Shown: piece after piece, positions 1 through 64,000 of the stretch
How positions within the stretch are numbered: position 1 is the stretch's first letter
How the letters are laid out: the number at the start of each line of letters is the position of its first letter
Source: Candidatus Aminicenantes bacterium
Lineage (GTDB): Bacteria; Acidobacteriota; Aminicenantia; JAMOAD01
Direction: 5' to 3'
Assembly: GCA_027061995.1 (NCBI GenBank)
Contig: JAMOUT010000057.1
Location: 65,688-129,687 of the forward strand
DNA length: 64,000 bases
Notes under the pieces: generated by a model
What the model was told of the DNA's origin: nothing
The model's input: the letters and a program-made list of their open reading frames with translations, nothing else
Database searches by the model: none
Position numbers and translations under genes: made by a program

Positions 1-41
1 AAAAAGAAAAGAAGAGATGATTAATATAAGTATTTTCACTA

Positions 42-701
42 TTATCTTTTTTCCCATTTTAACAACTCCTTTATTTTTTTTAACTTTTCAGACGGATTGG
101 CATCTTTGAAAATATAGCTTCCCGCAACAAAAATATCAACTCCGGCTTTTTTAAGAGAAATTATCTTTGTATCATTTATTCCTCCGTCAATCTCTATTAA
201 GAAATTCAGCTTTCTTTCCTTCCTAATCTTATCCAATCGAACAATTTTTTCAATCGTCGAAGGGATAAATTTTTGACCTCCGAACCCTGGTGATACACTC
301 ATAATCAATACATAATCCACATAATGAACAGCATCCTCTATTATACTTACAGGTGTCAGAGGATTTAAGGCTATTCCCGCTTTTTTCCCCGTCCTTTTTA
401 TGTTTGCAATTGTTCTGAAAGGGGTGGGTGTAGCTTCCATATGAAAAGAGATCATATCAGCTCCAGCTTCGGCAAACTGTTTTATCAAGAGATCCGGGTG
501 TTTTACCATAAGATGAACATCGAACGGTAATTCGGATATTTTCCTTATTGATTTGACTACGGGTGTTCCTATGGTTAATTGAGGGACAAATATACCATCC
601 ATTACATCTATGTGCAAAAGATCGGCTCCCCCTTTTTCAACCGTTTTTATTTCTTCTCCTAATTTTGAAAAATCAGCTGATAATATTGATGGTGCTATCA
701 T
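42..701 (-). CDS. rpe: ribulose-phosphate 3-epimerase
   Basis: 219 aa; TIM-barrel motifs typical of Rpe (LHIDVMDG, HLMV, SVSPGFGGQKF, IEIDGGI). Confidence 0.9.
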   Translation of the reverse strand: MIAPSILSADFSKLGEEIKTVEKGGADLLHIDVMDGIFVPQLTIGTPVVKSIRKISELPFDVHLMVKHPDLLIKQFAEAGADMISFHMEATPTPFRTIANIKRTGKKAGIALNPLTPVSIIEDAVHYVDYVLIMSVSPGFGGQKFIPSTIEKIVRLDKIRKERKLNFLIEIDGGINDTKIISLKKAGVDIFVAGSYIFKDANPSEKLKKIKELLKWEKR

Positions 702-1426
702 TTTACAATATCCAATGTTATTATATTACCTTTTTTTATTTTATAACCTGACATAGGGTTTTGTCGAACGATTGTTCCCGAGGGTATCCCTTGATATTCA
801 ACTTTTCTTATTCCCTCTATTTTAAATCCTTTTTTTTCCATAAAATGAATAACTTGAACAATGTTTTTTCCTATTAAATCCGGCATAACATAAGCAAGTT
901 TTCTCGGGCCATCCGATATAAGAAGATTTAAGCCCGCTTTTTTAAATGATTCTTTGCCAGGGGAAGGATCTTGCTCGATTATATCTCCTGTTTTATATTT
1001 ATAGTGTATTGAGGCTATATTAATGATTGGTATGGAATACTGTTTTAATTCTATTTCCGCTGTTTTGATACTTTTATGCCTTAAATCAGGGACAGTAACT
1101 CTTTCTCCTCCGAGACTTATATTTACAATGACAAAATGATTCTTTTTTATTTTTACCCCCGGTTCCGGTTTTTGACTTACTATCACTCCTTCGGGATATT
1201 TCAAACTGAACACCTCTTTTCTTTTTGTAAGATAAAGATTATTTTTTGTTAAAATTTTGATTGCTTCTTTTTCGGTTTTTCCTATAAGATTCGGTGTTTG
1301 AATTGTCTCCCCTTTTACCAATATAAACATTGTAATAAACGCTGAAATTAAAAAAAGCGAAATATAGAAAGATGTCCAAAGAAATATTTTTATTATTTTT
1401 TTCTTATTTATTTTTAATCTTAACAT
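698..1426 (-). CDS. PASTA-domain membrane protein
   Basis: 242 aa; N-terminal TM helix followed by three approx 65-aa repeats with PASTA-like pattern (VPDLIGK...A...L...G). 4-nt overlap with rpe start. Confidence 0.7.
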   Translation of the reverse strand: MLRLKINKKKIIKIFLWTSFYISLFLISAFITMFILVKGETIQTPNLIGKTEKEAIKILTKNNLYLTKRKEVFSLKYPEGVIVSQKPEPGVKIKKNHFVIVNISLGGERVTVPDLRHKSIKTAEIELKQYSIPIINIASIHYKYKTGDIIEQDPSPGKESFKKAGLNLLISDGPRKLAYVMPDLIGKNIVQVIHFMEKKGFKIEGIRKVEYQGIPSGTIVRQNPMSGYKIKKGNIITLDIVK

Positions 1427-1434
1427 AACAGTGT

Positions 1435-1463
1435 TTTATAACATAAATACCCGTTTTTATCAA
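1435..1463 (-). promoter_or_regulatory. sigma-70-like promoter (TTGATA-17nt-TATAAA) for the PASTA/rpe operon; -10 ends 8 nt from the ATG, so the mRNA is possibly leaderless
   Basis: Read directly on the minus strand: cTTGATAaaaacgggtatttatgtTATAAAacactgttATG. Confidence 0.45.
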
Positions 1464-1562
1464 GTTGAGTTGTTTGCAATGAACCTTGAATAATATGGAT
1501 TATTGATTCATGATATCAATTAAGGCGGTGATGTTGAAATAATTCACATTCAGCATTTATTA

Positions 1563-1676
1563 TTCATAATTATTATTTATTTTCTTACCGATTCATCACT
1601 CATAATTCAGAATTCATAATTATTATTTATTTTCTTACCGATTCATCACTCATAATTCAGAATTCATAATTATTAA
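1563..1676. repeat. 50-bp direct tandem repeat, 2.3 copies
   Basis: 1563-1612 and 1613-1662 are identical (ttcataattattatttattttcttaccgattcatcactcataattcagaa). A third partial copy runs 1663-1675. Intergenic, upstream of the PASTA promoter and downstream of the POT transporter stop. Confidence 0.9.
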
Positions 1677-3124
1677 TTTACCCTTTTTTTCAAACTTAAA
1701 GTGATTCCTCCCAAGCCGACAAGAAGCAAAATAGAACTTTGGAGAATCCTTTTCCAAATTATCCCTGTTGGGGAAAAAGAGTTATAAACAAAAAGTAAAC
1801 CGAGAAAGGTTATCAGGATATAAAAGCCGAACATCACGATATAAGCTCTCCTGTTTGTTTTCTCATTATCCTGCATAAAGAATTTATTATATAAAACCAA
1901 ACCTATGGAGCTTAATATCCCCAGAATAAAGAAAAGCATAAAAAAGAGTTTGGGATTATTCCCTTTTTTAGCGATTTCTTCATATAATGTGGCTCCTATG
2001 GAACTTCCGAAGAGAGAGCCTATAACTCCGTATATAAATGCATATCCCATATATACCGCGACTTTATCTTTTGGTGCGATTAACCCTATATATGAATAAT
2101 ACTTGGGATGGGTAGTCATCTCTCCGATTGAGAAAACCGCAATACCGAGAATAAAAAGCCATGCACTTTTAGTTAAAGCGAGAATTAAAAAACCGGAGGA
2201 ACCTATCAGTATTCCTGTAATCATTGTGGGAAGAGGTTTTATCTTTTTTACCAATCTGCTTATTAAGACTTGAAGGAGAATTATTGTCCCTGCGTTAATA
2301 ACGGTAACATGCTCAACATCAAATACAAAATTTATGTTTAAACCTATCGAATGAAAAAAATTTGTAATGGAATTGGATATTACGGATCTATTGATAAAAT
2401 CTCTCAGATACCAGAGAACACTACCGAAATTCTGGAAATATATGATCCAGAAAAAAGAGTATATGAAAATCAAAAGCATGAATCTTGAATCGCCGAGGAC
2501 AATAACAATATTTTTCAAACTTTCTTTCAAGCTTTTATCTTTATCTCTTCCTTCAGGCTCTTTATATAAAAAAATGGAGGGGAAAAGCATTAGAAAAGCC
2601 CAAGCTGCGGAAGCCATGAAAACATATCTCCATGAAAATCCTTTAAGGTATGATACGAGAAGAGGAGCGATAAAAGCTCCGAGATTAATCATCCAATAAT
2701 AAATACCGAAACCGAAGCCGCTTGTTTCTTCATCCGTTGTTCTTGCTATTGTGCTTGAAATGATAGGTTTAAATAAACCTGAACCTACACCTACAAGTAA
2801 AAGACATGTGAAAATGATACCGTATGTTGTAAAATTTCCGGCTGCAAAATAACCGAAGGACAAAAAGGAGAAAGCGATAATTAACATCTTTTTGTAACCG
2901 TATTTTTCAGCAAGAGCACCGCCTACAATAGGCACAATATAAGTTAATGCATAAACTATTGCTTGTAAGAATCCGACACTTTCGTGTTGAAAATGTAGTT
3001 TATCGGTCAGATAAACAGCGAGGACGGAATTCATCCCATAGTATGCCGCCCTTTCAAAAAGTTCCATAACATTAGCAAGCCAGAAAACAGGTTTAAATTT
3101 TGATAATATCCCTTTTTTACTCAT
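1673..3124 (-). CDS. proton-dependent oligopeptide transporter (POT/PTR2 family MFS)
   Basis: 483 aa polytopic protein; the N-terminal ELFERAAYYGM matches the PTR2 signature ExxERFxYYG. Confidence 0.75.
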   Translation of the reverse strand: MSKKGILSKFKPVFWLANVMELFERAAYYGMNSVLAVYLTDKLHFQHESVGFLQAIVYALTYIVPIVGGALAEKYGYKKMLIIAFSFLSFGYFAAGNFTTYGIIFTCLLLVGVGSGLFKPIISSTIARTTDEETSGFGFGIYYWMINLGAFIAPLLVSYLKGFSWRYVFMASAAWAFLMLFPSIFLYKEPEGRDKDKSLKESLKNIVIVLGDSRFMLLIFIYSFFWIIYFQNFGSVLWYLRDFINRSVISNSITNFFHSIGLNINFVFDVEHVTVINAGTIILLQVLISRLVKKIKPLPTMITGILIGSSGFLILALTKSAWLFILGIAVFSIGEMTTHPKYYSYIGLIAPKDKVAVYMGYAFIYGVIGSLFGSSIGATLYEEIAKKGNNPKLFFMLFFILGILSSIGLVLYNKFFMQDNEKTNRRAYIVMFGFYILITFLGLLFVYNSFSPTGIIWKRILQSSILLLVGLGGITLSLKKRVN

Positions 3125-3330
3125 TATTCTCCTCTTGTTTGAAGTTTTTGAAAATAAAAATTATCATATAAACAAACGAGTGTCAAACAATATTATAAAT
3201 ATCTCGGAAAATCAAATAATAACGGTATAAAAAAGAGTTGCGAATGTAAGGAGAATATTGTCTTTATAAATATTATTTAATGAGGACTAAGATCTCTTTA
3301 ATATTCTTTTCATTTTTAGTATAATCCTTT

Positions 3331-4296
3331 ATGATTTATTTGTGGTGGTTAATATTTGCAATAATACTGGGATTGATTTTTATCTCAGGTGAAAAAGTAT
3401 CTGTTCTCGGAGAAAAACTCGCTTTAAGAATAGGTATAACAGAGGGACTGATAGGGGTTACGCTGATATCCGCCATTACCTCTTTTCCCGAACTTTTTAC
3501 GGGAATAAGCGCTGTTTCAATCGTTAAGGATCATAATATGATGTTCGGAGAGATTCTCGGTAGTTGCATATTTAATCTGACGATAGTTTCTTTGATGAGC
3601 TTAATGTTTAAAAGAGTAAATCTTTTTAAGGTTATCTCCGAAAGATTCAGAATAACCTCTTTTCTCTCCGGTGTATTGTTTTTGATAGTGGCTTTTTTCC
3701 TGAAAGTCAGATTACCGTCTCTCTTTTTTATAGGGATTCCCTCTTTAATAATAATCGGACTCTATTTTATAATATTAAAAATAATTTATGATAAAGAATT
3801 CAAACCAAAACGGGAAGAGGAAAAAACGGATGATAATCTCAGTGCGATTGTTGTAAAATTTTCTTTTTTTTCATTAATTATAATAGGCACGGGATTGTAT
3901 CTTCCGATTCTTGCGAAAAAGATAGCGGTTGAGATGAATTGGTCATCAACATTTATGGGGATGCTTTTCATAGCGATTGTTACATCAATGCCCGAATTAA
4001 TCGTATCTTTTGCGGCTGCAAAAAGGGGACTTTACGGTATAGCCGTTGGAAATATTTTCGGTAGTATCATATTTAATATCCTTATTATTGCTATTATTGA
4101 TTTTGTTTATATAAAAGGAACCATATGGCAAGTTGAGAGCTGGGCGAACTTTTGGACTGCTATTGTTGTGGCCGTTATCTCTTTTATTGCTGTTCTTTCG
4201 GGAAAATTCGCAAAAAACAGATTTATGAATATAATATTATCATTGCTTATTGTTGCTGCATATGTATCTGTTTTATTTTTATCTTTCAAATTATAA
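3331..4296 (+). CDS. Ca2+/Na+ antiporter (CaCA family, YrbG-like)
   Basis: 321 aa, about 10 TM helices; two alpha-repeats (GITEGLIGVTLISAITSFPELF and the VTSMPELIVSFAAA region). Confidence 0.75.
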   Translation: MIYLWWLIFAIILGLIFISGEKVSVLGEKLALRIGITEGLIGVTLISAITSFPELFTGISAVSIVKDHNMMFGEILGSCIFNLTIVSLMSLMFKRVNLFKVISERFRITSFLSGVLFLIVAFFLKVRLPSLFFIGIPSLIIIGLYFIILKIIYDKEFKPKREEEKTDDNLSAIVVKFSFFSLIIIGTGLYLPILAKKIAVEMNWSSTFMGMLFIAIVTSMPELIVSFAAAKRGLYGIAVGNIFGSIIFNILIIAIIDFVYIKGTIWQVESWANFWTAIVVAVISFIAVLSGKFAKNRFMNIILSLLIVAAYVSVLFLSFKL

Positions 4297-4299
4297 TTT

Positions 4300-6990
4300 A
4301 TGGGCAAACAGGAATTTATAAAGATAAAAAACTGTTATCAAAATAATCTTAAGAACATAGATATTGATATCCCTCTCGGAGAATTTGTGGTATTTACGGG
4401 TGTATCCGGTGCGGGAAAATCCTCCCTTGTTTTTGATACTATTTATGCGGAGAGCCAGAGAAGATTTTTTCTGTCATTATCAACCTTTGCAAGACAATTT
4501 TTTGAAAGAATTCCCCCTCCCGCCGTTGAAGAGATAGAGGGACTTCAACCTTCAATAGCGATACTGAGAAAAGGGGTGGTTAAAAATCCCCGTTCCACAG
4601 TTGCAACAATAACTGAGATATACGATTTTCTAAGGGTGCTATATTCAAAAATATCCGAATTGTATTGTCCCGAATGCGGGAGAAAAATTGTAAAGTATGA
4701 TGAAGAATCTTTAAAAAAGTTTATAATGAACGAATATAAGAACAGAAAAATCACTATCGGTTTTATAACTGAAAAAGAGCTTAAAGAGATATATAAAGGG
4801 GGATTTGTTTATGCGCTTATAGACGGGAAAAAAGAAACTGTGTTTAAAGCAAAAGATGGGATAAAACATATTATTATCGATACTCTGATTGTTAATGATG
4901 AAGAGAGAATATTCGAGGATATAAAAACAGGTTTTAATTGGAGTGATAAGATTTTTGTTCGTGATGAGAATGGTATCTCTCTTTTCTCAAACAAGTATTA
5001 TTGTCCATACTGTTCACTGAATTTTAGTGAACCAGTTCCCGAGCTTTTCTCTTTTAATTCTTCAAGAGGAGCTTGCCCGCGGTGTAAAGGTTTCGGAGAT
5101 ATTATTACTGTTGATGAAAAAAAAGTTATACCTGATGAAACTGTTTCAATAGAAAACGGGGCAATAGAGATTTTCAAGACCCCGAAAGCAAAGGAGCTGT
5201 ATAATGAACTTCTCGGTTTTTGTAAGAGGAAAGGGATAAAGACGGATGTTCCCGTAAAAAAACTTTCCGTTAAGCATAAAAAACTTTTATTTGAGGGGGA
5301 TGAAGAATATTATGGAATAAACAGTTTTTTTGAATGGCTTGAGAGGAAAAAATATAAAACTCATGTCAGAGTTTTCCTGAGCAGATACAGGAAATATTCG
5401 CAGTGCCCCGTATGTCTCGGAGGAAGATTAAATAGAGAGGCTCTCTCATATAGGGTGGAAGGTAAAAATATAGCGGAACTCAATAGTATGGAGATAAATG
5501 AGTTTTCGGAATTTATAAAAAAAATAGAGAAAAAATACAAAAATAATAAAGCTGTTAAAATTCTTCTTCAAGAGTTAAGAGAGAGAGTTGATTATCTTAT
5601 TGCCGTTGGTTTGGGATATCTCTCCTTGAATCGAAAAACTTTTACATTATCAAGGGGGGAGGCTCAGAGAATATCCTTAACTTCGGTTCTCGGTTCTACG
5701 CTTACGGATACAATGATTCTTATAGATGAACCTTCCAAAGGACTACATCTGAAGGATTTTAATACTTTGATAAAAGCAATTAAAAAAATCAATGGGGCAG
5801 GAAACACTATTATTATGATAGAGCATCTTGAAAAGGTTTTTAAAATAGCTAACAGAATTATTGAGATAGGTCCTGGAGCGGGTGAATCGGGAGGAGAAAT
5901 CATATTTTCCGGTGCGTTTAATGATTATAAGAAAACAAAAACATATAAAAACACGCAAAAATTAATAAAAACGATTAAAATAAAGAAAGACAATGATAAA
6001 ATAGGCTATTTTATAAAAATTAATAAAGCTGAAAAATATAATTTAAAAAAGATTGATATTAAAATCCCGCTTAATAAAATTACGAGTATTACAGGGGTTT
6101 CGGGAGCCGGTAAGAGCACTCTATTATATGAGATTCTTTATAAAGGGTTAAGAGGAGAGGAAAAAAATTATAAGAATATAACAGGAATTGAAAAATTTGC
6201 AAAAGATAATGTTATTTATATAGATGATTCACCCCCTTCAAGAAGTTCGAGGGCTGTGGTGGGAACATATCTCAAACTTCTCGATCCTATAAGAAAATTG
6301 TTTTCGGAATTGCCTGAAAGCAAAAGGAGAGGGTTTACAAGCTCTCACTTTTCTTACAACAGGAAAGAGGGGCAGTGTTTTGATTGTAAAGGGGAGGGTT
6401 ATGTTAAAATTGAGATGCAGTTTTTGTCCGATATTAAACTTATTTGCGATGGTTGCGGAGGTAAAAGATTTAAAGATGAGGTTTTAAAGATAAAATTCGG
6501 AAATCTGAATATATATGATATTTTTGAACTCACTTTAAATGAGGTTGGTGAGATTTTCAGAAAAGAGATTCCGACAATATCCGATAAAATCACTATATTG
6601 AATAAAATGGGGGTCGGATATCTCAAATTAGGGCAAACTCTTTCCACTCTTTCGGGAGGAGAGAGTCAAAGAATTAAACTTGCAAAACATATGCTTTATA
6701 ATAATAAAGGGAATCAACTGTTTTTAATAGATGAGCCTACAACAGGACTTCATCCTCTCGATATATCAAAGATAATAGGAACTATGAGAGATTTTATTGA
6801 TTATGGAGCGACTATTGTTGTAGTGGAGCATAATCCTTTGTTTATTATCAATTCCGATTATATTATTGATCTCGGACCTTCGGGGGGAAACAGAGGGGGA
6901 AAAATTGTTTTCCAAGGGGATATTTCCGAATTTCTTCTTTCGAAAGAATCAATAACAGCCATCACTCTGAGAGATTATTATTCACTCTGA
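4300..6990 (+). CDS. uvrA: excinuclease ABC subunit A (UvrA family)
   Basis: 896 aa; two ABC ATPase modules ([22 protein letters not shown] and [11 protein letters not shown]); Zn-ribbon CxxC pairs (CPECG, CPYC...CPRC, CFDC...CDGC); LSGGE signatures. Confidence 0.8.
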
Positions 6991-7256
6991 ATAATATTTC
7001 CGAAATTCTGTTGTTTAGAGTTATAAAAAGTAAATAAAAAATTAAAACTAATTATAAAAATATAGGAACAATGCGGAAGCTACAAAAACAGGATAATATT
7101 ATTAAGATAATAAACTGTAAAACCAACATAAAACAGTTATTCGGAAGTGCGGAGAAACTATAAAACCAATGTCATACAAAGAAAAATAGGGGGTATGAAA
7201 AAAACATTTTCTTTAGTTTTCATGATTTATATCCTTTTGTAATATTTTATATAATG

Positions 7257-8873
7257 TCAATTTCTAACTTTTAATGATAAGAACAAACCTGTAAACAAAA
7301 AGCCGGATAAAAGTTGCACGGAGTAAAAAACAGTATTATTAAAATAAAACAGGAGGAGAGCAAGTAGAAGAAAAGGGATTAACAAGAGTATGGTTATCTT
7401 AAATTTTGAAACAATAATATCATTAAGAATCAAATAACCGCTCCAAACACCGATAAAAAACAGTGTGAAAATCAATGGCGAATTATCGTATAATTCAAAA
7501 TTATTTTTTATATATATATTTAAGGAAAAAAAGGTGAACAAAAATAGTAAAGCCGGGGAGATTAATAAATTAAAACCTCTTTTTTTAAGAATAAAAAGCG
7601 GGGTAATCAATAAAAAGATTGACAATAACAGGATAAACAATTTTTTTAAAATATTTTTGTTCTTAAGATTCATAAGTTTCAAAATAATATTTTTATCTTT
7701 TTTTAGAATAAAAATATTTTTTGAAATTTTATCAAAAAAAGGTGGAGGGGATTTATCTTTTTCTCCGATTGACAAGATTTTTCCGTATTGTTTTAATTTT
7801 CCCGAAAGATATAAAAGATTATCTGTTTCATGGAAATATTTAGAGAATATCTCATGCTCATTGTATTTCGGAAGTAATATCAAATCATATTTTTTATTAA
7901 CGGGAGTTTTAAATTTACCGTGAAATATTTTTACATTGGATTCTAACAAAGCTCTTATGATTTCGGGAAAATCATAAGCTATTTCATAATAAAATTTTTC
8001 TTCCCCGATATAATAATCAATATTAAAAATGCCTATCCTAATAAATTCGTTTACTATGGCGGGATTATTATTTAATATTAAGATATCCCCGAATTTCATT
8101 CCGGTTTCAGTTAAAAAAGTTTTAAAATTTTTATTTTTAAAAGGGAATTTGAAAACAGTTTTAAAATTTCGTATGAAATAAACTCTTTTATTTTTATCCG
8201 CAACAAAATATTGCCCTGTTTCAGTTTCAAAATATTTTATCGGATGAAAACCGGTTGTTTCTTTTTTTATAATATTATTATTTGCAAGAATGAAGAATGC
8301 AAATATGGGGACAATAAATAGTATTGATATTATTCTGCTTTTCCCTTTTTCTATGAAAATAAGAAGGATACCTATGTATAATATTCCGAGTGTCATTACA
8401 ATAAACCAATTATTTAACCCCGAACGGATTAACAGATATATTAGAAACGGAGAAAGAGATATACCGAAAAACAGAATATTATATGGATAGCGAACCTCAG
8501 ATGCGGATTTTATAATCAGTTTTATCTTTAAACTTAGAATAAACGGGGTAAAGATGATTAAGAAAAATAATAGAAACAGGGTTATAGGAGAGGGGGAACT
8601 TATTATTCTCTCGCTGAGTTTAAAAAAATATAAGATAACCGTTATGAATAGAAAAATCCAAAGAATAATATTTTTCAGGTTATTTTCCATATTAATCGTT
8701 GAATTTTTATCAAACACAAAGCCGGTATATGTTCCTATAATCCAAAATATTGGTAAGGAGCTGATTATCAAAGGTGAAGTATAAAATAAAACAAAGAGTT
8801 CTCTGAAAATAATCGTGAGAAATCCCCCGTAAAAAAAAGCTGTTATGAATATATAAATATTTTTATTGCTCAT
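7257..8873 (-). CDS. polytopic membrane protein with a central soluble domain of about 200 aa (possibly the COG4262-like membrane-anchored spermidine-synthase fold, degenerate)
   Basis: 538 aa; strongly hydrophobic N- and C-terminal segments. The central region (GDILILNNNPAIVNEF...KKYDLILLP) faintly resembles a SAM-MTase/SpeE core but lacks the GGGDGG motif. Confidence 0.3.
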   Translation of the reverse strand: MSNKNIYIFITAFFYGGFLTIIFRELFVLFYTSPLIISSLPIFWIIGTYTGFVFDKNSTINMENNLKNIILWIFLFITVILYFFKLSERIISSPSPITLFLLFFLIIFTPFILSLKIKLIIKSASEVRYPYNILFFGISLSPFLIYLLIRSGLNNWFIVMTLGILYIGILLIFIEKGKSRIISILFIVPIFAFFILANNNIIKKETTGFHPIKYFETETGQYFVADKNKRVYFIRNFKTVFKFPFKNKNFKTFLTETGMKFGDILILNNNPAIVNEFIRIGIFNIDYYIGEEKFYYEIAYDFPEIIRALLESNVKIFHGKFKTPVNKKYDLILLPKYNEHEIFSKYFHETDNLLYLSGKLKQYGKILSIGEKDKSPPPFFDKISKNIFILKKDKNIILKLMNLKNKNILKKLFILLLSIFLLITPLFILKKRGFNLLISPALLFLFTFFSLNIYIKNNFELYDNSPLIFTLFFIGVWSGYLILNDIIVSKFKITILLLIPFLLLALLLFYFNNTVFYSVQLLSGFLFTGLFLSLKVRN

Positions 8874-8905
8874 TGGTAGTTAATCGGGAAAGGACTATTA
8901 TAGTA

Positions 8906-9505
8906 TTAGAAATTGTATGATATTCCCCATGAGATGTAAAAACCGTTTTCAAAACCACCCTCGAGTTCCACCTCTATTTCATCGTTAAATCTGAAGGATA
9001 AACCAACGGGAAGTTTTACAATGGGGATGAGAGTTTGATAATTATACAGATCATTATGCTCTTTCCATTTATCTCTGTAATACGCCTCCGCATTAAGGAC
9101 AGCCACGCCGACTCCTATTCCTATCCCAATATAAGGGGTAACTTTAAAAGAGGGGATAAGATTTAAAATAGCGGAATATGTGAATGCAACCTGTTTCATC
9201 TTTAAAAATCCCTGAATTCTGTAATCATCCGCGCTTGCTCTCCAAAATCCGCCCGCTCTGTATTCAAATATTCTTAATGAATAAACAGAGTAAAATGTGC
9301 TTTTTATCCCGTCTTCACCATATTTTTTTATTTTTAACCCTATTCCGTTTCCGGATATGGCGGGGTATTCATTAAGGGCTGAGTTCAAGATACTGTTTAT
9401 GAACCCGAATTTCCCGTAATTTATGTTAATGGAATTTTTAATTTGAGCAAAACCTGTAATCGTAAATAAAAGCAAAAACACTATTATAAAATATCTTTTT
9501 TTCAT
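8906..9505 (-). CDS. small outer-membrane beta-barrel protein
   Basis: 199 aa; signal peptide; alternating hydrophobic pattern; C-terminal ...GISYNF (terminal Phe). Its ATG overlaps the guaB stop (ATGA). Confidence 0.55.
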
Positions 9506-10968
9506 TCCATCCTGTAATTGGGAGCCTCTTTTGTTATGATAACATCATGAACATGAGACTCTCTCAGCCCGGCACTTGTAATCTTAATAAACCTGGCTTT
9601 GGATTTCAACTCTTGTATGTCAATTGCTCCTATATATCCCATGCCCGAGCGAAGTCCACCTGTCATTGTATTGATTATATGGATAACCGAACCTCTGTAT
9701 GGAACTCTTCCTTCAACACCTTCCGGAACAAGTTTAGCTTCGGATAATTGTTCCTCCTGAAAATATCTGTCCCTGCTTCCTTTCTTCATAGCTCCGAGAG
9801 AACCCATCCCTCTGTATTGTTTATATGATCTGCCTTGAAAAAGGATTATCTCTCCAGGGCTTTCATCTGTTCCCGCAAACAAACTTCCGATCATGACCGA
9901 GCTTGCACCTGCGGCTATAGCTTTAACAACATCTCCCGAGAATTTTATTCCTCCGTCAGCTATTACGGGAATATCATGTTCTTTTGCAATATTGTAAACA
10001 TCCGATATGGCTGTTATCTGCGGGACACCTATACCGGTAACAACTCTTGTTGTGCATATTGAACCGGGCCCAACACCCACTTTAATCGCATCGGCTCCTC
10101 TGTCGATAAGAGCTTTTGCAGCTTCCCCCGTTGCAATATTACCGGCGATAATATCAATATCTGGAAATTCGGCTCTGAGTTTTTCAAGTGTCTTTAAAAC
10201 TTTGATGGAGTGTCCGTGTGCTGTATCTATCACTAATACATCAACCTTTCTTTCAACAAGTGTTTTCGCTCTTTCAAGAGTATCTTTTCCCACACCGACG
10301 GCCGCCGCAACAAGAAGTCTCCCCAACTTGTCTTTTGATGCATTGGGAAATTGTTTTCTTTTTGAGATATCCTTGACTGTGATTAATCCTTTAAGATTAA
10401 AATCATTATCAACCACAAGGAGTTTTTCTATCCTGTTAACATGCAATATTTTTTCGGCATCTTCAAGTGTGGTTCCCACGGGAACTGTTATCAGGTTCTC
10501 TTTTGTCATTAATTCGGAAACTTTTTTATCCATATCTTTTTCAAATCTGAGATCTCTGTTTGTTATTATCCCCACTAATTTACCGAATTCATTTACAACA
10601 GGGATGCCGGATATCTTGTATTTACCCATTATTGCAAGAGCCTCGTAGATTTTAGCTTCGGGTTTTATCGTTATGGGATCCACAATCATTCCGCTTTCCG
10701 ATCTTTTTACTTTATCTATCTCCTCGGCTTGTTGTTCTATCGAAAGATTTTTGTGAATGACTCCGATTCCACCCACCTGAGCCATAGCTATGGCCATTTT
10801 GGCTTCGGTAACAGTATCCATGGCTGCGGCTGATATGGGAACATTAATTCGGACATTTTTTGAAAATCTCGTTTGTATATTAACTTCTGCGGGAAGAACC
10901 TCTGATTTTTGCGGGAGTAATAGAACATCATCAAAGGTTAAACCCTCTTTTATCGGTAATTCAACCAT
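9502..10968 (-). CDS. guaB: IMP dehydrogenase
   Basis: 488 aa; catalytic loop [16 protein letters not shown]; CBS pair in the middle; [10 protein letters not shown]-terminal motif. Confidence 0.95.
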
Positions 10969-10969
10969 A

Positions 10970-13678
10970 TTACCTCCTCTTTTTCTTCTTTTTCTTTGGT
11001 ATTGAACCTTTTATTTTAAATTTCGGTTTCATCTCTCTTTTTATCTCTTCTTCAGGGACGGGGGTGAATGAAAACAGTATTTTCAAAGATTCCTCTTCTA
11101 TTATATTTATTGTGTGTTGAAACATATCAAACCCCTCTCTTTTATATTCCACAAGAGGATCTCTCTGTCCGTAGCCTCTCAGTCCTATTCCCTCTTTAAG
11201 GTGGTCCATTGCAAGAAGATGTTCTTTCCATCGGGTATCAATTGTCTGAAGAAGTATGACTCTCTCTATCTCTCTCATCTGTTCATTGCCGACCAAATTC
11301 TCTTTTTCTTCATATATTTCATGTAATTTTTTCAAAACCTCTTCAAGATATTCATTTCCGTCAAAACCCTCTTTTTCTATATCAAGCATATCGGGATCAA
11401 CAAAAAATTGCGCTCTCATTCTTGTTTTAAATCTATCCCAATCCCAATCTTCAAAAAAGGTTTCTCTGTTCATATTAGTTTCTTCACCTATTTGAAACAG
11501 GATATCTTCGGTTAATTGATTAAAGTATTCTTTTTGAGATTTTCCCTCGAGAATAGCTTTTCTCATTGCATAGATAACTTCTCTCTGTTTGTTCATAACA
11601 TCATCATATTCAAGAAGATGTTTTCTTATGGAGAAGTTTTGTGCTTCTATCTGTTTTTGAGCTCTTTCTATTGCATTTGAAACCATCTTATGTTTGATAG
11701 GTTCTCCCTCTTGAAGCCCGCTTAATTGCATAATTCTTGATAATCTGTCCGCTCCCCAGATTCTCATAAGATCATCTCCGAGAGAGAGAAAGAATTTTGA
11801 CATACCGGGATCCCCCTGCCTTCCGCATCTTCCCCTTAACTGATTATCGATTCTTCTTGCTTCATGTCTTTCTGTTCCTATGACATATAAACCGCCTAAT
11901 TCAAGAACTTTATCGTGTTCCATTTTTGTTTTATCTTCAAAATCCTTAAGAGTTTTTTCCCATTCTTCGGGACTGATATCTTCAATCTTTTTCCCTTTCT
12001 TTTTAAAATATTCTCTTGTCAAAAATTCGGGATTACCGCCGAGAAGTATATCCGTTCCTCTTCCCGCCATATTTGTGGCGATTGTAACAGCTCCTATTCT
12101 TCCCGCTTGAGCGACAATTTCCGCCTCTTTTTCATGGAATTTGGCATTCAGGACCACATGTTTCACCTTTCTTCTTTTTAATAATCTTGATAATTTTTCC
12201 GATTTTTCTATTGAAACAGTTCCCACAAGCATGGGTTGCCCTCTGTCATTATGTTTTTTTATCTCTTCGACAACAGCATCCCATTTTTCTTCGGGTGTTC
12301 TGTATATCTCATCATCAAACTCTTTTCTTATAAGTTTTTTATTTGTGGGAATAACAAGAACGGGGAGTTTGTAAATTTCAAGAAATTCGGCTGCTTCTGT
12401 CTCGGCTGTTCCCGTCATACCCGAGAGTTTTCTATACATTCTGAAATAATTCTGAAAAGTTATTGATGCAAGTGTTTGATACTCTTCCTGAACTCTAACC
12501 CCCTCTTTTGCTTCAAGTGCCTGATGAAGCCCTTCGGAGTATCTTCTACCGGGCATCAATCTTCCCGTAAATTCATCTACAATAACAACCTGTCCGTCTT
12601 TAACCATATAATCAACATCTCTTTCAAAAAGGGAGTGAGCTTTAAGAGCTTGATTTATTGCGCTTACAAGTTCCATATGTTTAATATCATATATATTTTC
12701 CATTTTAAAATATTTTTCCGCTTTGGCAATCCCCTCTTCGGTTAGGGCAACTGTTTTGGATTTTTCATCCACCTCATAATCCCCTTCCTGTTTTCGAGGT
12801 TCCTTTTTTTGAGCAAACATTGATGAAACCTGCTCTTTATTTGTTATAATTGATTTTCTAAGAGGTCTGACAAATCTGTCAACTTTATAATATAAATCAA
12901 CATTTTCTTCCGTAGGTCCCGAGATTATGAGAGGTGTTCTCGCTTCATCTATTAATATACTGTCAACTTCATCAACAATGGCGAAATTATGCCCTCTTTG
13001 AACAAGCTCTTCAATATAATATTTCATATTGTCTCTGAGATAGTCGAAACCGAACTCATTGTTTGTTCCATAGGTTATATCACAATTATAAGCGGCTTGT
13101 CTGTCCTTGTCCTCCATCTCATGCTGGATGAATCCGACGGTTAGCCCGAGAAATTCAAAAATCTTACCCATCCATTCTCTATCCCTTTTTGCAAGATAAT
13201 CATTAACAGTTACAATATGAACCCCTCTGTTTTTTCTCGGATTTCCGTTTTCATCTATGGAATCAAGAGCATTAAGGTAAGCTGGCAGGGTTGCCACAAG
13301 AGTCTTTCCTTCCCCTGTTTTCATCTCAGCGATATTCCCCTTATGAAGGATAATACCCCCGAGAATCTGGACATCGAAATGTCGCATATTCACGACTCTT
13401 CTGCCGGTTTCTCTTACAACCGCGAAAGCTTCCGGTAATATATCGTCAAGATAATCCTTGACCCTTTCTTCAACTATTTTATCATCTTCATATTGATTAT
13501 AAATCTCATTTATCTTTTCTCTGTAAATTGCGGTTTTCCCTTTTAATTCATCATCACTTAGTTTAACAATATCTGGTTCAAGTTCAGAGATTTTGCGAAC
13601 AAGCGGATAATATTTTTTTAATTCCCTCTCATTCTTTGTTCCGAAAAATTTTTGCACAATCCAATCAAACATATCCAA
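10970..13678 (-). CDS. secA: preprotein translocase ATPase SecA
   Basis: 902 aa; DEAD motor motifs ([43 protein letters not shown]); basic C-terminal tail. Confidence 0.95.
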
Positions 13679-14057
13679 TTTTATATGTTTTATCTTATTT
13701 AGTCAATCGGACTTTTTTTACCTGAAACAGAAAATAAGGGAGAATAGAAAAGAACAAAGGTGAAAAAATGAAGTTATAACGGATGTTCTAAAAGAAAACC
13801 GGAAAATATCATGATAAAAAATATCCTCAACAGATGTAAGCTGGCTTAAAACAGAGATAATTTTCTGTTTTAAATCAACCGCTCCCTTTGAAATTAAGCC
13901 GCCTTTTAACTTTGAGTTATTTTCCCCTCATTATTTTATCTTCTTTATATTTAACTTTTGGAAAATATTTTTGTCCGCTTTGGTAGAAAATGCGGTTGGG
14001 TTTTCGGGGCAATTTCTGTCTATTGACTATGAGCAAAGAAAAAATTATCATATCTTT

Positions 14058-15083
14058 ATGAAAATAGAAGAATTAAAATCTGTTTTGATCACAGGTGGTT
14101 ATGGTTTCATAGGCTCAAATTTTATAAGATTATTAAGGGAAAAGAATCCTTCCGTTAAAATATATAATTTTGATAAATTGACCTATGCCGCAAATATAGA
14201 AAATCTTAAGGATTTTGAAAATGATTCTAACTATACATTTATAAGAGGGGATATTAAGGATGGTTCCATGCTTGATATAATTTTCCCCAAGGTGGAACTT
14301 GTCGTTCATTTTGCCGCTGAAACACATGTTGATCGTTCCATACATAATCCGGGTGAGTTTGTTTTAACCGATGTTTACGGCACTTTTTCACTTCTTGAAA
14401 AGATGAAACAACATAAAAATGTCAAACTTTTCATTCATATATCAACGGATGAAGTTTACGGAAGTATTAAAAAGGGGAGTTTTACCGAGGATTCCCCCAT
14501 GAATCCCTCTTCTCCCTATTCAGCAAGTAAAACGGGTGCTGACAGACTTGCTTATTCCTATTTTAAAACTTATGAATTGCCGATAATTATTGTTCGACCG
14601 TCAAATAATTACGGCCCGTATCAACATGTTGAAAAATTCATCCCTCTGTTTATAACAAATGTTATCGAGGAAAGAAGTTTACCCCTTTACGGAACCGGAG
14701 AAAATATAAGAGATTGGCTTTTTGTTGAAGATAATTGCAAAGCGATAATGACTGTAATTGAAAAAGGAAAAACGGGAGAAGCTTATAATATAGGGGCGTC
14801 ACAGGAGAAAAAAAACATTGAAGTTGTTGATATGATTTTGAATTATTTTAATAAAAGCAGAGACATTCTTGATTTTGTTGATGATAGAAGAGCTCATGAT
14901 TTCAGATATTCTTTGAATTGGGATAAAATCGGTAAACTTGGTTGGAAACCCGAGGTAAATTTTGATGAGGGGCTTAAAAGGACTATAGAATGGTATATAA
15001 ATAACAGAAATTGGTGGGAGAAGGTAAAAAAGGGGGAATTCAGTAATTTTTACCAAAAAAATTATAAAAAGGAATTACAATGA
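14058..15083 (+). CDS. rfbB: dTDP-glucose 4,6-dehydratase-like SDR (RfbB/RmlB family)
   Basis: Rossmann motif TGGYGFIGSNF and the YSASK catalytic motif. The ORF-track start at 13971 is rejected in favour of the internal Met MKIEELK at 14058. Confidence 0.75.
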   Translation: MKIEELKSVLITGGYGFIGSNFIRLLREKNPSVKIYNFDKLTYAANIENLKDFENDSNYTFIRGDIKDGSMLDIIFPKVELVVHFAAETHVDRSIHNPGEFVLTDVYGTFSLLEKMKQHKNVKLFIHISTDEVYGSIKKGSFTEDSPMNPSSPYSASKTGADRLAYSYFKTYELPIIIVRPSNNYGPYQHVEKFIPLFITNVIEERSLPLYGTGENIRDWLFVEDNCKAIMTVIEKGKTGEAYNIGASQEKKNIEVVDMILNYFNKSRDILDFVDDRRAHDFRYSLNWDKIGKLGWKPEVNFDEGLKRTIEWYINNRNWWEKVKKGEFSNFYQKNYKKELQ

Positions 15084-16009
15084 AAGCATTTATAACAGGG
15101 GTTACGGGTTTTGCGGGAACATATCTTGCGGATATACTGAAAAATAACGGGTATGAAATTTACGGAGTCTCTCTTGAAGATAGTGATGATAAAAACATAT
15201 ACAAGGGGGATATAAATAATAAAGAGTATCTATATTCGCTTCTTGATAAAATATCTCCAGATATTATTTATCATCTTGCGGCTACAACATCCGTCAGAAG
15301 ATCTTGGGAGATACCGACCGAAACAATTAATAATAATTTTATCGTCAGTTTAAATATAATGGACTGGGTTAAAAGCAGAAAGGGAGTAAAACTTTTTATA
15401 ATGGGCAGTGGTGAAACTTACGGAAACAGAAACTCATTCCCCATAAAAGAGAGTGATTTAATAGAGCCGCTTACCCCTTACTCTTTATCAAAATATCTTG
15501 CGGAGGAAACCGCTGTTTTCTTCAGTAAGAATCTCGGAACAAAGATTTATCTTTCAAGAGCTTTTAATTTCACAGGTCCGGGTCAAAGAGCTGTTTTTGT
15601 AATTCCCTCGTTTTCCAAACAATTGGCTGAGATGGAATTGGGATTAAGGGAAAAAATTTTAAAAGTGGGAAATCTTAAAGCTATCAGAGATTTTACCGAT
15701 GTCAGGGACACTGCAAAAGCGATATATTTGATAACTGAAAAGGGTAGGTCGGGAGAGCCCTACAATATAGCGAGCGGCAGTTCGTATTCTATTGAGCAAC
15801 TTTTATCAATTCTTCTCGAATTTGTTGATTTTAAGGTGGATATAATAAGAAATGAGAGTGAATTCAGAAAAAATGATATATTAAAACTTGAAGGTTCTTA
15901 TGAAAAATTGTTTAATGATACAGGTTGGAAACCTGAAATAGATATTAAAACAACTTTAAAAGATAGTTTGGATTATTGGCGAAAAAAGTTAAGTGAAAAA
16001 AAATCTTGA
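15080..16009 (+). CDS. NAD-dependent sugar epimerase/dehydratase/reductase (GDP-deoxyhexose reductase-like)
   Basis: 309 aa; TGVTGFAGTYL Rossmann motif; YSLSK catalytic motif; 4-nt overlap with rfbB. Confidence 0.65.
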   Translation: MKAFITGVTGFAGTYLADILKNNGYEIYGVSLEDSDDKNIYKGDINNKEYLYSLLDKISPDIIYHLAATTSVRRSWEIPTETINNNFIVSLNIMDWVKSRKGVKLFIMGSGETYGNRNSFPIKESDLIEPLTPYSLSKYLAEETAVFFSKNLGTKIYLSRAFNFTGPGQRAVFVIPSFSKQLAEMELGLREKILKVGNLKAIRDFTDVRDTAKAIYLITEKGRSGEPYNIASGSSYSIEQLLSILLEFVDFKVDIIRNESEFRKNDILKLEGSYEKLFNDTGWKPEIDIKTTLKDSLDYWRKKLSEKKS

Positions 16010-17309
16010 GATTAAAAGAAAGATAATTCATGTTTTTTTCGGGCTTCCCGTTATTTTATACAGATTTATCCCTTTTGAATGTGTAATGGCAATCGCTATT
16101 ATTGCCATTGTGCATAATCTTTTTATTGCCCCTTTTTACATGCGTTCTGTTTTTAAAAAAGAGAAAAAGATTGACATTGGAATTGTGATATATCCCATAG
16201 CGGTTCTAATATCCATAATTGTTTTTAAAAATAATCCTGTTTATGCATCCTTTATCTGGTTAACCCTGTCTTTCGGAGACGGTTTTTCAGGTTTAATCGG
16301 GGTTATATTCGGTAAAAAAAAATTAAAATATAATCCCGATAAAACTCTTGAAGGATTTTTGGCAGGTTTTATATCTTCTTCAACAGGGATGATTTTAATA
16401 TATCTTTTATTAAGAAACAGATTTCCGCAAACACTTAATCCTAATGAAATCTTTTTCATGATTTTTTTACTCTCTTTTTCAACCTCTTTTGTGGAAACAC
16501 TTCCTTTTAAAATCAATGATAATATCACTGTTCCGATAACAGGTTTTATTATCACTTTTATCTTTATAAATTCAAGCGGAATCTCTCTTTTTATTAATAC
16601 GGATAAAAATCATATAATATATTCCATTTTACTTTTTCTGTTTGCCGCAGCATCTTATATCCTTAAATTTCTTAATCTTTCGGGGAGCATATCAGCTTTT
16701 GTCATAGGATTTTCCATTTTATGCTTATCGGGAATTTATTCCCTCGGACTTTTAATAATATTTTTTATTTTATCGATTGCCGCCACAAAATTCAGGGACG
16801 ATTATAAAAGAATCATGGAGATTTCGGAAGAAAACAATGGAATCAGAGGGTTGACAAGTGTTTTACCTAAGGGGATTGTTCCCCTTTATGTCTCTCTTCT
16901 TATCGCTTTTCATCCGAGTATGATTTATTTTAAGATTATATACCTTGTTGTGATAGGAACAGCTCTTTTTGATACTGTCAGTAGTGAGATAGGGAAAGGG
17001 TATGCGGGGCAAACATTCTCACTGTTAAAACTCAGAAGGGTTTATCCGGGAGAAAGAGGGGGAATATCCGTCGAAGGAACTGTTGCTGGTTTTATCTCTC
17101 TGTTTATCCTTTATTATATAGGGTATTATTTTAATATGTTGAGAGTTGAATATTTGGGGATAATGATATTGGCCCCTCTTATCTCAAATATTTTGGAGCC
17201 TTATTTTTATTTTATTGTAAAAGGGGAAGAGAGGATAAAAAAAGCGATTGTAAATTCACTTAATTTATTATCAGCTGTTTTTATAATGATTATTTTTATT
17301 TATCTGTAA
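15993..17309 (+). CDS. integral membrane protein: CTP-transferase-1/dolichol-kinase-like N-terminal domain fused to a DUF92-like C-terminal domain
   Basis: 438 aa; SFGDGFSGLIGVIFGKKKLKYNPDKTLEGFLAGFISS resembles the CdsA/dolichol kinase C-motif. The C-terminal half is polytopic with GERGGISVEGTVAGF. Confidence 0.45.
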   Translation: MKKNLEIKRKIIHVFFGLPVILYRFIPFECVMAIAIIAIVHNLFIAPFYMRSVFKKEKKIDIGIVIYPIAVLISIIVFKNNPVYASFIWLTLSFGDGFSGLIGVIFGKKKLKYNPDKTLEGFLAGFISSSTGMILIYLLLRNRFPQTLNPNEIFFMIFLLSFSTSFVETLPFKINDNITVPITGFIITFIFINSSGISLFINTDKNHIIYSILLFLFAAASYILKFLNLSGSISAFVIGFSILCLSGIYSLGLLIIFFILSIAATKFRDDYKRIMEISEENNGIRGLTSVLPKGIVPLYVSLLIAFHPSMIYFKIIYLVVIGTALFDTVSSEIGKGYAGQTFSLLKLRRVYPGERGGISVEGTVAGFISLFILYYIGYYFNMLRVEYLGIMILAPLISNILEPYFYFIVKGEERIKKAIVNSLNLLSAVFIMIIFIYL

Positions 17310-17772
17310 AAAAAGAGGCTACCCCTATTGAGATAGCATCGGATTCATCCTCTTTCATCTTGTTTGTATCAACCTTGATAAAATATTTAAGAGCCTCTTT
17401 TACTTGGGATTTTTGTGCTCTTCCGTATCCTGTGATTATATTTTTTACATCGGTAGGGGATATTGAAATTGTTTTAAGATTATTTTCAAAACCAAGATAT
17501 ATCAAAGCGCCCCTGAGATGAGCAAGGAGAAAAGAGCTTCTGACATTTATTCCCGTGAAAATATCCTCTATGATTATTTTATCAACTTGATATTGTTTTA
17601 AGATTTGTTTTATCTCTGTTGTTATTATGAAAATTCTTTCTTCAAAAGAAAGTGTTTTATCGGTTGATATTATTCCGCTTTTTATAAGGGTTAATTCATC
17701 GCCGTTTTTTTCTATGACGGCAAAACCGGTTCTATTTAATCCCGGGTCAATACCTATTACCCGTTTGCAAAT
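17296..17772 (-). CDS. ruvC: Holliday junction resolvase RuvC (apparent AUU start)
   Basis: Minus strand translates ...[18 protein letters not shown]...IIEDIF...DESDAISIG, i.e. RuvC with the catalytic Asp/Glu residues. No ATG/GTG/TTG lies between the upstream in-frame TGA and the IGIDPG motif. There is an ATT with GAGGAG 8 nt upstream. The ORF track shows only the last 69 aa. Confidence 0.7.
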
Positions 17773-18509
17773 TTGTCTATCTCCTCATCGCTAATATCAA
17801 AATTAGCCCAAACATTCTGAATATCATCATGATCTTCAAGAACTTCCATAAGTTTTAACATCTGATTCGCTTGTTTACCTTCGAGTTTAACAAATGTTTG
17901 GGGGATTAGTCCCACTTTCGCATCATCATATTCAACGCCATTTTCTTTAAAAGCATTGACAACGGTATCAAAATCTTCGGGTGTCGTATAAACAACGAAA
18001 TTGGATTCCTCCTCCTGCATATCCTCTGCGCCCGAATTTATAACGAGCTCCATAAGTTTTTCCTCATCTATTTTATCTTTAGGAACTATTATGAAACCTT
18101 TCCTGTGAAACATCCATGCGACACAGCCTGATTCTCCCAAATTCCCGCCGTGTTTTGAAAAAATATGTCTTAATTCGGCAACCGTTCTGTTTTTGTTGTC
18201 GGTTACTGTTTCAAGATAAACTGCAACCCCTCCCGGTCCGTATCCTTCATATTTTATCTCTTCATAATTTACCCCTTCTATTTCACCGGTTCCCCTTTTA
18301 ATAGCTTTTTCTATATTATCTTTGGGCATGTTTGCTTGCTTTGCGTCTGCTATTGCTTTTCTTAATCTTGAATTTTTCTCGGGATCTCCCCCTCCCTCTC
18401 TTGCTGCAATTTGAAGTTCCCTGATAAGCCTTGTGAATATTTTACCCCTTTTTGCATCAACCGCAGCTTTTTTATGTTTTATCGAATGCCATTTGGAATG
18501 TCCTGACAT
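17757..18509 (-). CDS. yebC: YebC/PmpR family transcriptional regulator
   Basis: 250 aa; [28 protein letters not shown] is the hallmark N-terminus; adjacent to ruvC as in many bacteria. Confidence 0.9.
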
Positions 18510-18568
18510 ATCAACCTCCTTAGTATTGAATATTGAATTTTATCACATAGAATTTATTCTTTCAAATA

Positions 18569-19711
18569 TTATTTTTTTCCGATAAAAACAGAGATTGATT
18601 GTTTTACTTTTGAAAGATATTTTTCATAACTGAAGTTTTCTTCAGCGAATTTTTTCCCTTTTTCCCCCGCTTTTATCCCCTCTTGGGATAATCCTCTGTT
18701 TATCCCTTCCGCTATCCCTTCCGGGGTAGGGGGGATTAGAACAGAGATTTCATCCGTTAAAATCTGAGTATGGCTCAGTATATTTGTTGCAACTATCGGT
18801 TTTCCCGATTTTAGATAACTGTATATTTTAAGCGGGGTATTTGTTCCCTCTTTTCGCGGAGACAAAAGTAAATCGGCTGCTTTAATATAATTTATTATCT
18901 CTTTCTTAGGAACCTGTTTTATAAATTTTATTTTACTGTCATCGGGTTTATAATTATTTTTGATTTTTGCTATCTGCTCCTCATCTCCGCCGACAACCAA
19001 AATTTTAACATCATCTTTTAAAAGTTCGGATGCTTTTACAAGAAGATCTATCCCTTGGTAGTGTTCAAGAGTTCCCGCATAAAGAGCTATTTTTTTATCG
19101 GGAAACATATTTTTAATCTCTTTTATCTTTGTTTTATCGGGCTCATACTCTTCATCCAAAAAATTTTCAATTAATATAATGGTTGAGTTTTCGAATTTCG
19201 ATTTCACATGGTTAAAGAGTTCGGGGCAAATCGTTATTATTGAATCCGAGTTTTTAAGGACAAAGTTTTCAAGAATGGTGAGAGTTTTGATAATTGTTTT
19301 TGATTTTGTGAAATTGAAATTTGTCATTTGTTGAGGGAGTGAAGAATGCATATCATAAAGATGGGGTTTTTTAAAAAATTTATTCAAAAAAGCACCGAGA
19401 TATCCCCCCTCCTCATGAGTATGAATGATGTCATATCTTTTAAAAACAGCATAATAGAATGCTTTGGGAAACAAAAACATATCAAGTATGATTTTTTTTA
19501 AAGAGGGACCTATCTTCACTTTTTTAATAAAGGGAACTTTGAAACTTCTTATGATTCTCAGGTTTTTGATTTCAACATCCTCCCCTATCGGGTATGTGAT
19601 AATATCGATTTTATGTCCTAATTCGGATAATGCTTTTATTCGATAAAATTCACTGAAAGGGGTTCCTCTCGGTTCAAAAAAAGGCTCGGGGGCTATCATT
19701 AATATTTTCAT
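18569..19711 (-). CDS. glycosyltransferase family 4
   Basis: 380 aa; GT-B fold architecture; EGGYLGAF and C-terminal E..K-type motif region. Confidence 0.65.
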   Translation of the reverse strand: MKILMIAPEPFFEPRGTPFSEFYRIKALSELGHKIDIITYPIGEDVEIKNLRIIRSFKVPFIKKVKIGPSLKKIILDMFLFPKAFYYAVFKRYDIIHTHEEGGYLGAFLNKFFKKPHLYDMHSSLPQQMTNFNFTKSKTIIKTLTILENFVLKNSDSIITICPELFNHVKSKFENSTIILIENFLDEEYEPDKTKIKEIKNMFPDKKIALYAGTLEHYQGIDLLVKASELLKDDVKILVVGGDEEQIAKIKNNYKPDDSKIKFIKQVPKKEIINYIKAADLLLSPRKEGTNTPLKIYSYLKSGKPIVATNILSHTQILTDEISVLIPPTPEGIAEGINRGLSQEGIKAGEKGKKFAEENFSYEKYLSKVKQSISVFIGKK

Positions 19712-19860
19712 TTTATTTCCTTAATAAATATTTAAGATTGAGATTTTAACATTTATAACCTTATTATTCAACCTTATCCTCTTAAACATGTTGAATAGAG
19801 TTGATTTTATCTGTTAAAAAATGATATTCTACCCTTTAATAAATTGAAACGGAGAAAAAA

Positions 19861-20193
19861 ATGGAGATAATAATAAAATCAAAAGATGAGTTAAAAGAAA
19901 GATTGGAAAAGGATACGGCTCAGCTTTTATATTTTTCCACCCCTACTTGTAATGTTTGTAAAATATTAAAACCTAAAATTATTAAAATGCTTGAAGAAAA
20001 ATATCCTGAGATGGGATTTTATTATATAGATGTTGAGGAACATAAAGAAATAGCCGCGGAAAATTCGGTTTTTACAATACCTACAATTCTTGTATTTTTC
20101 GATAATAAAGAGACAATAAGAAAGAGCAGATATGTCGGGGTAAAAGAGTTAGAAGAGCTTATTCGTCGCCCTTATTCAATGTTTTTTGAATAG
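19861..20193 (+). CDS. thioredoxin-fold protein (CxxC)
   Basis: 110 aa; STPTCNVCKILKP active-site-like motif. Confidence 0.55.
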   Translation: MEIIIKSKDELKERLEKDTAQLLYFSTPTCNVCKILKPKIIKMLEEKYPEMGFYYIDVEEHKEIAAENSVFTIPTILVFFDNKETIRKSRYVGVKELEELIRRPYSMFFE

Positions 20194-20214
20194 TATAATA
20201 AATAAATCTTTTAT

Positions 20215-21180
20215 TTATAATAATCCCTGTTTTTTATACCAAGCTATTGTTATTTTCATCCCCTCTTTGAATTTTATTTTAGGGGAATAATTAAAGAGCT
20301 TTTTGGCTTTTTCTATTGAAAGAGGTTTGCTTCTCTCAAAAAAAGCAAGACTTGATGATGTTAACGGGAGAGTTATTCCGAGAGGTTTGGAGATTGCATC
20401 AAGAGATTTTGCCAGAAGTTTGAGTGGAAGAAGCGGGATTTTAAAAGGGAGAATCTTTTTATTAAGAGTTTTGGCAATGGTTTTTACCATCTCTTCTATT
20501 GTTAAAATTTCATCCGAGCTCATATTAAATATCTCTCCCGAAGGGATGTTTTTTGATTTCATTAAGAGGATTATTCCTTCTGCAATATCTTCAACGAAAA
20601 CAGGGGTTTGTTTACCATCCCCTTTCCCGGCTATAAAAAAATATCCTTTATTTATTGTTCTGAAAAGTTTAAGTGTTCTTTTATCCTCGGGACCATATAT
20701 CCAACCCGGCCGGATAATCTTTATGTTTATTTTATCTTTGAATTTTAATACAGCTTTTTCCCCTTCATATTTTGTTTTTTCATAATTATCTTCAGGGGTG
20801 GGAGGAAAGTTTTCATCAATAACCCCTTGTTTTGTCCCTTTCCCGTAAACTCCAGCGGAGCTTATGTATATGAAATTTTTTATTCCGGAAGAAATTGCCG
20901 CTTTAACCATATTTTCGGGAAAAAGAGTGTTTATTTTATAATAATAATCATAATCAGCTTTTGTCCATCCGAGAGCAGCAGCCATATGAATGATTGTATC
21001 AGCTCCGGCTATAATTTGTTTTAGAAAATCAAAGGATATATTATCTGTTTTTATCTCTTTTACCCCTTTGATTTTTGAACTTGTTTTATTGATAAGATTT
21101 ACAGTTTCATACCCTTCATCAACAAGTTTTCGTAAAACGAATTTTCCCAAAAAACCGGAACCACCTGTAACAATTATCAT
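20215..21180 (-). CDS. NAD-dependent epimerase/dehydratase family protein
   Basis: 321 aa; N-terminal Rossmann motif MIIVTGGSGFLG; YEKTKYEGEK resembles the YxxxK catalytic motif. Confidence 0.65.
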   Translation of the reverse strand: MIIVTGGSGFLGKFVLRKLVDEGYETVNLINKTSSKIKGVKEIKTDNISFDFLKQIIAGADTIIHMAAALGWTKADYDYYYKINTLFPENMVKAAISSGIKNFIYISSAGVYGKGTKQGVIDENFPPTPEDNYEKTKYEGEKAVLKFKDKINIKIIRPGWIYGPEDKRTLKLFRTINKGYFFIAGKGDGKQTPVFVEDIAEGIILLMKSKNIPSGEIFNMSSDEILTIEEMVKTIAKTLNKKILPFKIPLLPLKLLAKSLDAISKPLGITLPLTSSSLAFFERSKPLSIEKAKKLFNYSPKIKFKEGMKITIAWYKKQGLL

Positions 21181-21307
21181 TTGAGATGATATAATAATTA
21201 TAAAAACCGGTCAATTATTTTTTTTCCATAAAATACGAATAAGAAGGAAAAACGAATTATAAAAGAGGATTAAAATATATGTTAGGAAGCCATGTAATTG
21301 CTTGGTT

Positions 21308-22738
21308 TTATAATTGGGTTTTAAAAACAAAAATATGTTTTATTAGATTTCGAGGAATGATTACTATTGTTTCTCCATTTTCTATGGTTGATTTAAGCTT
21401 TTCACCCGATAGTGTTCTGAATATCGAGTTTGCGGGAAATATTTTTTTAAGAGAGATTCTTTTTGTATTATTATTATCGGGAAAATGAAATATATGGACA
21501 GTATCAGCTTTTTTATTGAATCTTATATTCCCGAAACCATATATTTTAAAAGTTGTTGTTCCATAAATAGCTTCTCCGTTAATTTTAAGCCATTCACCAA
21601 TCTCCTTCAGTATTTTGTAAGCTTCGGGATCCCAATCACCTTCGGGTGAGGGAGCGATATTTAAAAGGAGATTTCCCCCTTTTGATACTATATCAATAAG
21701 CATTCGGATAATTTGCTCTGATGATTTATATATCGGTTTTTTAACAAAAGACCAACTTTGAGACATAGGAATACAGGATTCCCAAGGGTAGGGAATAATA
21801 TTCTCGGGGACAGTATTTTCTGGAGTCAGATAATTTTGATTCTTCCCTTCGACAGATCTGTCAACAACTATCATATCTGGCTGTTTTTCTCTGATTCTAT
21901 CAACTAATTCATCCATCTTTATATCTTGTGATACTATTCTGTGCTTAATAAAGCCTGTTTTTGATTCTTTGGCTTTTTCTTTATAAAAGTTTTCAATATC
22001 CTGTTTTGAACTCTTTGCAACCCAGCCACCGTCAAGCCATATAATATCAATCTTTCCGTAATTACTCACAAGCTCCATAATCTGATTATGGGTAAATCTG
22101 ACAAATTTATTCCAAAGCGACGGATAAGTAGCGGGATCATAATTCACATTCCTATCGAACGGTGGGAAAGAGGGGTTCCAATAGTATTCTGAGTGCCAAT
22201 CGGGTTTTGAAAAATAAGCACCCACCCAAAGCCCCTTCTTCCTGAAACTATTAAAAATCTCTTTTGTTATATCGGCTCTTTTATTTTTACCGAAGGGGCA
22301 ATCTTTAGCCGTTATCTTATAATCAGTGTATTTTGTATCAAACATGCAAAATCCGTCATGGTGTTTTGTGGTAAAGATAAGGTATTTCATGCCCGCCTGT
22401 TTCGCAGCTTTTGCCCATTTGTCGGGATTAAATTTCACAGGATTAAAACTGTTTTTAAGAGATTCATACTCCTTTTTGTATTTGAAATAGTTTTCGGGAT
22501 TTTTGCCGGTTGTTCTTTTACACCATTCATAATCTTCGGGAACAAGGGACCAAGATTCCACTATTCCCCACTGACTGTATATGCCCCAGTGCATCAAAAG
22601 ACCGAATTTCAGATTTTGCCATTTTTTGATTTTTTCTCTTACGAGAGGGTTTGAATCTGTGATATATCTATATTGTTTTGCATAAGATACGATTAAAACA
22701 GATAAAAAAATAAGGATGATGAAATATTTTTTTTTCAT
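21308..22738 (-). CDS. alpha-L-fucosidase (GH29), secreted
   Basis: 476 aa; signal peptide; GLLMHWGIYSQ and TTKHHDGFCMFDT motifs typical of GH29. Confidence 0.8.
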   Translation of the reverse strand: MKKKYFIILIFLSVLIVSYAKQYRYITDSNPLVREKIKKWQNLKFGLLMHWGIYSQWGIVESWSLVPEDYEWCKRTTGKNPENYFKYKKEYESLKNSFNPVKFNPDKWAKAAKQAGMKYLIFTTKHHDGFCMFDTKYTDYKITAKDCPFGKNKRADITKEIFNSFRKKGLWVGAYFSKPDWHSEYYWNPSFPPFDRNVNYDPATYPSLWNKFVRFTHNQIMELVSNYGKIDIIWLDGGWVAKSSKQDIENFYKEKAKESKTGFIKHRIVSQDIKMDELVDRIREKQPDMIVVDRSVEGKNQNYLTPENTVPENIIPYPWESCIPMSQSWSFVKKPIYKSSEQIIRMLIDIVSKGGNLLLNIAPSPEGDWDPEAYKILKEIGEWLKINGEAIYGTTTFKIYGFGNIRFNKKADTVHIFHFPDNNNTKRISLKKIFPANSIFRTLSGEKLKSTIENGETIVIIPRNLIKHIFVFKTQL

Positions 22739-23161
22739 TAAATGATAATAGCCTTGAAACCTTGTTTTGTCAAGGAGTTTACAGATAAAAAAAGCGCTTG
22801 CTTGGAATGGACGGAAGAGAAAAGGGGGAAAGCAAGGGGTGTTGTATATCTCTTTATAAATTTCTATTGCTGTATATATAGGGAAGTTTATTTTGTGTGA
22901 ATCTTTTCATGTCGTCATCTTGTATTTTATTAATCCTGTTTTTTTTATTATTCGATTTTTATAATAAAAACTCTAAAGTCTCGGCCTGTAAAAATTATAA
23001 ATTGCAAATGGATATTATCGGAGCAAAAAATAAGCGGTAAAATCTTCCGATTTTATGCATCTTATGCCGATTTATTGACATATTACTGATAAAAAGTCCC
23101 ATGAATACTTAATTATAGAATGGCATAATATTTGATAATTAATTTTAATAAGGAGGTTTAT

Positions 23162-23914
23162 ATGTGGAATGGATATTATACCGCGGCATCGGGAATGCTT
23201 TCAACGATAAGACAACTTGATATTGTTTCAAATAATCTTGCCAATATATCAACCTCGGCTTATAAAAAGGATAAGATGAGTATTGAAACGATTAAGTTTA
23301 AAAACCCTTCAGCCCAATCCGATAGTTTTGATGAAATCCTGAATAATCAGGCAAGAATAGCCGGAGTATCGATTGATTTTGAGCCCGGTTCCATAAAAAC
23401 CACGACAAGAGAGCTTGATATAGCTCTTCTGAATCCCAAAGGTTTTTTTGCAGTTAAAACTGAAAACGGGATAAGATATACGAGAGACGGAGAATTTTAT
23501 ATCAATGATAAAGGGGTGCTGACAAATAAAAACGGATACATTGTTATGTCAAAATCGGATAAACCGATAAAAATAATCGGAACTAATAATAAAGTTAGTT
23601 TTAGTGAAAAAGGGGATGTTTATATAGGTGAAAATCTTATCTCCACGCTGAAAATCGTTGATTTTAAAAACAGAGTGAATTTGAGAAAAGAGGGTAAATC
23701 TTTGTTTGTCTATAATGGTAAAAAAAATGAGATATTTGAGGTGAAAGATCCTCAAGTGAGAACCGGAGCTCTTGAAAGATCCAATGTATCAATTGCAGAT
23801 GCAATGGTGGATATGATAAAAATAACAAGGATGTATGAATTTCAGCAAAGAGTGATGGACACAATTTTGACTGATATTGCCAAAAAAACAACGGATGAAG
23901 TTGGAAAACCATAA
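23162..23914 (+). CDS. flgF: flagellar basal-body rod protein FlgF-like
   Basis: ASGMLSTIRQLDIVSNNLANISTSAYKKDK N-terminal rod/hook motif; conserved C-terminal rod segment; AGGAGG RBS before the ATG at 23162. Confidence 0.8.
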   Translation: MWNGYYTAASGMLSTIRQLDIVSNNLANISTSAYKKDKMSIETIKFKNPSAQSDSFDEILNNQARIAGVSIDFEPGSIKTTTRELDIALLNPKGFFAVKTENGIRYTRDGEFYINDKGVLTNKNGYIVMSKSDKPIKIIGTNNKVSFSEKGDVYIGENLISTLKIVDFKNRVNLRKEGKSLFVYNGKKNEIFEVKDPQVRTGALERSNVSIADAMVDMIKITRMYEFQQRVMDTILTDIAKKTTDEVGKP

Positions 23915-23929
23915 ATATAGGAGGAAAGA

Positions 23930-24718
23930 ATGTTAAGAAGTTTATTTTCGGCGGCTTCCGGAATGCAAGCACAAGCTTTGAATATTGATGTTATCTCCCA
24001 TAATCTTGCAAATGTTAATACTGTTGGTTTTAAAAAATCAAGAACTGAGTTTGAAGATTTATTATATAATACTGTCAGAGAGCCGGGGGCAAAATCAACG
24101 ATAAACACTGAGATTCCAACCGGAATTCAGGTTGGTCTCGGTTCGAGAATAATAGGTGTAAACAGAGTTTTTTCCCAAGGGAATTTTAAAAGAACGGGAA
24201 ATGCTCTTGATCTTGTTATAGAGGGGGACGGTTTTTTTCAAGTTACACTCCCCGATGGCTCAATAGCTTATACAAGAAGCGGAAATTTTTCAAAAGATTC
24301 GACCGGAAGGGTTGTTACCCCCGAAGGATATCCTCTTGAACCTCCTTTGAATATACCTGCTGATGCCATAAGTGTTACTATCGGAAATGACGGAACTGTT
24401 TCTGTTATAAGTGCGGGCTCGAATACAGCCACTGAGATAGGAACCATTCAACTTGCAAAATTTATTAATCCGGCGGGTTTAAAAAGCATAGGTAAAAATA
24501 TGTATACTCAAACAACATCATCGGGGGATCCTATTTTGGGAACACCCGGACTTGAAGGTTTCGGAACTTTGGCACAAGGCTTTCAGGAACTTTCAAATGT
24601 TGATATTGTCGAAGAGCTTGTTGAGATGATTATAGCTCAAAGAGCTTATGAGACAAATGCAAGATCGATTAGAACGGCGGATGAGATGCTTAACAGAGCG
24701 ATAAATCTCGGAAGGTAA
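23930..24718 (+). CDS. flgG: flagellar distal rod protein FlgG
   Basis: 262 aa; [29 protein letters not shown]; C-terminal [18 protein letters not shown]. Confidence 0.9.
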
Positions 24719-24721
24719 ATA

Positions 24722-25657
24722 ATGAGATTTAAAACATTGTTTTTTATTTTTATTTTTTTAATCTCCGTGGTTTTACTGAATTCTCGGGTTATGGTTCAAC
24801 TTCACAGTAAAGCTGTAATCAAATCCGATATTATATATATGAAAGATATTGCCTCCATTTATTCAAACTACAGTAATCTTAAGGATAAAGTGGAAAAAAT
24901 AATTATCTCGAAAGGGAAAAGTATTGATAGTGTTGATAGAAAAACAATTTATATGAAACTTATCAATAACGGGATAAACGGATTTAAAGTTGTTGGTGCA
25001 AAACAAGTTGAAATATTAAAAGGGAAAAAGAGAGTATCTAATTCTTTAATGAAAAAAAAGATAGAAAATTATATAAGATCTCGGTTCGGTTATGCTTCCG
25101 ATATTAAAATAATATATCAGAAAATCCCCGATATAAAACTTCCTTCGGGAGGTAAAATAGTTTTGCAAAGATATGGAAAAGGGTTTTCAAACTCCTATCT
25201 TCTGAAAGTGCTGTTAATTAAAAACGGTAAGATTATAAAACAGGATTTTGCACAAGTATATGTGAAAATTTGGGCGAAAATTCCTGTTGCGACTAAATTT
25301 ATCCGAAGGGGGAAGATATTAACGAGTAGTGATTTCAGATGGGAAATCAGGGAGATTAATTATGGAAATTATGATTTTGCTGGAAATTCATCCCAAATAA
25401 TAGGTAAAAAAGCTCTTTATTCCATAGGCTCGGGAAATGTTATAAGAAACAAGGTATTAAGTAACAAAATATCTGTAAAAAGAGGTGAAATTATAAGAAT
25501 AATGGTTAGAATGAATGGTATTAGCATATCTACCATAGGAAAAGCTTTAACTTCAGGTATTAAAGGACAGATGATTAAAGTTGTAAATCTGAAATCAAAG
25601 AAAAAACTTGAAGGTAAAGTTATAGGGGAAAATCTTGTGGAGGTATTCGTATTATGA
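24722..25657 (+). CDS. flgA: flagellar P-ring assembly chaperone FlgA
   Basis: 311 aa; signal peptide; C-terminal SAF-like segment GKALTSGIKGQMIKVVNLKSKKKLEGKVIGENLVEV; sits between flgG and flgH. Confidence 0.7.
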   Translation: MRFKTLFFIFIFLISVVLLNSRVMVQLHSKAVIKSDIIYMKDIASIYSNYSNLKDKVEKIIISKGKSIDSVDRKTIYMKLINNGINGFKVVGAKQVEILKGKKRVSNSLMKKKIENYIRSRFGYASDIKIIYQKIPDIKLPSGGKIVLQRYGKGFSNSYLLKVLLIKNGKIIKQDFAQVYVKIWAKIPVATKFIRRGKILTSSDFRWEIREINYGNYDFAGNSSQIIGKKALYSIGSGNVIRNKVLSNKISVKRGEIIRIMVRMNGISISTIGKALTSGIKGQMIKVVNLKSKKKLEGKVIGENLVEVFVL

Positions 25658-26283
25658 AAAAGACACTGTTTTTTATTATATTTTTATATGGTTCATTAAT
25701 ATTGTTTGCTCAAGATGCTCCTGGGCATAGAACTTCCCTTTGGGATAATTCAAAATCCCTTTTTAATGACCCTAAAGCAAAAGCAATAAATGATATAGTC
25801 ATAATAAAAGTAGAAGAAAGCACAAAAGCTGAAAATTCGGCGGAAACAAAAACCAAAAAAGGTTCTTCGAGTTCTCTCGGGATTAATACATTTTTGGGGT
25901 TTGAAAAATCTCTTGCGGGAAAAATGAATCCCAATTTTGACCCCACATCAATGTTCGGTCATAGTGTTTCAAAAAAAGATGAAGGGGCGGGCTCTACAAA
26001 ATCCACGACAAAGATTCAAGGATATATAGCCGCAAAAGTTGTTGAGGTGATACCGAACGGAAATCTTATAATAGAGGCGAAAAAAGAGATAATAGTTAAT
26101 AATGAAAAACAAACAATGATTTTACGAGGGATGGTGAGGCCGAGAGATATAGATTATAACAATTTTGTATCTTCAAATGCGGTTGCTGATGTTCAGATTA
26201 TGATAAAAGGTAAAGGAGCTGTTGCGGAACAACAGAGAAGAGGATGGTTATCATGGCTTTTAAGTATTGTTTGGCCGTTTTAA
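25654..26283 (+). CDS. flgH: flagellar L-ring protein FlgH
   Basis: 209 aa; signal peptide; SLWDNSKSLFND...AINDIVIIKVEES pattern characteristic of FlgH. Confidence 0.85.
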   Translation: MKKTLFFIIFLYGSLILFAQDAPGHRTSLWDNSKSLFNDPKAKAINDIVIIKVEESTKAENSAETKTKKGSSSSLGINTFLGFEKSLAGKMNPNFDPTSMFGHSVSKKDEGAGSTKSTTKIQGYIAAKVVEVIPNGNLIIEAKKEIIVNNEKQTMILRGMVRPRDIDYNNFVSSNAVADVQIMIKGKGAVAEQQRRGWLSWLLSIVWPF

Positions 26284-26294
26284 GGAGAGGAAAG

Positions 26295-27386
26295 ATGAAA
26301 AAAAGGATTTTACCTGTTATTTTTTTATTTATAACAATATCCTTAATCTCCATGGAAGTAAGATTAAAAGATATCTCAACTTTCGAAGGGGTCAGGGATA
26401 ATGAATTGATAGGTTATGGAATAGTTGTGGGGCTTAATGGAACAGGGGATACAACACAAAATAAATTTACATTTCAAGCCATAGCGAATATGCTTGATAA
26501 AATGGGAGTTACCGTGGATCCCAAACAATTTCAATTAAGAAATGTTGCCTCGGTTATGGTAACGGGAAAACTTCCGATGTTTGCAAGATCAGGTTCCAAA
26601 ATAGATGTAACTGTTTCCTCTATGGGTAGTGCCAAGAGTATTCAGGGGGGGATATTATTAATGACTCCGCTTAAAGCTGCAAACGGTCAGGTTTATGCGG
26701 TAGCTCAAGGCCCTGTATCAATAGGGGGATATAATGAAGGTGGTGGTGGCGGTAATGTTCGTAAAAACCATCCTACGGTCGGAATTATACCCGGAGGGGG
26801 AATCGTGGAAAAAGAGGTTCCTTTCTCCTTTTCAAATGAGGGATATTTGAATCTTTTACTTTATAATCCGGATTTTACAACAGCATCAAGGGTGGCTGAA
26901 AGAATTAACAGTGTTTTGGGATTAAAGAGCGCAAAAGCTCTTGATTCCTCCACGATAAAAATAGATGTCCCCCCCTCTTTCCGGGGAAAAACGGTGAAAC
27001 TTGCATCAGTTATAGAAAATATAAATATAACCCCTGATTCAAAAGCTGTTATCATAATAAACGAGAGAACGGGAACAATTGTATTCGGTGAAAATGCAAA
27101 GATAAGTAAAGTTGCAATAGCACACGGAAGCCTAACAGTGGCAATTCAAACTCAACAATTTGCCTCCCAACCTCCTCCGATGTCTGGAGGACAAACCGTG
27201 GTTATGCAAAATCAAAAAACGGATGTAACCGAAGAGCAAGCATCTTTTATGATGATGGAGGGGCCTACTGTCGGTGATTTGATAAAAGCTCTAAATTCCA
27301 TAGGAGCAACACCGAGGGATATAATAGCCATACTTGAAGCTATAAAAAGAGCTGGTGCCATTAATGCGGAGTTAAAGATAATATGA
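26295..27386 (+). CDS. flgI: flagellar P-ring protein FlgI
   Basis: RLKDISTFEGVRDNELIGYGIVVGLNGTGD. The internal Met MKKRIL at 26295 is preferred over the ORF-track start at 26244. Confidence 0.9.
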   Translation: MKKRILPVIFLFITISLISMEVRLKDISTFEGVRDNELIGYGIVVGLNGTGDTTQNKFTFQAIANMLDKMGVTVDPKQFQLRNVASVMVTGKLPMFARSGSKIDVTVSSMGSAKSIQGGILLMTPLKAANGQVYAVAQGPVSIGGYNEGGGGGNVRKNHPTVGIIPGGGIVEKEVPFSFSNEGYLNLLLYNPDFTTASRVAERINSVLGLKSAKALDSSTIKIDVPPSFRGKTVKLASVIENINITPDSKAVIIINERTGTIVFGENAKISKVAIAHGSLTVAIQTQQFASQPPPMSGGQTVVMQNQKTDVTEEQASFMMMEGPTVGDLIKALNSIGATPRDIIAILEAIKRAGAINAELKII

Positions 27387-28231
27387 GTATAGGATTCGGG
27401 AAAATTCCGGTAATAGATCCATTCCTTTTGACTAATCAATCGGAAAAACTGAATTCAGTGGATTTTTCCAAACTTTCGGATAAAGAGAAAAGAGCAAAAT
27501 TAAAATTAATAGCTTCTCAGTTTGAGGAGATTATGGTAAACACCCTTTTGAAAACTTCCACCGAAGCAAACAAAGTTTTCGCAAAAGGGGATAATGAGAA
27601 TTACGGATTGAATATGGGCTTTTATAAAGATATGAATAACTATTATTTAAGCCAAAGTATAGTGGCTGAAGGGGGGCTCGGACTTCAAGATCTTATCGTG
27701 GAACAATTGATGGACAAATTAAATATAAAAAATAAAAATATTGTAGATAAACAAAATAATAATTTAATAAAAAAGGGATTAAAGTTTAATCATGAAAAAT
27801 TATCTTTTTCTCAGCCTGTTAAAGGGAGAATATCATCGGATTTCGGTTGGAGAATAGATCCTTTTGACGGAAAAAAAAGGTTTCATAATGGGGTTGATAT
27901 AGCGGCTCCCGAGGGAACACCCGTCCAATCGGTTGAAACAGGGAAAGTTGTATTTGCAGGGAGAGAAAAAGGGTATGGAAATTTAATAATCTTAGAGCAT
28001 ATAAATGGTTATAAAACATATTATGCTCATTTAAAGGAGGTGAAAGTAAAAGAGGGTGATATAATAGGAAAAGACGAGATTATAGGTAATGTTGGGAAGA
28101 CAGGGAGAGCGACGGGTCCGCATCTTCATTTTGAAATCCGAAAAGGCAGATATGTTTTAAACCCCGAGGATAAGGTTTTATCTATTAAGTTTATGAAGAA
28201 TCTTCCGATAAAGAAAACGGATGGAGGTTAG
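27383..28231 (+). CDS. flgJ: FlgJ-like rod-binding domain fused to an M23 (LytM) peptidase
   Basis: The N-terminus SQFEEIMVNTLLKTS matches the rod-binding (FlgJ N-terminal) motif. The C-terminus HNGVDIAAPEGTPV...GYGNLIILEH...HLHFEI is an M23 metallopeptidase. Confidence 0.75.
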   Translation: MSIGFGKIPVIDPFLLTNQSEKLNSVDFSKLSDKEKRAKLKLIASQFEEIMVNTLLKTSTEANKVFAKGDNENYGLNMGFYKDMNNYYLSQSIVAEGGLGLQDLIVEQLMDKLNIKNKNIVDKQNNNLIKKGLKFNHEKLSFSQPVKGRISSDFGWRIDPFDGKKRFHNGVDIAAPEGTPVQSVETGKVVFAGREKGYGNLIILEHINGYKTYYAHLKEVKVKEGDIIGKDEIIGNVGKTGRATGPHLHFEIRKGRYVLNPEDKVLSIKFMKNLPIKKTDGG

Positions 28232-28545
28232 TGATGATAAAGATATTTAAAACAACCGATATTAAGAACAATGGAATAACCGATAAATCTGTAAAAGATT
28301 CCAAAAACAAGAATGATAATTTAAAAACGGGAAATTTTTTAAACCCGAACAATGATATAGTGGATATCTCAGGTCTGAGTGAAATTTTTTCCACTGCAAA
28401 AAAAGAGATGGAAAACATACCGGATATACGGGAAGATAAAATCAATCTTTTAAAACAAAAGATAGAAAACGGTGAATATAATATAGATGAAACCAAAGTA
28501 GCGGATAAAATTATAGAAAATCATATAATTGATGAACTTGTATAG
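28231..28545 (+). CDS. flgM: anti-sigma-28 factor FlgM
   Basis: 104 aa; C-terminal REDKINLLKQKIENGEYNIDETKVADKII matches the FlgM sigma-28 binding helix. Confidence 0.75.
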   Translation: MMIKIFKTTDIKNNGITDKSVKDSKNKNDNLKTGNFLNPNNDIVDISGLSEIFSTAKKEMENIPDIREDKINLLKQKIENGEYNIDETKVADKIIENHIIDELV

Positions 28546-28554
28546 AGGTAAAAC

Positions 28555-28875
28555 ATGTCTGATGTTGGAAAAGTTAGTAGAAATACACCGAAACCTTTTC
28601 CGACCATAAGAAAATCAAATGACCCTTTAAAACCTGAAACAGGTGAGGTCGAATTCTCCCAATATATGGCTGAAACGGATGAAATAAAGAGGAAAGTCGT
28701 TGAAAGTGCTGCGGAAACAGAAGGTTCCGTAATAAGAGAAGAAGAGAGAAGAAAAAAATTAAGATTAAAATCCAAAAAAAAGGATACTGAAGATGACAAA
28801 GAGATGGAAGAATATGAAACAGAAGGAGATGATGAAAATGATGATGAAGGAAAGATTGTGGATTTAGAGGTATAA
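28555..28875 (+). CDS. hypothetical highly charged protein (basic centre, poly-acidic tail)
   Basis: 106 aa; good RBS; no recognisable domain; C-terminal EDDKEMEEYETEGDDENDDEG. Confidence 0.5.
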   Translation: MSDVGKVSRNTPKPFPTIRKSNDPLKPETGEVEFSQYMAETDEIKRKVVESAAETEGSVIREEERRKKLRLKSKKKDTEDDKEMEEYETEGDDENDDEGKIVDLEV

Positions 28876-28876
28876 A

Positions 28877-29356
28877 ATGGAAGAAAAAATATTTAAAGAA
28901 TTGTATCTTTTTATGAAAGATTATTTGAAAGTTTTAATAGAATCTTATGAGGAGAGTTTAAATTTAAGAAAGATTTTAAGAGAGAATAAAATAGAGAGAA
29001 TTGAAAGAATGATTCCGAGAATAGAAAATTTTGACATTAAAATTAAGATGCTTGAAAATACAAAAAACAGTTTACTGTCAAAACTCGCTAAAGCACTAAA
29101 TATAAATGTCGGAAGCATAGATTGGGAACTTGTCGGAAACAGAGGGGGGAAGGAGATAGCAGAACTCGGTAAATTAATCGAAGAAAAAGTAAAGAATCTT
29201 GTAGATGCTAATATTGTGAATAAAATAATTATCGAAAGACTGATAATGTTTAACAGTTCTCTTCTTAATGTTATAAGAAATGACGGGGATTCATTATACA
29301 GTTCCGACGGTAATATTAACTCTTCTCATGAGAATTCGATGTTAGAGGAGGTTTGA
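28877..29356 (+). CDS. flgN: FlgN-like flagellar export chaperone
   Basis: 159 aa helical protein located between flgM and flgK (as yvyG/flgN in Bacillus); FlgN-like coiled-coil composition. Confidence 0.5.
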   Translation: MEEKIFKELYLFMKDYLKVLIESYEESLNLRKILRENKIERIERMIPRIENFDIKIKMLENTKNSLLSKLAKALNINVGSIDWELVGNRGGKEIAELGKLIEEKVKNLVDANIVNKIIIERLIMFNSSLLNVIRNDGDSLYSSDGNINSSHENSMLEEV

Positions 29357-29357
29357 T

Positions 29358-30797
29358 ATGGTAGGATTATTTAGTTCTCTTGAACTTGCTAAAAAGAGTC
29401 TTATGACTCATCAGTTTGTTTTTCATGTTATAGGGCATAATATAGCTAATGTTAATACACCTGAGTATTCAAGGCAAAGAGTTGAACTCGGAGTTGTCAG
29501 ACCTTTTCGACTCGGAGAAAGGACTGTTGGTGTTGGAGTTGATGTTCTCGGTGTTCATGGTGTCCGAGATAAATATCTTGAATACCAAATACAAAAAGAG
29601 GTTCAGGGAAGGGGTGAAGCTTCATATATGTCGGGAAGTTATAAAATAATAGAATCAATTTTTCAAGAACAAACGGATACCGGAATTTCAAAGATAATGG
29701 GGAATTTTTTTAATTCATGGAATGATTTAACCGTGAATCCGACGGGTCTTCCCGAAAGATCGACCGTTTTAAATAATGGTAAGGTTCTTGCGGACAAAAT
29801 AAAAGAGGCTTACAGAAGATTAAAGGAACAACAGGCGGTTGAAAACGGAGATGTTTCATCAATGGTAAAAGATATTAATGAGACCGGAAAGGAGATAGCA
29901 AAACTTAATATGGAGATAGCGAGCGGAGAAGCCGGCGGAGAAGAGATGAATGATTTAAGAGACAGAAGAAACAAACTTTTGCAGGATTTGGGAGAAAAAG
30001 TCGGAATTAATGTTTATGAAAATGAGATGCATCAGGTAACAGTTGAAATAGCTTCAAGACCTTTTATCGTTGGAAACAATTTAAATGAGCTTTCCGTTCA
30101 AAGGAATGCAAGCAATTCAAATTATTATGATATATATATTAATGAATCGGGTCATGTTGTGAATATAACCAATCAGATAGACGGTGGAGCAATGAAAGGT
30201 CTTATAACAATGAGAGATTCGAGAATCCCCGAATATCTGACAAAATTGGATAATCTTGCTTATGGTTTGATTACAAATGTCAACAATCTTCATAGCGGAG
30301 GGTTTGATTTAAACGGTAATACCGGAGTTAATTTTTTCACCCCCTTTGTTCCTACTACCCCCGGAGATTACACCGGAGCAGCCGCTCTTATTGAGGTAAA
30401 TCCCGCTATTGCATCTGATCCCGAAGCTGTTGCAGCTTCTTCTGTCGCGGGGGAAATCGGTAATAATACCGTAGCTCTTCAAATAGCTGATCTTGAAAGA
30501 GCGTATAATACGGTTGATAGTGATAATGACGGAACTTTTGATTATGGGACATTCCATGATTATTATCATCAACTTGTAACAAGTGTGGGAGCCGAGGCAT
30601 TAAACTCTTATACGAGAGAAACAGCGGAGGGCGAAATAATAACAAATCTTCAGGATAGAAGAAGTGAAGTCTCATCGGTTTCTCTTGATGAAGAGAGTGC
30701 CACACTTATTCAGTTTCAAAAAGCTTATCAAGTGATGGCAAGATTTATGGGGGTCGTGGATAAAATGACCGATATAATGATTAATCTCGGGAGGTAA
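29358..30797 (+). CDS. flgK: flagellar hook-associated protein 1 FlgK
   Basis: 479 aa; N-terminal HNIANVNTPEYSRQ and conserved C-terminal helix. Confidence 0.9.
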   Translation: MVGLFSSLELAKKSLMTHQFVFHVIGHNIANVNTPEYSRQRVELGVVRPFRLGERTVGVGVDVLGVHGVRDKYLEYQIQKEVQGRGEASYMSGSYKIIESIFQEQTDTGISKIMGNFFNSWNDLTVNPTGLPERSTVLNNGKVLADKIKEAYRRLKEQQAVENGDVSSMVKDINETGKEIAKLNMEIASGEAGGEEMNDLRDRRNKLLQDLGEKVGINVYENEMHQVTVEIASRPFIVGNNLNELSVQRNASNSNYYDIYINESGHVVNITNQIDGGAMKGLITMRDSRIPEYLTKLDNLAYGLITNVNNLHSGGFDLNGNTGVNFFTPFVPTTPGDYTGAAALIEVNPAIASDPEAVAASSVAGEIGNNTVALQIADLERAYNTVDSDNDGTFDYGTFHDYYHQLVTSVGAEALNSYTRETAEGEIITNLQDRRSEVSSVSLDEESATLIQFQKAYQVMARFMGVVDKMTDIMINLGR

Positions 30798-30800
30798 AAA

Positions 30801-31688
30801 ATGAGAGCAAACGAGAGTATATGGTATAGGGATGCATTGTTTTATATTAATTTAACCAAATTAAGATATGATAAGGCAATACAAGAGACAACTTCCGGCA
30901 AAAAGATACATAAAATTTCGGATGATCCTTCCGGAGCCGCTTTTGCTCTCGGATTAAAGGATAGAAGGGGGCAGATTGAACAATTTACAAAAAACCTTGA
31001 TACTGCGAGAATATATCTTTCCAATGCCGAGGATGTGTTAAACAAAGTTCAAAATGTTTTAAATAAAGTTGTAACAGATGCAAGTGAGGGAGCAACGGAC
31101 ACTATGGATCTCTCTCAAAAACAATTAATTGCAAATGATATAGACCAATTGAGAACTCAAATAATGGATCTTGCCAATACAAGGGTTATGAACAGATATC
31201 TTTTTTCGGGAACTCTGATTGATACCCAACCTTTTACTGAGACAGGAGGGGTTGTGGGATACAATGGAAATACAAATAATATAGATGTTCAAATAGGATA
31301 TTCCATAAGAGTTACTACAAATCTACCCGGAGATCAGGTTTTTACAAATGGTGCGGATGATGTTTTTCAAGTCCTTGCGGATATAAGAGATCATTTGAAT
31401 GCAAATGATTCTGTTGCCGTGTCAAATGATATACCGAGGCTCGGGAGCATCCTTGATAATATGGCACATCAAAGAGGGATAATTGGTAACAGGATGCATG
31501 AGCTTGATATTATGAGAGATAGCCTTAAGGAATTTTCAAATAATCTTCAGGAGAAGATCTCCGAGATAGAGGATGCAAATATGCCGGAAGCGATATCAAA
31601 TCTCATGAAAGAGGAGACAGGTTTAAGAGTAACTCTTCAAGCCGCATCAAGAATTCAAAGGATTACATTATTTGATTATTTAGGGTAA
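30801..31688 (+). CDS. flgL: flagellar hook-associated protein 3 FlgL
   Basis: 295 aa; flagellin-like N- and C-terminal helices (ISDDPSGAAFALGLK). Confidence 0.8.
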   Translation: MRANESIWYRDALFYINLTKLRYDKAIQETTSGKKIHKISDDPSGAAFALGLKDRRGQIEQFTKNLDTARIYLSNAEDVLNKVQNVLNKVVTDASEGATDTMDLSQKQLIANDIDQLRTQIMDLANTRVMNRYLFSGTLIDTQPFTETGGVVGYNGNTNNIDVQIGYSIRVTTNLPGDQVFTNGADDVFQVLADIRDHLNANDSVAVSNDIPRLGSILDNMAHQRGIIGNRMHELDIMRDSLKEFSNNLQEKISEIEDANMPEAISNLMKEETGLRVTLQAASRIQRITLFDYLG

Positions 31689-31696
31689 AATACGGT

Positions 31697-32167
31697 ATGA
31701 AAATAAAATCAAGAAGTTTCGGAGAACTTGAATTTAAAGAGGAGTCAATAGTCAATTTCCCCGAAGGGATAATAGGTTTTGAGAACCTTAAAAAATGGAT
31801 TCTGATTGAAAATCAATCCATGGAACCTTTTAAATGGATTCAATCCATAGAAGACGGGAATATCGCTCTTATGGTTATTGACCCCCATCTTATAAGAAGC
31901 AATTATAAGATGGCGATTCCATCAATTGAACATCAAAAGATAGGGTTGGAAAATTTGGAAAAAAGGGATGATTGGATAAGTTTTTGTGTTGTTGTTCCGA
32001 AAGAGGATATTAAAAATTCAATCGTTAATTTGAAAGCACCCATATTAATCAATTTGAAAGAAAAAACAGGTAAACAAATAATTCTGTTGAATGATGATTA
32101 TGATGTGGAGGAAAAGTTTTTTTCGGAAGAAACAGTTCGTATGAAGATGGAGCAGGAGAAAGGATAG
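31697..32167 (+). CDS. fliW: flagellar assembly factor FliW
   Basis: 156 aa; IVNFPEGIIGFENLKKWIL matches the FliW N-terminus; immediately upstream of csrA. Confidence 0.85.
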   Translation: MKIKSRSFGELEFKEESIVNFPEGIIGFENLKKWILIENQSMEPFKWIQSIEDGNIALMVIDPHLIRSNYKMAIPSIEHQKIGLENLEKRDDWISFCVVVPKEDIKNSIVNLKAPILINLKEKTGKQIILLNDDYDVEEKFFSEETVRMKMEQEKG

Positions 32168-32401
32168 GTGCTTGTTTTAACCAGAAAGAAAGGGCAATCC
32201 ATAATTATAGGTGATAATATAAAGATTAAAATAGTGTCAATAAACCCGTCAGGTGTTGAAATAGGGATTGAAGCACCGAGAGATATAAATATTGTCAGGG
32301 AGGAACTTCTTGAAAAAGTAAAATCATTGAATATGGAAGCGGCAAACCTGAAGATAGAAAAGGATTCCTTAAACAAACTAAAAAAAATACTTAAAAAATA
32401 G
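32168..32401 (+). CDS. csrA: carbon storage regulator CsrA (GTG start)
   Basis: 77 aa; MLVLTRKKGQSIIIGDNIKIKIV...IGIEAPRDINIVREE is canonical CsrA. Confidence 0.9.
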   Translation: MLVLTRKKGQSIIIGDNIKIKIVSINPSGVEIGIEAPRDINIVREELLEKVKSLNMEAANLKIEKDSLNKLKKILKK

Positions 32402-32409
32402 AATTAAAA

Positions 32410-33039
32410 CTATTTAATCGGTGAAAGGATAAAAATCATAATATCCCAAAATATGTGAGAAAGAATAACAAGTGACGGATTTTTTGTTTTCATATATAAA
32501 AATCCCCAAAATAATCCGCAAGTTAAAGCAGCGAGAATAAGAATAGGATTAAATGATATCAGATGAACGGCTGTGTATAATATAGCCGTTAATAATAATG
32601 CAAAATATTTCTTCATATGATTTTCCAAACTTTTTTGTATGAAACCTCTCCAAAATACCTCCTCACCGAAAGCTATGGGAAAAATGAGCAGAACAGAGAT
32701 TACAAGAGGTGATAGACCTGTTTTATTAGCGTATATATTATCAAGGAATATCCATCTGTCATTTAGAATATTAAATTTCAGATTAATCAGGATTAAAATT
32801 TTATTTCCGACAAAAAAGATAAAATAGAGAAATAAAGCGGATATAAAGGAATAGAGAATATTTGTATAACTGATTCGTATCTCATCAAATACCGATTTAT
32901 CAAAAAGAAAAACAATGAAGATTAAAAGAGAAACCGCAAGGCTCATAGAGAGCCAAAAATTGAAAGGTTTTAAACCGAAAACAATCCCCCATAATATAAA
33001 GGCAAAAAATAATGATATGTAAATTTTATTAATATTCAA
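32410..33039 (-). CDS. CPBP-family intramembrane metalloprotease (CAAX protease/Abi)
   Basis: 209 aa; EEVFWRGF, FxxxH (YTAVHLISFN) and HxxxD (HIFWDIMIF) motifs. Confidence 0.7.
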   Translation of the reverse strand: MNINKIYISLFFAFILWGIVFGLKPFNFWLSMSLAVSLLIFIVFLFDKSVFDEIRISYTNILYSFISALFLYFIFFVGNKILILINLKFNILNDRWIFLDNIYANKTGLSPLVISVLLIFPIAFGEEVFWRGFIQKSLENHMKKYFALLLTAILYTAVHLISFNPILILAALTCGLFWGFLYMKTKNPSLVILSHIFWDIMIFILSPIK

Positions 33040-33040
33040 A

Positions 33041-33955
33041 TTATTTTACATATAATTTGATTAATATTCCTACGATAAATAAGATACTGAAAACCATATG
33101 AAATTGGGAAGTGAAAGCATCGATCATTGCGAACTTTTTTTCCTCTGTTTTTTCTTTGTTTTTAACAAGGTTGATAAGTCTTAATGACACGGGAAGAGAA
33201 AAGAATATAATCAGAGTAAACCACGGGAGCTTATATAAAAGAACTAAAGTAATGACCGATAGATATGAAAGCATTATTAAGGAATAATACATTGTTTTTG
33301 CTTTGTTTAATCCCAAGTTTATTGCAACTGTTTTTATGTTTGCCGCTTTATCATTTTCCATATCCCTTATATTATTTCCGTGTAAAATTGCAACAACAAT
33401 AAAAGCAATAGGTAGAGCGTAAAGGACGGGTGTCCATGAGAATATATGAGTTTGAATAAAATACGCCCCGAGAACCATTGCGGGACCAAAAGCTATAAAA
33501 ACAGCGATATCTCCGAGGGCTTTGTATTTTAATGCTACAGGGCCTGCGGTATAAAAAAAACCGAGAAACCCTCCGGTGAGAATAATCATAAGAAAGGTTA
33601 TTTTATTCGGTAAAACAGCAAGAAAATACAAGCCGATTGCCATAGATAGAAGAAAAAGGATAATAGCTCCTTTTAATAGTGTTTTCGGAGTTAATATTTT
33701 CTCGACAAGCAGTCCGCTTGAACCATAGGTTCCCTCTCTGTCAACATTCTTTTTATAATCAAAATAATCATTGAACATATTTGATGCAGCGTGAATACTA
33801 ACCGAACCGATTAAAGCCATAATAAGATAAAGCCAATTAAAATTTATTTCGGGAAACTCCATAACAGCTATAATACTACCCAAAATAGGGGGGATAATAC
33901 TAACCGTAAACGCGAAAGGTCTTGTCGCTCTCCACCATATTTTAAGGTTCTTCAT
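33041..33955 (-). CDS. menA: UbiA-family prenyltransferase, MenA-like
   Basis: 304 aa; NDYFDYKKNVDRE matches the NDxxDxxxGxD motif of 1,4-dihydroxy-2-naphthoate polyprenyltransferase. Confidence 0.65.
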   Translation of the reverse strand: MKNLKIWWRATRPFAFTVSIIPPILGSIIAVMEFPEINFNWLYLIMALIGSVSIHAASNMFNDYFDYKKNVDREGTYGSSGLLVEKILTPKTLLKGAIILFLLSMAIGLYFLAVLPNKITFLMIILTGGFLGFFYTAGPVALKYKALGDIAVFIAFGPAMVLGAYFIQTHIFSWTPVLYALPIAFIVVAILHGNNIRDMENDKAANIKTVAINLGLNKAKTMYYSLIMLSYLSVITLVLLYKLPWFTLIIFFSLPVSLRLINLVKNKEKTEEKKFAMIDAFTSQFHMVFSILFIVGILIKLYVK

Positions 33956-34074
33956 AATAACACCTCCTTACAATAGAACTTTATTCTATTATAGTATCAT
34001 TTAATAGTCAATATTTTAGGGAGAAGGATGAAATCCTTGAAAGATAGATGAATATATTTTATAATAAATAAATC

Positions 34075-36648
34075 ATGATAAAAAGTTTAAACCTTGATCA
34101 AATCCCGATTATTTCAAAAACAATAATTGATATTTTTAAATATGAAAGAAAAAATCAGATAGAATTTTCTCAAACATTATCGGAGATTATTGCTAAAGAT
34201 CCAGGATTGTCATCTAAAATATTAAAATTTGCCAATTCCCCTTATTATGGGTTTATGGGGAAAATATCCACCGTTAGACATGCTATTAATCTCTTGGGAG
34301 TTGAAACAGTAAAAAACATAGTATTAAGGTCATCAATAACCGATATTTTTCTGAAACTTAAAAATGATAAAATATTAAAAAATATTTATACATATTTTCT
34401 GAAAAGGGGTTTAATTGCCGGTGTTGTTAGTAAAATATTGTGTGAAACACTTGGCTTGGGAACTCCGGAGAGTTTTTTGTTGAGAGGAACTTTACTTAAA
34501 ATCGGTAATATAGCTTTGATAATGAATTTTGAAGAAAAATATGATTTTGTTGTGGAAAAATTGTATGACAATGATTTATTAGACGAGGAAAGGAGAAGAT
34601 TCGGGACTGATTCTGTTGAAGTTGGTAAATACCTTGTTGAACAATGGAATTTCCCTTATGAATTCTATCAGTCAATTGACAACCACATTGAGATTAAAAA
34701 CAATGATTATATTTCAAAAGTTGCTTATATCTCAAATCTGTTTTCCGAATTATTGTTATTGAAGGATGAAACAAAAAGGGACCTATTGATGGATAGATTT
34801 AAAGTTAAATTAAAAGAGATATTTAATTTAAGCTTTTCGGATATAGATGTATTTAAAGGGGAGTTAGAGCTTGAAATAAAATTGTTTATAGAAGGTGCCC
34901 CCGAATTTAGTGATAATTGTAAAGAGGTGTTGGAGCTTTTCGATAATATACAGAAAAAACTTGTGGAAGAGATTAATGACCTCGAAGAGATTAATAAAAA
35001 ACTAAATAAATTGAAGAATCAAATTGCCTTGGAAAAAAAATACCTTAAACTAAATCTTAGATTCGCAAAAAGCTTATCATGGATTAGTGAACCTCAATAT
35101 CTTATAAACAAAATATTACATCAGATAAATTATTTAACTCAAAAAGCCGAAGCAAAATTTATATTTTGGGATATTAACTCAAAGCAATTTTATGCTTATA
35201 AATTAAATGATTCAAAAAATAATGTTTACATATATGATTTAAAAAAAGCTCCGCTTTATGAGAGAAGTTATAAATTAAGAGAGATTCAAATTAAAAATTT
35301 TGATGATAGTATATTGGTTGTTATCCCTGTCTTTTATGAAACAACATCCTATGGTATTATCCCGATTTTATTTGAAAATAAAAAAGATTATTCATCGGAA
35401 TTGATAAGTGCTATTGAGACAGCTGCAAATATTGTGGCTAATGCTTTTAATAATTATTATTCAAATGAGAGGGTAAAAAAAGAGATAATAAAAAAATATG
35501 TAATGTTTGATGAAATTAAAAACGGGATGTTTAATAATCAGAGGATGAAAGAGATAATAAAAGAACTGCAATTGTATAATATTCACAAATATATATTAAG
35601 AAGTATTATACATAAATTAAATAATAAATTAACACCGGTGATAGGGTATGCTCAGATGATTGAGGGAAAATCCGCAGATGAAAAGATGAATGAGAGAGTT
35701 TCGATAATAAGGAAAAATTCGGATGAAGTGGTTCAAATCTTAAATCGTTTATTTGAGCAATTCTCAGCTCCTGTTCTTCAAAAAGAGATTATTAATCTGA
35801 ATATGTTGATTAAAGAGAAGATACAATTGATAGATTATAAGATAAAAGAGGAGGGGATTAAAGTTGAATTTGAACTTGAAAACGGATTGCCGGATATATA
35901 TTTTTCAAGGGTTCAACTTGGAGATGTAATAATGAATCTGATTGTGAATTCAATTGAAGCTGTGGAACGGACAGATAAAGCTGAGAAAAGACTAAAGGTG
36001 AAAACCTATTATGATTCCCTGAATTTTTATATTGAGGTTAGTGATAATGGGGTAGGGATAGATGAAAAGATACAGGAAAAAATATTCGAACCGTTTTTTA
36101 CAACTTATGATAATAAAAACGGATTAGGGTTAAATTTTGTTCATGGTTTTGTTAATGCAAATCAGGGTTCAATAGATATAAAAAGTAAAGTTGGGGTCGG
36201 AACAACAATAACAATATCTTTTTATGCGAAAACCATTAAACAACCTAAGAAAGAAAAAATAGATAAGGGTAATTTTAAAATATTGATTGTGGATGATGAA
36301 GAGAGTTTGGTTGAATTACTTACCGAATTTTTGAATTATGAGGGATTAAACAATATAAGCACGGCAAAAGACGGAGAGAAAGCTATTAATTTGATTAAAA
36401 AGAATCAATATAATCTTATTATTACCGATATAAGGATGCCGAAAGTATCAGGAATAGAGCTTTACAGGTGGTTGAAGAGTGAGAAAAAAGATGTTGATGT
36501 GATTTTTATAACAGCTGAGATTTCTTCGGAAGAATTGAATAAAATTATTAATAATGATAAAATCCCGATATTACAAAAACCTTTCTCCTTAATGGAATTT
36601 ACAGGGTTGATTTATGAATTTATAAGTAAGAAATATATGGAGGTATAA
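34075..36648 (+). CDS. hybrid sensor histidine kinase: HDOD domain, coiled coil, HisKA/HATPase and a C-terminal receiver
   Basis: 857 aa. HDOD-like N-terminus ([16 protein letters not shown]...[18 protein letters not shown]); H-box [19 protein letters not shown]; N/G boxes ([38 protein letters not shown]); REC (KILIVDDEE...ITDIRMP...FITAE...QKPF). Confidence 0.75.
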
Positions 36649-36649
36649 T

Positions 36650-39409
36650 ATGAAAAAATATGTTTATCTTTTTGGTAATGGAAAGGCTGAAGGAAACAGT
36701 TCGATGAAAAATTTACTTGGAGGAAAAGGAGCGAATCTTGCCGAGATGGCGAATCTCGGAATTCCTGTTCCCCCGGGTTTTACTATTTCTACGGAAGTAT
36801 GCACCTACTATTATAAGAACAAAACTTATCCGGAAGGGTTAAAGGATGAAGTTCTTAATGCTTTGAAAAATGTTGAAAAAATGGTGGAGAAAAAGTTTGG
36901 TGATGAGAAAAACCCTCTTCTTGTATCTGTCAGATCGGGAGCGAGAGTTTCTATGCCCGGGATGATGGATACTGTTTTAAATCTCGGGATTAATGACACA
37001 ACTGTTAATGGTTTGGCTGCCCTTACAAATAATGAAAGATTTGCGTGGGATAGTTATAGAAGATTTATACAGATGTTCGGTAATGTTGTCATGGGGATTG
37101 ATTCCTCGAAATTCGAACATATTTTATCGGGGTTAAAAAAGGAAAAGGGGGTGGAATATGATACTGAACTTGATGCTGATGATTTGAAGAAATTAGTCGA
37201 TTTATATAAAGAGTTTGTCCGAAAAGAAAAAGGGGAAGATTTTCCTCAGGATCCTTATAAACAGATGTGGATGGCGATTGATGCGGTTTTTAAATCTTGG
37301 GATAATGAAAGAGCTATTGCCTATAGGAGGATGCATCAAATATCCGATGATTGGGGAACAGCTGTTAATGTTGTGGCTATGGTTTACGGTAATATGGGCG
37401 ATAATAGTGGGACCGGTGTTGCATTTACAAGGGATCCTGCAACAGGGGAGAAAAAATTCTTCGGAGAGTTTTTGATTAATGCTCAGGGAGAAGATGTTGT
37501 TGCCGGAATTAGAACCCCTCAAGCCATTACTCTTAAAGATTCTCGAAAATGGGCGAAGGAACACAATATTTCCGAAGAGGAAAGGAGAACAAAATATCCC
37601 TCTCTTGAAGAATATATGCCTGAAGTTTATAAACAGCTTGTTGAAATATATCAAAAACTTGAAAAACATTATAGGGATATGCAGGATCTTGAGTTTACAA
37701 TTGAACGGGGAAAATTATGGATGCTTCAAACAAGAACAGGTAAAAGAACAGGTTTTGCAGCTGTTAATATTGCAATAGATATGGTGGATGAAGGTTTGAT
37801 TACAGAGAAAGAGGCTTTATTAAGAATAGAGGGTGAACATCTTACTCAATTGATGAACCCGATATTCGACCCCGAAGATGTTAAAAAAGCGAAAGGGGAA
37901 GGAAGAATTGTTGCGAAGGGATTACCGGCGGGCCCGGGAGCTGCGACCGGTAAAATAGTGTTTTATGCAGAAGATGCGGAAGCATGGGCGGAAAAAGGGG
38001 AAAAAGTCATTTTAGTCAGAGATGAAACTTCTCCCGAGGATATTAAAGGGATGGATTCCGCCGAAGGTATTTTGACCGCTCGAGGTGGTATGACATCTCA
38101 TGCTGCCGTTGTTGCGAGAGGAATGGGCAAAACATGTGTTGTTGGCTGCGGTGCCCTTGATATAGATTATGATAAAAAGGAGATGAAAGTTAGCGGTAAA
38201 GTATTAAAAGAGGGAGATTGGATTTCCATAGATGGTAATACGGGCGAAGTTATTCAGGGAAAAGTTAAGGTAAAACCTTCCGAAGTTGTTCAAGTAATGA
38301 TTGAGAAAACTCTTGATCCCGAGAATGCTCCGGTTTACAAAAAATTTGAAAAACTTATGAAATGGGCAGATAAATATAGGAAGTTAGGTGTCAGAACAAA
38401 TGCGGATACTCCTAAGGATAGCGGAGTAGCAAGAAAATTCGGAGCGGAAGGAATAGGGTTGTGTAGAACGGAGCATATGTTTTTTGAGGGGGAAAGAATA
38501 CAAGCGGTCAGAGAGATGATTCTCGCTGAAAATCTTGAAAATAGAAAAAAAGCTTTAGAAAAGATTTTACCGATGCAAAAGGAGGATTTTATCGGCATAT
38601 TTAAAGCGATGGCGGGATTTCCGGTAACAATAAGACTTCTTGATCCCCCGCTTCACGAGTTTTTACCTCATGAAGAGGAAGATATAAAAGAACTCTCAAA
38701 TGAGATGGGCGTTGATTTTGAGACCTTAAAATCAAAAGTGGAATCCCTTAAAGAGATGAATCCTATGTTGGGTCATCGAGGTTGTAGGCTTGGAATATCT
38801 TATCCGGAGATTACGGAGATGCAGACAAGAGCGATTATTGAAGCTGCTCTTGAAGTTAAAAAACAGGGGATTGAGGTGAAACCCGAAATAATGATTCCTC
38901 TCGTAGGACATTATAAGGAGTTTGAATTACAGAAGGATATAGTTGATAGAACTGCAAAAGAGGTGATGGAAGAGAGAGGAGAAACAATAGATTATCTTGT
39001 GGGAACAATGATAGAACTTCCGAGGGCAGCCTTAACAGCCGATGAAATAGCACAAAATGCTGAATTTTTCTCTTTCGGAACAAATGATTTGACTCAAACA
39101 ACTTTCGGATTGTCCAGAGATGATGCCGGAAAATTTTTACCCGAATATATTGAAAAAGGGATATATAGTGTGGATCCTTTTGTTGCAATTGATCAAAAGG
39201 GGTTGGGTGAGTTGATGAAAATCGGGGTTGAAAAAGGCAGAAGCACAAGAAAAGATATTAAAATCGGAATCTGTGGCGAACACGGTGGTGAGCCATCTTC
39301 AGTTAAATTTTGCCATAGAATTGGATTTAACTATGTTAGTTGTTCCCCTTACAGGGTCCCTATCGCAAGATTATCCGCAGCTCAGGCAGTTATTGAAGAG
39401 GAAAATTAA
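36650..39409 (+). CDS. ppdK: pyruvate, phosphate dikinase
   Basis: 919 aa; N-terminal [10 protein letters not shown]; phospho-His domain [13 protein letters not shown]; PEP-utilizing TIM barrel; CGE C-terminal motif region. Confidence 0.95.
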
Positions 39410-39427
39410 TAAATTGATAAAAAAAAA

Positions 39428-39457
39428 GGGAGAATTTAAAAAATTCTCCCTTTTTTT
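39428..39457. terminator. bidirectional Rho-independent terminator
   Basis: Perfect 10-bp inverted repeat GGGAGAATTT / AAATTCTCCC flanked by an A-run and a T7 run. Lies between convergent ppdK (+) and the OMP gene (-). Confidence 0.8.
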
Positions 39458-39474
39458 ATTTAAACTTATTGTCA

Positions 39475-40227
39475 TCAGAAAGTATAAGCTATACCTCCTT
39501 TAACCATAAAACCATTCCAAATACCACCATCGACAAAAACAGAACCATTCTGAATTATTTCAACTCTGATTCCGAAATTTATTATTAAAACCGGGAGGTA
39601 TGATATTTTTATATCCTCAATCTCGGTTAAATCCTCTGATTCGTTTATTGTATAGCTACCCTTTTTTTTATTATGCGAGTAGTAAGCACCAATAGCATTA
39701 TAATTCAAATTTCCTTTAAGGGGTGAGATACCTCCGCCGAATGATATATACGGGTGGATTTTTCCTTCAACCAAAAGATCCCATTTTAAATCAACCACAA
39801 AGGCGGAATAATTTATAATTAAATTTCCCTCTGCATTTGATGATATGTAATCACCCGATACAAAATTCTGTCTGACATGTCCTGATATAATTATTTTGGA
39901 ATCTATGCGAAAGTAGGAAAAACCGAGAGAAAAACTCCCTTTTTCACCACCCGGATAAATTCTTATCTGGAAATTAACTCCACCCCCAGAGGAATCAAAG
40001 TTTACATCCTGGGAGTAATCTCCCAGGGTTTGTGCGGGGTAATCATTTTTAATATTGTCTTGCAAATTATCTTTAAGCAAATCATTTAATTTATCCTCTA
40101 TTGTGTTTTTTAAAAGATTCAATGACCAATTACCATAACCTACGGATATGTAATATTTTGGATTTGAAAAACCAAATGATATGATTAAAATCATGTAAAA
40201 AAACATAAAAATCATTTTTTTTATCAT
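39475..40227 (-). CDS. small outer-membrane beta-barrel protein
   Basis: 250 aa; signal peptide; beta-strand periodicity; C-terminal GGIAYTF. Its ATG overlaps the maf stop (ATGA). Confidence 0.55.
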   Translation of the reverse strand: MIKKMIFMFFYMILIISFGFSNPKYYISVGYGNWSLNLLKNTIEDKLNDLLKDNLQDNIKNDYPAQTLGDYSQDVNFDSSGGGVNFQIRIYPGGEKGSFSLGFSYFRIDSKIIISGHVRQNFVSGDYISSNAEGNLIINYSAFVVDLKWDLLVEGKIHPYISFGGGISPLKGNLNYNAIGAYYSHNKKKGSYTINESEDLTEIEDIKISYLPVLIINFGIRVEIIQNGSVFVDGGIWNGFMVKGGIAYTF

Positions 40228-42014
40228 TTTTTACCCTCCTTTTTTATTTTTATATTATACAATGATGAATTAAAATCATCTATTATCTCTTTGATTAATG
40301 ACAGCATCTTAGTATAATAGGTTATATAACTTGTCTTAAAATTATTGAAATTACCATCTTTTTTATATTTGTTCTGGTCCTTTAAAAACTGATATATCGG
40401 CTCTTGGGTATAATTTTCGATTATTTCCGCTGTTTCCGGGTTGGAATAGATATAATTGTATCCTTTTGATAAATCATCAATGGACAGGTTGTCCTTTTTA
40501 AGAAGTTTTAAATTTTCTTCTATATTCAAAAGGATGTTTTTGAAATTTTTTATATATATTTTAAGAAATCGCTTGATTTTTTTCCATTTATCTTTTGTAA
40601 TGCTATTTGAATGAATTTTACCTATCTCTTTGAAAAACTCCCTTTTGCTTGCTTTAAGTTTAAGAACTTCAAACCATGATTGTGAATTATATATTGAGTC
40701 AAAAAAACCACCCTCTGTAATATTGATATATTTTTCATCCTTTTTAAGGATGGAACTTATATATTCTTTGTATTTCTCAAGTTTATAATTTGTTAATATA
40801 TATCTTCCGAATATATCCCGAACGGTTTTATTCTCTTTTGTATTTATTATCGAGTGTCTTTTGGCTGAAATATAAGTTTGATTATTCCTTTTATAAATCC
40901 AATCATTATCATATATTGTTTCCCTCGTATATTTCAGATTATACGGGAAGGAAAGGTCCTGACCGATGAATAGGATAGGGGAGGCTCCCATAAAATGGGC
41001 AACTTCAAGCGCAAGGGATGCAACAGTTCCCCAAGTGTTAAGGTGTGATATCTCGCCTATGAAATTTTCAAGTAATTCAAGAAGGGGTTTGTCAAAGATA
41101 GTAAGGAAAACTTTATCTTTAAATTCATCAAAAACTCTCGAATCAACCGATGGTTCTGTTATCAGATATGTTTTTTTTGTTTTAATGTTTTTAAGGTGAA
41201 GATAATTAAAATAGGAGGGATCTCCCGCAACAACAAAATGGGGTTCAATATTTAAACTTAGCAATGGTTTTAATGCGGTATCAGTGGAGATTATTATCCC
41301 TCTTTTTTCCATATCTTTTAAATAGAGTATGTTTTTATCAAGAGAGGGGCCTGCCGAAACTATTATAGCGGGAACATCGCTGAAAAGATTTCTTAATCTG
41401 TTTATCGGGGGTGATTTTGTAATGATTTCAAGATTATTTAAAATATTTTTTTGAACTCTTCTGCCATCCTTCATCCTTGTAACAAAATCATAAACCAATT
41501 GAAGAGCGGTATTATTTATCTTCTCCAAGATAGTATCTATCTCTGTTTTTAAGAGATTATTAATTATGGGATGAATTATATAATCTATCTTATCAAGTTT
41601 GACAATATCAATCCCCTCTTGTATCTTTTGTTCAAAATCATTCTTTTGCGGTATTATCATTGTGAAAAAATCAAAATGATTGATATATTCGTCCATATTA
41701 AGATTTTTTACCGCAAATGATAGAAGTTCGGGGTAGGGTTCTATGTAAAACACCCTCTTCCCCTTATCTATTTTATTTAATACTTCTTTTAAAAAATAGG
41801 GGCTTCCTCCACCTATGATAACAATGTGGTCCTCTTTAATCGATATGTTTTCAGCCTGTCTTTCCCCCTCTTTAACAGGGTTATATTTAGAAAACAGGTA
41901 GGTGGGATTTCCGTTTCTTTCTATTATGAGAATGGGGTTATTGTCTTTTGCTTTTGCTTCGAAAAATCGGAGTATATTATTCGGAGGGGTATTATCCGGC
42001 TCCATCTGATTCAT
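40224..42014 (-). CDS. maf: motility accessory factor Maf (DUF115/MptE-like); putative flagellin glycosyltransferase
   Basis: 596 aa; central VPAIIVSAGPSLDKNILYLKDMEKRGIIISTDTALKPLLSLNIEPHFVVAGDP fits the DUF115 core found in Campylobacter/Clostridium Maf proteins. Lies 0.6 kb from fliT. Confidence 0.65.
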   Translation of the reverse strand: MNQMEPDNTPPNNILRFFEAKAKDNNPILIIERNGNPTYLFSKYNPVKEGERQAENISIKEDHIVIIGGGSPYFLKEVLNKIDKGKRVFYIEPYPELLSFAVKNLNMDEYINHFDFFTMIIPQKNDFEQKIQEGIDIVKLDKIDYIIHPIINNLLKTEIDTILEKINNTALQLVYDFVTRMKDGRRVQKNILNNLEIITKSPPINRLRNLFSDVPAIIVSAGPSLDKNILYLKDMEKRGIIISTDTALKPLLSLNIEPHFVVAGDPSYFNYLHLKNIKTKKTYLITEPSVDSRVFDEFKDKVFLTIFDKPLLELLENFIGEISHLNTWGTVASLALEVAHFMGASPILFIGQDLSFPYNLKYTRETIYDNDWIYKRNNQTYISAKRHSIINTKENKTVRDIFGRYILTNYKLEKYKEYISSILKKDEKYINITEGGFFDSIYNSQSWFEVLKLKASKREFFKEIGKIHSNSITKDKWKKIKRFLKIYIKNFKNILLNIEENLKLLKKDNLSIDDLSKGYNYIYSNPETAEIIENYTQEPIYQFLKDQNKYKKDGNFNNFKTSYITYYTKMLSLIKEIIDDFNSSLYNIKIKKEGKK

Positions 42015-42018
42015 ACTA

Positions 42019-42438
42019 TCACTCTCCTATAATTTGTATTAATATCTCTCTGTCTCTGTCTCTCTCATCAAAGTTTAATACGATTATCTGTTGCCAGGTT
42101 CCGAGAAAAAGTTTACCGTTAACAAAAGGGATGGATAATGATGTCTTCTGGAGAGAAGAGCGAAGGTGGGAAAATCCATTATAATCTCCCCATGTTTTTG
42201 TATGATGGTAAGGTTTGTCTGAAGGGGCGATTTTTTCCATTAATTCTTCATAATCTTTCATTAGATTGGGTTCATATTCTATGGTTGTGATTCCTCCTGT
42301 TGAACCTTTGATACTGATTATTACGATTCCTGCGGAAAAATTTTCTTCCATGATAAAATTTTGAACCTCGGAAGTTATATCGACACTTCCGATTTTAGCC
42401 TTTAAAAAACTTGATAATAATCTGCTTTTTACCCTCAT
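42019..42438 (-). CDS. yjbQ: YjbQ/UPF0047 family protein (secondary thiamine-phosphate synthase-like)
   Basis: 139 aa; ITSEV...GIVIISIKGSTGGITTIEYEP...HLRSSL...GTWQ.I.L.EFD pattern of UPF0047. Confidence 0.75.
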   Translation of the reverse strand: MRVKSRLLSSFLKAKIGSVDITSEVQNFIMEENFSAGIVIISIKGSTGGITTIEYEPNLMKDYEELMEKIAPSDKPYHHTKTWGDYNGFSHLRSSLQKTSLSIPFVNGKLFLGTWQQIIVLNFDERDRDREILIQIIGE

Positions 42439-42615
42439 AAAATAATATATTTTAAAATATGATTTTAGTCAATAGTGAAGGGATTAAATAATAAAATTAA
42501 TAGCATGAACTGTGGTAATAAAGGAATAAAAAATCTATTAATAATTATAAGTGTAAAAACAAGAAAATCCTGCGAATTTATAATAAAAGATACTATCTGT
42601 TGTCCTTAATAATAA

Positions 42616-42951
42616 TTATTTATTTTCGTCTATGAAATAGGACGGTTGATCGGTTTTAGTAAATAGATTATTAAGATTTGAGCTTGTATTTTGAAGAAAA
42701 CCTATTTTTTTTTGAATATTTGTGATTTTATCATTTAGGAACTCTCTCAATTCCATAATTTTATTTACCATGTTTTGTAATAACACTTTTTCTTCATCAG
42801 ATTTAATCTGTCTTAACAATAATCTTTTAATTAATTTATCATTATCTTTTATAATTTTATCTACTAATTTCCAATTTCCCTCTAAAATTGCTTTTCTTTC
42901 TTCTTCTATATTATTAGTAAGTTTTGCTATGGTGTCTTCGATATTATCCAT
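42616..42951 (-). CDS. fliT: FliT-like flagellar chaperone
   Basis: About 111-aa helical protein immediately downstream of fliS (hag-flaG-fliD-fliS-fliT order as in Bacillus). Internal Met start gives an 8-nt overlap with the fliS stop. Confidence 0.5.
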   Translation of the reverse strand: MDNIEDTIAKLTNNIEEERKAILEGNWKLVDKIIKDNDKLIKRLLLRQIKSDEEKVLLQNMVNKIMELREFLNDKITNIQKKIGFLQNTSSNLNNLFTKTDQPSYFIDENK

Positions 42952-43393
42952 ATATCTCAACTCTTTTTTCACGAAGATTATCACTGAAATTTATCTCGTT
43001 TTGATCTGAATTTTTTAGGTATTCCCCCTTTTTCTTTTTTATCATCTCATTCCATGCACTCAATAACTCTTTGAATATATTTTCCACCGAAATAATTTTT
43101 GTTATATCGTTTGAAAAATTTGAATCCGTTAATTCCTTGATGGAAAACAGATATAAATTATTAAGATTCTTTGATATGACTCCACCTTTATCATAATCAA
43201 GAATTGAACGGAGGTAAGAGATAACATCTATGGCTTTATTTATCCAATTAATTTTTTCCGACGGATTATTTTGTTCAATACTTTTCTTTATCTTCTCGAG
43301 ATAATCAAGAAGTCCTCTGTAAATAAAGGAGATTAACTCATCATTGTTAAGGCTTAAAATCTCATTTTCAACATAATTTGTTTCAAAAGCCAT
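42944..43393 (-). CDS. fliS: flagellin-specific chaperone FliS
   Basis: 149 aa; SILDYDKGGVISKNLNNLYLF matches the FliS core (GG.IA.NL..LY). Confidence 0.8.
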   Translation of the reverse strand: MAFETNYVENEILSLNNDELISFIYRGLLDYLEKIKKSIEQNNPSEKINWINKAIDVISYLRSILDYDKGGVISKNLNNLYLFSIKELTDSNFSNDITKIISVENIFKELLSAWNEMIKKKKGEYLKNSDQNEINFSDNLREKRVEIYG

Positions 43394-43402
43394 TTTATTC
43401 TC

Positions 43403-45316
43403 CTATGAAAGATTTATACCGCTAAAATTACTTTGCAGACTCTGTAATAATTGCTGCATCTGTGCCATAGCCCTGTTTGCCGCATCAAATTCCTGAAATA
43501 ATCGTTGTCTCTCATCTTCAAGTTGATCTTTAAAAGATTCTATCTTCTCATTTATAGTTTCAATGTTTTTATCAAGATTATTTAACTCTTTTACCAATTG
43601 ACCTTCATTATTGATGTCAGTGCTCATTAATGATTCAAGTTTGTTATTTAAATTGGAAACAACACCATAACTCAATTGAACATTACCAAATGAACCGGAG
43701 GAACTCATTGTTCCGTATATTTTAAGACCTTTTACAGGACCTTCTGTCCCGGTTAGAGTTCTTCCTTCTCCGGTAGCTGCGTATCCTCCGATTGTGCCTG
43801 CTATATCTGTTCCCGTATCTGTCAATGCTGTTGTTCCTACTCCAGTGCCATTTGCGGTGGCTGCAATATCGGATACAACGGATAATGTTTCTGATGATCC
43901 GTAATTATCTGTTTCAAAAACAAGATAGTTTCCGTTGCTTGTCGCTGTAATCGGGATATTATTATCATCCATTTCAGTATTTATTTTATCCATGATATCG
44001 GTTAGAGTGTCATTTTCGGAAAGATTAACAGTGTAATTTTTTGATTTATATGTTATGGTAAGTGTCTCATCCTGAGCAATACCTCCCGAAGGAACCTCTT
44101 CACTTCCTTGAACTTTGGCGATTTCAGCCGCTTGAGTTATATTCACAGAATAAGTTCCCGCTTGAGTATCTTCTGTCCTTAAAAGGTATGTAACATTATC
44201 ATTGGTGGTAGAGCCTATTTCCTCAAACACTTTTTTTACACCTTGGTAATCATTTTGCAAGGCTGTTTCAAGTTTGTCGGTATCAAGATATATGGTTCCG
44301 TCATTGTTCATTTTGATTCCGATATCGATTAATGATTTATAGGTATCAGAGCTATTACTCCCTTCAATTTGTGATGTTATCATGGATTGGATGGAAGATT
44401 GAACCGAAAGAGCGGCTGAATTACCTGACAAAATTCCCGCTTTGCCCGCTGCTGAATTATATGTGAATTGTTTATTAAGATAACCGATGATATCATTATA
44501 TTTGGAGATAAAATCATTTAATTTTGATTCGACATTGGAAAAATCGTTAGAAATCTTGAGAGTGACGGTTTTACTTGCATCAGCCTCTTTTAAATTAAGG
44601 GTAACTCCTTCAATTACATCTGAGATTGTATTTGATGATCTTGTTATTGCATCACCCGCATCCGTTGTATTAACATTTATAAGAGCATCTTGGGCGGAAA
44701 TCTTTTCAGTCATATTTGTTCCTACGCTTGAATCGGATATTGTAAAAGCATAATCACTACCTGTTTCGGTTGAAGTGATTTGTAATTTATAATCCGAACC
44801 ATCATAGATGATAGTTGCTCTGACATCAAGCTCATCAAGATTATTAATCGCATCCCTTAAACCCGTTAAAGAGCGGGTATCACCCGTTATATCAATATTT
44901 TTGGTTTTTCCGTTTTGTGTTATTGAGAAAGTTGTTCCATCAGTCAGAACATTATCACTCGGTGATGAAAAACCATCCGAGGAATCGGATTCCACGGTGG
45001 CAAGTTGACGAACGATTATATAATAATCTCCGTTTTGAGCGCCGCTTTGGGTTGTCGCGGTTAATATATCTTCATTTGATACGGAGGCTGAGCCTGTTGA
45101 GATAGAATCAAAATTTGCCAAATTTTCCGAAACAGATTGAAGTGATGATACTTTGGTGTTTAGTGTTTGAAGAGCTTTTTTCTCGGCTTCATAATTATAT
45201 ATCTCATTTTGATAGGTGTTTAAAGGATAGCTTTTAGCATAAATTATTTTATTAACAAGATCATTTACATCAAGCGGTCCTGCCGCAAACATGCCGCTAT
45301 AAATAGAGCTATCCAT
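43403..45316 (-). CDS. fliD: flagellar filament cap protein FliD
   Basis: 637 aa; conserved N-terminal and C-terminal FliD helices; the N-terminus resembles the HAP2 N-terminal domain. Confidence 0.85.
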   Translation of the reverse strand: MDSSIYSGMFAAGPLDVNDLVNKIIYAKSYPLNTYQNEIYNYEAEKKALQTLNTKVSSLQSVSENLANFDSISTGSASVSNEDILTATTQSGAQNGDYYIIVRQLATVESDSSDGFSSPSDNVLTDGTTFSITQNGKTKNIDITGDTRSLTGLRDAINNLDELDVRATIIYDGSDYKLQITSTETGSDYAFTISDSSVGTNMTEKISAQDALINVNTTDAGDAITRSSNTISDVIEGVTLNLKEADASKTVTLKISNDFSNVESKLNDFISKYNDIIGYLNKQFTYNSAAGKAGILSGNSAALSVQSSIQSMITSQIEGSNSSDTYKSLIDIGIKMNNDGTIYLDTDKLETALQNDYQGVKKVFEEIGSTTNDNVTYLLRTEDTQAGTYSVNITQAAEIAKVQGSEEVPSGGIAQDETLTITYKSKNYTVNLSENDTLTDIMDKINTEMDDNNIPITATSNGNYLVFETDNYGSSETLSVVSDIAATANGTGVGTTALTDTGTDIAGTIGGYAATGEGRTLTGTEGPVKGLKIYGTMSSSGSFGNVQLSYGVVSNLNNKLESLMSTDINNEGQLVKELNNLDKNIETINEKIESFKDQLEDERQRLFQEFDAANRAMAQMQQLLQSLQSNFSGINLS

Positions 45317-45328
45317 TATTACCTCCTT

Positions 45329-45844
45329 TTATATGTTTTCATTAATGAAAACACCTTTTAAATTATCTCCTTTGGACATATATTCTCTGTTATTATTAAG
45401 TTTATCATTTTTCTGATTGATTTTGTAGAGCTCCACTATAAATTTATAAAACTCTTCGGGTGGTATCTGTCTGATAACCTTTTTTGTCTTTTTATCAAGA
45501 ATCTTAATGAGATTTCTTTTTGTAATTTTGTCCTTTTCAAATTTTAGTTCGGTATTTTCAAGGTTATTAAGTTTTGCATTTAATTTTTCCAGATTTTCAT
45601 TAAGAGGTTTGTTTTTGTCAAACGGTGTTTTTTCTTTATTGTTTAATTGAATCGGATTATCGGTGGACTTTATTTTGTCATTATCATTTTTGAAGATTTC
45701 GACCACATCGGAATTATCCGAAGAATTGCGATCTCTGTATATTTTAGAAGAAGAATCGGAAGTATCGGGAGGGGAGATTTGTTCCCCTCCCTTATTAAGT
45801 ACAGATAGTTCTTTATATTCTATATTTCCGGTTGTAACAAGCAT
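45329..45844 (-). CDS. flaG: flagellar protein FlaG
   Basis: 171 aa; C-terminal KVIRQIPPEEFYKFIVEL matches the FlaG family; positioned between flagellin and fliD. Confidence 0.75.
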   Translation of the reverse strand: MLVTTGNIEYKELSVLNKGGEQISPPDTSDSSSKIYRDRNSSDNSDVVEIFKNDNDKIKSTDNPIQLNNKEKTPFDKNKPLNENLEKLNAKLNNLENTELKFEKDKITKRNLIKILDKKTKKVIRQIPPEEFYKFIVELYKINQKNDKLNNNREYMSKGDNLKGVFINENI

Positions 45845-45889
45845 TTTTCACCTCTCTTAAAAATAAAGAGAGTCAGTGTTCGTTAAATA

Positions 45890-46723
45890 TTACCTGAACA
45901 ACCCTAATACCATCTGTGAAGAAGCGTTTGCCTGTCCGAGTGATGCCATACCACTTTGTAGCAATATCTGGAATTTGGTTAAGTTAACCATCTCCTGAGC
46001 CATATTAGCATCTCTGATAATTGACTCAGCACCTTTCAGGTTGATTGCCTGTGTGTTGATAATAGCGATTGAGTTCTGTAATCTGTTTGATTGTGCTCCG
46101 AGGACACCTCTCCATCTTGAGATAGAAGTTATGGCATTTCTTATCTCTGTTAAAGCTGATTGTGCTCCTGATGCAGTGCTCAAACTGCTTGTCAAACCAA
46201 GAGAACTTGTTGTCGCAGCTCCACCGATTGACAAAGTGATTGTGCTTTGAACATGTGTGTCTCCGACAAAGATTGTTTTTTGAACCGCACCTGAAGAACT
46301 GAAAAGATGTTCTCCCTTAAAGTTAACGGAACTGAAAACTCTGTCGATTTCAGCTTTAATTTGGCTATACTCGGTGTCGATTGTTTGTCTTTCGGTAGCA
46401 CCGACTGTTCCTGATGCTGATTCTTCGGCAAGTGTTACGGCTCTGTTTAAAAGATCGGTAACTTTTGCTAAAGCTCCATCAGCAATCTGGATGATACCGG
46501 ATGCATCATTTGCATTCCTGTAAGCTTGGTTCAGAGCATAGACATCAGCTTTTAAAAGGTTAGCAATAGCAAGACCTGCCGCATCATCTCCGGCATCAAC
46601 AATACGATAACCGGATGAAATTCTTGCGATAGTCTTGTTCAAACCGATGTTTGAAGAATAAAGATTTTGCTGTGCATACAGCGATGAAACATTAGTGATA
46701 ACACTAAAAGATTGTGCTCCCAT
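45890..46723 (-). CDS. fliC: flagellin (short, Hag-like, no hypervariable D2/D3 domain)
   Basis: 277 aa from the internal Met with a GGAGGAGG SD. N-terminal RISSGYRIVDAGDDAAGLAIA; C-terminal LGAQSNRLQ...SIIRDANMAQEMVNLTKFQILLQ...ASSQMVLGLFR. Confidence 0.9.
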   Translation of the reverse strand: MGAQSFSVITNVSSLYAQQNLYSSNIGLNKTIARISSGYRIVDAGDDAAGLAIANLLKADVYALNQAYRNANDASGIIQIADGALAKVTDLLNRAVTLAEESASGTVGATERQTIDTEYSQIKAEIDRVFSSVNFKGEHLFSSSGAVQKTIFVGDTHVQSTITLSIGGAATTSSLGLTSSLSTASGAQSALTEIRNAITSISRWRGVLGAQSNRLQNSIAIINTQAINLKGAESIIRDANMAQEMVNLTKFQILLQSGMASLGQANASSQMVLGLFR

Positions 46724-46750
46724 AAAGCACCTCCTCCATAAGGTTTTTTC

Positions 46751-46764
46751 GGGCATCCATGCCC
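46751..46764 (-). promoter_or_regulatory. 5' UTR hairpin with GGA in the loop (candidate CsrA binding site 1); the SD GGAGGAGG at 46730-46737 is a second GGA site
   Basis: Minus-strand RNA gggcaUGGAugccc: 5-bp stem with loop UGGA, and CAUGGAUG resembles the CsrA SELEX motif. It lies 20 nt upstream of the SD. Confidence 0.5.
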
Positions 46765-46783
46765 TGATTAAATTTCAATTATT

Positions 46784-46810
46784 AAATCGTAATAATTGAA
46801 AAAAACTTTA
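46784..46810 (-). promoter_or_regulatory. candidate sigma-28 (FliA/SigD) promoter for flagellin
   Basis: Minus strand TAAA-15nt-tACGATtt, compared with the consensus TAAA-N15-GCCGATAT. Confidence 0.35.
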
Positions 46811-46824
46811 GGGTATTTTTTATT

Positions 46825-47745
46825 TTATTTTTTATTTTCAAGATATGAGATTAAACTCATTGCAGCGGTTACACCGCTTCCGGCCGCAATGACAACTTGT
46901 GAGTATTCGTTTTTGACGGAATCTCCGGCTGCATAAACTCCTTCGACACTCGTTTTCTTTGTATAATCGGTAATTATATACCCTCTTTCATCAAGTTCTA
47001 TAAAACCTTTGAGAAAATTGGTATTAGGCGCATTTCCCACGAAAAGAAAAACTCCGTCAACTTTTATAAATTTTTCTTCTCCGGATTCTCTGTTTTTTAT
47101 TCTGATTCCCTCTATTTTATTATCTCCGACAATTTCCATAAGTTGGGTGTTTAAGAAAAATTCAACATTATCTTTTTCTTTTATCCTTTCCTGCAATATT
47201 TTCTCGGCATTGATTTTGGGCAAGAATTCAATATATTTTATACTTCTGACAAAATTAAGGGCGAAAAGACCCTCCTGTATTCCTGAATTTCCGGCTCCGA
47301 TTATTGCAATATCCTTATCTTTAAAAAAAGGTGCATCACAAGTTGCACAAAAAGCAACACCTTTACCAATAAACTTTTCCTCTCCCGGAACTCCGGTTCT
47401 TTTAGCGGAAGAACCGACCGCAATTATTATTCCCCTCGCTTCATATTCATCCCAATCGGTTTTAATGAGAAATCCGTCATCTTTTTTTATAATCTCTTTA
47501 ACTTCGTCAAACTCAAATTTGACACCGAAATTTTCAGCTTGTTTTTGCATATCATTAAGGAGATCGGTAGGATTAAGAGGTTTAGTGAAACCCGGATAAT
47601 TTTCAATCACATCACTTAATACTATTTGACCGCCGACAGCTGTTTTTTCTATAACAAGAGTTTTTAACAAACCTCTTGCGGTATAAATGGAAGCCGCGAC
47701 ACCAGCCGGGCCTCCACCTATTATAATTACATCATATTTTTCCAT
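46825..47745 (-). CDS. trxB: thioredoxin-disulfide reductase
   Basis: 306 aa; two FAD/NADPH GxGxxG motifs (IIGGGPAGVAA, IIGAGNSGIQEG); redox-active CATCDAPFF. Confidence 0.9.
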   Translation of the reverse strand: MEKYDVIIIGGGPAGVAASIYTARGLLKTLVIEKTAVGGQIVLSDVIENYPGFTKPLNPTDLLNDMQKQAENFGVKFEFDEVKEIIKKDDGFLIKTDWDEYEARGIIIAVGSSAKRTGVPGEEKFIGKGVAFCATCDAPFFKDKDIAIIGAGNSGIQEGLFALNFVRSIKYIEFLPKINAEKILQERIKEKDNVEFFLNTQLMEIVGDNKIEGIRIKNRESGEEKFIKVDGVFLFVGNAPNTNFLKGFIELDERGYIITDYTKKTSVEGVYAAGDSVKNEYSQVVIAAGSGVTAAMSLISYLENKK

Positions 47746-47768
47746 TTCTCACCTCTTGAAAACTCGAA

Positions 47769-48419
47769 TTATTTAACAGCTTCAAGAACATGTTTTACAT
47801 ATACTTTTTCAGGGACAGCACCTTCAAATTCTACACTGTCATTTACGATGCTCTTGGGAACTCCGTAAACATTATACTTTTGAGCTAACTCCTGATATTC
47901 CATAGATTCATACATTTTACCCGTAATATTTTTGTTAATAAACGCCAATTGATGTGCCAAAAATACGGCTTTGGGGCAGTATGGGCAGGTAGGGGTAACA
48001 AAAACCTTAATATCTACGGGTTTTTCAATTTTTTTAATCTCTTCCACCGCTTTGTCGGAGAGTTGATGTTTTCCTGTTGAAATCATTATGATATCCTCTA
48101 TGAAAGTGGAAAATTCATAACCTGAGGGGATGCCGTAAAATCTGATTCCGGTATCACTACCATCCTCTTTAAGCATCGCTATTGCAGGAGAATCCTCTAT
48201 CCCGTATTTTGCAGCTTCATCTTTACTATTGTGAAAATTGAATTCCGTTACCTCGATTTTGTCATCTAACTCTTTAACTTCGTCAAGAAGCATTTTAATC
48301 TCTTTGCAATATTGGCAATTCAATTCATTTGAGAAAAAAACTATCTTAACCTTTTTGTCTAATTCTTTTGAAAATTTCTCCTTTAAAAATTGTTTGTCTT
48401 TGTCTTCTAAAAGTCCCAT
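47769..48419 (-). CDS. glutaredoxin-like protein disulfide oxidoreductase with two thioredoxin folds (Pyrococcus/Thermotoga PDO type)
   Basis: 216 aa; two CxxC sites (CQYCKE and CPYCPKA), each in a thioredoxin-fold unit. Confidence 0.7.
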   Translation of the reverse strand: MGLLEDKDKQFLKEKFSKELDKKVKIVFFSNELNCQYCKEIKMLLDEVKELDDKIEVTEFNFHNSKDEAAKYGIEDSPAIAMLKEDGSDTGIRFYGIPSGYEFSTFIEDIIMISTGKHQLSDKAVEEIKKIEKPVDIKVFVTPTCPYCPKAVFLAHQLAFINKNITGKMYESMEYQELAQKYNVYGVPKSIVNDSVEFEGAVPEKVYVKHVLEAVK

Positions 48420-48420
48420 T

Positions 48421-48867
48421 TTATTCCTCCTTTAATTTTTTATTTTCGATTTTATATTCATAGGATACTTCTGCGGTTTTACTTAACATTGCAGATATTG
48501 AGCAATATTTATCATGTGATAATTTGATTGCTTTCGCAAATAATTTTTCATCAATATTATCACCTGTGATTTTAAACAATAATCTGATTTTCGTATATAC
48601 TTTCGGATGCTTTGGTGCTCTCTCGTATTCAAGAATCGAAATTTCAAAATCATCCCATTCGACCTCCATCTTTCTCAGTATGGCAACAACATCCATTCCC
48701 GTGCAACCGAGAAGACTTATAAGGCATAATTCCATAGGTCTTGTTGCTGTATCTTCACCTCCTACTTCCGGTCCTGCATCCATAACAACACTATGACCGG
48801 AATCACCGTTACCAACGAATTTCATCCCGTCAACCCATTTAATCTTTACACTCATTCTTACCTCCAA
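48421..48867 (-). CDS. OsmC/Ohr family peroxiredoxin
   Basis: 148 aa; LCLISLLGCTGMDV and HDKYCSISAML carry the two conserved Cys of OsmC. Confidence 0.8.
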   Translation of the reverse strand: MEVRMSVKIKWVDGMKFVGNGDSGHSVVMDAGPEVGGEDTATRPMELCLISLLGCTGMDVVAILRKMEVEWDDFEISILEYERAPKHPKVYTKIRLLFKITGDNIDEKLFAKAIKLSHDKYCSISAMLSKTAEVSYEYKIENKKLKEE

Positions 48868-49255
48868 TTAAAAGTTTTTCCAGTGTTATCGAACTCAAAT
48901 ATTTGTTTATCATATTATTAAGATTATCCCATACGGGGTATATATAACAATTTTTTTTATAGATACAATCTTTTTTTAAATCCTCACAATGTATAACATC
49001 TATCCTTTTTTCAAGGCATACGATTATATCCTTAAGAGTCAGTTCATCTGTTTTTTTTGTAAGGGAATATCCCCCTTTAGGGCCCCTTTTACCTTTAACG
49101 ATGCCACATGTTTCAAGATCGGAAAATATCCTTTCGAGATATTTTCTGGAAATAAGATATTTTTCCGATAACTCTCTTATCGAAACTGTTTTATCTTTCT
49201 CTTTAAACTCTCCGAGAGCTAATAATGCATATTTTGTTTTACTTGTTATTCTCAT
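48839..49255 (-). CDS. Rrf2 family transcriptional regulator
   Basis: 138 aa; wHTH N-terminus TSKTKYALLAL...SIRELSEKYLISRKYLERIFSDL...GPKGGY. Overlaps the osmC start and so probably regulates the redox operon. Confidence 0.8.
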   Translation of the reverse strand: MRITSKTKYALLALGEFKEKDKTVSIRELSEKYLISRKYLERIFSDLETCGIVKGKRGPKGGYSLTKKTDELTLKDIIVCLEKRIDVIHCEDLKKDCIYKKNCYIYPVWDNLNNMINKYLSSITLEKLLIGGKNECKD

Positions 49256-49340
49256 CTTAAAATCCTACTTTAATAGTAGGTATTATAGCACAAAAAAATA
49301 AAATATCAAAATTTTTCGGATAAGGAATTCATGGAAAATA

Positions 49341-50654
49341 TTATAAGAAATTTTTCATCCAAAAATCAAATTGTTCGGCCGCCTTTTGGGAAAGATATCT
49401 CCTTCTGTCTCTTTTATCCTTTATTTTAATTCCGGGGGGTTCAAGCAAACCGAAAACAAATTTTGTGGGTTGAAAATTTTTATAATTAGCATTTTCAAGA
49501 TAATATCCCAAAGCTCCGAGAGCTGTTGAGCGGGGAGGAGCAACAAGTTTTTCATTGTTAAGATGTTTTGCCATCATTATTCCAGCATAAAGACCTGAAG
49601 CAATAGCTTCAACATAACCTTCAAGACCTGAGAGTTGTCCCACTATAAATATATCTTTTATATCTTTTGATTGAAAAAAGCGGTTTAAAATCAAGGGAGC
49701 ATTTATATATGAATTTCTATGCATAACCCCGTATCTGACAAATTCAGCTTTCTCAAGCCCGGGAATAAGTCTGAACACCCTCTTTTGTTCACTCCATGTT
49801 AAACGGGTTTGAAAACCCACCAATTGATAGTGTTCCGCCGCCAAATTATCCTGTCGCAGTTGAACGACCGCATGAGGCATTTTACCTGTCCTGGGGTCGG
49901 TAAGCCCTATCGGTTTTAATGGTCCGAAAGCAAGTGTTCTTTCCCCCCTTGCGGCAAGTTCTTCTATCGGTAAACAAGCTTCGAAAAAAAGATGTTTTTC
50001 AAACTCTTTTAAAGGAACTTTTTCAGCATTTAAAAGTTCGGTGTAAAATCTTTTATATTCCTCTTCAGTAAAAGGGGCATTAAGATAATCTTCTCCCCCT
50101 CTGTCATATCTTGAGGCGGGAAAAACTATCTCTCTGTTTATGGAGGATACTTCAACAATAGGGGAGGTTGCATCATAAAAAAACAGATTCTCTCTTCCGG
50201 TAAATTTCATTAAACTAAAAGATAATTCTTTTGATGTCAAAGGACCGGTAGCTATAATTACAGGGGAATCAAAAGGGATCTTGGTTATCTCTTTTCGGGT
50301 AATAGTTAAATTTTCAAATTTTTCAAGCTCTTCGGTTATTCTTTTTGAGAAAAGTTCTCTATCAACCGCAAGAGCGTGACCTGCCGGGATGCTTGATTTT
50401 TCTCCGATTTTTAATAAAAGGGAATCCAAGAGTTTGAGCTCTCTTTTTAAGACTCCTCCCGAAGTATTCGGGTCACTTGAACCGAATGAATTGGAGCATA
50501 CTATTTCAGCGAGATAATCGGTTTTATGAGCCGGAGTCATGACCTCGGGGCGCATTTCGTATAAAACAACTTTAAATCCTCTTTTAAGAAGTTGGTAAGC
50601 GGCCTCGGAACCGGCTAATCCCCCTCCTATTATTGTAACAGTATTATTTTTCAT
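49341..50654 (-). CDS. trmFO: methylenetetrahydrofolate--tRNA-(uracil-5)-methyltransferase TrmFO (Gid)
   Basis: VTIIGGGLAGSEAAYQL FAD motif; SNSFGS motif. The internal Met MKNNTV start overlaps the topA stop by 11 nt; the topA-gid pair is as in Bacillus. Confidence 0.85.
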   Translation of the reverse strand: MKNNTVTIIGGGLAGSEAAYQLLKRGFKVVLYEMRPEVMTPAHKTDYLAEIVCSNSFGSSDPNTSGGVLKRELKLLDSLLLKIGEKSSIPAGHALAVDRELFSKRITEELEKFENLTITRKEITKIPFDSPVIIATGPLTSKELSFSLMKFTGRENLFFYDATSPIVEVSSINREIVFPASRYDRGGEDYLNAPFTEEEYKRFYTELLNAEKVPLKEFEKHLFFEACLPIEELAARGERTLAFGPLKPIGLTDPRTGKMPHAVVQLRQDNLAAEHYQLVGFQTRLTWSEQKRVFRLIPGLEKAEFVRYGVMHRNSYINAPLILNRFFQSKDIKDIFIVGQLSGLEGYVEAIASGLYAGIMMAKHLNNEKLVAPPRSTALGALGYYLENANYKNFQPTKFVFGLLEPPGIKIKDKRDRRRYLSQKAAEQFDFWMKNFL

Positions 50655-52833
50655 CTTTATTCTCTCTCTCGTATTTACAGGAAGGGCAGTAAATTTTATC
50701 TTTCTTTCTAAACATATAATCAAAACCGCATTCGGGACATTTTTCATCTATCGGAGTATCGGAAGTGATAAATTTACATTTCGGATAGAGTGAACATCCG
50801 TAAAAAAAACCTTTCCTTTTTTTATATCTTCTTTTTACAAGGACTCCTCCGTCTTTATTCGGGCAGATATATTTTGTTTTTTCACTATTCTTTTTGATAT
50901 ATTTACATTCGGGATAGTTTGAACAAGCGAGAAAACTCCCGTATCTTCCCCTTCTCCAAACAAGGGGGGCTCCGCATTCGGGACATTTTTCATCGGTTAT
51001 TTTCGGCTCGCTTTTTTTAACACTTTCAGTGTGCTTGCATTCATCATTTGTGCATCTGTAGTATTGTCCGAATCTTCCGTTTTTCAGAACCATCGGGCTT
51101 CCGCATTCGGGACATTTTTTTTCTGTCTGAACTCCGTTCTCTTTTGTTTCTTCCATATTTTTTTGAGCATTATCAAGTTGTTTTGAGAGTATTTTATAAA
51201 ATTTATTAATTGAATCCTGCCATACAAGCTTACCTTCGCTGATTTTATCAAGGTCATCTTCCATCTTAGCCGTAAATTCAATATCCATAAGAAGAGGGAA
51301 ATGTTTTTCAAGTATCTCTTCTATGAATAAACCCAACTCCGTGGGGATAAAAAACCGATTCTCTTTTATAACATAGGTTCTGTTCTGAAGGGTGGATATG
51401 ATTGAACTGTATGTGGAAGGGCGCCCTATCCCTTTTTCTTCGAGTGTTTTTACGAGAGAACCCTCGGTAAATCTTGAAGGGGGTTGGGTAAAATTTTGTT
51501 TTAATTCTATTTTAAGAAGTTTAAGAATCATATCTTTTAATAATTCGGGTAATAATTTATCTTCGGGAACTCCAGCTATTTTAAGATATCCGTCAAATAC
51601 AATTACTTGTCCCGAGGTTTTAAAAAGATAATCTTCCGCCTTAATCCAAACTTCGGTTTCCTCCAATTTTGCTGAAGCCATCTGTGTTTGTAGAAATCTT
51701 TTCCATATAAGAGAATAAAGTCTCAATTCATCATTTGAAAGAAAAGGTTTTAATTTATCGGGAGTCAAACTTATGTTTGTGGGTCTTATAGCTTCATGAG
51801 CATCTTGTGATTTTCCCTTTTTTTTGTAAAATCGAACATTTGGCGAAAGATAATTTTTACCGTATTCATTCTCAATGAAATTTCTCAATTCCTGATTGGC
51901 GGTTGAAGATATTCTAAGAGAATCCGTTCTCATATATGTTATTAATCCTGTTAATCCCTCTTTACCTATGTTTACCCCTTCATATAATTTTTGAGCGATC
52001 ATCATAGTTTTTTTTACCGTGAATTTATAAACTTGAAAAGCGGCTTGTTGGAGAGATGATGTTATAAAAGGTGGGGGAGGATTTTTGGTTTTTTTCTTCT
52101 TTTTTATATCGAAAACTTTAAATTCCGATTTTTTTAATAAAGATTCCACCTGTTTTGCATCTTTTTCATTGGTTATCTCTATCTTTTTATTATTTTTTTT
52201 CTCAAGTTTGGCAACTATTGATTCTTTTGTTTCCTCTTTTTCAAGATTAACTTTTATAGTCCAATATTCCTTTTGGACAAAAGCTTTAATCTCCTTTTCT
52301 CTGTCGCATATGAGTTTCAAGGCTATTGATTGAACTCTTCCGGCAGATAAACCTCCCATAACTTTTTTCCAAAGAATCGGGGAGATTTTATAACCTACAA
52401 GTCTGTCTAAGACCCTTCTTGCTACTTGAGAATCAACTTTTTTCCTATCGATTTCAGTGGGATTTTTAAAAGCTTCCTTAATCCCTTTTTTGGTTATCTC
52501 ATTCATTAAGACTCTTTTAATATTTGAATTGACTTTTGAAATCTCTTCATAAAGATGAAAGGAGATTGCCTCCCCTTCACGATCAGGGTCTGTTGCAAGA
52601 TATATGTTTTTTGCTTTTGCCGCTTTTGCTTTTATCTTATTGATAACGGGAGCCTTACCTCTTATAATGATATATTTCGGTTCAAAATTATTTTCAATCT
52701 CAACTCCGAGTTTACTCTTGGGGAGATCTTTAACATGCCCTTTGGAAGCTTCAACCGTGAAGGATTTACCGAGATATTTATTTATTGTTTTGGCTTTTGA
52801 AGGTGACTCAACTATTACAAGATCTTTACTCAT
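50644..52833 (-). CDS. topA: DNA topoisomerase I
   Basis: 729 aa; Toprim N-terminus LVIVESPSKAKTI; the active-site Tyr region is within YMRTDS; C-terminal CPECG zinc ribbons. Confidence 0.95.
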   Translation of the reverse strand: MSKDLVIVESPSKAKTINKYLGKSFTVEASKGHVKDLPKSKLGVEIENNFEPKYIIIRGKAPVINKIKAKAAKAKNIYLATDPDREGEAISFHLYEEISKVNSNIKRVLMNEITKKGIKEAFKNPTEIDRKKVDSQVARRVLDRLVGYKISPILWKKVMGGLSAGRVQSIALKLICDREKEIKAFVQKEYWTIKVNLEKEETKESIVAKLEKKNNKKIEITNEKDAKQVESLLKKSEFKVFDIKKKKKTKNPPPPFITSSLQQAAFQVYKFTVKKTMMIAQKLYEGVNIGKEGLTGLITYMRTDSLRISSTANQELRNFIENEYGKNYLSPNVRFYKKKGKSQDAHEAIRPTNISLTPDKLKPFLSNDELRLYSLIWKRFLQTQMASAKLEETEVWIKAEDYLFKTSGQVIVFDGYLKIAGVPEDKLLPELLKDMILKLLKIELKQNFTQPPSRFTEGSLVKTLEEKGIGRPSTYSSIISTLQNRTYVIKENRFFIPTELGLFIEEILEKHFPLLMDIEFTAKMEDDLDKISEGKLVWQDSINKFYKILSKQLDNAQKNMEETKENGVQTEKKCPECGSPMVLKNGRFGQYYRCTNDECKHTESVKKSEPKITDEKCPECGAPLVWRRGRYGSFLACSNYPECKYIKKNSEKTKYICPNKDGGVLVKRRYKKRKGFFYGCSLYPKCKFITSDTPIDEKCPECGFDYMFRKKDKIYCPSCKYERENKDEK

Positions 52834-52842
52834 AACTTAAAA

Positions 52843-53526
52843 CTACCTGCAACTCTTTTTTTCTAACTCTTTCAGTTTTTTATAAACTTTCATCTCATCT
52901 TTGGTAACAATCATTCCGCTGTTCTTTTGAGTTCTGTATATCTTTTTTATTCTGTTCAGATCTATGTTAAACCCTATTTTTTTAAAAGCATTTATTATAC
53001 AGGGTTTTTTCTCCATCAGGGTTTCATAACTTATAACAATACTGTTCTTGATATTCTCATGAGCGGCGATTATCGCATTATTATTGTCAAACCAGCTGAG
53101 TTTGAATTGAGAGATTCCTCTCCTGAGCATACTTGCTTTTGAATCAGCGGGATTCCTGAAAATAAAAACAGCTTTAAGATTTTTTCGACCTATATGTCTG
53201 TAGAAAAATATTGCCGGAGTTAAGACTATTTTCAGACCGCTCCAACCATCATTTTCATTTAAAAGTTTTACTATTTTATTTAAATCTCTGGTGTTTTCAT
53301 CAGTCATGGCTTGCTCTATAAGTCTTTTTGAAAGTTCTTTTTCAAGAGAATATTCAAAATAACCCTCTTTATTGTAAATATCCGAACCTATATCAGATAA
53401 AAATTTAACTCCCGCACTCTCCAAAAGTTGACAAACAAGGGATGTTCCGCTTCTCGGATGTCCGCTTACAATTACTGTTTTTCCCATTTTTTCGGGAGTT
53501 AAATCATTTTTGTTTTCATCGCTCAT
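52843..53526 (-). CDS. sulfotransferase family protein
   Basis: 227 aa; 5'-PSB-like VIVSGHPRSGTSL; 3'-PB-like IFRNPADSKAS. Confidence 0.55.
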   Translation of the reverse strand: MSDENKNDLTPEKMGKTVIVSGHPRSGTSLVCQLLESAGVKFLSDIGSDIYNKEGYFEYSLEKELSKRLIEQAMTDENTRDLNKIVKLLNENDGWSGLKIVLTPAIFFYRHIGRKNLKAVFIFRNPADSKASMLRRGISQFKLSWFDNNNAIIAAHENIKNSIVISYETLMEKKPCIINAFKKIGFNIDLNRIKKIYRTQKNSGMIVTKDEMKVYKKLKELEKKSCR

Positions 53527-53764
53527 TAATATTCCTCCGTTTTTAAATGTAAAATTAAAGCTAATTATTATAACATAGAATAAATTGATTTGGAAAATTT
53601 AAAAACGGAAGAAAAATAATGTCCGATAATTAAATATTATAAATGATAGAGAGATATTAATCTTAAATTGTGTGGTGAATTTATAATTAATTGAGATGAA
53701 AATATCGGGAACTTTTTATTGTCTATTCCGTTAAATGTAAGTAAATTCAAAAAGGAGAAATTTT

Positions 53765-54895
53765 ATGAGAAAAGGATTAACAATTATTTTGGTTGTATTT
53801 TTTGTTTTAGCAAGTCTTTCTAATGGTAATAATCTGAAAAAAGAAAATCTCCGACTTGGTTATAAGGAGATAAAAGTTGAAATTAATGAGAATATTGAGA
53901 CATTAAGCTTGATATATAGCCTTGCTGATGATGAGTTGATTAATGTTGATTTTGCCGAAAAAGCTCATCTGCTAAAACATTATTTAAAAGAGTTTGAAAA
54001 ATTTAAAGATCATCCAGCGGTTAAAAAAATGAAATTTCTTCTGAAAAAGGAGATATTTGGTGCTTCATGTGTTACATACGGACTTTTTTATACTGATTTC
54101 CCCGAATTTAAAGAAAAATATCCTTTTGATTTTTCAGTTTATAAAAAAGAGGAAAAAAATCAATTATTGGAGTTTTATCAATTAGCCAGAAAATTTTATA
54201 AAGATGTGAAATTATCAAAATTTTTTATAAAACACCATACAGTATATGAAAGAATAAAAAATGAAGTAAAATCCGTTTTACCTTCGAACTCTTATATAAA
54301 AACATTGGAAAAATTTCACGGAATATCAATGTTAGATTATGTAATAATTCCTTCGATTTTTGTTCCTAATTATTTTAATTACGGACCAACCATAAAAACC
54401 CGAAAAGGGATTATCAATTATTATGTGATGGGTCCCGCTTACGATGTAAATATTAAATCCGGAGTGAAATTACCGGACAAATTGGGTTTTAATGCCAAGA
54501 GTTATATTTTTTCAATCGGAATACATGAATTCGGGCATACTTTTGTTAGATTTATTGATAAACCGAAAAATGCACGACTTATAAATTCCATATCGTATTT
54601 AAATACGGAAGAATTAAGAAAAAAGATTTACCCTCAAGGATATGGTAATTGGAAAGGGGTTTTTGAGGAACATCTTGTAAGAGTTTGTGAGATAGAGATA
54701 GCAAAAATGATGAACAACGAAAAATATAGCAAAATATTATATGAAGATAATGTAATCAAAAGAGGGTTTAAATATATTCCGTATATTCTTGATATAATCC
54801 CCCAATATGAAAAAAACAGAGACAAATATAAAACTTTTGAAGAATTTTTTCCATTAATTATAAAAAAGTTATCCGAGGTTAAAATTAAAAGATAA
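53765..54895 (+). CDS. secreted putative zinc metallopeptidase (HEXXH)
   Basis: 376 aa; signal peptide; HEFGH motif at SIGIHEFGHTF; no other recognisable family signature. Confidence 0.45.
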   Translation: MRKGLTIILVVFFVLASLSNGNNLKKENLRLGYKEIKVEINENIETLSLIYSLADDELINVDFAEKAHLLKHYLKEFEKFKDHPAVKKMKFLLKKEIFGASCVTYGLFYTDFPEFKEKYPFDFSVYKKEEKNQLLEFYQLARKFYKDVKLSKFFIKHHTVYERIKNEVKSVLPSNSYIKTLEKFHGISMLDYVIIPSIFVPNYFNYGPTIKTRKGIINYYVMGPAYDVNIKSGVKLPDKLGFNAKSYIFSIGIHEFGHTFVRFIDKPKNARLINSISYLNTEELRKKIYPQGYGNWKGVFEEHLVRVCEIEIAKMMNNEKYSKILYEDNVIKRGFKYIPYILDIIPQYEKNRDKYKTFEEFFPLIIKKLSEVKIKR

Positions 54896-54920
54896 ATCCT
54901 GATACAAAAAATAATTTGAA

Positions 54921-55145
54921 TTAATTATAGTATATTGTAAATTTGCATTTTTCAATATTAATCTCAATTTTTTTTATCTCTGTTAACAAGACATTCAGAT
55001 ATAAAATATCATATTCTCCCTCAGTATTAGTGTCGATATGTTTAACTTTTTCAATTGAGATTATTATATCGGAAGTCATTATTTTGTAGGAATTATTATA
55101 TATAAATACTAATAAAATAATAATATATATACTATGTTTTTTCAT
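54921..55145 (-). CDS. small secreted protein with a DxNxEGxxD loop; internally deleted paralog of 57428-57844
   Basis: 74 aa; shares its signal peptide, ISIEKVKHIDTNTEGEYDILYLNVLLTE and C-terminal KFTIYYN with the 138-aa paralog; the middle ~60 aa are missing. Confidence 0.5.
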   Translation of the reverse strand: MKKHSIYIIILLVFIYNNSYKIMTSDIIISIEKVKHIDTNTEGEYDILYLNVLLTEIKKIEINIEKCKFTIYYN

Positions 55146-55263
55146 ATATATATAATATTAATTATTATATATATCAAATATACTTTTTGTAAAAAAACAA
55201 AAACTAAAAAAGTATAAAAATATATTAATGTGTTAATTTGATTTTGCAGTAAAAAAACAGAAA

Positions 55264-55449
55264 TTAATCTATATTCTTTTTTAATAATTCGGAAGCTATT
55301 TTTTTTATTTTGTTGACATTATCCGCCGAATCTTCTATTGTAGCTGCTTCCTTCTTTGTGATTTTGCTCTTTTCTGCTAATTTTATTCGGCCCTCAAGCC
55401 CTAATTCATTCTCAACTATCTTAAAAATTGATAATATCTTATCGCCCAT
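55264..55449 (-). CDS. hypothetical 61-aa protein
   Basis: Strong RBS GGAGGAATAATATG; helical, Lys/Glu-rich; last gene of the REC-Roadblock operon. Confidence 0.45.
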   Translation of the reverse strand: MGDKILSIFKIVENELGLEGRIKLAEKSKITKKEAATIEDSADNVNKIKKIASELLKKNID

Positions 55450-55468
55450 ATTATTCCTCCGTTTAAGG

Positions 55469-55843
55469 TTAATTACCTACAATAGCTTCTTCAAAAGCAG
55501 ATGTTATCTTAGGTAAAATAATGCTTAAAAGCATTCCCAAAGGAACCTCTCTTGTATCAATCACCATACCCCATTGAAATTCACCAAGTGGCATAACTAT
55601 TAGTGCTTTGTCGTCAACAAGGTCTAATAAATAATATTTATTCAAAGCCGGAAACTTTGCTCCGTCAAGAGCTTTTTTAACATATTCCGTAATTTTACCG
55701 AATAAGGCGCAACCTTCGGGGCTACTGTTATAAGCGACAATAGGTTGTAAATCTTTTGATGAATAGATATCAGTTCCAATTAACCCTTGACCTGTCTCTT
55801 TTTTCAAGAGCTCCATTGCTTCTTTTAGCTTTTTTACATTCAT
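55469..55843 (-). CDS. Roadblock/LC7 (MglB-like) domain protein
   Basis: 124 aa. GQGLIGTDIYSSKDLQPIVAYN and ALIVMPLGEFQWGMVIDTREVPLGMLLSI fit the Roadblock profile (G.kGvvlvd.dG..ia / ilvv..g...l.vv.d...nlGlv). Paralogous to the C-terminal domain of the adjacent REC protein. Confidence 0.55.
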   Translation of the reverse strand: MNVKKLKEAMELLKKETGQGLIGTDIYSSKDLQPIVAYNSSPEGCALFGKITEYVKKALDGAKFPALNKYYLLDLVDDKALIVMPLGEFQWGMVIDTREVPLGMLLSIILPKITSAFEEAIVGN

Positions 55844-55852
55844 TTTTTCCTC

Positions 55853-56920
55853 CTATGATTTAAGATTTTTTATTTTTATTTCCTTTGTAATTTTCGGAAG
55901 TATGATATTTAAAAATAAGCCGAGTTGAATTTTTGAAATATCTATGGTCATTCCTAATAAATAATTATTGATAGGAGAAATGATTATTATTATGAATTTT
56001 CCGGAATTAATCAAATAATAATCTCCCAAATGAGTATCCAAATATTTTGATAATTCTTTGTTAATCAATGAAGTTAATGATGAAAAATCCTTATAAGAGC
56101 CCTCGTCTATATTATATTGAAAGATAGAGGAGTTGTCTGATAATGATATTAATTCGGCATTAATTATGGAATCATCTAAATCATCTTTAAATTTTTCAAA
56201 GAATTCATGAAAAACTTTTGTATCTGAATTATTATTGTTACTATTATTATTATTGTTGTTTTCATCTATTTTTCTTACAGTTTCCAAAATACCGAATTCA
56301 ATAGGAATTGAAACATCATCGTTTTCCTCTATATAGGGTGTTTCCGTAAAAATATAATCATCTAATTTCTGAATTTCTTCCAATGCTTCCAATCCTTCCA
56401 ATTTGCCGAATTTACATTTTTTTAAAAATCCGTTTTTAACATTGATGATTCCATTTCCTTTTTTGGATTTTATTGATATTGAAGTTTTCTTATTGGAATA
56501 TTTTAAAATTTGTAGTAATGTCATTATGTCAATGTTAATTTGTGCTATATTATTTTCTTTGTTTTTTAATGATTTCTCGATTAAATTCTCCAACCTGTCT
56601 ATTGAGAATGGTTTTTCAAGAAGGTATTGTATTCCGAGAGATAAAAGCTCTTTATTATACATCATAGAGGGGAATCCCGTTATAACAATGAATTTTTTAC
56701 CGGGGAATTTTTTCAGAACTTCTCTTATAAATTGAATACCATCCATTTCAGGCATATTGATATCTACTATGAATAAATCGATTTTTTTGATATTAATGCT
56801 TTTTAATGCTTTTAAAGGTGAATTAAATATTATTATTTCATAACGATTATTTAAACTGTCTTTAAGAAGTTTTAACAAATTTTTGTCATCATCTAAAATT
56901 AAGATATTCTTTTTTTTCAT
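55853..56920 (-). CDS. response regulator: receiver, poly-Asn linker, Roadblock/LC7-like output domain
   Basis: 355 aa from the internal Met MKKKNILILDDD (an ATG at 57025 is unlikely). The REC has DDD, phospho-Asp IVDINMP, T (IVITG) and K (EKPF). The linker is NNNNNSNNNNSD. The C-terminus KFIIIIISPINNYLLGMTIDISKIQLGLFLNIILPKITKEIK parallels the 124-aa protein. Confidence 0.65.
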   Translation of the reverse strand: MKKKNILILDDDKNLLKLLKDSLNNRYEIIIFNSPLKALKSINIKKIDLFIVDINMPEMDGIQFIREVLKKFPGKKFIVITGFPSMMYNKELLSLGIQYLLEKPFSIDRLENLIEKSLKNKENNIAQINIDIMTLLQILKYSNKKTSISIKSKKGNGIINVKNGFLKKCKFGKLEGLEALEEIQKLDDYIFTETPYIEENDDVSIPIEFGILETVRKIDENNNNNNSNNNNSDTKVFHEFFEKFKDDLDDSIINAELISLSDNSSIFQYNIDEGSYKDFSSLTSLINKELSKYLDTHLGDYYLINSGKFIIIIISPINNYLLGMTIDISKIQLGLFLNIILPKITKEIKIKNLKS

Positions 56921-56939
56921 AATTCTTTTGCCATAACAA

Positions 56940-56971
56940 CTTATGTTATAAAAACTAATTCTTTTTGTCAA
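56940..56971 (-). promoter_or_regulatory. sigma-70-like promoter (TTGACA-17nt-TAACAT) upstream of the REC-Roadblock operon
   Basis: Minus strand acTTGACAaaaagaattagtttttaTAACATaagttgttatggcaaaagaattATG. Confidence 0.35.
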
Positions 56972-57427
56972 GTAAAATCGACCCTCCCCGTGGAAATAGC
57001 ATAAGCAATGCATGATAGAGGACAAAGTTGTTAAATTGAAAAAAAAAATAAATTGGATAAAACATAATATAATAATCTTGGTATTATTGTCGGAGATTAC
57101 GAGTAAATTTCTAATGGTATTAAATCTTAAAATAAATTATAAAAAGGTAAACACTATGCTTTAGTAAACCGCTGGAATAGACATTGTGGTATGGAAAACA
57201 CAATAATATATTTTTCAGTATAAAGAGTTTTTCATTTGAGTTAAATAAGGAAGGGATAACGCGGACATATGATTAACTAATACAAAAAGTTGTGTTTTTA
57301 TAGATTATAAACTTGATGCAACCCTTGTATCATCAAAGAGTGAAAATGAAACATACGGGATTATGGTGGAGGGATTATTTATAAAAGAGTGAAATGCCAT
57401 AATCATAATTTAAATGTTATAACAGAA

Positions 57428-57844
57428 TCAAATTTTTATCTTTTTTGAATTCTTATAAGATTTTCCGTTTGAATTATAGTATATTGTAAATTTATATTTT
57501 GATGATTTTCTATTATTATATCTAAGGTTAATTTTTATATTTGTAAAAGTATAAAGCCCGAAACCTGTAATTTTATAAACGGGAGGATTGTTCTCCGCAT
57601 ATTTGTAAATAAGTGTATCATTAGAATCATATACCTCATTCATATATTGTTCGATATTAAGATCAAGACCTTTTGTTTCTGTTAACATGACATTCAAATA
57701 TATAATATCATAGCGACCATCACCGTTCGTATCAACATATTTAACTCTTTCAATTGAGATAAGGAGGTCGGGAGTTGTTTTCTTATCACACTTATTGTAT
57801 AAAAACATTAACAAGATAATAATAAATACACTATATTTTTTCAT
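57428..57844 (-). CDS. small secreted protein with a DxNxDGxxD calcium-binding-loop motif
   Basis: 138 aa; signal peptide; DTNGDGRYD matches the EF-hand/dockerin-type Ca loop; full-length paralog of 54921-55145. Confidence 0.55.
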   Translation of the reverse strand: MKKYSVFIIILLMFLYNKCDKKTTPDLLISIERVKYVDTNGDGRYDIIYLNVMLTETKGLDLNIEQYMNEVYDSNDTLIYKYAENNPPVYKITGFGLYTFTNIKINLRYNNRKSSKYKFTIYYNSNGKSYKNSKKIKI

Positions 57845-57973
57845 ATATTTATTATATTAATAGTTTTGTTTAATATCAAGGGGAATTTGTAAGAATTAAA
57901 TATTAGTTGACAAAATCAGATATTATGTTTAAAATACATAAATTAAAGCTTTAAATTTGCTGGAGGTTTATTT

Positions 57974-59059
57974 ATGAAAAAGAAAAATTCTGTTTTGATT
58001 GTGATGTTATTAGCTTTAGCTTTCTATTTAATTATGCCTAATATGATTTATGCAAGCGAAGCTACTTCTTATTTGGCTTTTATTGATGCCACAACAAATT
58101 ATAGTGCAATGGTTAGAGCAAAAAAACCGGGGGAAGAGATAAAAGCGGCTCAAGCTAAAATGATAGCAGCCGGAGAAAAATATATAAAAAAATATGAAGA
58201 CAAGGTTCCTGTGAATACATCTATTATATTGCAAAATCTTGTTCTTGTTTTTTATAATTTAAAAAAATATGATAAGGTGATCTATTACGGAGAAAAATTA
58301 GCTAAAAAACCCGGATTAAAAGATATTCAAAAGGCAAGTTTATTTCTTTTTCTTGCCGATTCATATATTTCAACGGGTAAAGATTATAAAAGAGGTGTTG
58401 ATTTTGCAGAAGGGATTGAACTTATTGTCAATAATAATATAAACACAAGCACGGGTTTGCAAAAGAAAAGATGGCAGAATTTATTAGGGCAAGCGTTGAG
58501 ACTCAAAGGAAATGTATTTTATATTAAAAAAGATTATGATAATGCGGTTGCTAATTTTATTAAATCATATAATAATTATCCTTCTATGAGAACGCTAAAA
58601 GTCATAAGAGAAATCGGAAGAAAATATTTTAAACAAAAGCAATACAAAAAAGCACTCGGAGTGTTTGAATTTGCATACAAAGAGTTAAGTAAAAAATCAC
58701 CGAAAAGAGCTCAGGAGTGTTTGAAACTTCTTGGTAGAACTTATTCAAAACTTGGAATGATAGATAAGGCCATACAAACATTTTCAAAACTTTATTCAAA
58801 GAGGAAAAATGCTGAATTAGCTTATAGAATCGGGGCTTTGTATAACAAGAAATTTAAACAATCAGGTGGAAAGGATAAATCATTTCTTGAAAAAGCAAAA
58901 CTTTATTGGGCTGAATCAGTTGTTTTAAAATCACCGGCTCTTTATTCAAAACAAGCGGAAAAAATTCTGAAAAATTATATGATAAGTATGGAAAAAGCCA
59001 CTCTTCAGGAGTATGAAGATATTTTAAAAGTAGCTAAAAAAAGATTAGGTTTGATTTAA
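57974..59059 (+). CDS. secreted TPR-repeat protein
   Basis: 361 aa; signal peptide; helical repeats with TPR-like spacing (e.g. YDNAVANFIKSYNNYP, AIQTFSKLYSKR). Confidence 0.5.
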   Translation: MKKKNSVLIVMLLALAFYLIMPNMIYASEATSYLAFIDATTNYSAMVRAKKPGEEIKAAQAKMIAAGEKYIKKYEDKVPVNTSIILQNLVLVFYNLKKYDKVIYYGEKLAKKPGLKDIQKASLFLFLADSYISTGKDYKRGVDFAEGIELIVNNNINTSTGLQKKRWQNLLGQALRLKGNVFYIKKDYDNAVANFIKSYNNYPSMRTLKVIREIGRKYFKQKQYKKALGVFEFAYKELSKKSPKRAQECLKLLGRTYSKLGMIDKAIQTFSKLYSKRKNAELAYRIGALYNKKFKQSGGKDKSFLEKAKLYWAESVVLKSPALYSKQAEKILKNYMISMEKATLQEYEDILKVAKKRLGLI

Positions 59060-61063
<2,004 letters not shown>

Positions 61064-61130
61064 TGGTTTTACACTTGAAAAACTTATATAAAAAAGTTAA
61101 GATAACTTAGTATGGATGAAGGAGGTTAAA

Positions 61131-61868
61131 ATGAAAAAAGGATTGGCTCTTTTTGCAGTTATGATAATATTAGTTGGTTTTTCATTTGCGGGGGATATAA
61201 ATTTTTACGGAGGTTTAAAAGGGTTGTTTAACTCTATAAAAATAAAGTATAAAGACAGTTCCGTGGAAAATAAAATAAATCTTTCATCATTGTCTTTCGG
61301 AGGTAAAATTGAGGTTGATGAAATTTATTATTTTTCTCTGTATGTCGGTTTAACCTCCGCAAAATTTTCGGAGCCTGTAATATTTGATAATCTCCCTTTT
61401 TCTATTAAGTTTCCGAGTGATACGCAAAGAGGTTATTATGTTAATCTCAATTTTCATACTTACCCTTTTGAGATAAAGGGGATTGAGTTCGGAATGGGGA
61501 TTAATGTAGGTATGTTTATGCTAAAAAACTCCCAATGGGATATACAACTGCCGATTGTATCTGGTATGTTTGATTCTGATATTAATTCATATGATTTTAA
61601 TTTTAATTTTTTGGCAAAGGGTGAGATATTTAATGGTTTTTATTTATATGGAGGACCTTCTTTTTTAAAAATATTTGGTAATATTAAAGGGACGGAACAA
61701 ATAAATAATGATTTAACAGGGGAAGAGAATAAAAATTTTTCAAATAAAAAACTTATGGGTTTTTTAGTGGGATTTGATTATGAGGTTGAGGATTATCTTA
61801 TGATTTCAACTGAAATCCGTTTAATAAATAGCTATGGTTTAATGGTAAGTTTGAATTATATCTTTTAG
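61131..61868 (+). CDS. small outer-membrane beta-barrel protein
   Basis: Signal peptide LALFAVMIILVGFSFA; amphipathic beta pattern; C-terminal MVSLNYIF; RBS AAGGAGG before the Met at 61131. Confidence 0.55.
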   Translation: MKKGLALFAVMIILVGFSFAGDINFYGGLKGLFNSIKIKYKDSSVENKINLSSLSFGGKIEVDEIYYFSLYVGLTSAKFSEPVIFDNLPFSIKFPSDTQRGYYVNLNFHTYPFEIKGIEFGMGINVGMFMLKNSQWDIQLPIVSGMFDSDINSYDFNFNFLAKGEIFNGFYLYGGPSFLKIFGNIKGTEQINNDLTGEENKNFSNKKLMGFLVGFDYEVEDYLMISTEIRLINSYGLMVSLNYIF

Positions 61869-61877
61869 GAGGGAGCT

Positions 61878-63194
61878 ATGAAAAGATATAGATATTATAT
61901 GTTGATAATTTTAATGCTTATAGTGTTTTTACCGGCATGGAAAAATATGGAAAGAGATAGTTATAATGATAGATTTTCTGATAATTCCGTGATTAATTTT
62001 AAATTAAGGAGTTATATAGGGCAAACAGGAAATGAGTATTCAAAAGATAAAATTATAGTAAAGTTAGAATCAAATCTTGATTCGTATGACAGGAAAAAGA
62101 TATTTGCTGAAACAGGTTTTAAAAAGGTTGAAAAATTATTTGATGATTATTATATTTATGAAAATAATGAAAGAACCGATAATATTGAAGACATAATACG
62201 AAAGATAAGGGATATACCGGGGGTTAAAGAGGTTGAACCCGATTATATCGCTTATTTGCAAACGACTCCGCATGATCCGTATCTGAAGTATCAGTATTAT
62301 CTTGCTAATTTCGGGCAAACCCTGACAATAGACGGTAAAAATATAACCGTAAAAAAGGACTCCGATATTAAAGCAAAAGGAGCTTGGGATTATTCAAGGG
62401 GAAGTAGTGATTTAATTATAGCTGTTGTTGATTCCGGAGTTGATTATTCTCATCCTGATTTAAGGGACAAACTTTTAGAAGGATACAATTTTGTTGTTGG
62501 TAATCCCTATGCTATAGATGATAATGGGCACGGAACAGAGATGGCGGGAATTATAGGAGCGACGACGGATAATAGACTCGGTATATCCGGGATTTGTTGG
62601 GATTGTAAAATTCTACCGGTGAAAGTTCTTGATGCGGATGGAAAAGGAAGATATAGTGCAATTGCTCTTGGTATAAGATATGCTGTTGACCACGGAGCTA
62701 AGATTATAAATCTTAGTTTGGGAGGTTATAATCCCTCTTTTATACTTGAAGATGCGGTTAAATATGCTTTTAATAAAGGAGTTGCTGTTATAGCTTCAGT
62801 TGGAGATGATAAAAAGAAGAGTATTTTATATCCGGCGGCATATACTTCGTATGTTCTTGCTGTTGCAGCTTCGAATTATAGTGATCAAAGGACAACTTAT
62901 TCGAATTACGGGCCGGAAGTGTCGGTTGCCGCTCCCGGAACATATATTTTAACAACAACTCTTCAAGGAAAATATGCTTATGTAACGGGAACTTCACCTG
63001 CGACTGCAATAGTATCGGGAATTGCAGGCTTGATTTTGTCCTTGAAAAACAATATCTCTCCTTCGGATTTATATAAAGTGATTATGTATGCGGCTGATGA
63101 TGTTAATGAAAAGACATGTCCGGGGACAGATATATATTTTGGCTATGGAAGAGCTGATGCTAAAAAAGCTGTATCACCCATAGAGCTTAAATAA
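61878..63194 (+). CDS. subtilisin-like serine protease (S8) with N-terminal propeptide
   Basis: 438 aa; signal peptide; catalytic triad motifs VAVVDSGVD, HGTEMAGIIGA, GTSPATAIVSG. Confidence 0.9.
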   Translation: MKRYRYYMLIILMLIVFLPAWKNMERDSYNDRFSDNSVINFKLRSYIGQTGNEYSKDKIIVKLESNLDSYDRKKIFAETGFKKVEKLFDDYYIYENNERTDNIEDIIRKIRDIPGVKEVEPDYIAYLQTTPHDPYLKYQYYLANFGQTLTIDGKNITVKKDSDIKAKGAWDYSRGSSDLIIAVVDSGVDYSHPDLRDKLLEGYNFVVGNPYAIDDNGHGTEMAGIIGATTDNRLGISGICWDCKILPVKVLDADGKGRYSAIALGIRYAVDHGAKIINLSLGGYNPSFILEDAVKYAFNKGVAVIASVGDDKKKSILYPAAYTSYVLAVAASNYSDQRTTYSNYGPEVSVAAPGTYILTTTLQGKYAYVTGTSPATAIVSGIAGLILSLKNNISPSDLYKVIMYAADDVNEKTCPGTDIYFGYGRADAKKAVSPIELK

Positions 63195-63195
63195 A

Positions 63196-64000
63196 TTGAT
63201 AAAAAACATTAAAATCCGAAATCTTGCTATTATTGATGAATTAAACATAAATTTTGGAAAGGGGTTAAATATATTGACAGGTGAAACAGGAGCGGGAAAA
63301 TCAATTATATTGGATAGTATTAGATTTGTTGGTGGAGAAAGGGCTGATAGAACATTATTAAGAAACGGAGAAAAAAGGATGGTTGTTGAAGCTGTATTTG
63401 AATTTCAAAAAGAAATTAAAGAGCTTGAAGAATATTTTGAAGATTCGGAAGACAGAAAAGAGATAATTGTTCGAAGAGAATATTTTGAAGACGGAAGAAA
63501 TAAAATATTTATTAATAATATGAGTTTTAAACTATCGTTTTTGAGAGAATTATCAAAACGGTTTTTTAATATATACGGTCAAAATGATCATAGGTATCTC
63601 TTAAACATAGAGAATCAACTGGAATATCTTGATGAGGTTGGTAATAATGCTGAATTATTGGCTGAAACAGAGGGAATAAGTAAAAAAATAATTTCTTTGG
63701 GAAAACAGATTAAAGAACTTGAAGACAAGGAGCGAGAGAAAACTCAAAGGGAAGCATATCTTAAATATGTTATATCGGAGATAGAAGAGATAGGTTTACG
63801 GGAAGGGTTGGAAAAAGAACTTCTTGAAAAAAGAGTTGTTTTCAGAGATTCCGAATTAATATTTAATACTATTAAGAGAACCCTGCAATATCTTTATGAT
63901 GAAGATGATTCAATTTTAAATAAAATCTCGGAAATAGAAAATAATTTTGAAATACTCTCAAAATATAAAAAAGAGTGGGAAGAGTATTATGGTAAAATAA
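63196..64000 (+). CDS. recN: DNA repair protein RecN (N-terminal part; TTG start; continues past the window end)
   Basis: Translation LIKNIKIRNLAIIDELNINFGKGLNILTGETGAGKSIILDSI is the RecN N-terminus with Walker A; no stop before position 64000. It is absent from the ORF track, which lists only ORFs that begin with an ATG. Confidence 0.8.
   Translation, partial: MIKNIKIRNLAIIDELNINFGKGLNILTGETGAGKSIILDSIRFVGGERADRTLLRNGEKRMVVEAVFEFQKEIKELEEYFEDSEDRKEIIVRREYFEDGRNKIFINNMSFKLSFLRELSKRFFNIYGQNDHRYLLNIENQLEYLDEVGNNAELLAETEGISKKIISLGKQIKELEDKEREKTQREAYLKYVISEIEEIGLREGLEKELLEKRVVFRDSELIFNTIKRTLQYLYDEDDSILNKISEIENNFEILSKYKKEWEEYYGKI

What the first reader, a model, noticed from the sequence alone, without database searches (positions are those of the whole stretch)
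40224..46764. Maf (DUF115) putative flagellin glycosyltransferase co-located with fliC-flaG-fliD-fliS-fliT; flagellin has a Ser/Thr-rich central patch
The 596-aa ORF contains the DUF115/MptE-like core (AIIVSAGPSLDKNILYLK...IIISTDTALKPLL...PHFVVAGDP). This core defines the motility accessory factors that transfer nonulosonic acids (pseudaminic or legionaminic acid) onto flagellin in Campylobacter, Helicobacter, Aeromonas, Clostridium and Geobacillus.
The gene is about 0.6 kb from fliT and is apparently co-transcribed with yjbQ upstream and a small OMP downstream (ATGA overlap).
The 277-aa flagellin lacks a D2/D3 domain, but its central segment (TITLSIGGAATTSSLGLTSSLSTASGAQS) is Ser/Thr-rich and is a plausible set of O-glycan acceptor sites.
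No pse or leg biosynthesis genes lie in this window. The sugar-nucleotide cluster at 14-21 kb (rfbB-like gene, two epimerases, a GT4) could supply a different glycan.
Basis: partly seen in the sequence, partly recalled or inferred. Interest (0 to 1): 0.55.

Follow-up and report, generated by a model that had tools for sequence, protein, structure and literature searches.

The report
Maf flagellin glycosyltransferase in an Aminicenantes bacterium
The 596-residue gene is a genuine, apparently active member of the known Maf family of enzymes that attach sialic-acid-like sugars to flagellin, found in an uncultured Aminicenantes-type bacterium; it is an ordinary new member of that family, though its conserved gene partners are unusual and no sugar-supply genes are visible nearby.

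Summary
Window 40224-42014 (-) encodes a 596-aa protein with a strong MptE-like/DUF115 domain. Its AlphaFold model matches the three-domain Magnetospirillum Maf structure 5MU5 over its full length. Both acidic residues shown by mutagenesis to be essential in Maf are present (D265, D353). It lies 0.6 kb downstream of fliC-flaG-fliD-fliS-ORF111. The 277-aa flagellin has a Ser/Thr-rich D1 loop (40% S/T, against 15% elsewhere).

Flagellar linkage is not the conserved feature. Across the Maf clade (41-100% identity; probably Aminicenantes) the constant unit is yjbQ-maf, usually followed by an outer-membrane beta-barrel gene. A conserved sigma70-like promoter sits 5 nt before the yjbQ ATG. All four lineages nevertheless carry a fliC operon with an S/T-rich loop.

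No NeuB, DegT, PseG or CMP-synthetase gene lies in about 84 kb. One 54% relative has an ATP-grasp and cytidylyltransferase pair 6 kb from fliC. The rfbB/SDR/GT4 cluster is an unlikely donor source, because characterised Mafs use CMP-activated ulosonic acids.

Verdict: new member of a known kind, modest interest. The donor sugar and the role of yjbQ remain open.

The parts
40224..42014 (-). maf: 596-aa three-domain Maf-family (motility-associated factor) glycosyltransferase, with no signal peptide
   Evidence: PF01973 at E 9.4e-40. Weak full-length PseD-like match. AF2 pLDDT 86.3 and pTM 0.82. Foldseek top hit 5MU5 at E 1.7e-17, TM 0.55/0.53.
41550..41975 (-). Maf N-terminal Rossmann-like domain (about residues 14-155), with invariant G68, G70 and E92 (GxG ... 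acidic motif)
   Evidence: Secondary structure. Foldseek partial hits to spermidine synthases and SAM methyltransferases. Invariant columns. PF20157 is not detected by sequence.
40944..41450 (-). Maf central MptE-like/DUF115 catalytic domain (residues 189-357). Contains D265 (41220-41222), T330 (41025-41027) and D353 (40956-40958).
   Evidence: The alignment to 5MU5 maps E324 to D265 and D415 to D353. Mutagenesis literature. Both acids are invariant in 31 homologs. Position 330 is Thr in the 3 closest sequences and Ser in the other 28.
40236..40676 (-). Maf C-terminal helical-bundle domain (about residues 447-593)
   Evidence: Helices 447-593 in the AF2 model. Covered by the full-length alignment to 5MU5.
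42019..42438 (-). yjbQ (UPF0047), first gene of the conserved yjbQ-maf-OMP unit; its stop lies 4 nt before the maf ATG
   Evidence: PF01894 at E 6.7e-32 and TIGR00149 above cutoff. Junction read. Adjacent to maf, or one gene away, in all clade relatives.
42444..42472 (-). Sigma70-like promoter TTGACT-17 nt-TATATT, ending 5 nt before the yjbQ ATG (possible leaderless transcript)
   Evidence: The same geometry is conserved in L083, L084 (purL upstream) and L003/L004 (unrelated upstream), while the rest of the spacer is not alignable.
39475..40227 (-). 250-aa signal-peptide outer-membrane beta-barrel protein; its start overlaps the maf stop (ATGA), with AGGAGG upstream
   Evidence: AF2 pLDDT 86.5 with about 10 strands. 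Foldseek returns only OMP barrels such as OmpA, autotransporter domains and OmpG. The family is 17 clusters, and the only names given are Aminicenantes.
45890..46723 (-). fliC: 277-aa D0/D1-only flagellin with a Ser/Thr-rich D1 loop (residues about 141-192)
   Evidence: Flagellin_N and Flagellin_C. Gene call of 277 aa. GGAGGAGG Shine-Dalgarno before the second ATG. Loop S/T 0.40 against 0.15 in the rest.
46724..46830 (-). fliC upstream region: TAAA-N16-CGAT sigma28/sigmaD-like motif; hairpin GGGCA-UGGA-UGCCC with GGA in the loop; GGA-rich Shine-Dalgarno (CsrA-type two-site leader)
   Evidence: Sequence. The hairpin is in the MFE and centroid structures. fliW and csrA are in the window.
45329..45844 (-). 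flaG
   Evidence: PF03646 at E 4.3e-15.
43403..45316 (-). fliD, filament cap
   Evidence: FliD_N, FliD_C and Flagellin_IN.
42944..43393 (-). fliS, flagellin export chaperone
   Evidence: PF02561 at E 1.4e-26 and TIGR00208 above cutoff.
42616..42951 (-). 111-aa helical ORF in the FliT position (unverified). Conserved after fliS in relatives.
   Evidence: No Pfam or NCBIfam hit. 40% identical to the L131 ORF110, and positional equivalents occur in L083, L129 and L131.

Best explanation
The 596-aa ORF is a complete and probably active Maf-family glycosyltransferase of an uncultured, flagellated diderm bacterium, most likely Aminicenantes (Acidobacteriota).

Proposed mechanism:
1. In the cytoplasm, the central sialyltransferase-like (MptE-like/DUF115) domain uses D265 and D353, with T330 nearby, to transfer a CMP-activated ulosonic acid. 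The donor would be a pseudaminic- or legionaminic-type nonulosonic acid, or possibly Kdo.
2. The acceptors are Ser/Thr hydroxyls in the surface-exposed D1 loop (residues about 141-192) of the single 277-aa flagellin.
3. This happens before FliS binding and type III export.
4. The gene is transcribed with yjbQ and an outer-membrane barrel gene from its own sigma70-type promoter, possibly as a leaderless mRNA. It is not part of the sigma28/CsrA-controlled fliC unit immediately upstream.

Shown here: family membership, three-domain fold, conservation of the catalytic residues, operon junctions, conservation of the promoter motif, the S/T-rich loop, and co-occurrence of maf with fliC in all four clade lineages.

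Inferred: that flagellin is the substrate, the identity of the donor, the timing relative to export, and the transcription start.
For: Family membership and activity:
- PF01973 at 136.6 bits. The best PDB sequence hit is 5MU5.
- The AF2 model (pLDDT 86.3) matches 5MU5 over its full length at E 1.7e-17, while archaeal MptE/HPPK matches only the central domain.
- 5MU5 E324 and D415 map to D265 and D353. These residues are essential in MmMaf, CbMaf and GkMaf and invariant in 31 homologs.

Genomic association of the family:
- More distant homologs (25-31% identity over residues about 22-590) sit inside flagellin-maf-fliD-fliS operons. These lie beside clusters encoding NeuB, PseG-like, DegT, CTP_transf_3, ATP-grasp and CBS-NTP-transferase proteins.
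- In an NJ tree those canonical Acidobacteriota Mafs are the next outgroup to the window clade plus its sister clade.

Linkage to flagella in this clade:
- In the window and in L083, maf lies 0.6 kb downstream of the filament operon.
- In L086, flgF, flgG, flgA, flgH and flgI lie 5 kb away.
- The same assemblies that hold the 65%, 54% and 41% Mafs also hold a fliC-flaG-fliD(-fliS-small ORF) operon.

Acceptor:
- Loop S/T is 0.31-0.41 across the clade flagellins, against 0.12-0.17 in the rest of the protein.
- Between the window and L083 the flagellins differ at 7 of 277 positions. Three differences are Ser to Thr within the patch and one is Gln to Ser.
- D1-loop glycosylation of D2/D3-less flagellins by Maf is published.

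Donor:
- The 54% relative and L131 carry an ATP-grasp and CTP_transf_3 pair about 6 kb from fliC. Both proteins match profiles built from the Maf-linked NulO clusters (357 and 212 bits).
Against: - No NeuB, DegT, PseG-like, CTP_transf_3 or ATP-grasp homolog occurs in the 64-kb window or in 10 kb beyond each end, even at E <= 1.
- Flagellar adjacency is not conserved. The conserved neighbours are yjbQ and, down to 54% identity, an OMP gene.
- The nearest sister clade (27-32% identity) has no flagellar or NulO neighbours. In three of its loci maf follows a GT2-TPR gene.
- The 212-aa family that accompanies maf in 27 of 80 loci is absent here.
- PF20157 (the Maf N-terminal domain) is not detected by sequence.
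- The conserved Ser shown to be required in CbMaf and GkMaf is Thr here.
- An S/T-rich loop is not specific to glycosylated flagellins.
- No biochemical data exist for this lineage.
Confidence: 0.6

Rival explanations
1. The enzyme is an active Maf-type transferase, but flagellin is not its main substrate, or not its only one. In this clade it has left the filament operon and may modify other proteins or glycans, such as pilins, surface proteins or envelope components. The flagellar adjacency in the window would then be incidental.
For: - The yjbQ-maf module lies next to purL/ftsY in L084, next to an M23 peptidase gene and T2SS/type IV pilus-type genes (secretin, T2SSF, AAA_22 ATPase) in L003, and next to Memo, phosphomutase, nitroreductase and a HAD gene in L086.
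- It has its own sigma70-like promoter and no sigma28 motif.
- The sister clade has no flagellar context. A prepilin gene lies near maf in L010, and T2SS/T4P-type genes lie near it in L014.
- maf is translationally coupled to an OMP gene.
Against: - All four clade lineages retain fliC operons with S/T-rich loops.
- Two independent contexts (the window/L083, and L086) lie within 5 kb of flagellar genes.
- The full three-domain architecture is kept, including the C-terminal helical domain that the literature likens to FliS and flagellin.
- No non-flagellin substrate of a Maf protein is known to me.
- At 39% identity the OMP family occurs without maf.
Confidence: 0.17
2. The enzyme does glycosylate flagellin, but the lineage has no dedicated nonulosonic-acid pathway. 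The natural donor would be a housekeeping CMP-sugar of a diderm cell, namely CMP-Kdo, giving Ser/Thr-O-Kdo flagellin.
For: - CbMaf and GkMaf transfer Kdo from endogenous CMP-Kdo onto flagellin in E. coli.
- No NulO genes occur in about 84 kb.
- The organism is diderm: flgH and flgI in the window, BamD/YfiO in L088, and OMP barrels.
- The cytidylyltransferase near fliC in relatives gives only weak KdsB-like NCBIfam matches and no PseF or LegF equivalog.
Against: - Kdo transfer has been shown only as promiscuity in heterologous hosts.
- 84 kb is a small fraction of a genome, so a NulO cluster may simply lie elsewhere.
- The relatives' cytidylyltransferase and ATP-grasp proteins match those of bona fide NeuB-containing clusters strongly.
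Confidence: 0.1
3. The protein is not a glycosyltransferase here. The MptE-like domain would act as a pyrophosphokinase-type enzyme, working with YjbQ (which has a secondary thiamine-phosphate synthase activity) in cofactor metabolism. Alternatively, the protein is a catalytically inert relic.
For: - PF01973 is named after the archaeal 6-hydroxymethylpterin diphosphokinase, and that enzyme (8SD5) is the second-best structural match.
- Linkage to yjbQ is conserved across 41-100% identity.
- In L086 a thiamine-binding-protein-family gene (PF01910) lies about 4.5 kb from maf.
Against: - MptE is a single domain of about 215-240 residues. This protein matches Maf over all three domains, and far better (E 1.7e-17 against 5e-05).
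- The Maf catalytic acids and about 30 other positions are invariant with homologs embedded in flagellin/NeuB loci, which argues against both a changed chemistry and decay.
- 78% identity to L083 with an intact ORF indicates purifying selection.
Confidence: 0.04

Closest known systems
Maf from Magnetospirillum magneticum AMB-1 (PDB 5MU5)
   Same: Three-domain layout: an N-terminal Rossmann-like domain, a central sialyltransferase-like/DUF115 domain and a C-terminal helical bundle. Full-length Foldseek match at E 1.7e-17. The catalytic E324 and D415 correspond to D265 and D353.
   Different: Only about 14% identity over the structural alignment. Overall TM is 0.55 and rmsd 8.7 A, so the domain orientations or details differ. 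The window protein is shorter (596 aa against 666 aa for the deposited chain; Foldseek lists 632).
Clostridium botulinum CbMaf and Geobacillus kaustophilus GkMaf (biochemically characterised; PMC11339370, bioRxiv 10.1101/2020.06.03.131540)
   Same: They act on short flagellins that lack D2/D3 and glycosylate Ser/Thr in the D1 loop. They share the catalytic acid pair. The window flagellin has the same D0/D1-only layout with an S/T-rich loop.
   Different: Those maf genes lie in flagellar glycosylation islands with NulO biosynthesis genes, whereas here none lies within about 84 kb. The conserved Ser (S334 in CbMaf, S356 in GkMaf) is Thr here.
Acidobacteriota Maf genes in flagellin-flagellin-maf-fliD-fliS operons with a divergent NulO cluster (loci L017-L023, L026, L029)
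   Same: Homologous over residues about 22-590 at 26-29% identity. They are the next outgroup in the NJ tree and belong to the same phylum-level lineage.
   Different: There maf is embedded between flagellin and fliD, beside NeuB, PseG-like, ATP-grasp, CBS-NTP-transferase, DegT and CTP_transf_3 genes and a 212-aa unknown. Here maf lies outside the filament operon, paired with yjbQ and an OMP gene, with none of those neighbours.
Archaeal MptE (6-hydroxymethyl-7,8-dihydropterin pyrophosphokinase, PDB 8SD5)
   Same: The central domain shares the fold and the Pfam family (PF01973).
   Different: MptE is a single-domain protein of about 215-240 residues. It lacks the N- and C-terminal Maf domains and matches only residues about 189-263 by sequence.

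Membership tests
Maf (motility-associated factor) flagellin nonulosonic-acid glycosyltransferases | Central DUF115/MptE-like (PF01973) domain above the Pfam gathering score | tested here: met
   136.6 bits against a cutoff of 34.6; residues 189-357 cover 169 of 171 profile positions.
Maf (motility-associated factor) flagellin nonulosonic-acid glycosyltransferases | Three-domain architecture as in the only solved Maf structure (5MU5) | tested here: met
   The AF2 model (pLDDT 86.3) matches 5MU5 over its full length at Foldseek E 1.7e-17, prob 1.00, TM 0.55/0.53.
Maf (motility-associated factor) flagellin nonulosonic-acid glycosyltransferases | Acidic residues equivalent to MmMaf E324 and D415 (CbMaf D272/D357), which are required for activity | tested here: met
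   D265 and D353 by phmmer alignment to 5MU5. Both are invariant in 31 homologs. The mutagenesis is cited.
Maf (motility-associated factor) flagellin nonulosonic-acid glycosyltransferases | Conserved Ser near the active site (CbMaf S334 / GkMaf S356) | tested here: inconclusive
   The column holds Ser in 28 of 31 homologs and Thr in the window protein and its two closest relatives. The hydroxyl is kept, but the effect is unknown. The mapping to S334 is by spacing from D353, not by a direct alignment to CbMaf.
Maf (motility-associated factor) flagellin nonulosonic-acid glycosyltransferases | N-terminal Maf domain (PF20157) detectable by sequence | tested here: not met
   No PF20157 hit even at E <= 10 for the window protein, P0008 or P0009, whereas P0011 hits at 2.1e-09. 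The N-terminal region still aligns with PF20157-bearing homologs (96% query coverage; invariant G68, G70 and E92) and has the expected fold. About half of the listed homologs also lack the Pfam call, so this is a weak criterion.
Maf (motility-associated factor) flagellin nonulosonic-acid glycosyltransferases | Genomic association with flagellin / filament genes | tested here: met
   0.6 kb downstream of fliC-flaG-fliD-fliS-ORF111. This adjacency is kept only in the 78% relative and lost in the 65% and 54% relatives. fliC operons are present in the same assemblies for all lineages.
Maf (motility-associated factor) flagellin nonulosonic-acid glycosyltransferases | A nonulosonic-acid donor pathway (NeuB-family synthase, CMP-NulO synthetase, PseB/C- or LegB/C-type enzymes) in the locus or genome | tested here: not met
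   No hit to profiles of NeuB, DegT, PseG-like, CTP_transf_3, CBS-NTP-transferase or ATP-grasp in the window plus 10 kb each side, at E <= 1. An ATP-grasp and CTP_transf_3 pair lies near fliC in the 54% relative.
Maf (motility-associated factor) flagellin nonulosonic-acid glycosyltransferases | Demonstrated O-glycosylation of flagellin Ser/Thr | not testable with these tools
   Requires mass spectrometry or a co-expression assay.
MptE (archaeal 6-hydroxymethylpterin diphosphokinase) | Single-domain protein of about 215-240 residues, consisting of the PF01973 domain only | tested here: not met
   The protein is 596 aa, with extra N- and C-terminal domains that match Maf. 8SD5 aligns only to residues 189-263 by sequence and matches the model far more weakly than 5MU5 does.
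FliT (flagellar export chaperone), for the 111-aa ORF at 42616-42951 | Sequence match to a FliT family model | tested here: not met
   No Pfam or NCBIfam match at E <= 0.01-0.1. No match to the 144-aa family that follows fliS in Acidobacteriota. Only the position after fliS and its conservation in relatives support the label.
YjbQ / UPF0047 | Match above the curated cutoff | tested here: met
   PF01894 at 110.5 bits against 27; TIGR00149 at 91.7 bits against 67.75.
Outer-membrane beta-barrel proteins, for the 250-aa ORF | N-terminal signal sequence, a closed antiparallel beta-barrel and a C-terminal aromatic residue | tested here: met
   Hydrophobic N-terminal helix 2-19, about 10 long strands and a C-terminal ...AYTF. 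All Foldseek matches with E <= 0.001 are OM barrels, although TM scores are low at 0.2-0.4. There is no Pfam family.

The most novel reading that the evidence does not exclude
In this Aminicenantes clade, Maf may have been uncoupled from both the filament operon and any dedicated nonulosonic-acid cluster. It would work within a new conserved unit, yjbQ-maf(-OMP), expressed constitutively from a leaderless sigma70 transcript. It would use a housekeeping donor such as CMP-Kdo, or a donor made or processed with the help of the uncharacterised YjbQ protein. That would give a native Ser/Thr-O-octulosonic (or otherwise new) flagellin modification, or modification of non-flagellar envelope proteins.
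Probability: 0.1. Interest if true: 0.6.

Novelty: new member of a known kind. Interest (0 to 1): 0.3.

Why it matters
If the reading is right, Maf-type flagellin glycosylation extends to Aminicenantes, an uncultured and environmentally widespread lineage in which neither motility nor protein glycosylation has been studied.

The practical value lies in two testable oddities:
- A Maf clade has left the filament operon and is consistently paired with yjbQ, a protein family whose primary function is unknown.
- No donor-sugar genes are visible locally, in an enzyme family already shown to accept CMP-Kdo.

A natural Kdo-transferring or donor-flexible Maf would interest glyco-engineers. A functional link to YjbQ would give that orphan family a context. 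As it stands, the finding is a routine annotation-level discovery.

Tried and rejected
1. Walking the 144-kb source contig beyond the window to look for NulO genes. Only 10 kb each side could be reached, because look-ups are limited to proteins encoded in the window. About 54 kb upstream and 7.5 kb downstream remain unseen.
3. Testing the 111-aa ORF as FliT. It has no family hit, and no match to the 144-aa post-fliS family of Acidobacteriota.
4. Searching for a sigma28 motif (TAAA-N14-17-CCGATAW). There were 3 hits in the window, none near maf, and the count was not above chance. The fliC upstream element is a looser match that I read by eye.
5. I first relabelled the 13971-15083 gene as GDP-mannose dehydratase from its Pfam name. 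I retracted that after NCBIfam placed it as RfbB.
6. The 346-aa SDR next to the filament operon in L131 looked like a PseB candidate. NCBIfam gives only sub-threshold generic epimerase hits, so I make no claim about it.
7. The OMP gene as an obligate Maf partner. At 39% identity the family lies between fusA and proS with no maf nearby.
8. The metagenome scan with the relatives' cytidylyltransferase found the ATP-grasp/CTP_transf_3 pair in 3 further contigs, but with no NeuB beside it and nothing attributable to the window's organism.
9. Literature searches found nothing linking Aminicenantes with flagella or NulO sugars, and nothing on YjbQ relevant to glycosylation.

Full report
**What is there**

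A run of minus-strand genes occupies 39475-46756. In transcription order they are:
- fliC, 45890-46723 for the 277-aa form;
- flaG, 45329-45844;
- fliD, 43403-45316;
- fliS, 42944-43393;
- a 111-aa ORF, 42616-42951;
- a 177-nt gap;
- yjbQ, 42019-42438;
- the 596-aa ORF, 40224-42014;
- a 250-aa ORF, 39475-40227.

Pfam and NCBIfam confirm every label except one. Flagellin_N/C, FlaG, FliD_N/C, FliS and UPF0047/YjbQ all score above their curated cutoffs. The 596-aa protein carries PF01973 (MptE-like/DUF115) at residues 189-357, with E 9.4e-40. The 111-aa 'FliT' and the 250-aa 'OMP' have no family match.

Four nucleotides separate the yjbQ stop from the maf ATG, and the maf stop overlaps the next start in ATGA. 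Shine-Dalgarno-like sequences lie inside the upstream genes.

The window corresponds to positions about 63.6-127.6 kb of a 144-kb metagenomic contig. The closest named relatives of Maf and of the 250-aa ORF are Candidatus Aminicenantes MAGs. flgH and flgI in the window, BamD/YfiO just outside it and the predicted OM barrel indicate a diderm cell.

**Is it really a Maf?**

Yes, on four lines of evidence.
1. The best PDB sequence match is 5MU5, the Magnetospirillum magneticum Maf.
2. An AlphaFold model built on 31 homologs (pLDDT 86.3, pTM 0.82) has the expected three parts. These are an N-terminal Rossmann-like domain, the central DUF115 domain and a C-terminal helical bundle. Foldseek against the PDB returns 5MU5 first, over the full length (E 1.7e-17, TM 0.55/0.53). 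The archaeal MptE kinase is a distant second and covers only the central domain.
3. The residues shown by mutagenesis to be essential are conserved. These are E324 and D415 in MmMaf, equivalent to D272 and D357 in CbMaf. They align with D265 and D353, which are invariant in all 31 aligned homologs. A third required residue, a conserved Ser, is Thr330 in the window protein and its two closest relatives, and Ser in the other 28.
4. Homologs at 25-31% identity over nearly the whole length sit in textbook contexts. In Acidobacteriota the order is flagellin-flagellin-maf-fliD-fliS, with a divergent cluster encoding NeuB, PseG-like, ATP-grasp, CBS-nucleotidyltransferase, DegT and CTP_transf_3 proteins. 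Firmicutes loci are similar.

The Pfam N-terminal Maf model (PF20157) is not detected in the window clade. The region nevertheless aligns with PF20157-bearing homologs and has the expected fold.

**What the neighbourhood says**

I compared Maf homologs at five levels of identity.

| Maf identity | Locus | Context of the yjbQ-maf module |
|---|---|---|
| 100% | window | directly downstream of the filament operon |
| 78% | L083 | same as the window |
| 65% | L084 | between purL and ftsY |
| 54% | L003, L004 | between an M23 peptidase gene and unrelated genes, with T2SS/type IV pilus-type genes nearby |
| 41% | L086 | yjbQ-nitroreductase-maf-HAD phosphatase, with flgF-flgI 5 kb away |

The constant element is yjbQ next to maf, or one gene away. 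Down to 54% identity the barrel protein follows maf.

A sigma70-like promoter is conserved directly upstream of yjbQ in three unrelated upstream contexts. Its form is TTGAC(T/A), 17 nt, TATATT, 5 nt, ATG. The rest of the spacer does not align. With the -10 element ending 5 nt before the start codon, the transcript may be leaderless. That is an inference from geometry only.

The fliC gene has different signals. It has a TAAA-N16-CGAT motif. It also has a 5' hairpin presenting GGA in its loop, plus a GGA-rich Shine-Dalgarno. This is the layout of CsrA-controlled flagellin leaders, and fliW and csrA are in the window. So maf is probably not part of the flagellin transcription unit, although read-through from ORF111 cannot be excluded, because no terminator was found in the gap.

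The 250-aa protein is a signal-peptide outer-membrane beta-barrel by predicted fold. It belongs to a small family whose only source-given names are Aminicenantes. At 39% identity it occurs without maf, so I do not regard it as a functional partner.

**Is flagellin still the likely substrate?**

Several observations say yes.
- The assemblies that hold the 65%, 54% and 41% Mafs each also hold a fliC-flaG-fliD operon. fliS and a small ORF follow where the contig extends far enough. Maf and flagellin therefore co-occur in all four lineages.
- The flagellin loop between the N- and C-terminal helical domains is 31-41% Ser/Thr across the clade, against 12-17% in the rest of the protein.
- The window and L083 flagellins are 97.5% identical, while their Mafs are only 78% identical. 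Of the 7 differences, 3 are Ser to Thr within the patch and 1 is Gln to Ser.
- Published work shows that Maf enzymes glycosylate the D1 loop in flagellins that lack D2/D3.
- In an NJ tree (no support values) the window clade groups first with an 'orphan-context' clade and next with the canonical flagellar Acidobacteriota Mafs. This is consistent with descent from a flagellar-operon Maf.

Against this, the sister clade shows no flagellar neighbours at all, and in three of its loci maf follows a GT2-TPR gene. An S/T-rich loop is also not diagnostic of glycosylation.

**The donor problem**

I built profiles from the Maf-linked NulO genes of 80 loci. They find nothing in the window or in 10 kb beyond each end, even at E <= 1.

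The sugar genes at 14-21 kb are RfbB (TIGR01181, above cutoff), two SDRs of unassigned specificity, a GT4 and an alpha-L-fucosidase. These make dTDP-, UDP- or GDP-type sugars. Characterised Mafs have a sialyltransferase-like catalytic domain and use CMP-activated ulosonic acids, so this cluster is an unlikely donor source.

Two leads remain.
- In the 54% relative (L096), and in L131 from the same metagenome as the window, an ATP-grasp and CTP_transf_3 pair lies about 6 kb upstream of fliC. Both proteins match the profiles from NeuB-containing clusters strongly (357 and 212 bits). No NeuB is nearby, and the same holds for three further metagenomic copies of the pair. NCBIfam gives the cytidylyltransferase only weak KdsB-like hits.
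- CbMaf and GkMaf can use endogenous CMP-Kdo, a metabolite that any LPS-making diderm should have.

**Verdict**

I put about 0.6 on cytoplasmic O-glycosylation of the flagellin D1 loop with a CMP-ulosonic acid. I put about 0.17 on a mainly non-flagellin substrate, about 0.1 on a Kdo-type housekeeping donor, and a few percent on a non-glycosyltransferase role.

It is a new member of a known family in an unstudied lineage, so interest is modest. The unexplained features worth recording are the conserved yjbQ-maf pairing with its own promoter, and the lack of any visible donor pathway.

Noticed in passing
window 46724-46830 (-); fliW 31697-32167 (+); csrA about 32168-32401 (+): The fliC leader has a sigma28/sigmaD-like TAAA-N16-CGAT motif. 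It also has a hairpin GGGCA-UGGA-UGCCC presenting GGA in its loop, and a second GGA motif in the GGAGGAGG Shine-Dalgarno. This is the two-site layout of CsrA-repressed flagellin mRNAs, and fliW and csrA are both in the window. It also supports the 277-aa start rather than the 288-aa start.
   Followed up: partly
window 42444-42472 (-); L083, L084, L003, L004 upstream of yjbQ: A TTGAC(T/A)-17 nt-TATATT element ends exactly 5 nt before the yjbQ ATG. It is conserved in three different upstream contexts within an otherwise unalignable spacer. This suggests a dedicated, possibly leaderless, yjbQ-maf-OMP transcript.
   Followed up: partly
window 42019-42438 (-) and L003, L004, L083-L087: yjbQ (UPF0047, primary function unknown) is next to maf, or one gene away, in every clade member from 41% to 100% Maf identity, although all other flanking genes differ. 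None of the other 78 reference-genome Maf loci (L005-L082) has a yjbQ neighbour.
   Followed up: partly
27 of the 80 reference-genome Maf loci, e.g. L021 (209 aa), L058 (204 aa), L075 7360-7998: An uncharacterised protein family lies beside maf or the flagellin genes in Acidobacteriota, Firmicutes and other loci. Most members are about 200-226 aa, and some ORF calls are as short as about 116 aa. It has no Pfam match and is absent from the window. It may be an unrecognised component of Maf glycosylation islands.
   Followed up: no
L006, L009, L013 (sister clade, 31% Maf identity): maf is directly preceded by a GT2 glycosyltransferase with C-terminal TPR repeats and by a protein of about 285 aa with no family match. 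No flagellar or NulO genes lie within 10 kb.
   Followed up: partly
L003 7103-13871; L014 1329-9816; L010 17315-17788: T2SS/type IV pilus-type genes lie within a few kb of maf homologs in three loci of the window clade and its sister clade. Confirmed by Pfam are a secretin, a T2SSF platform protein and an AAA_22 ATPase in L003, and an N-methyl prepilin in L010. The L014 genes were matched only by BLAST clustering to those of L003.
   Followed up: no
L096 2164-3841; L131 2162-3842; L100, L101, L102: A conserved ATP-grasp and CTP_transf_3 gene pair lies about 6 kb upstream of fliC in relatives. Both proteins are orthologous by profile score to genes of NeuB-containing clusters, yet no NeuB is adjacent. 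The cytidylyltransferase matches no PseF, LegF or KdsB equivalog.
   Followed up: partly
window 41550-41975 (-), Maf residues 68-92: The N-terminal Maf domain has an invariant GxG...E pattern (IIGGGSPY ... VFYIEP) that resembles the nucleotide-binding motifs I and II of spermidine synthases and SAM methyltransferases. Foldseek also pairs this domain with those enzymes. The literature calls the domain's function unclear.
   Followed up: partly
window 45890-46723 versus L083 5252-6085: The flagellin is 97.5% identical between the two organisms, while Maf is 78% and the OMP 83% identical. This is unusually strong conservation for a flagellin, including its 'variable' loop.
   Followed up: no
window 52843-53526 (-): A 227-aa ORF has a P-loop-like GHPRSGTS motif and only sub-threshold sulfotransferase matches (E about 1e-3). 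It has no NCBIfam family.
   Followed up: partly
window 13971-22738: RfbB, two unassigned SDRs, a DUF92 membrane protein, YebC, a GT4 and an alpha-L-fucosidase lie immediately upstream of the flgF-flgL/fliW/csrA cluster (23132-32401). There is no evident link to Maf chemistry.
   Followed up: partly
window about 42-701 versus ENA contig k141_845422: The coordinate offset between the window and the ENA contig is 63657 at the rpe gene but 63607 at maf and at the S8 peptidase gene. This implies a difference of about 50 bp between assemblies somewhere between window 701 and 40224.
   Followed up: no

Follow-up and report, generated by a model that had tools for sequence, protein, structure and literature searches.

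What kind of output is controlled by a response regulator that is encoded side by side with a free paralog of its own C-terminal domain? This question is raised by a small operon of a Candidatus Aminicenantes bacterium, which lies in the 64-kb stretch of DNA that was analysed as a whole and is here called the window. The operon (positions 55264-56920, minus strand, as are all genes described below) comprises three genes, namely those of a response regulator (RR) of 355 aa (55853-56920, read from the ATG at 56920), of a free 124-aa protein with a predicted Roadblock fold (X, 55469-55843) and of a 61-aa protein (S61, 55264-55449) that is the downstream partner of genes for X domains. An earlier note on this DNA had listed these three together with two flanking reading frames of 138 and 74 aa, and all five are indeed present. 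The genes of RR, X and S61 are tightly coupled translationally: the stop codon TAG of the RR overlaps the Shine-Dalgarno sequence AGGAGG of the 124-aa gene (tcaTAGGAGGaaaaaATG, 55849-55855), and GGAGG precedes the ATG of the 61-aa gene. The trio is conserved across the clade of the window, and four full-length orthologues of the RR (63-100% identity) were found. Open reading frames and Pfam matches identify the neighbours of the operon as DUF4932, a TPR protein, a sulfotransferase-like protein, TopA and LigA. An Rfam scan of positions 54700-58100 gave no match, and no convincing intrinsic terminator was seen on the operon strand.

The N-terminal part of the RR is a complete CheY-like receiver, as had been recognized before (aa 6-114, 56579-56905; Pfam PF00072 Response_reg, E 1.1e-20). 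It possesses the acid pocket D10/D11/D12, the phospho-acceptor D53 as well as T81 and K103; in an alignment of five orthologues all of these residues are invariant with the exception of D12. The earlier note had the receiver joined by a linker straight to the C-terminal domain and thereby missed about 100 residues in between, which according to profile comparisons constitute a PATAN domain (DUF4388 or PatA_N, about aa 125-217, 56270-56548). The Pfam model PF14332 aligns here over positions 7-121 of 122 with an E-value of 0.002 and 18.6 bits, which is below its cut-off of 25. A profile built from the N-termini of family members that have no receiver (REC) matches aa 115-217 of the RR with E 2e-17, and the three REC-less relatives that were looked up (P0151, P0170 and P0141) are annotated with PF14332. 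In the AF2 model this region consists of a helix and strands at a pLDDT of 62-81. The domain order thus reads REC-PATAN-X and not PATAN-REC.

Behind the PATAN domain follows a poly-Asn linker (aa 221-231), correctly described in the earlier note as encoded by an imperfect AAC/AAT tract (56228-56260). Its suspected role as a site of length variation is borne out by locus L029, which is 99.92% identical to the window over 5.3 kb: a single AAC is absent from the L029 tract, and over these 5.3 kb it is the only indel between both assemblies.

The C-terminal domain of the RR (X', aa 233-350, 55871-56224) is a divergent, fused copy of the free 124-aa protein. Their suggested paralogy is confirmed by BLASTP (30% identity between aa 233-345 and the 124-aa protein, E 2e-14), and with an HMM of the X family the 124-aa protein scores 174 bits as against 87 bits for the C-terminus of the RR, X' being the more divergent copy. 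For X a Roadblock fold (α-β-β-α-β-β-β(-α)) is predicted by two independent methods of structure comparison that agree with each other; the underlying model was built from an alignment of six sequences. Structures of LAMTOR2/LAMTOR3 and of the C-terminal domain of RagA/RagC match this model at ranks 7-12 in one of the comparisons. X' has the same topology as X in the AF2 model of the RR, at a low pLDDT of 33-67. The Roadblock/LC7/MglB pattern proposed earlier therefore agrees with the predicted fold, but no sequence profile detects it. Neither Pfam, including the Roadblock model PF03259 that the earlier note had named, nor NCBIfam matches the 124-aa protein at E<=1; PF03259 was found in 0 of 95 longer relatives at E<=1e-3. 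A profile of 50 X sequences retrieved no Roadblock protein from the PDB, and phmmer against PDB sequences gave no meaningful match. When the X-family alignment was compared by hhalign with the MglB of locus L027 the probability was below 1%, and with a second Roadblock-like protein of the same locus there was no signal. X has a conserved YYL motif on its predicted edge strand β3, and a K-E-x-x-M signature can be discerned in 53 of the 89 long representatives.

The third gene product, S61, scores 107 bits with its own HMM and has no match in Pfam, NCBIfam or the PDB. In about 13 lineages among the matches listed the X gene is immediately followed by the gene of an S61 homologue of 61-67 aa. S61 homologues carry an HTH-like stretch (LAEKTGIS), and S61 is predicted to be a tiny helical partner protein of the X module.

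To the earlier note the module looked undescribed, but it is not a singular one. An exhaustive search yielded 429 cluster representatives of the X family at 50% identity, and in all of them X either stands alone or forms the C-terminal domain of [REC]-PATAN proteins. Longer members carry PF14332 in 59 and REC in 37 of 95 sequences. The window operon fits this family since the X profile is matched and the S61 gene follows directly downstream; judged from these profiles the RR belongs to several hundred uncharacterised [REC]-PATAN-X proteins. The arrangement of a fused, divergent X' with a standalone X behind it occurs twice, in the window clade and in another clade that has an unrelated Lys-rich N-terminus, and standalone X genes that have no fused neighbour occur in L043 and L045.

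Gene contexts vary by lineage. In three lineages among the matches listed a REC-less PATAN-X gene comes directly after mglB-mglA or after an mglA-like gene: in L027 genes for MglB (E 3.5e-9) and MglA (E 9e-57) are located immediately upstream, and MglA-like GTPases are encoded upstream in L034 and L036. In L014 the X gene is followed at a distance of about 2 kb by an mglA-like gene, and altogether the GTPase linkage concerns only 4 of about 20 lineages among the matches listed. According to PMC4316618 (citing Makarova 2006), an association of PATAN genes with mglA/mglB is already present in the literature. The link to small GTPases assumed in the earlier note is thus real in relatives, and none adjoins the operon here: phmmer with MglA-like and MglB-like queries found neither protein among the ORFs of at least 40 aa in the 64-kb window. 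A cognate kinase of the RR is also missing from the 64-kb window, the sole kinase seen there being a hybrid HDOD kinase at a distance of 18 kb. Because neither a GTPase nor a kinase gene is adjacent, the RR is an orphan regulator. In other lineages (L013, L018, L022, L023 and L030, among the matches listed) REC-PATAN-X adjoins a pair of histidine kinase and NtrC-type regulator, which fits one kinase feeding two regulators. A strict complementarity of REC and GTPase as inputs was considered, and it is weakened by L039, where a REC-less PATAN-X is found beside a GAF-sigma54 activator and a GTPase is absent.

Evidence for a cooperation of fused and free copies comes from the start signals of the X domain. 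In single-X fusions all 15 ORFs, representing 14 lineages, have an in-frame ATG at position 1 of X after GGAG, GAGG or AGGA, in a locus sampling that favours X domains beginning with Met; the background for internal ATGs preceded by a Shine-Dalgarno (SD) sequence is 7.9% (of 1262). The corresponding locus scans were keyed on the N-terminal stretch MN[VI]KKL, covered at least 16 genome loci and at least 13 metagenome loci, and are biased in the same direction. Paired loci such as the window have a separate X gene and lack the internal start signal, which was found in 0 of 13 fused X' copies. The signal is kept in 14 lineages although their X domains share no more than 30-55% identity with that of the window and the linkers are unrelated. 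An SD sequence with ATG in single-copy fusions but a separate X gene in paired loci suggests that two X protomers are required by the module, of which one is tethered and the other free. Together with the conserved gene pairing this supports, indirectly, the earlier proposal that the fused and the free copy work together.

On this basis we consider the RR as an orphan regulator whose output is protein interaction and not DNA binding, and we assign a probability of about 50% to this reading as a whole. Its chain is arranged as REC (aa 1-120), PATAN (about aa 125-217), poly-Asn linker and X' (aa 233-350), and X' would pair with free X via the usual Roadblock dimer interface formed by helix α2 and edge strand β3. 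The resulting dimer would be asymmetric, since only one of its protomers is tethered whereas the other is free, and S61 would probably be bound to it. An unlinked histidine kinase would phosphorylate Asp53, whereupon PATAN and the X'/X platform would engage a target NTPase differently. This target may be a GTPase of the MglA type, as in the relatives linked with mglB-mglA, or, as in the case of cyanobacterial PATAN, a motor or secretion ATPase: in Synechocystis experiments PATAN binds the pilus ATPase PilB1 (bioRxiv 10.1101/2021.06.11.447907). For MglB, the abstract of PMC11016934 describes an asymmetric binding of the dimer to MglA. In this way a polarity or motility machine would be controlled at the post-translational level. 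A relation to motility had been deduced earlier from flagellar genes located 9-30 kb away; these genes are confirmed, but their proximity is all that speaks for it, and relatives have no such linkage.

Could X' and X instead form separate homodimers, the RR dimerizing through X' and X existing as a distinct X2? Homodimers are common among Roadblock proteins (examples are MglB, MglC and LC7), X' is far more divergent than X (see the bit scores above) and standalone X genes exist that have no fused neighbour. The internal ATG with its SD sequence would then be a relic of gene fusion, and a relic would not be maintained in 14 lineages and be missing exactly where a separate X gene exists. The tight translational coupling of RR and X also favours co-assembly, and we regard separate homodimers as rather unlikely. 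Still more doubtful is an output via sigma-54, in which PATAN-X and S61 modulate an AAA+ ATPase of the NtrC type, or S61 is a small DNA binder of the HTH type, and the window copy has moved away from its kinase/NtrC pair. Such an output would account for the commonest neighbours of REC-PATAN-X, i.e. the histidine kinase and the NtrC-type regulator at the five loci mentioned, for the GAF-sigma54 activator in L039 and for the HTH-like stretch in S61 homologues. But a shared kinase explains the adjacency of kinase and regulator equally well, S61 has no counterpart in the three databases searched, and near the window operon neither a gene for a sigma-54 activator nor a convincing sigma-54 promoter was seen. 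The promoter search returned 15 matches versus 12 expected, which is chance level, and the single match upstream of the RR (57317-57332) was rejected as it has two mismatches and a broken GG.

X and X' might furthermore not be Roadblock dimers that regulate an NTPase but sensors of small molecules or peptides, built as an α/β sandwich related to GAF, profilin and longin, with free X as an independent sensor or a competitor; to this we attach very little weight. Returning to the asymmetric X'/X dimer, one may extend it to the whole family as a Roadblock-like dimer controlled by a switch. Most members would obtain both products from one gene by internal initiation at the SD sequence and ATG, the window clade would use X' and a separate X gene, and either a fused receiver (by phosphorylation) or a neighbouring MglA (by its GTP cycle) could serve as the on/off input. 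This generalization is a tentative one, and we would sooner doubt than accept it at present.

The operon is bracketed by two genes that do not belong to the conserved module. Upstream lies the gene of a 138-aa lipoprotein-like protein with the motif DTNGDGRYD (57428-57844), and downstream that of a truncated 74-aa paralog (54921-55145). As had been supposed, both are diverged paralogs (59% identity over 66 aa, E 2e-27). A direct repeat of 227 nt with 74% identity (54947-55173 with 57646-57872) extends from a promoter-like region into the 5' part of both reading frames; the promoter-like sites read TTTACA-18-TATAAT and TTGATA-17-TATAAT, and a second repeat of the flanks measures 29 nt at 93% identity. 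The internal deletion described for one of the paralogs is real, yet it comprises 150 nt and thus 50 codons in frame (repeat spacing 2699 versus 2549) and not about 60. In addition the 74-aa copy stops 14 codons earlier, its lipobox position no longer holds a Cys, and its motif is degraded to DTNTEGEYD, whereas the putative Ca-loop motif is conserved in full-length copies. For the 138-aa and 74-aa proteins no usable match was obtained in Pfam or NCBIfam, and for the former no meaningful one in the PDB. Outside the window clade the 138-aa gene was found in L001-3 only; there a single full-length copy of this type is located downstream of the 61-aa gene, and the window protein is 75% identical to that of L001. 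The 74-aa gene probably occupies the ancestral position and is in the process of decay. From the two scenarios offered before, the segmental duplication persists as a lineage-specific one, and the cassette boundary is rejected by this synteny.

Several known systems resemble parts of the module. MglB and MglC of the MglA polarity module (Myxococcus, Thermus) have no detectable sequence similarity to X. MglB is recognized by an mglA-type GTPase gene no more than about four genes away (PMC4316618); such a neighbour is present in L027, L034 and L036 and not in the 64-kb window. Unlike MglB/MglC, the X-type domain is here fused to REC-PATAN; a divergent tethered copy coexists with a free one, and a conserved protein of 61 aa accompanies them as partner. 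Cyanobacterial PatA, PixG and PixE likewise combine a receiver with PATAN/DUF4388 and have protein-protein interaction as output (bioRxiv 10.1101/2021.06.11.447907). Their order is PATAN-REC in contrast with the REC-PATAN of the window RR, which adds a C-terminal Roadblock-like domain, free X and S61, none of which has been described for PatA-type proteins. A functional analogy exists with RomR/RomX/MglC-MglB of Myxococcus xanthus, where, according to published abstracts, a receiver protein, Roadblock proteins and a small helical adaptor control a small GTPase. The Myxococcus components are separate and unrelated polypeptides, whereas the RR of the window unites REC, PATAN and a Roadblock-like domain in one chain. 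In LAMTOR2/LAMTOR3 (p14/MP1) and the C-terminal domains of RagA/RagC, all of them eukaryotic, paralogous Roadblock domains form obligate heterodimeric GTPase platforms; their likeness to X is at the level of the fold only, they have other partners and another biology, and the X'/X heterodimer is a proposed one. Conservons of Actinobacteria also couple an input of the two-component type with a Roadblock protein and a small GTPase (PMC4316618). Their set consists of the kinase-like CvnA, the Roadblock protein CvnB, the DUF742 protein CvnC and the GTPase CvnD, but the neighbours in the window include neither kinase nor DUF742 nor GTPase, and the Roadblock-like domain found here is a member of another family, one without annotation.

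The operon is therefore an uncharacterised variant of known PATAN/Roadblock signalling. More than 8000 proteins contain DUF4388, most of them annotated with a receiver only or with no other domain (bioRxiv 10.1101/2021.06.11.447907), and a sizeable subset carries an unannotated domain with predicted Roadblock fold together with a dedicated partner of 61-67 aa. This provides a concrete structural hypothesis for the link of PATAN to GTPase switches of the MglA/MglB type, so far known from gene neighbourhoods only. The family represents a natural comparison of two ways to supply a tethered and a free protomer (internal start site versus split gene) and of two switch inputs (receiver versus GTPase), and Pfam-style models of X and S61 would improve the annotation of hundreds of metagenomic proteins. 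If the tentative generalization to the family is true, the operon of this flagellated, Aminicenantes-like bacterium would be a counterpart of the MglA/MglB polarity module that is driven by phosphorylation and does not depend on a GTPase.

The minus strand between 54921 and 57844 carries five open reading frames, which encode a 138-aa protein (57428-57844), a response regulator of 355 aa if counted from the ATG at 56920 (RR, 55853-56920), the 124-aa protein X (55469-55843), the 61-aa protein S61 (55264-55449) and a 74-aa protein (54921-55145). The genes of RR, X and S61 are tightly coupled: the TAG stop of RR overlaps an AGGAGG motif that is separated by 5 nt from the ATG of the X gene, and the S61 gene, preceded by GGAGG, follows after a gap of 19 nt. 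The receiver of RR comprises aa 6-114 (Pfam, E 1.1e-20) and its residues D10, D11, D53, T81 and K103 are invariant in an alignment of five orthologues. The imperfect AAC/AAT tract at 56228-56260 codes for a poly-Asn linker (aa 221-231), and the C-terminal region X' (aa 233-345) shares 30% identity with X (E 2e-14). The reading frames, receiver, linker and X'/X paralogy had all been described correctly in the earlier note, which overlooked one further domain between receiver and linker. Profile comparison assigns this region (aa ~125-217) to the PATAN family (DUF4388/PatA_N, PF14332). The Pfam match is sub-threshold (E 0.002) but nearly full-length (model positions 7-121 of 122), and a profile made from N-terminal sequence of 15 relatives without receiver (REC), including P0151, P0170 and P0141 that are annotated as PF14332, matched aa 115-217 of RR with E 2e-17. 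PF14332 is also matched at E<=1e-3 in 59 of 95 longer relatives. Therefore, the architecture of RR reads REC – PATAN – linker – X'.

Protein X itself has no sequence match in Pfam, NCBIfam or PDB, and its family gave none even with a 50-sequence profile against PDB or by hhalign against true MglB. An exhaustive profile search yielded 429 cluster representatives at E<=1e-3 (312 at E<=1e-10). X either stands alone, as a protein of ~122 aa, or occupies the extreme C-terminus of a longer protein, mostly PATAN-X or REC-PATAN-X. Close orthologues of the window operon occur in only four lineages. Among the matches listed, a Candidatus Aminicenantes MAG is the genome record that comes closest (93% identity in X), and further members derive from MAGs labelled Aminicenantes, Acidobacteriota, Anaerolineae, Clostridia and Flavobacteriales.

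The arrangement of X copies follows a regular pattern. In fusions lacking a separate X gene, the X domain opens with an in-frame ATG (M-N-[VI]-K-K-L) in 15/15 ORFs of 14 lineages for which DNA was examined (L013, L014, L016, L018, L022, L023, L027, L030/31, L034, L036, L037, L038, L039 and L041), and in every one of them GGAG, GAGG or AGGA, i.e. a Shine-Dalgarno (SD)-like motif, lies 4-16 nt upstream; examples are aaAGGAGGttttaaaATG in L016 and aaAGGAGagcaaaATG in L038. The window counterpart of this site, for comparison, is 55841-55855. As background, of the 1262 remaining internal in-frame ATGs in these loci, 100 (7.9%) follow such a motif. Loci were retrieved by a pattern requiring the MN[VI]KKL start; L030, L034, L036-L039 and L041, obtained by other routes, show the same signal. 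On the protein level Met is found at the X border in 53 of 89 long representatives, and among these 53 there is K at -4 in 24 and E at -3 in 33, a combination corresponding to the codons AAG GAG. Both the ATG and the SD motif are missing from the fused X' of the 13 paired loci, where a distinct X gene comes next. Besides the window clade, this order of a fused divergent X' immediately followed by standalone X is known from a second clade of MAGs labelled Flavobacteriales (L005/L015, L017, L019-L021, L024-L026, L049 and L052-L054), in which X' is very divergent (24-47 bits) and the fused protein has a Lys-rich, apparently disordered N-terminus without REC, PATAN or S61.

The internal ATG and SD motif are unlikely to be a relic of gene fusion, since a relic would not persist with this distribution across single-X lineages whose X is only about 30-55% identical to window X and whose linkers are unrelated. 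The signal suggests that a second, free X product arises by internal initiation in single-copy fusions, and these sequence patterns are most simply read as a requirement of the module for two X protomers, one tethered and one free. The free one would come from internal initiation in single-copy genes, in the way that some other bacterial genes yield two products through nested starts, and from the separate gene in the window clade.

S61 appears to be a recurrent partner. Its homologues (61-67 aa) are found directly downstream of an X-containing gene in about 13 lineages among the loci retrieved, including REC-less PATAN-X genes (L034, L037, L039, L047), and the S61 module of L022 and L023 forms the N-terminus of a 158-aa protein. 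Additionally, S61 homologues head a conserved set of small genes (L032/L033 8001-9754; L016 10381-12197) encoding a 173-aa protein with a weak V4R-like match and proteins of ~208 and ~100 aa. As no X-domain gene is found near this set in L032/L033, S61 may be a more general adaptor. In L039 a 118-aa protein (7253-7609) with a weak match to the X profile (E 2e-4) follows S61, which may represent a third arrangement of PATAN-X, S61 and a second Roadblock-like protein. In L013 the place of S61 directly after the REC-PATAN-X gene is taken by a haem-NO-binding HNOB protein (10435-10956, E 2.5e-39), which hints that gas sensing feeds the module in one Aminicenantes lineage.

No MglA-like or MglB-like gene was found in the 64 kb of the window and no kinase is adjacent to the operon, so RR is an orphan. 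Scanning of window ORFs identified a single kinase, a hybrid with N-terminal HDOD, HATPase_c and C-terminal receiver (34075-36648, plus strand), which as partner of RR is possible but unsupported. The flagellar genes to which the earlier note had tentatively tied the module are present (24722-30797, plus strand, and 43403-46756, minus strand: FlgA chaperone, FlgI P-ring, FlgK, FliD and flagellin), the link itself being one of proximity only. The operon lies between a convergent gene for a secreted DUF4932 protein (53765-54895, plus strand) and a gene for a TPR protein with signal peptide (57974-59059, plus strand) that runs divergently to the 138-aa gene; L001 has genes for a Sortilin/BNR and a GGDEF protein at these positions instead.

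Between the two flanking genes, a stretch of 227 nt that takes in promoter-like sequence is 74% identical and another of 29 nt close to the 3' end is 93% identical; the 150-nt difference in their spacing means a 50-codon in-frame deletion in the 74-aa copy. In this copy, moreover, the reading frame ends 14 codons sooner, the lipobox position no longer holds a Cys and the putative Ca-loop motif DxNxDGxxD is degraded to DTNTEGEYD. Neither protein matches any family or PDB entry. L001-L003 contain a single full-length copy downstream of S61 (75% identical to the upstream copy of the window), and the 138-aa paralog is absent from L009 and from the part of L012 examined. Thus the 74-aa gene probably occupies the ancestral position as a decaying copy, and the 138-aa gene is a lineage-specific duplicate; this synteny speaks against a cassette boundary as formerly proposed, the paralogs being neither boundary markers nor part of the conserved module. 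The suspected length variation of the trinucleotide tract is real: L029 (Logan SRR7968104) is 99.92% identical to the window over 5.3 kb with one mismatch and one gap, and this sole indel is one AAC unit in the tract (about 2190-2200 in L029), giving a regulator of 354 instead of 355 aa. A regulatory role of tract length is unlikely because it encodes an inter-domain linker whose length varies in orthologues.

From the domain composition, operon structure and conserved partners described here, together with the Roadblock fold predicted for X, a mechanism can be proposed. X' and X, both with the conserved YY-L strand β3, would pair via the Roadblock α2/β3 interface and S61 would join this platform. 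A rival is that X' and X form separate homodimers; the pattern of internal starts in single-copy fusions and separate X genes in paired loci lends the heterodimer idea of the earlier note independent, though indirect, support. The MglB:MglA complex is described as asymmetric (2:1; PMC11016934), which gives a dimer of unequal protomers a precedent. A ligand-sensing role of X would be another alternative to the heterodimeric platform.

An unlinked kinase would then phosphorylate D53 and thereby switch the ability of PATAN and the X'/X platform to engage an NTPase. This target could be a GTPase of the MglA type, like those encoded in the operons of some relatives, or a motor ATPase; in Synechocystis, PilB1 is bound by PATAN domains (bioRxiv 10.1101/2021.06.11.447907). 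MglA-type GTPases are encoded upstream of REC-less PATAN-X genes in L027, L034 and L036; the upstream genes of L027 encode genuine MglB and MglA, matching 6izw_B (E 3.5e-9) and 3t12_A (E 9e-57), respectively. In L014, a GC-rich Aminicenantes MAG, genes for an MglA-like GTPase, a Robl_LC7 protein and a Ser/Thr kinase of 613 aa form a run (3188-6137) some 2 kb from the X-domain gene. The module could alternatively regulate a neighbouring sigma-54 activator. In L013, L018, L022, L023 and L030 the REC-PATAN-X gene adjoins genes for a HisKA/HATPase kinase and for a sigma-54 regulator of the NtrC type, a hybrid kinase occurs in this context in L038, and REC-less L039 has a GAF-sigma54 activator and a PAS kinase and no GTPase. 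In the mechanism favoured here, the module would act on a polarity or motility machine and not on transcription.

PATAN domains and receiver-PATAN regulators are already published (PMC4316618; bioRxiv 10.1101/2021.06.11.447907), as is the neighbourhood of PATAN genes and mglA/mglB (PMC4316618, citing Makarova et al. 2006). In the literature and family libraries searched we found neither X as a Roadblock-fold domain fused to PATAN, nor the S61 partner, nor the combination of a tethered with a free copy. Within the uncharacterised [REC]-PATAN-X family, the operon of the window represents an orphan variant with split genes.
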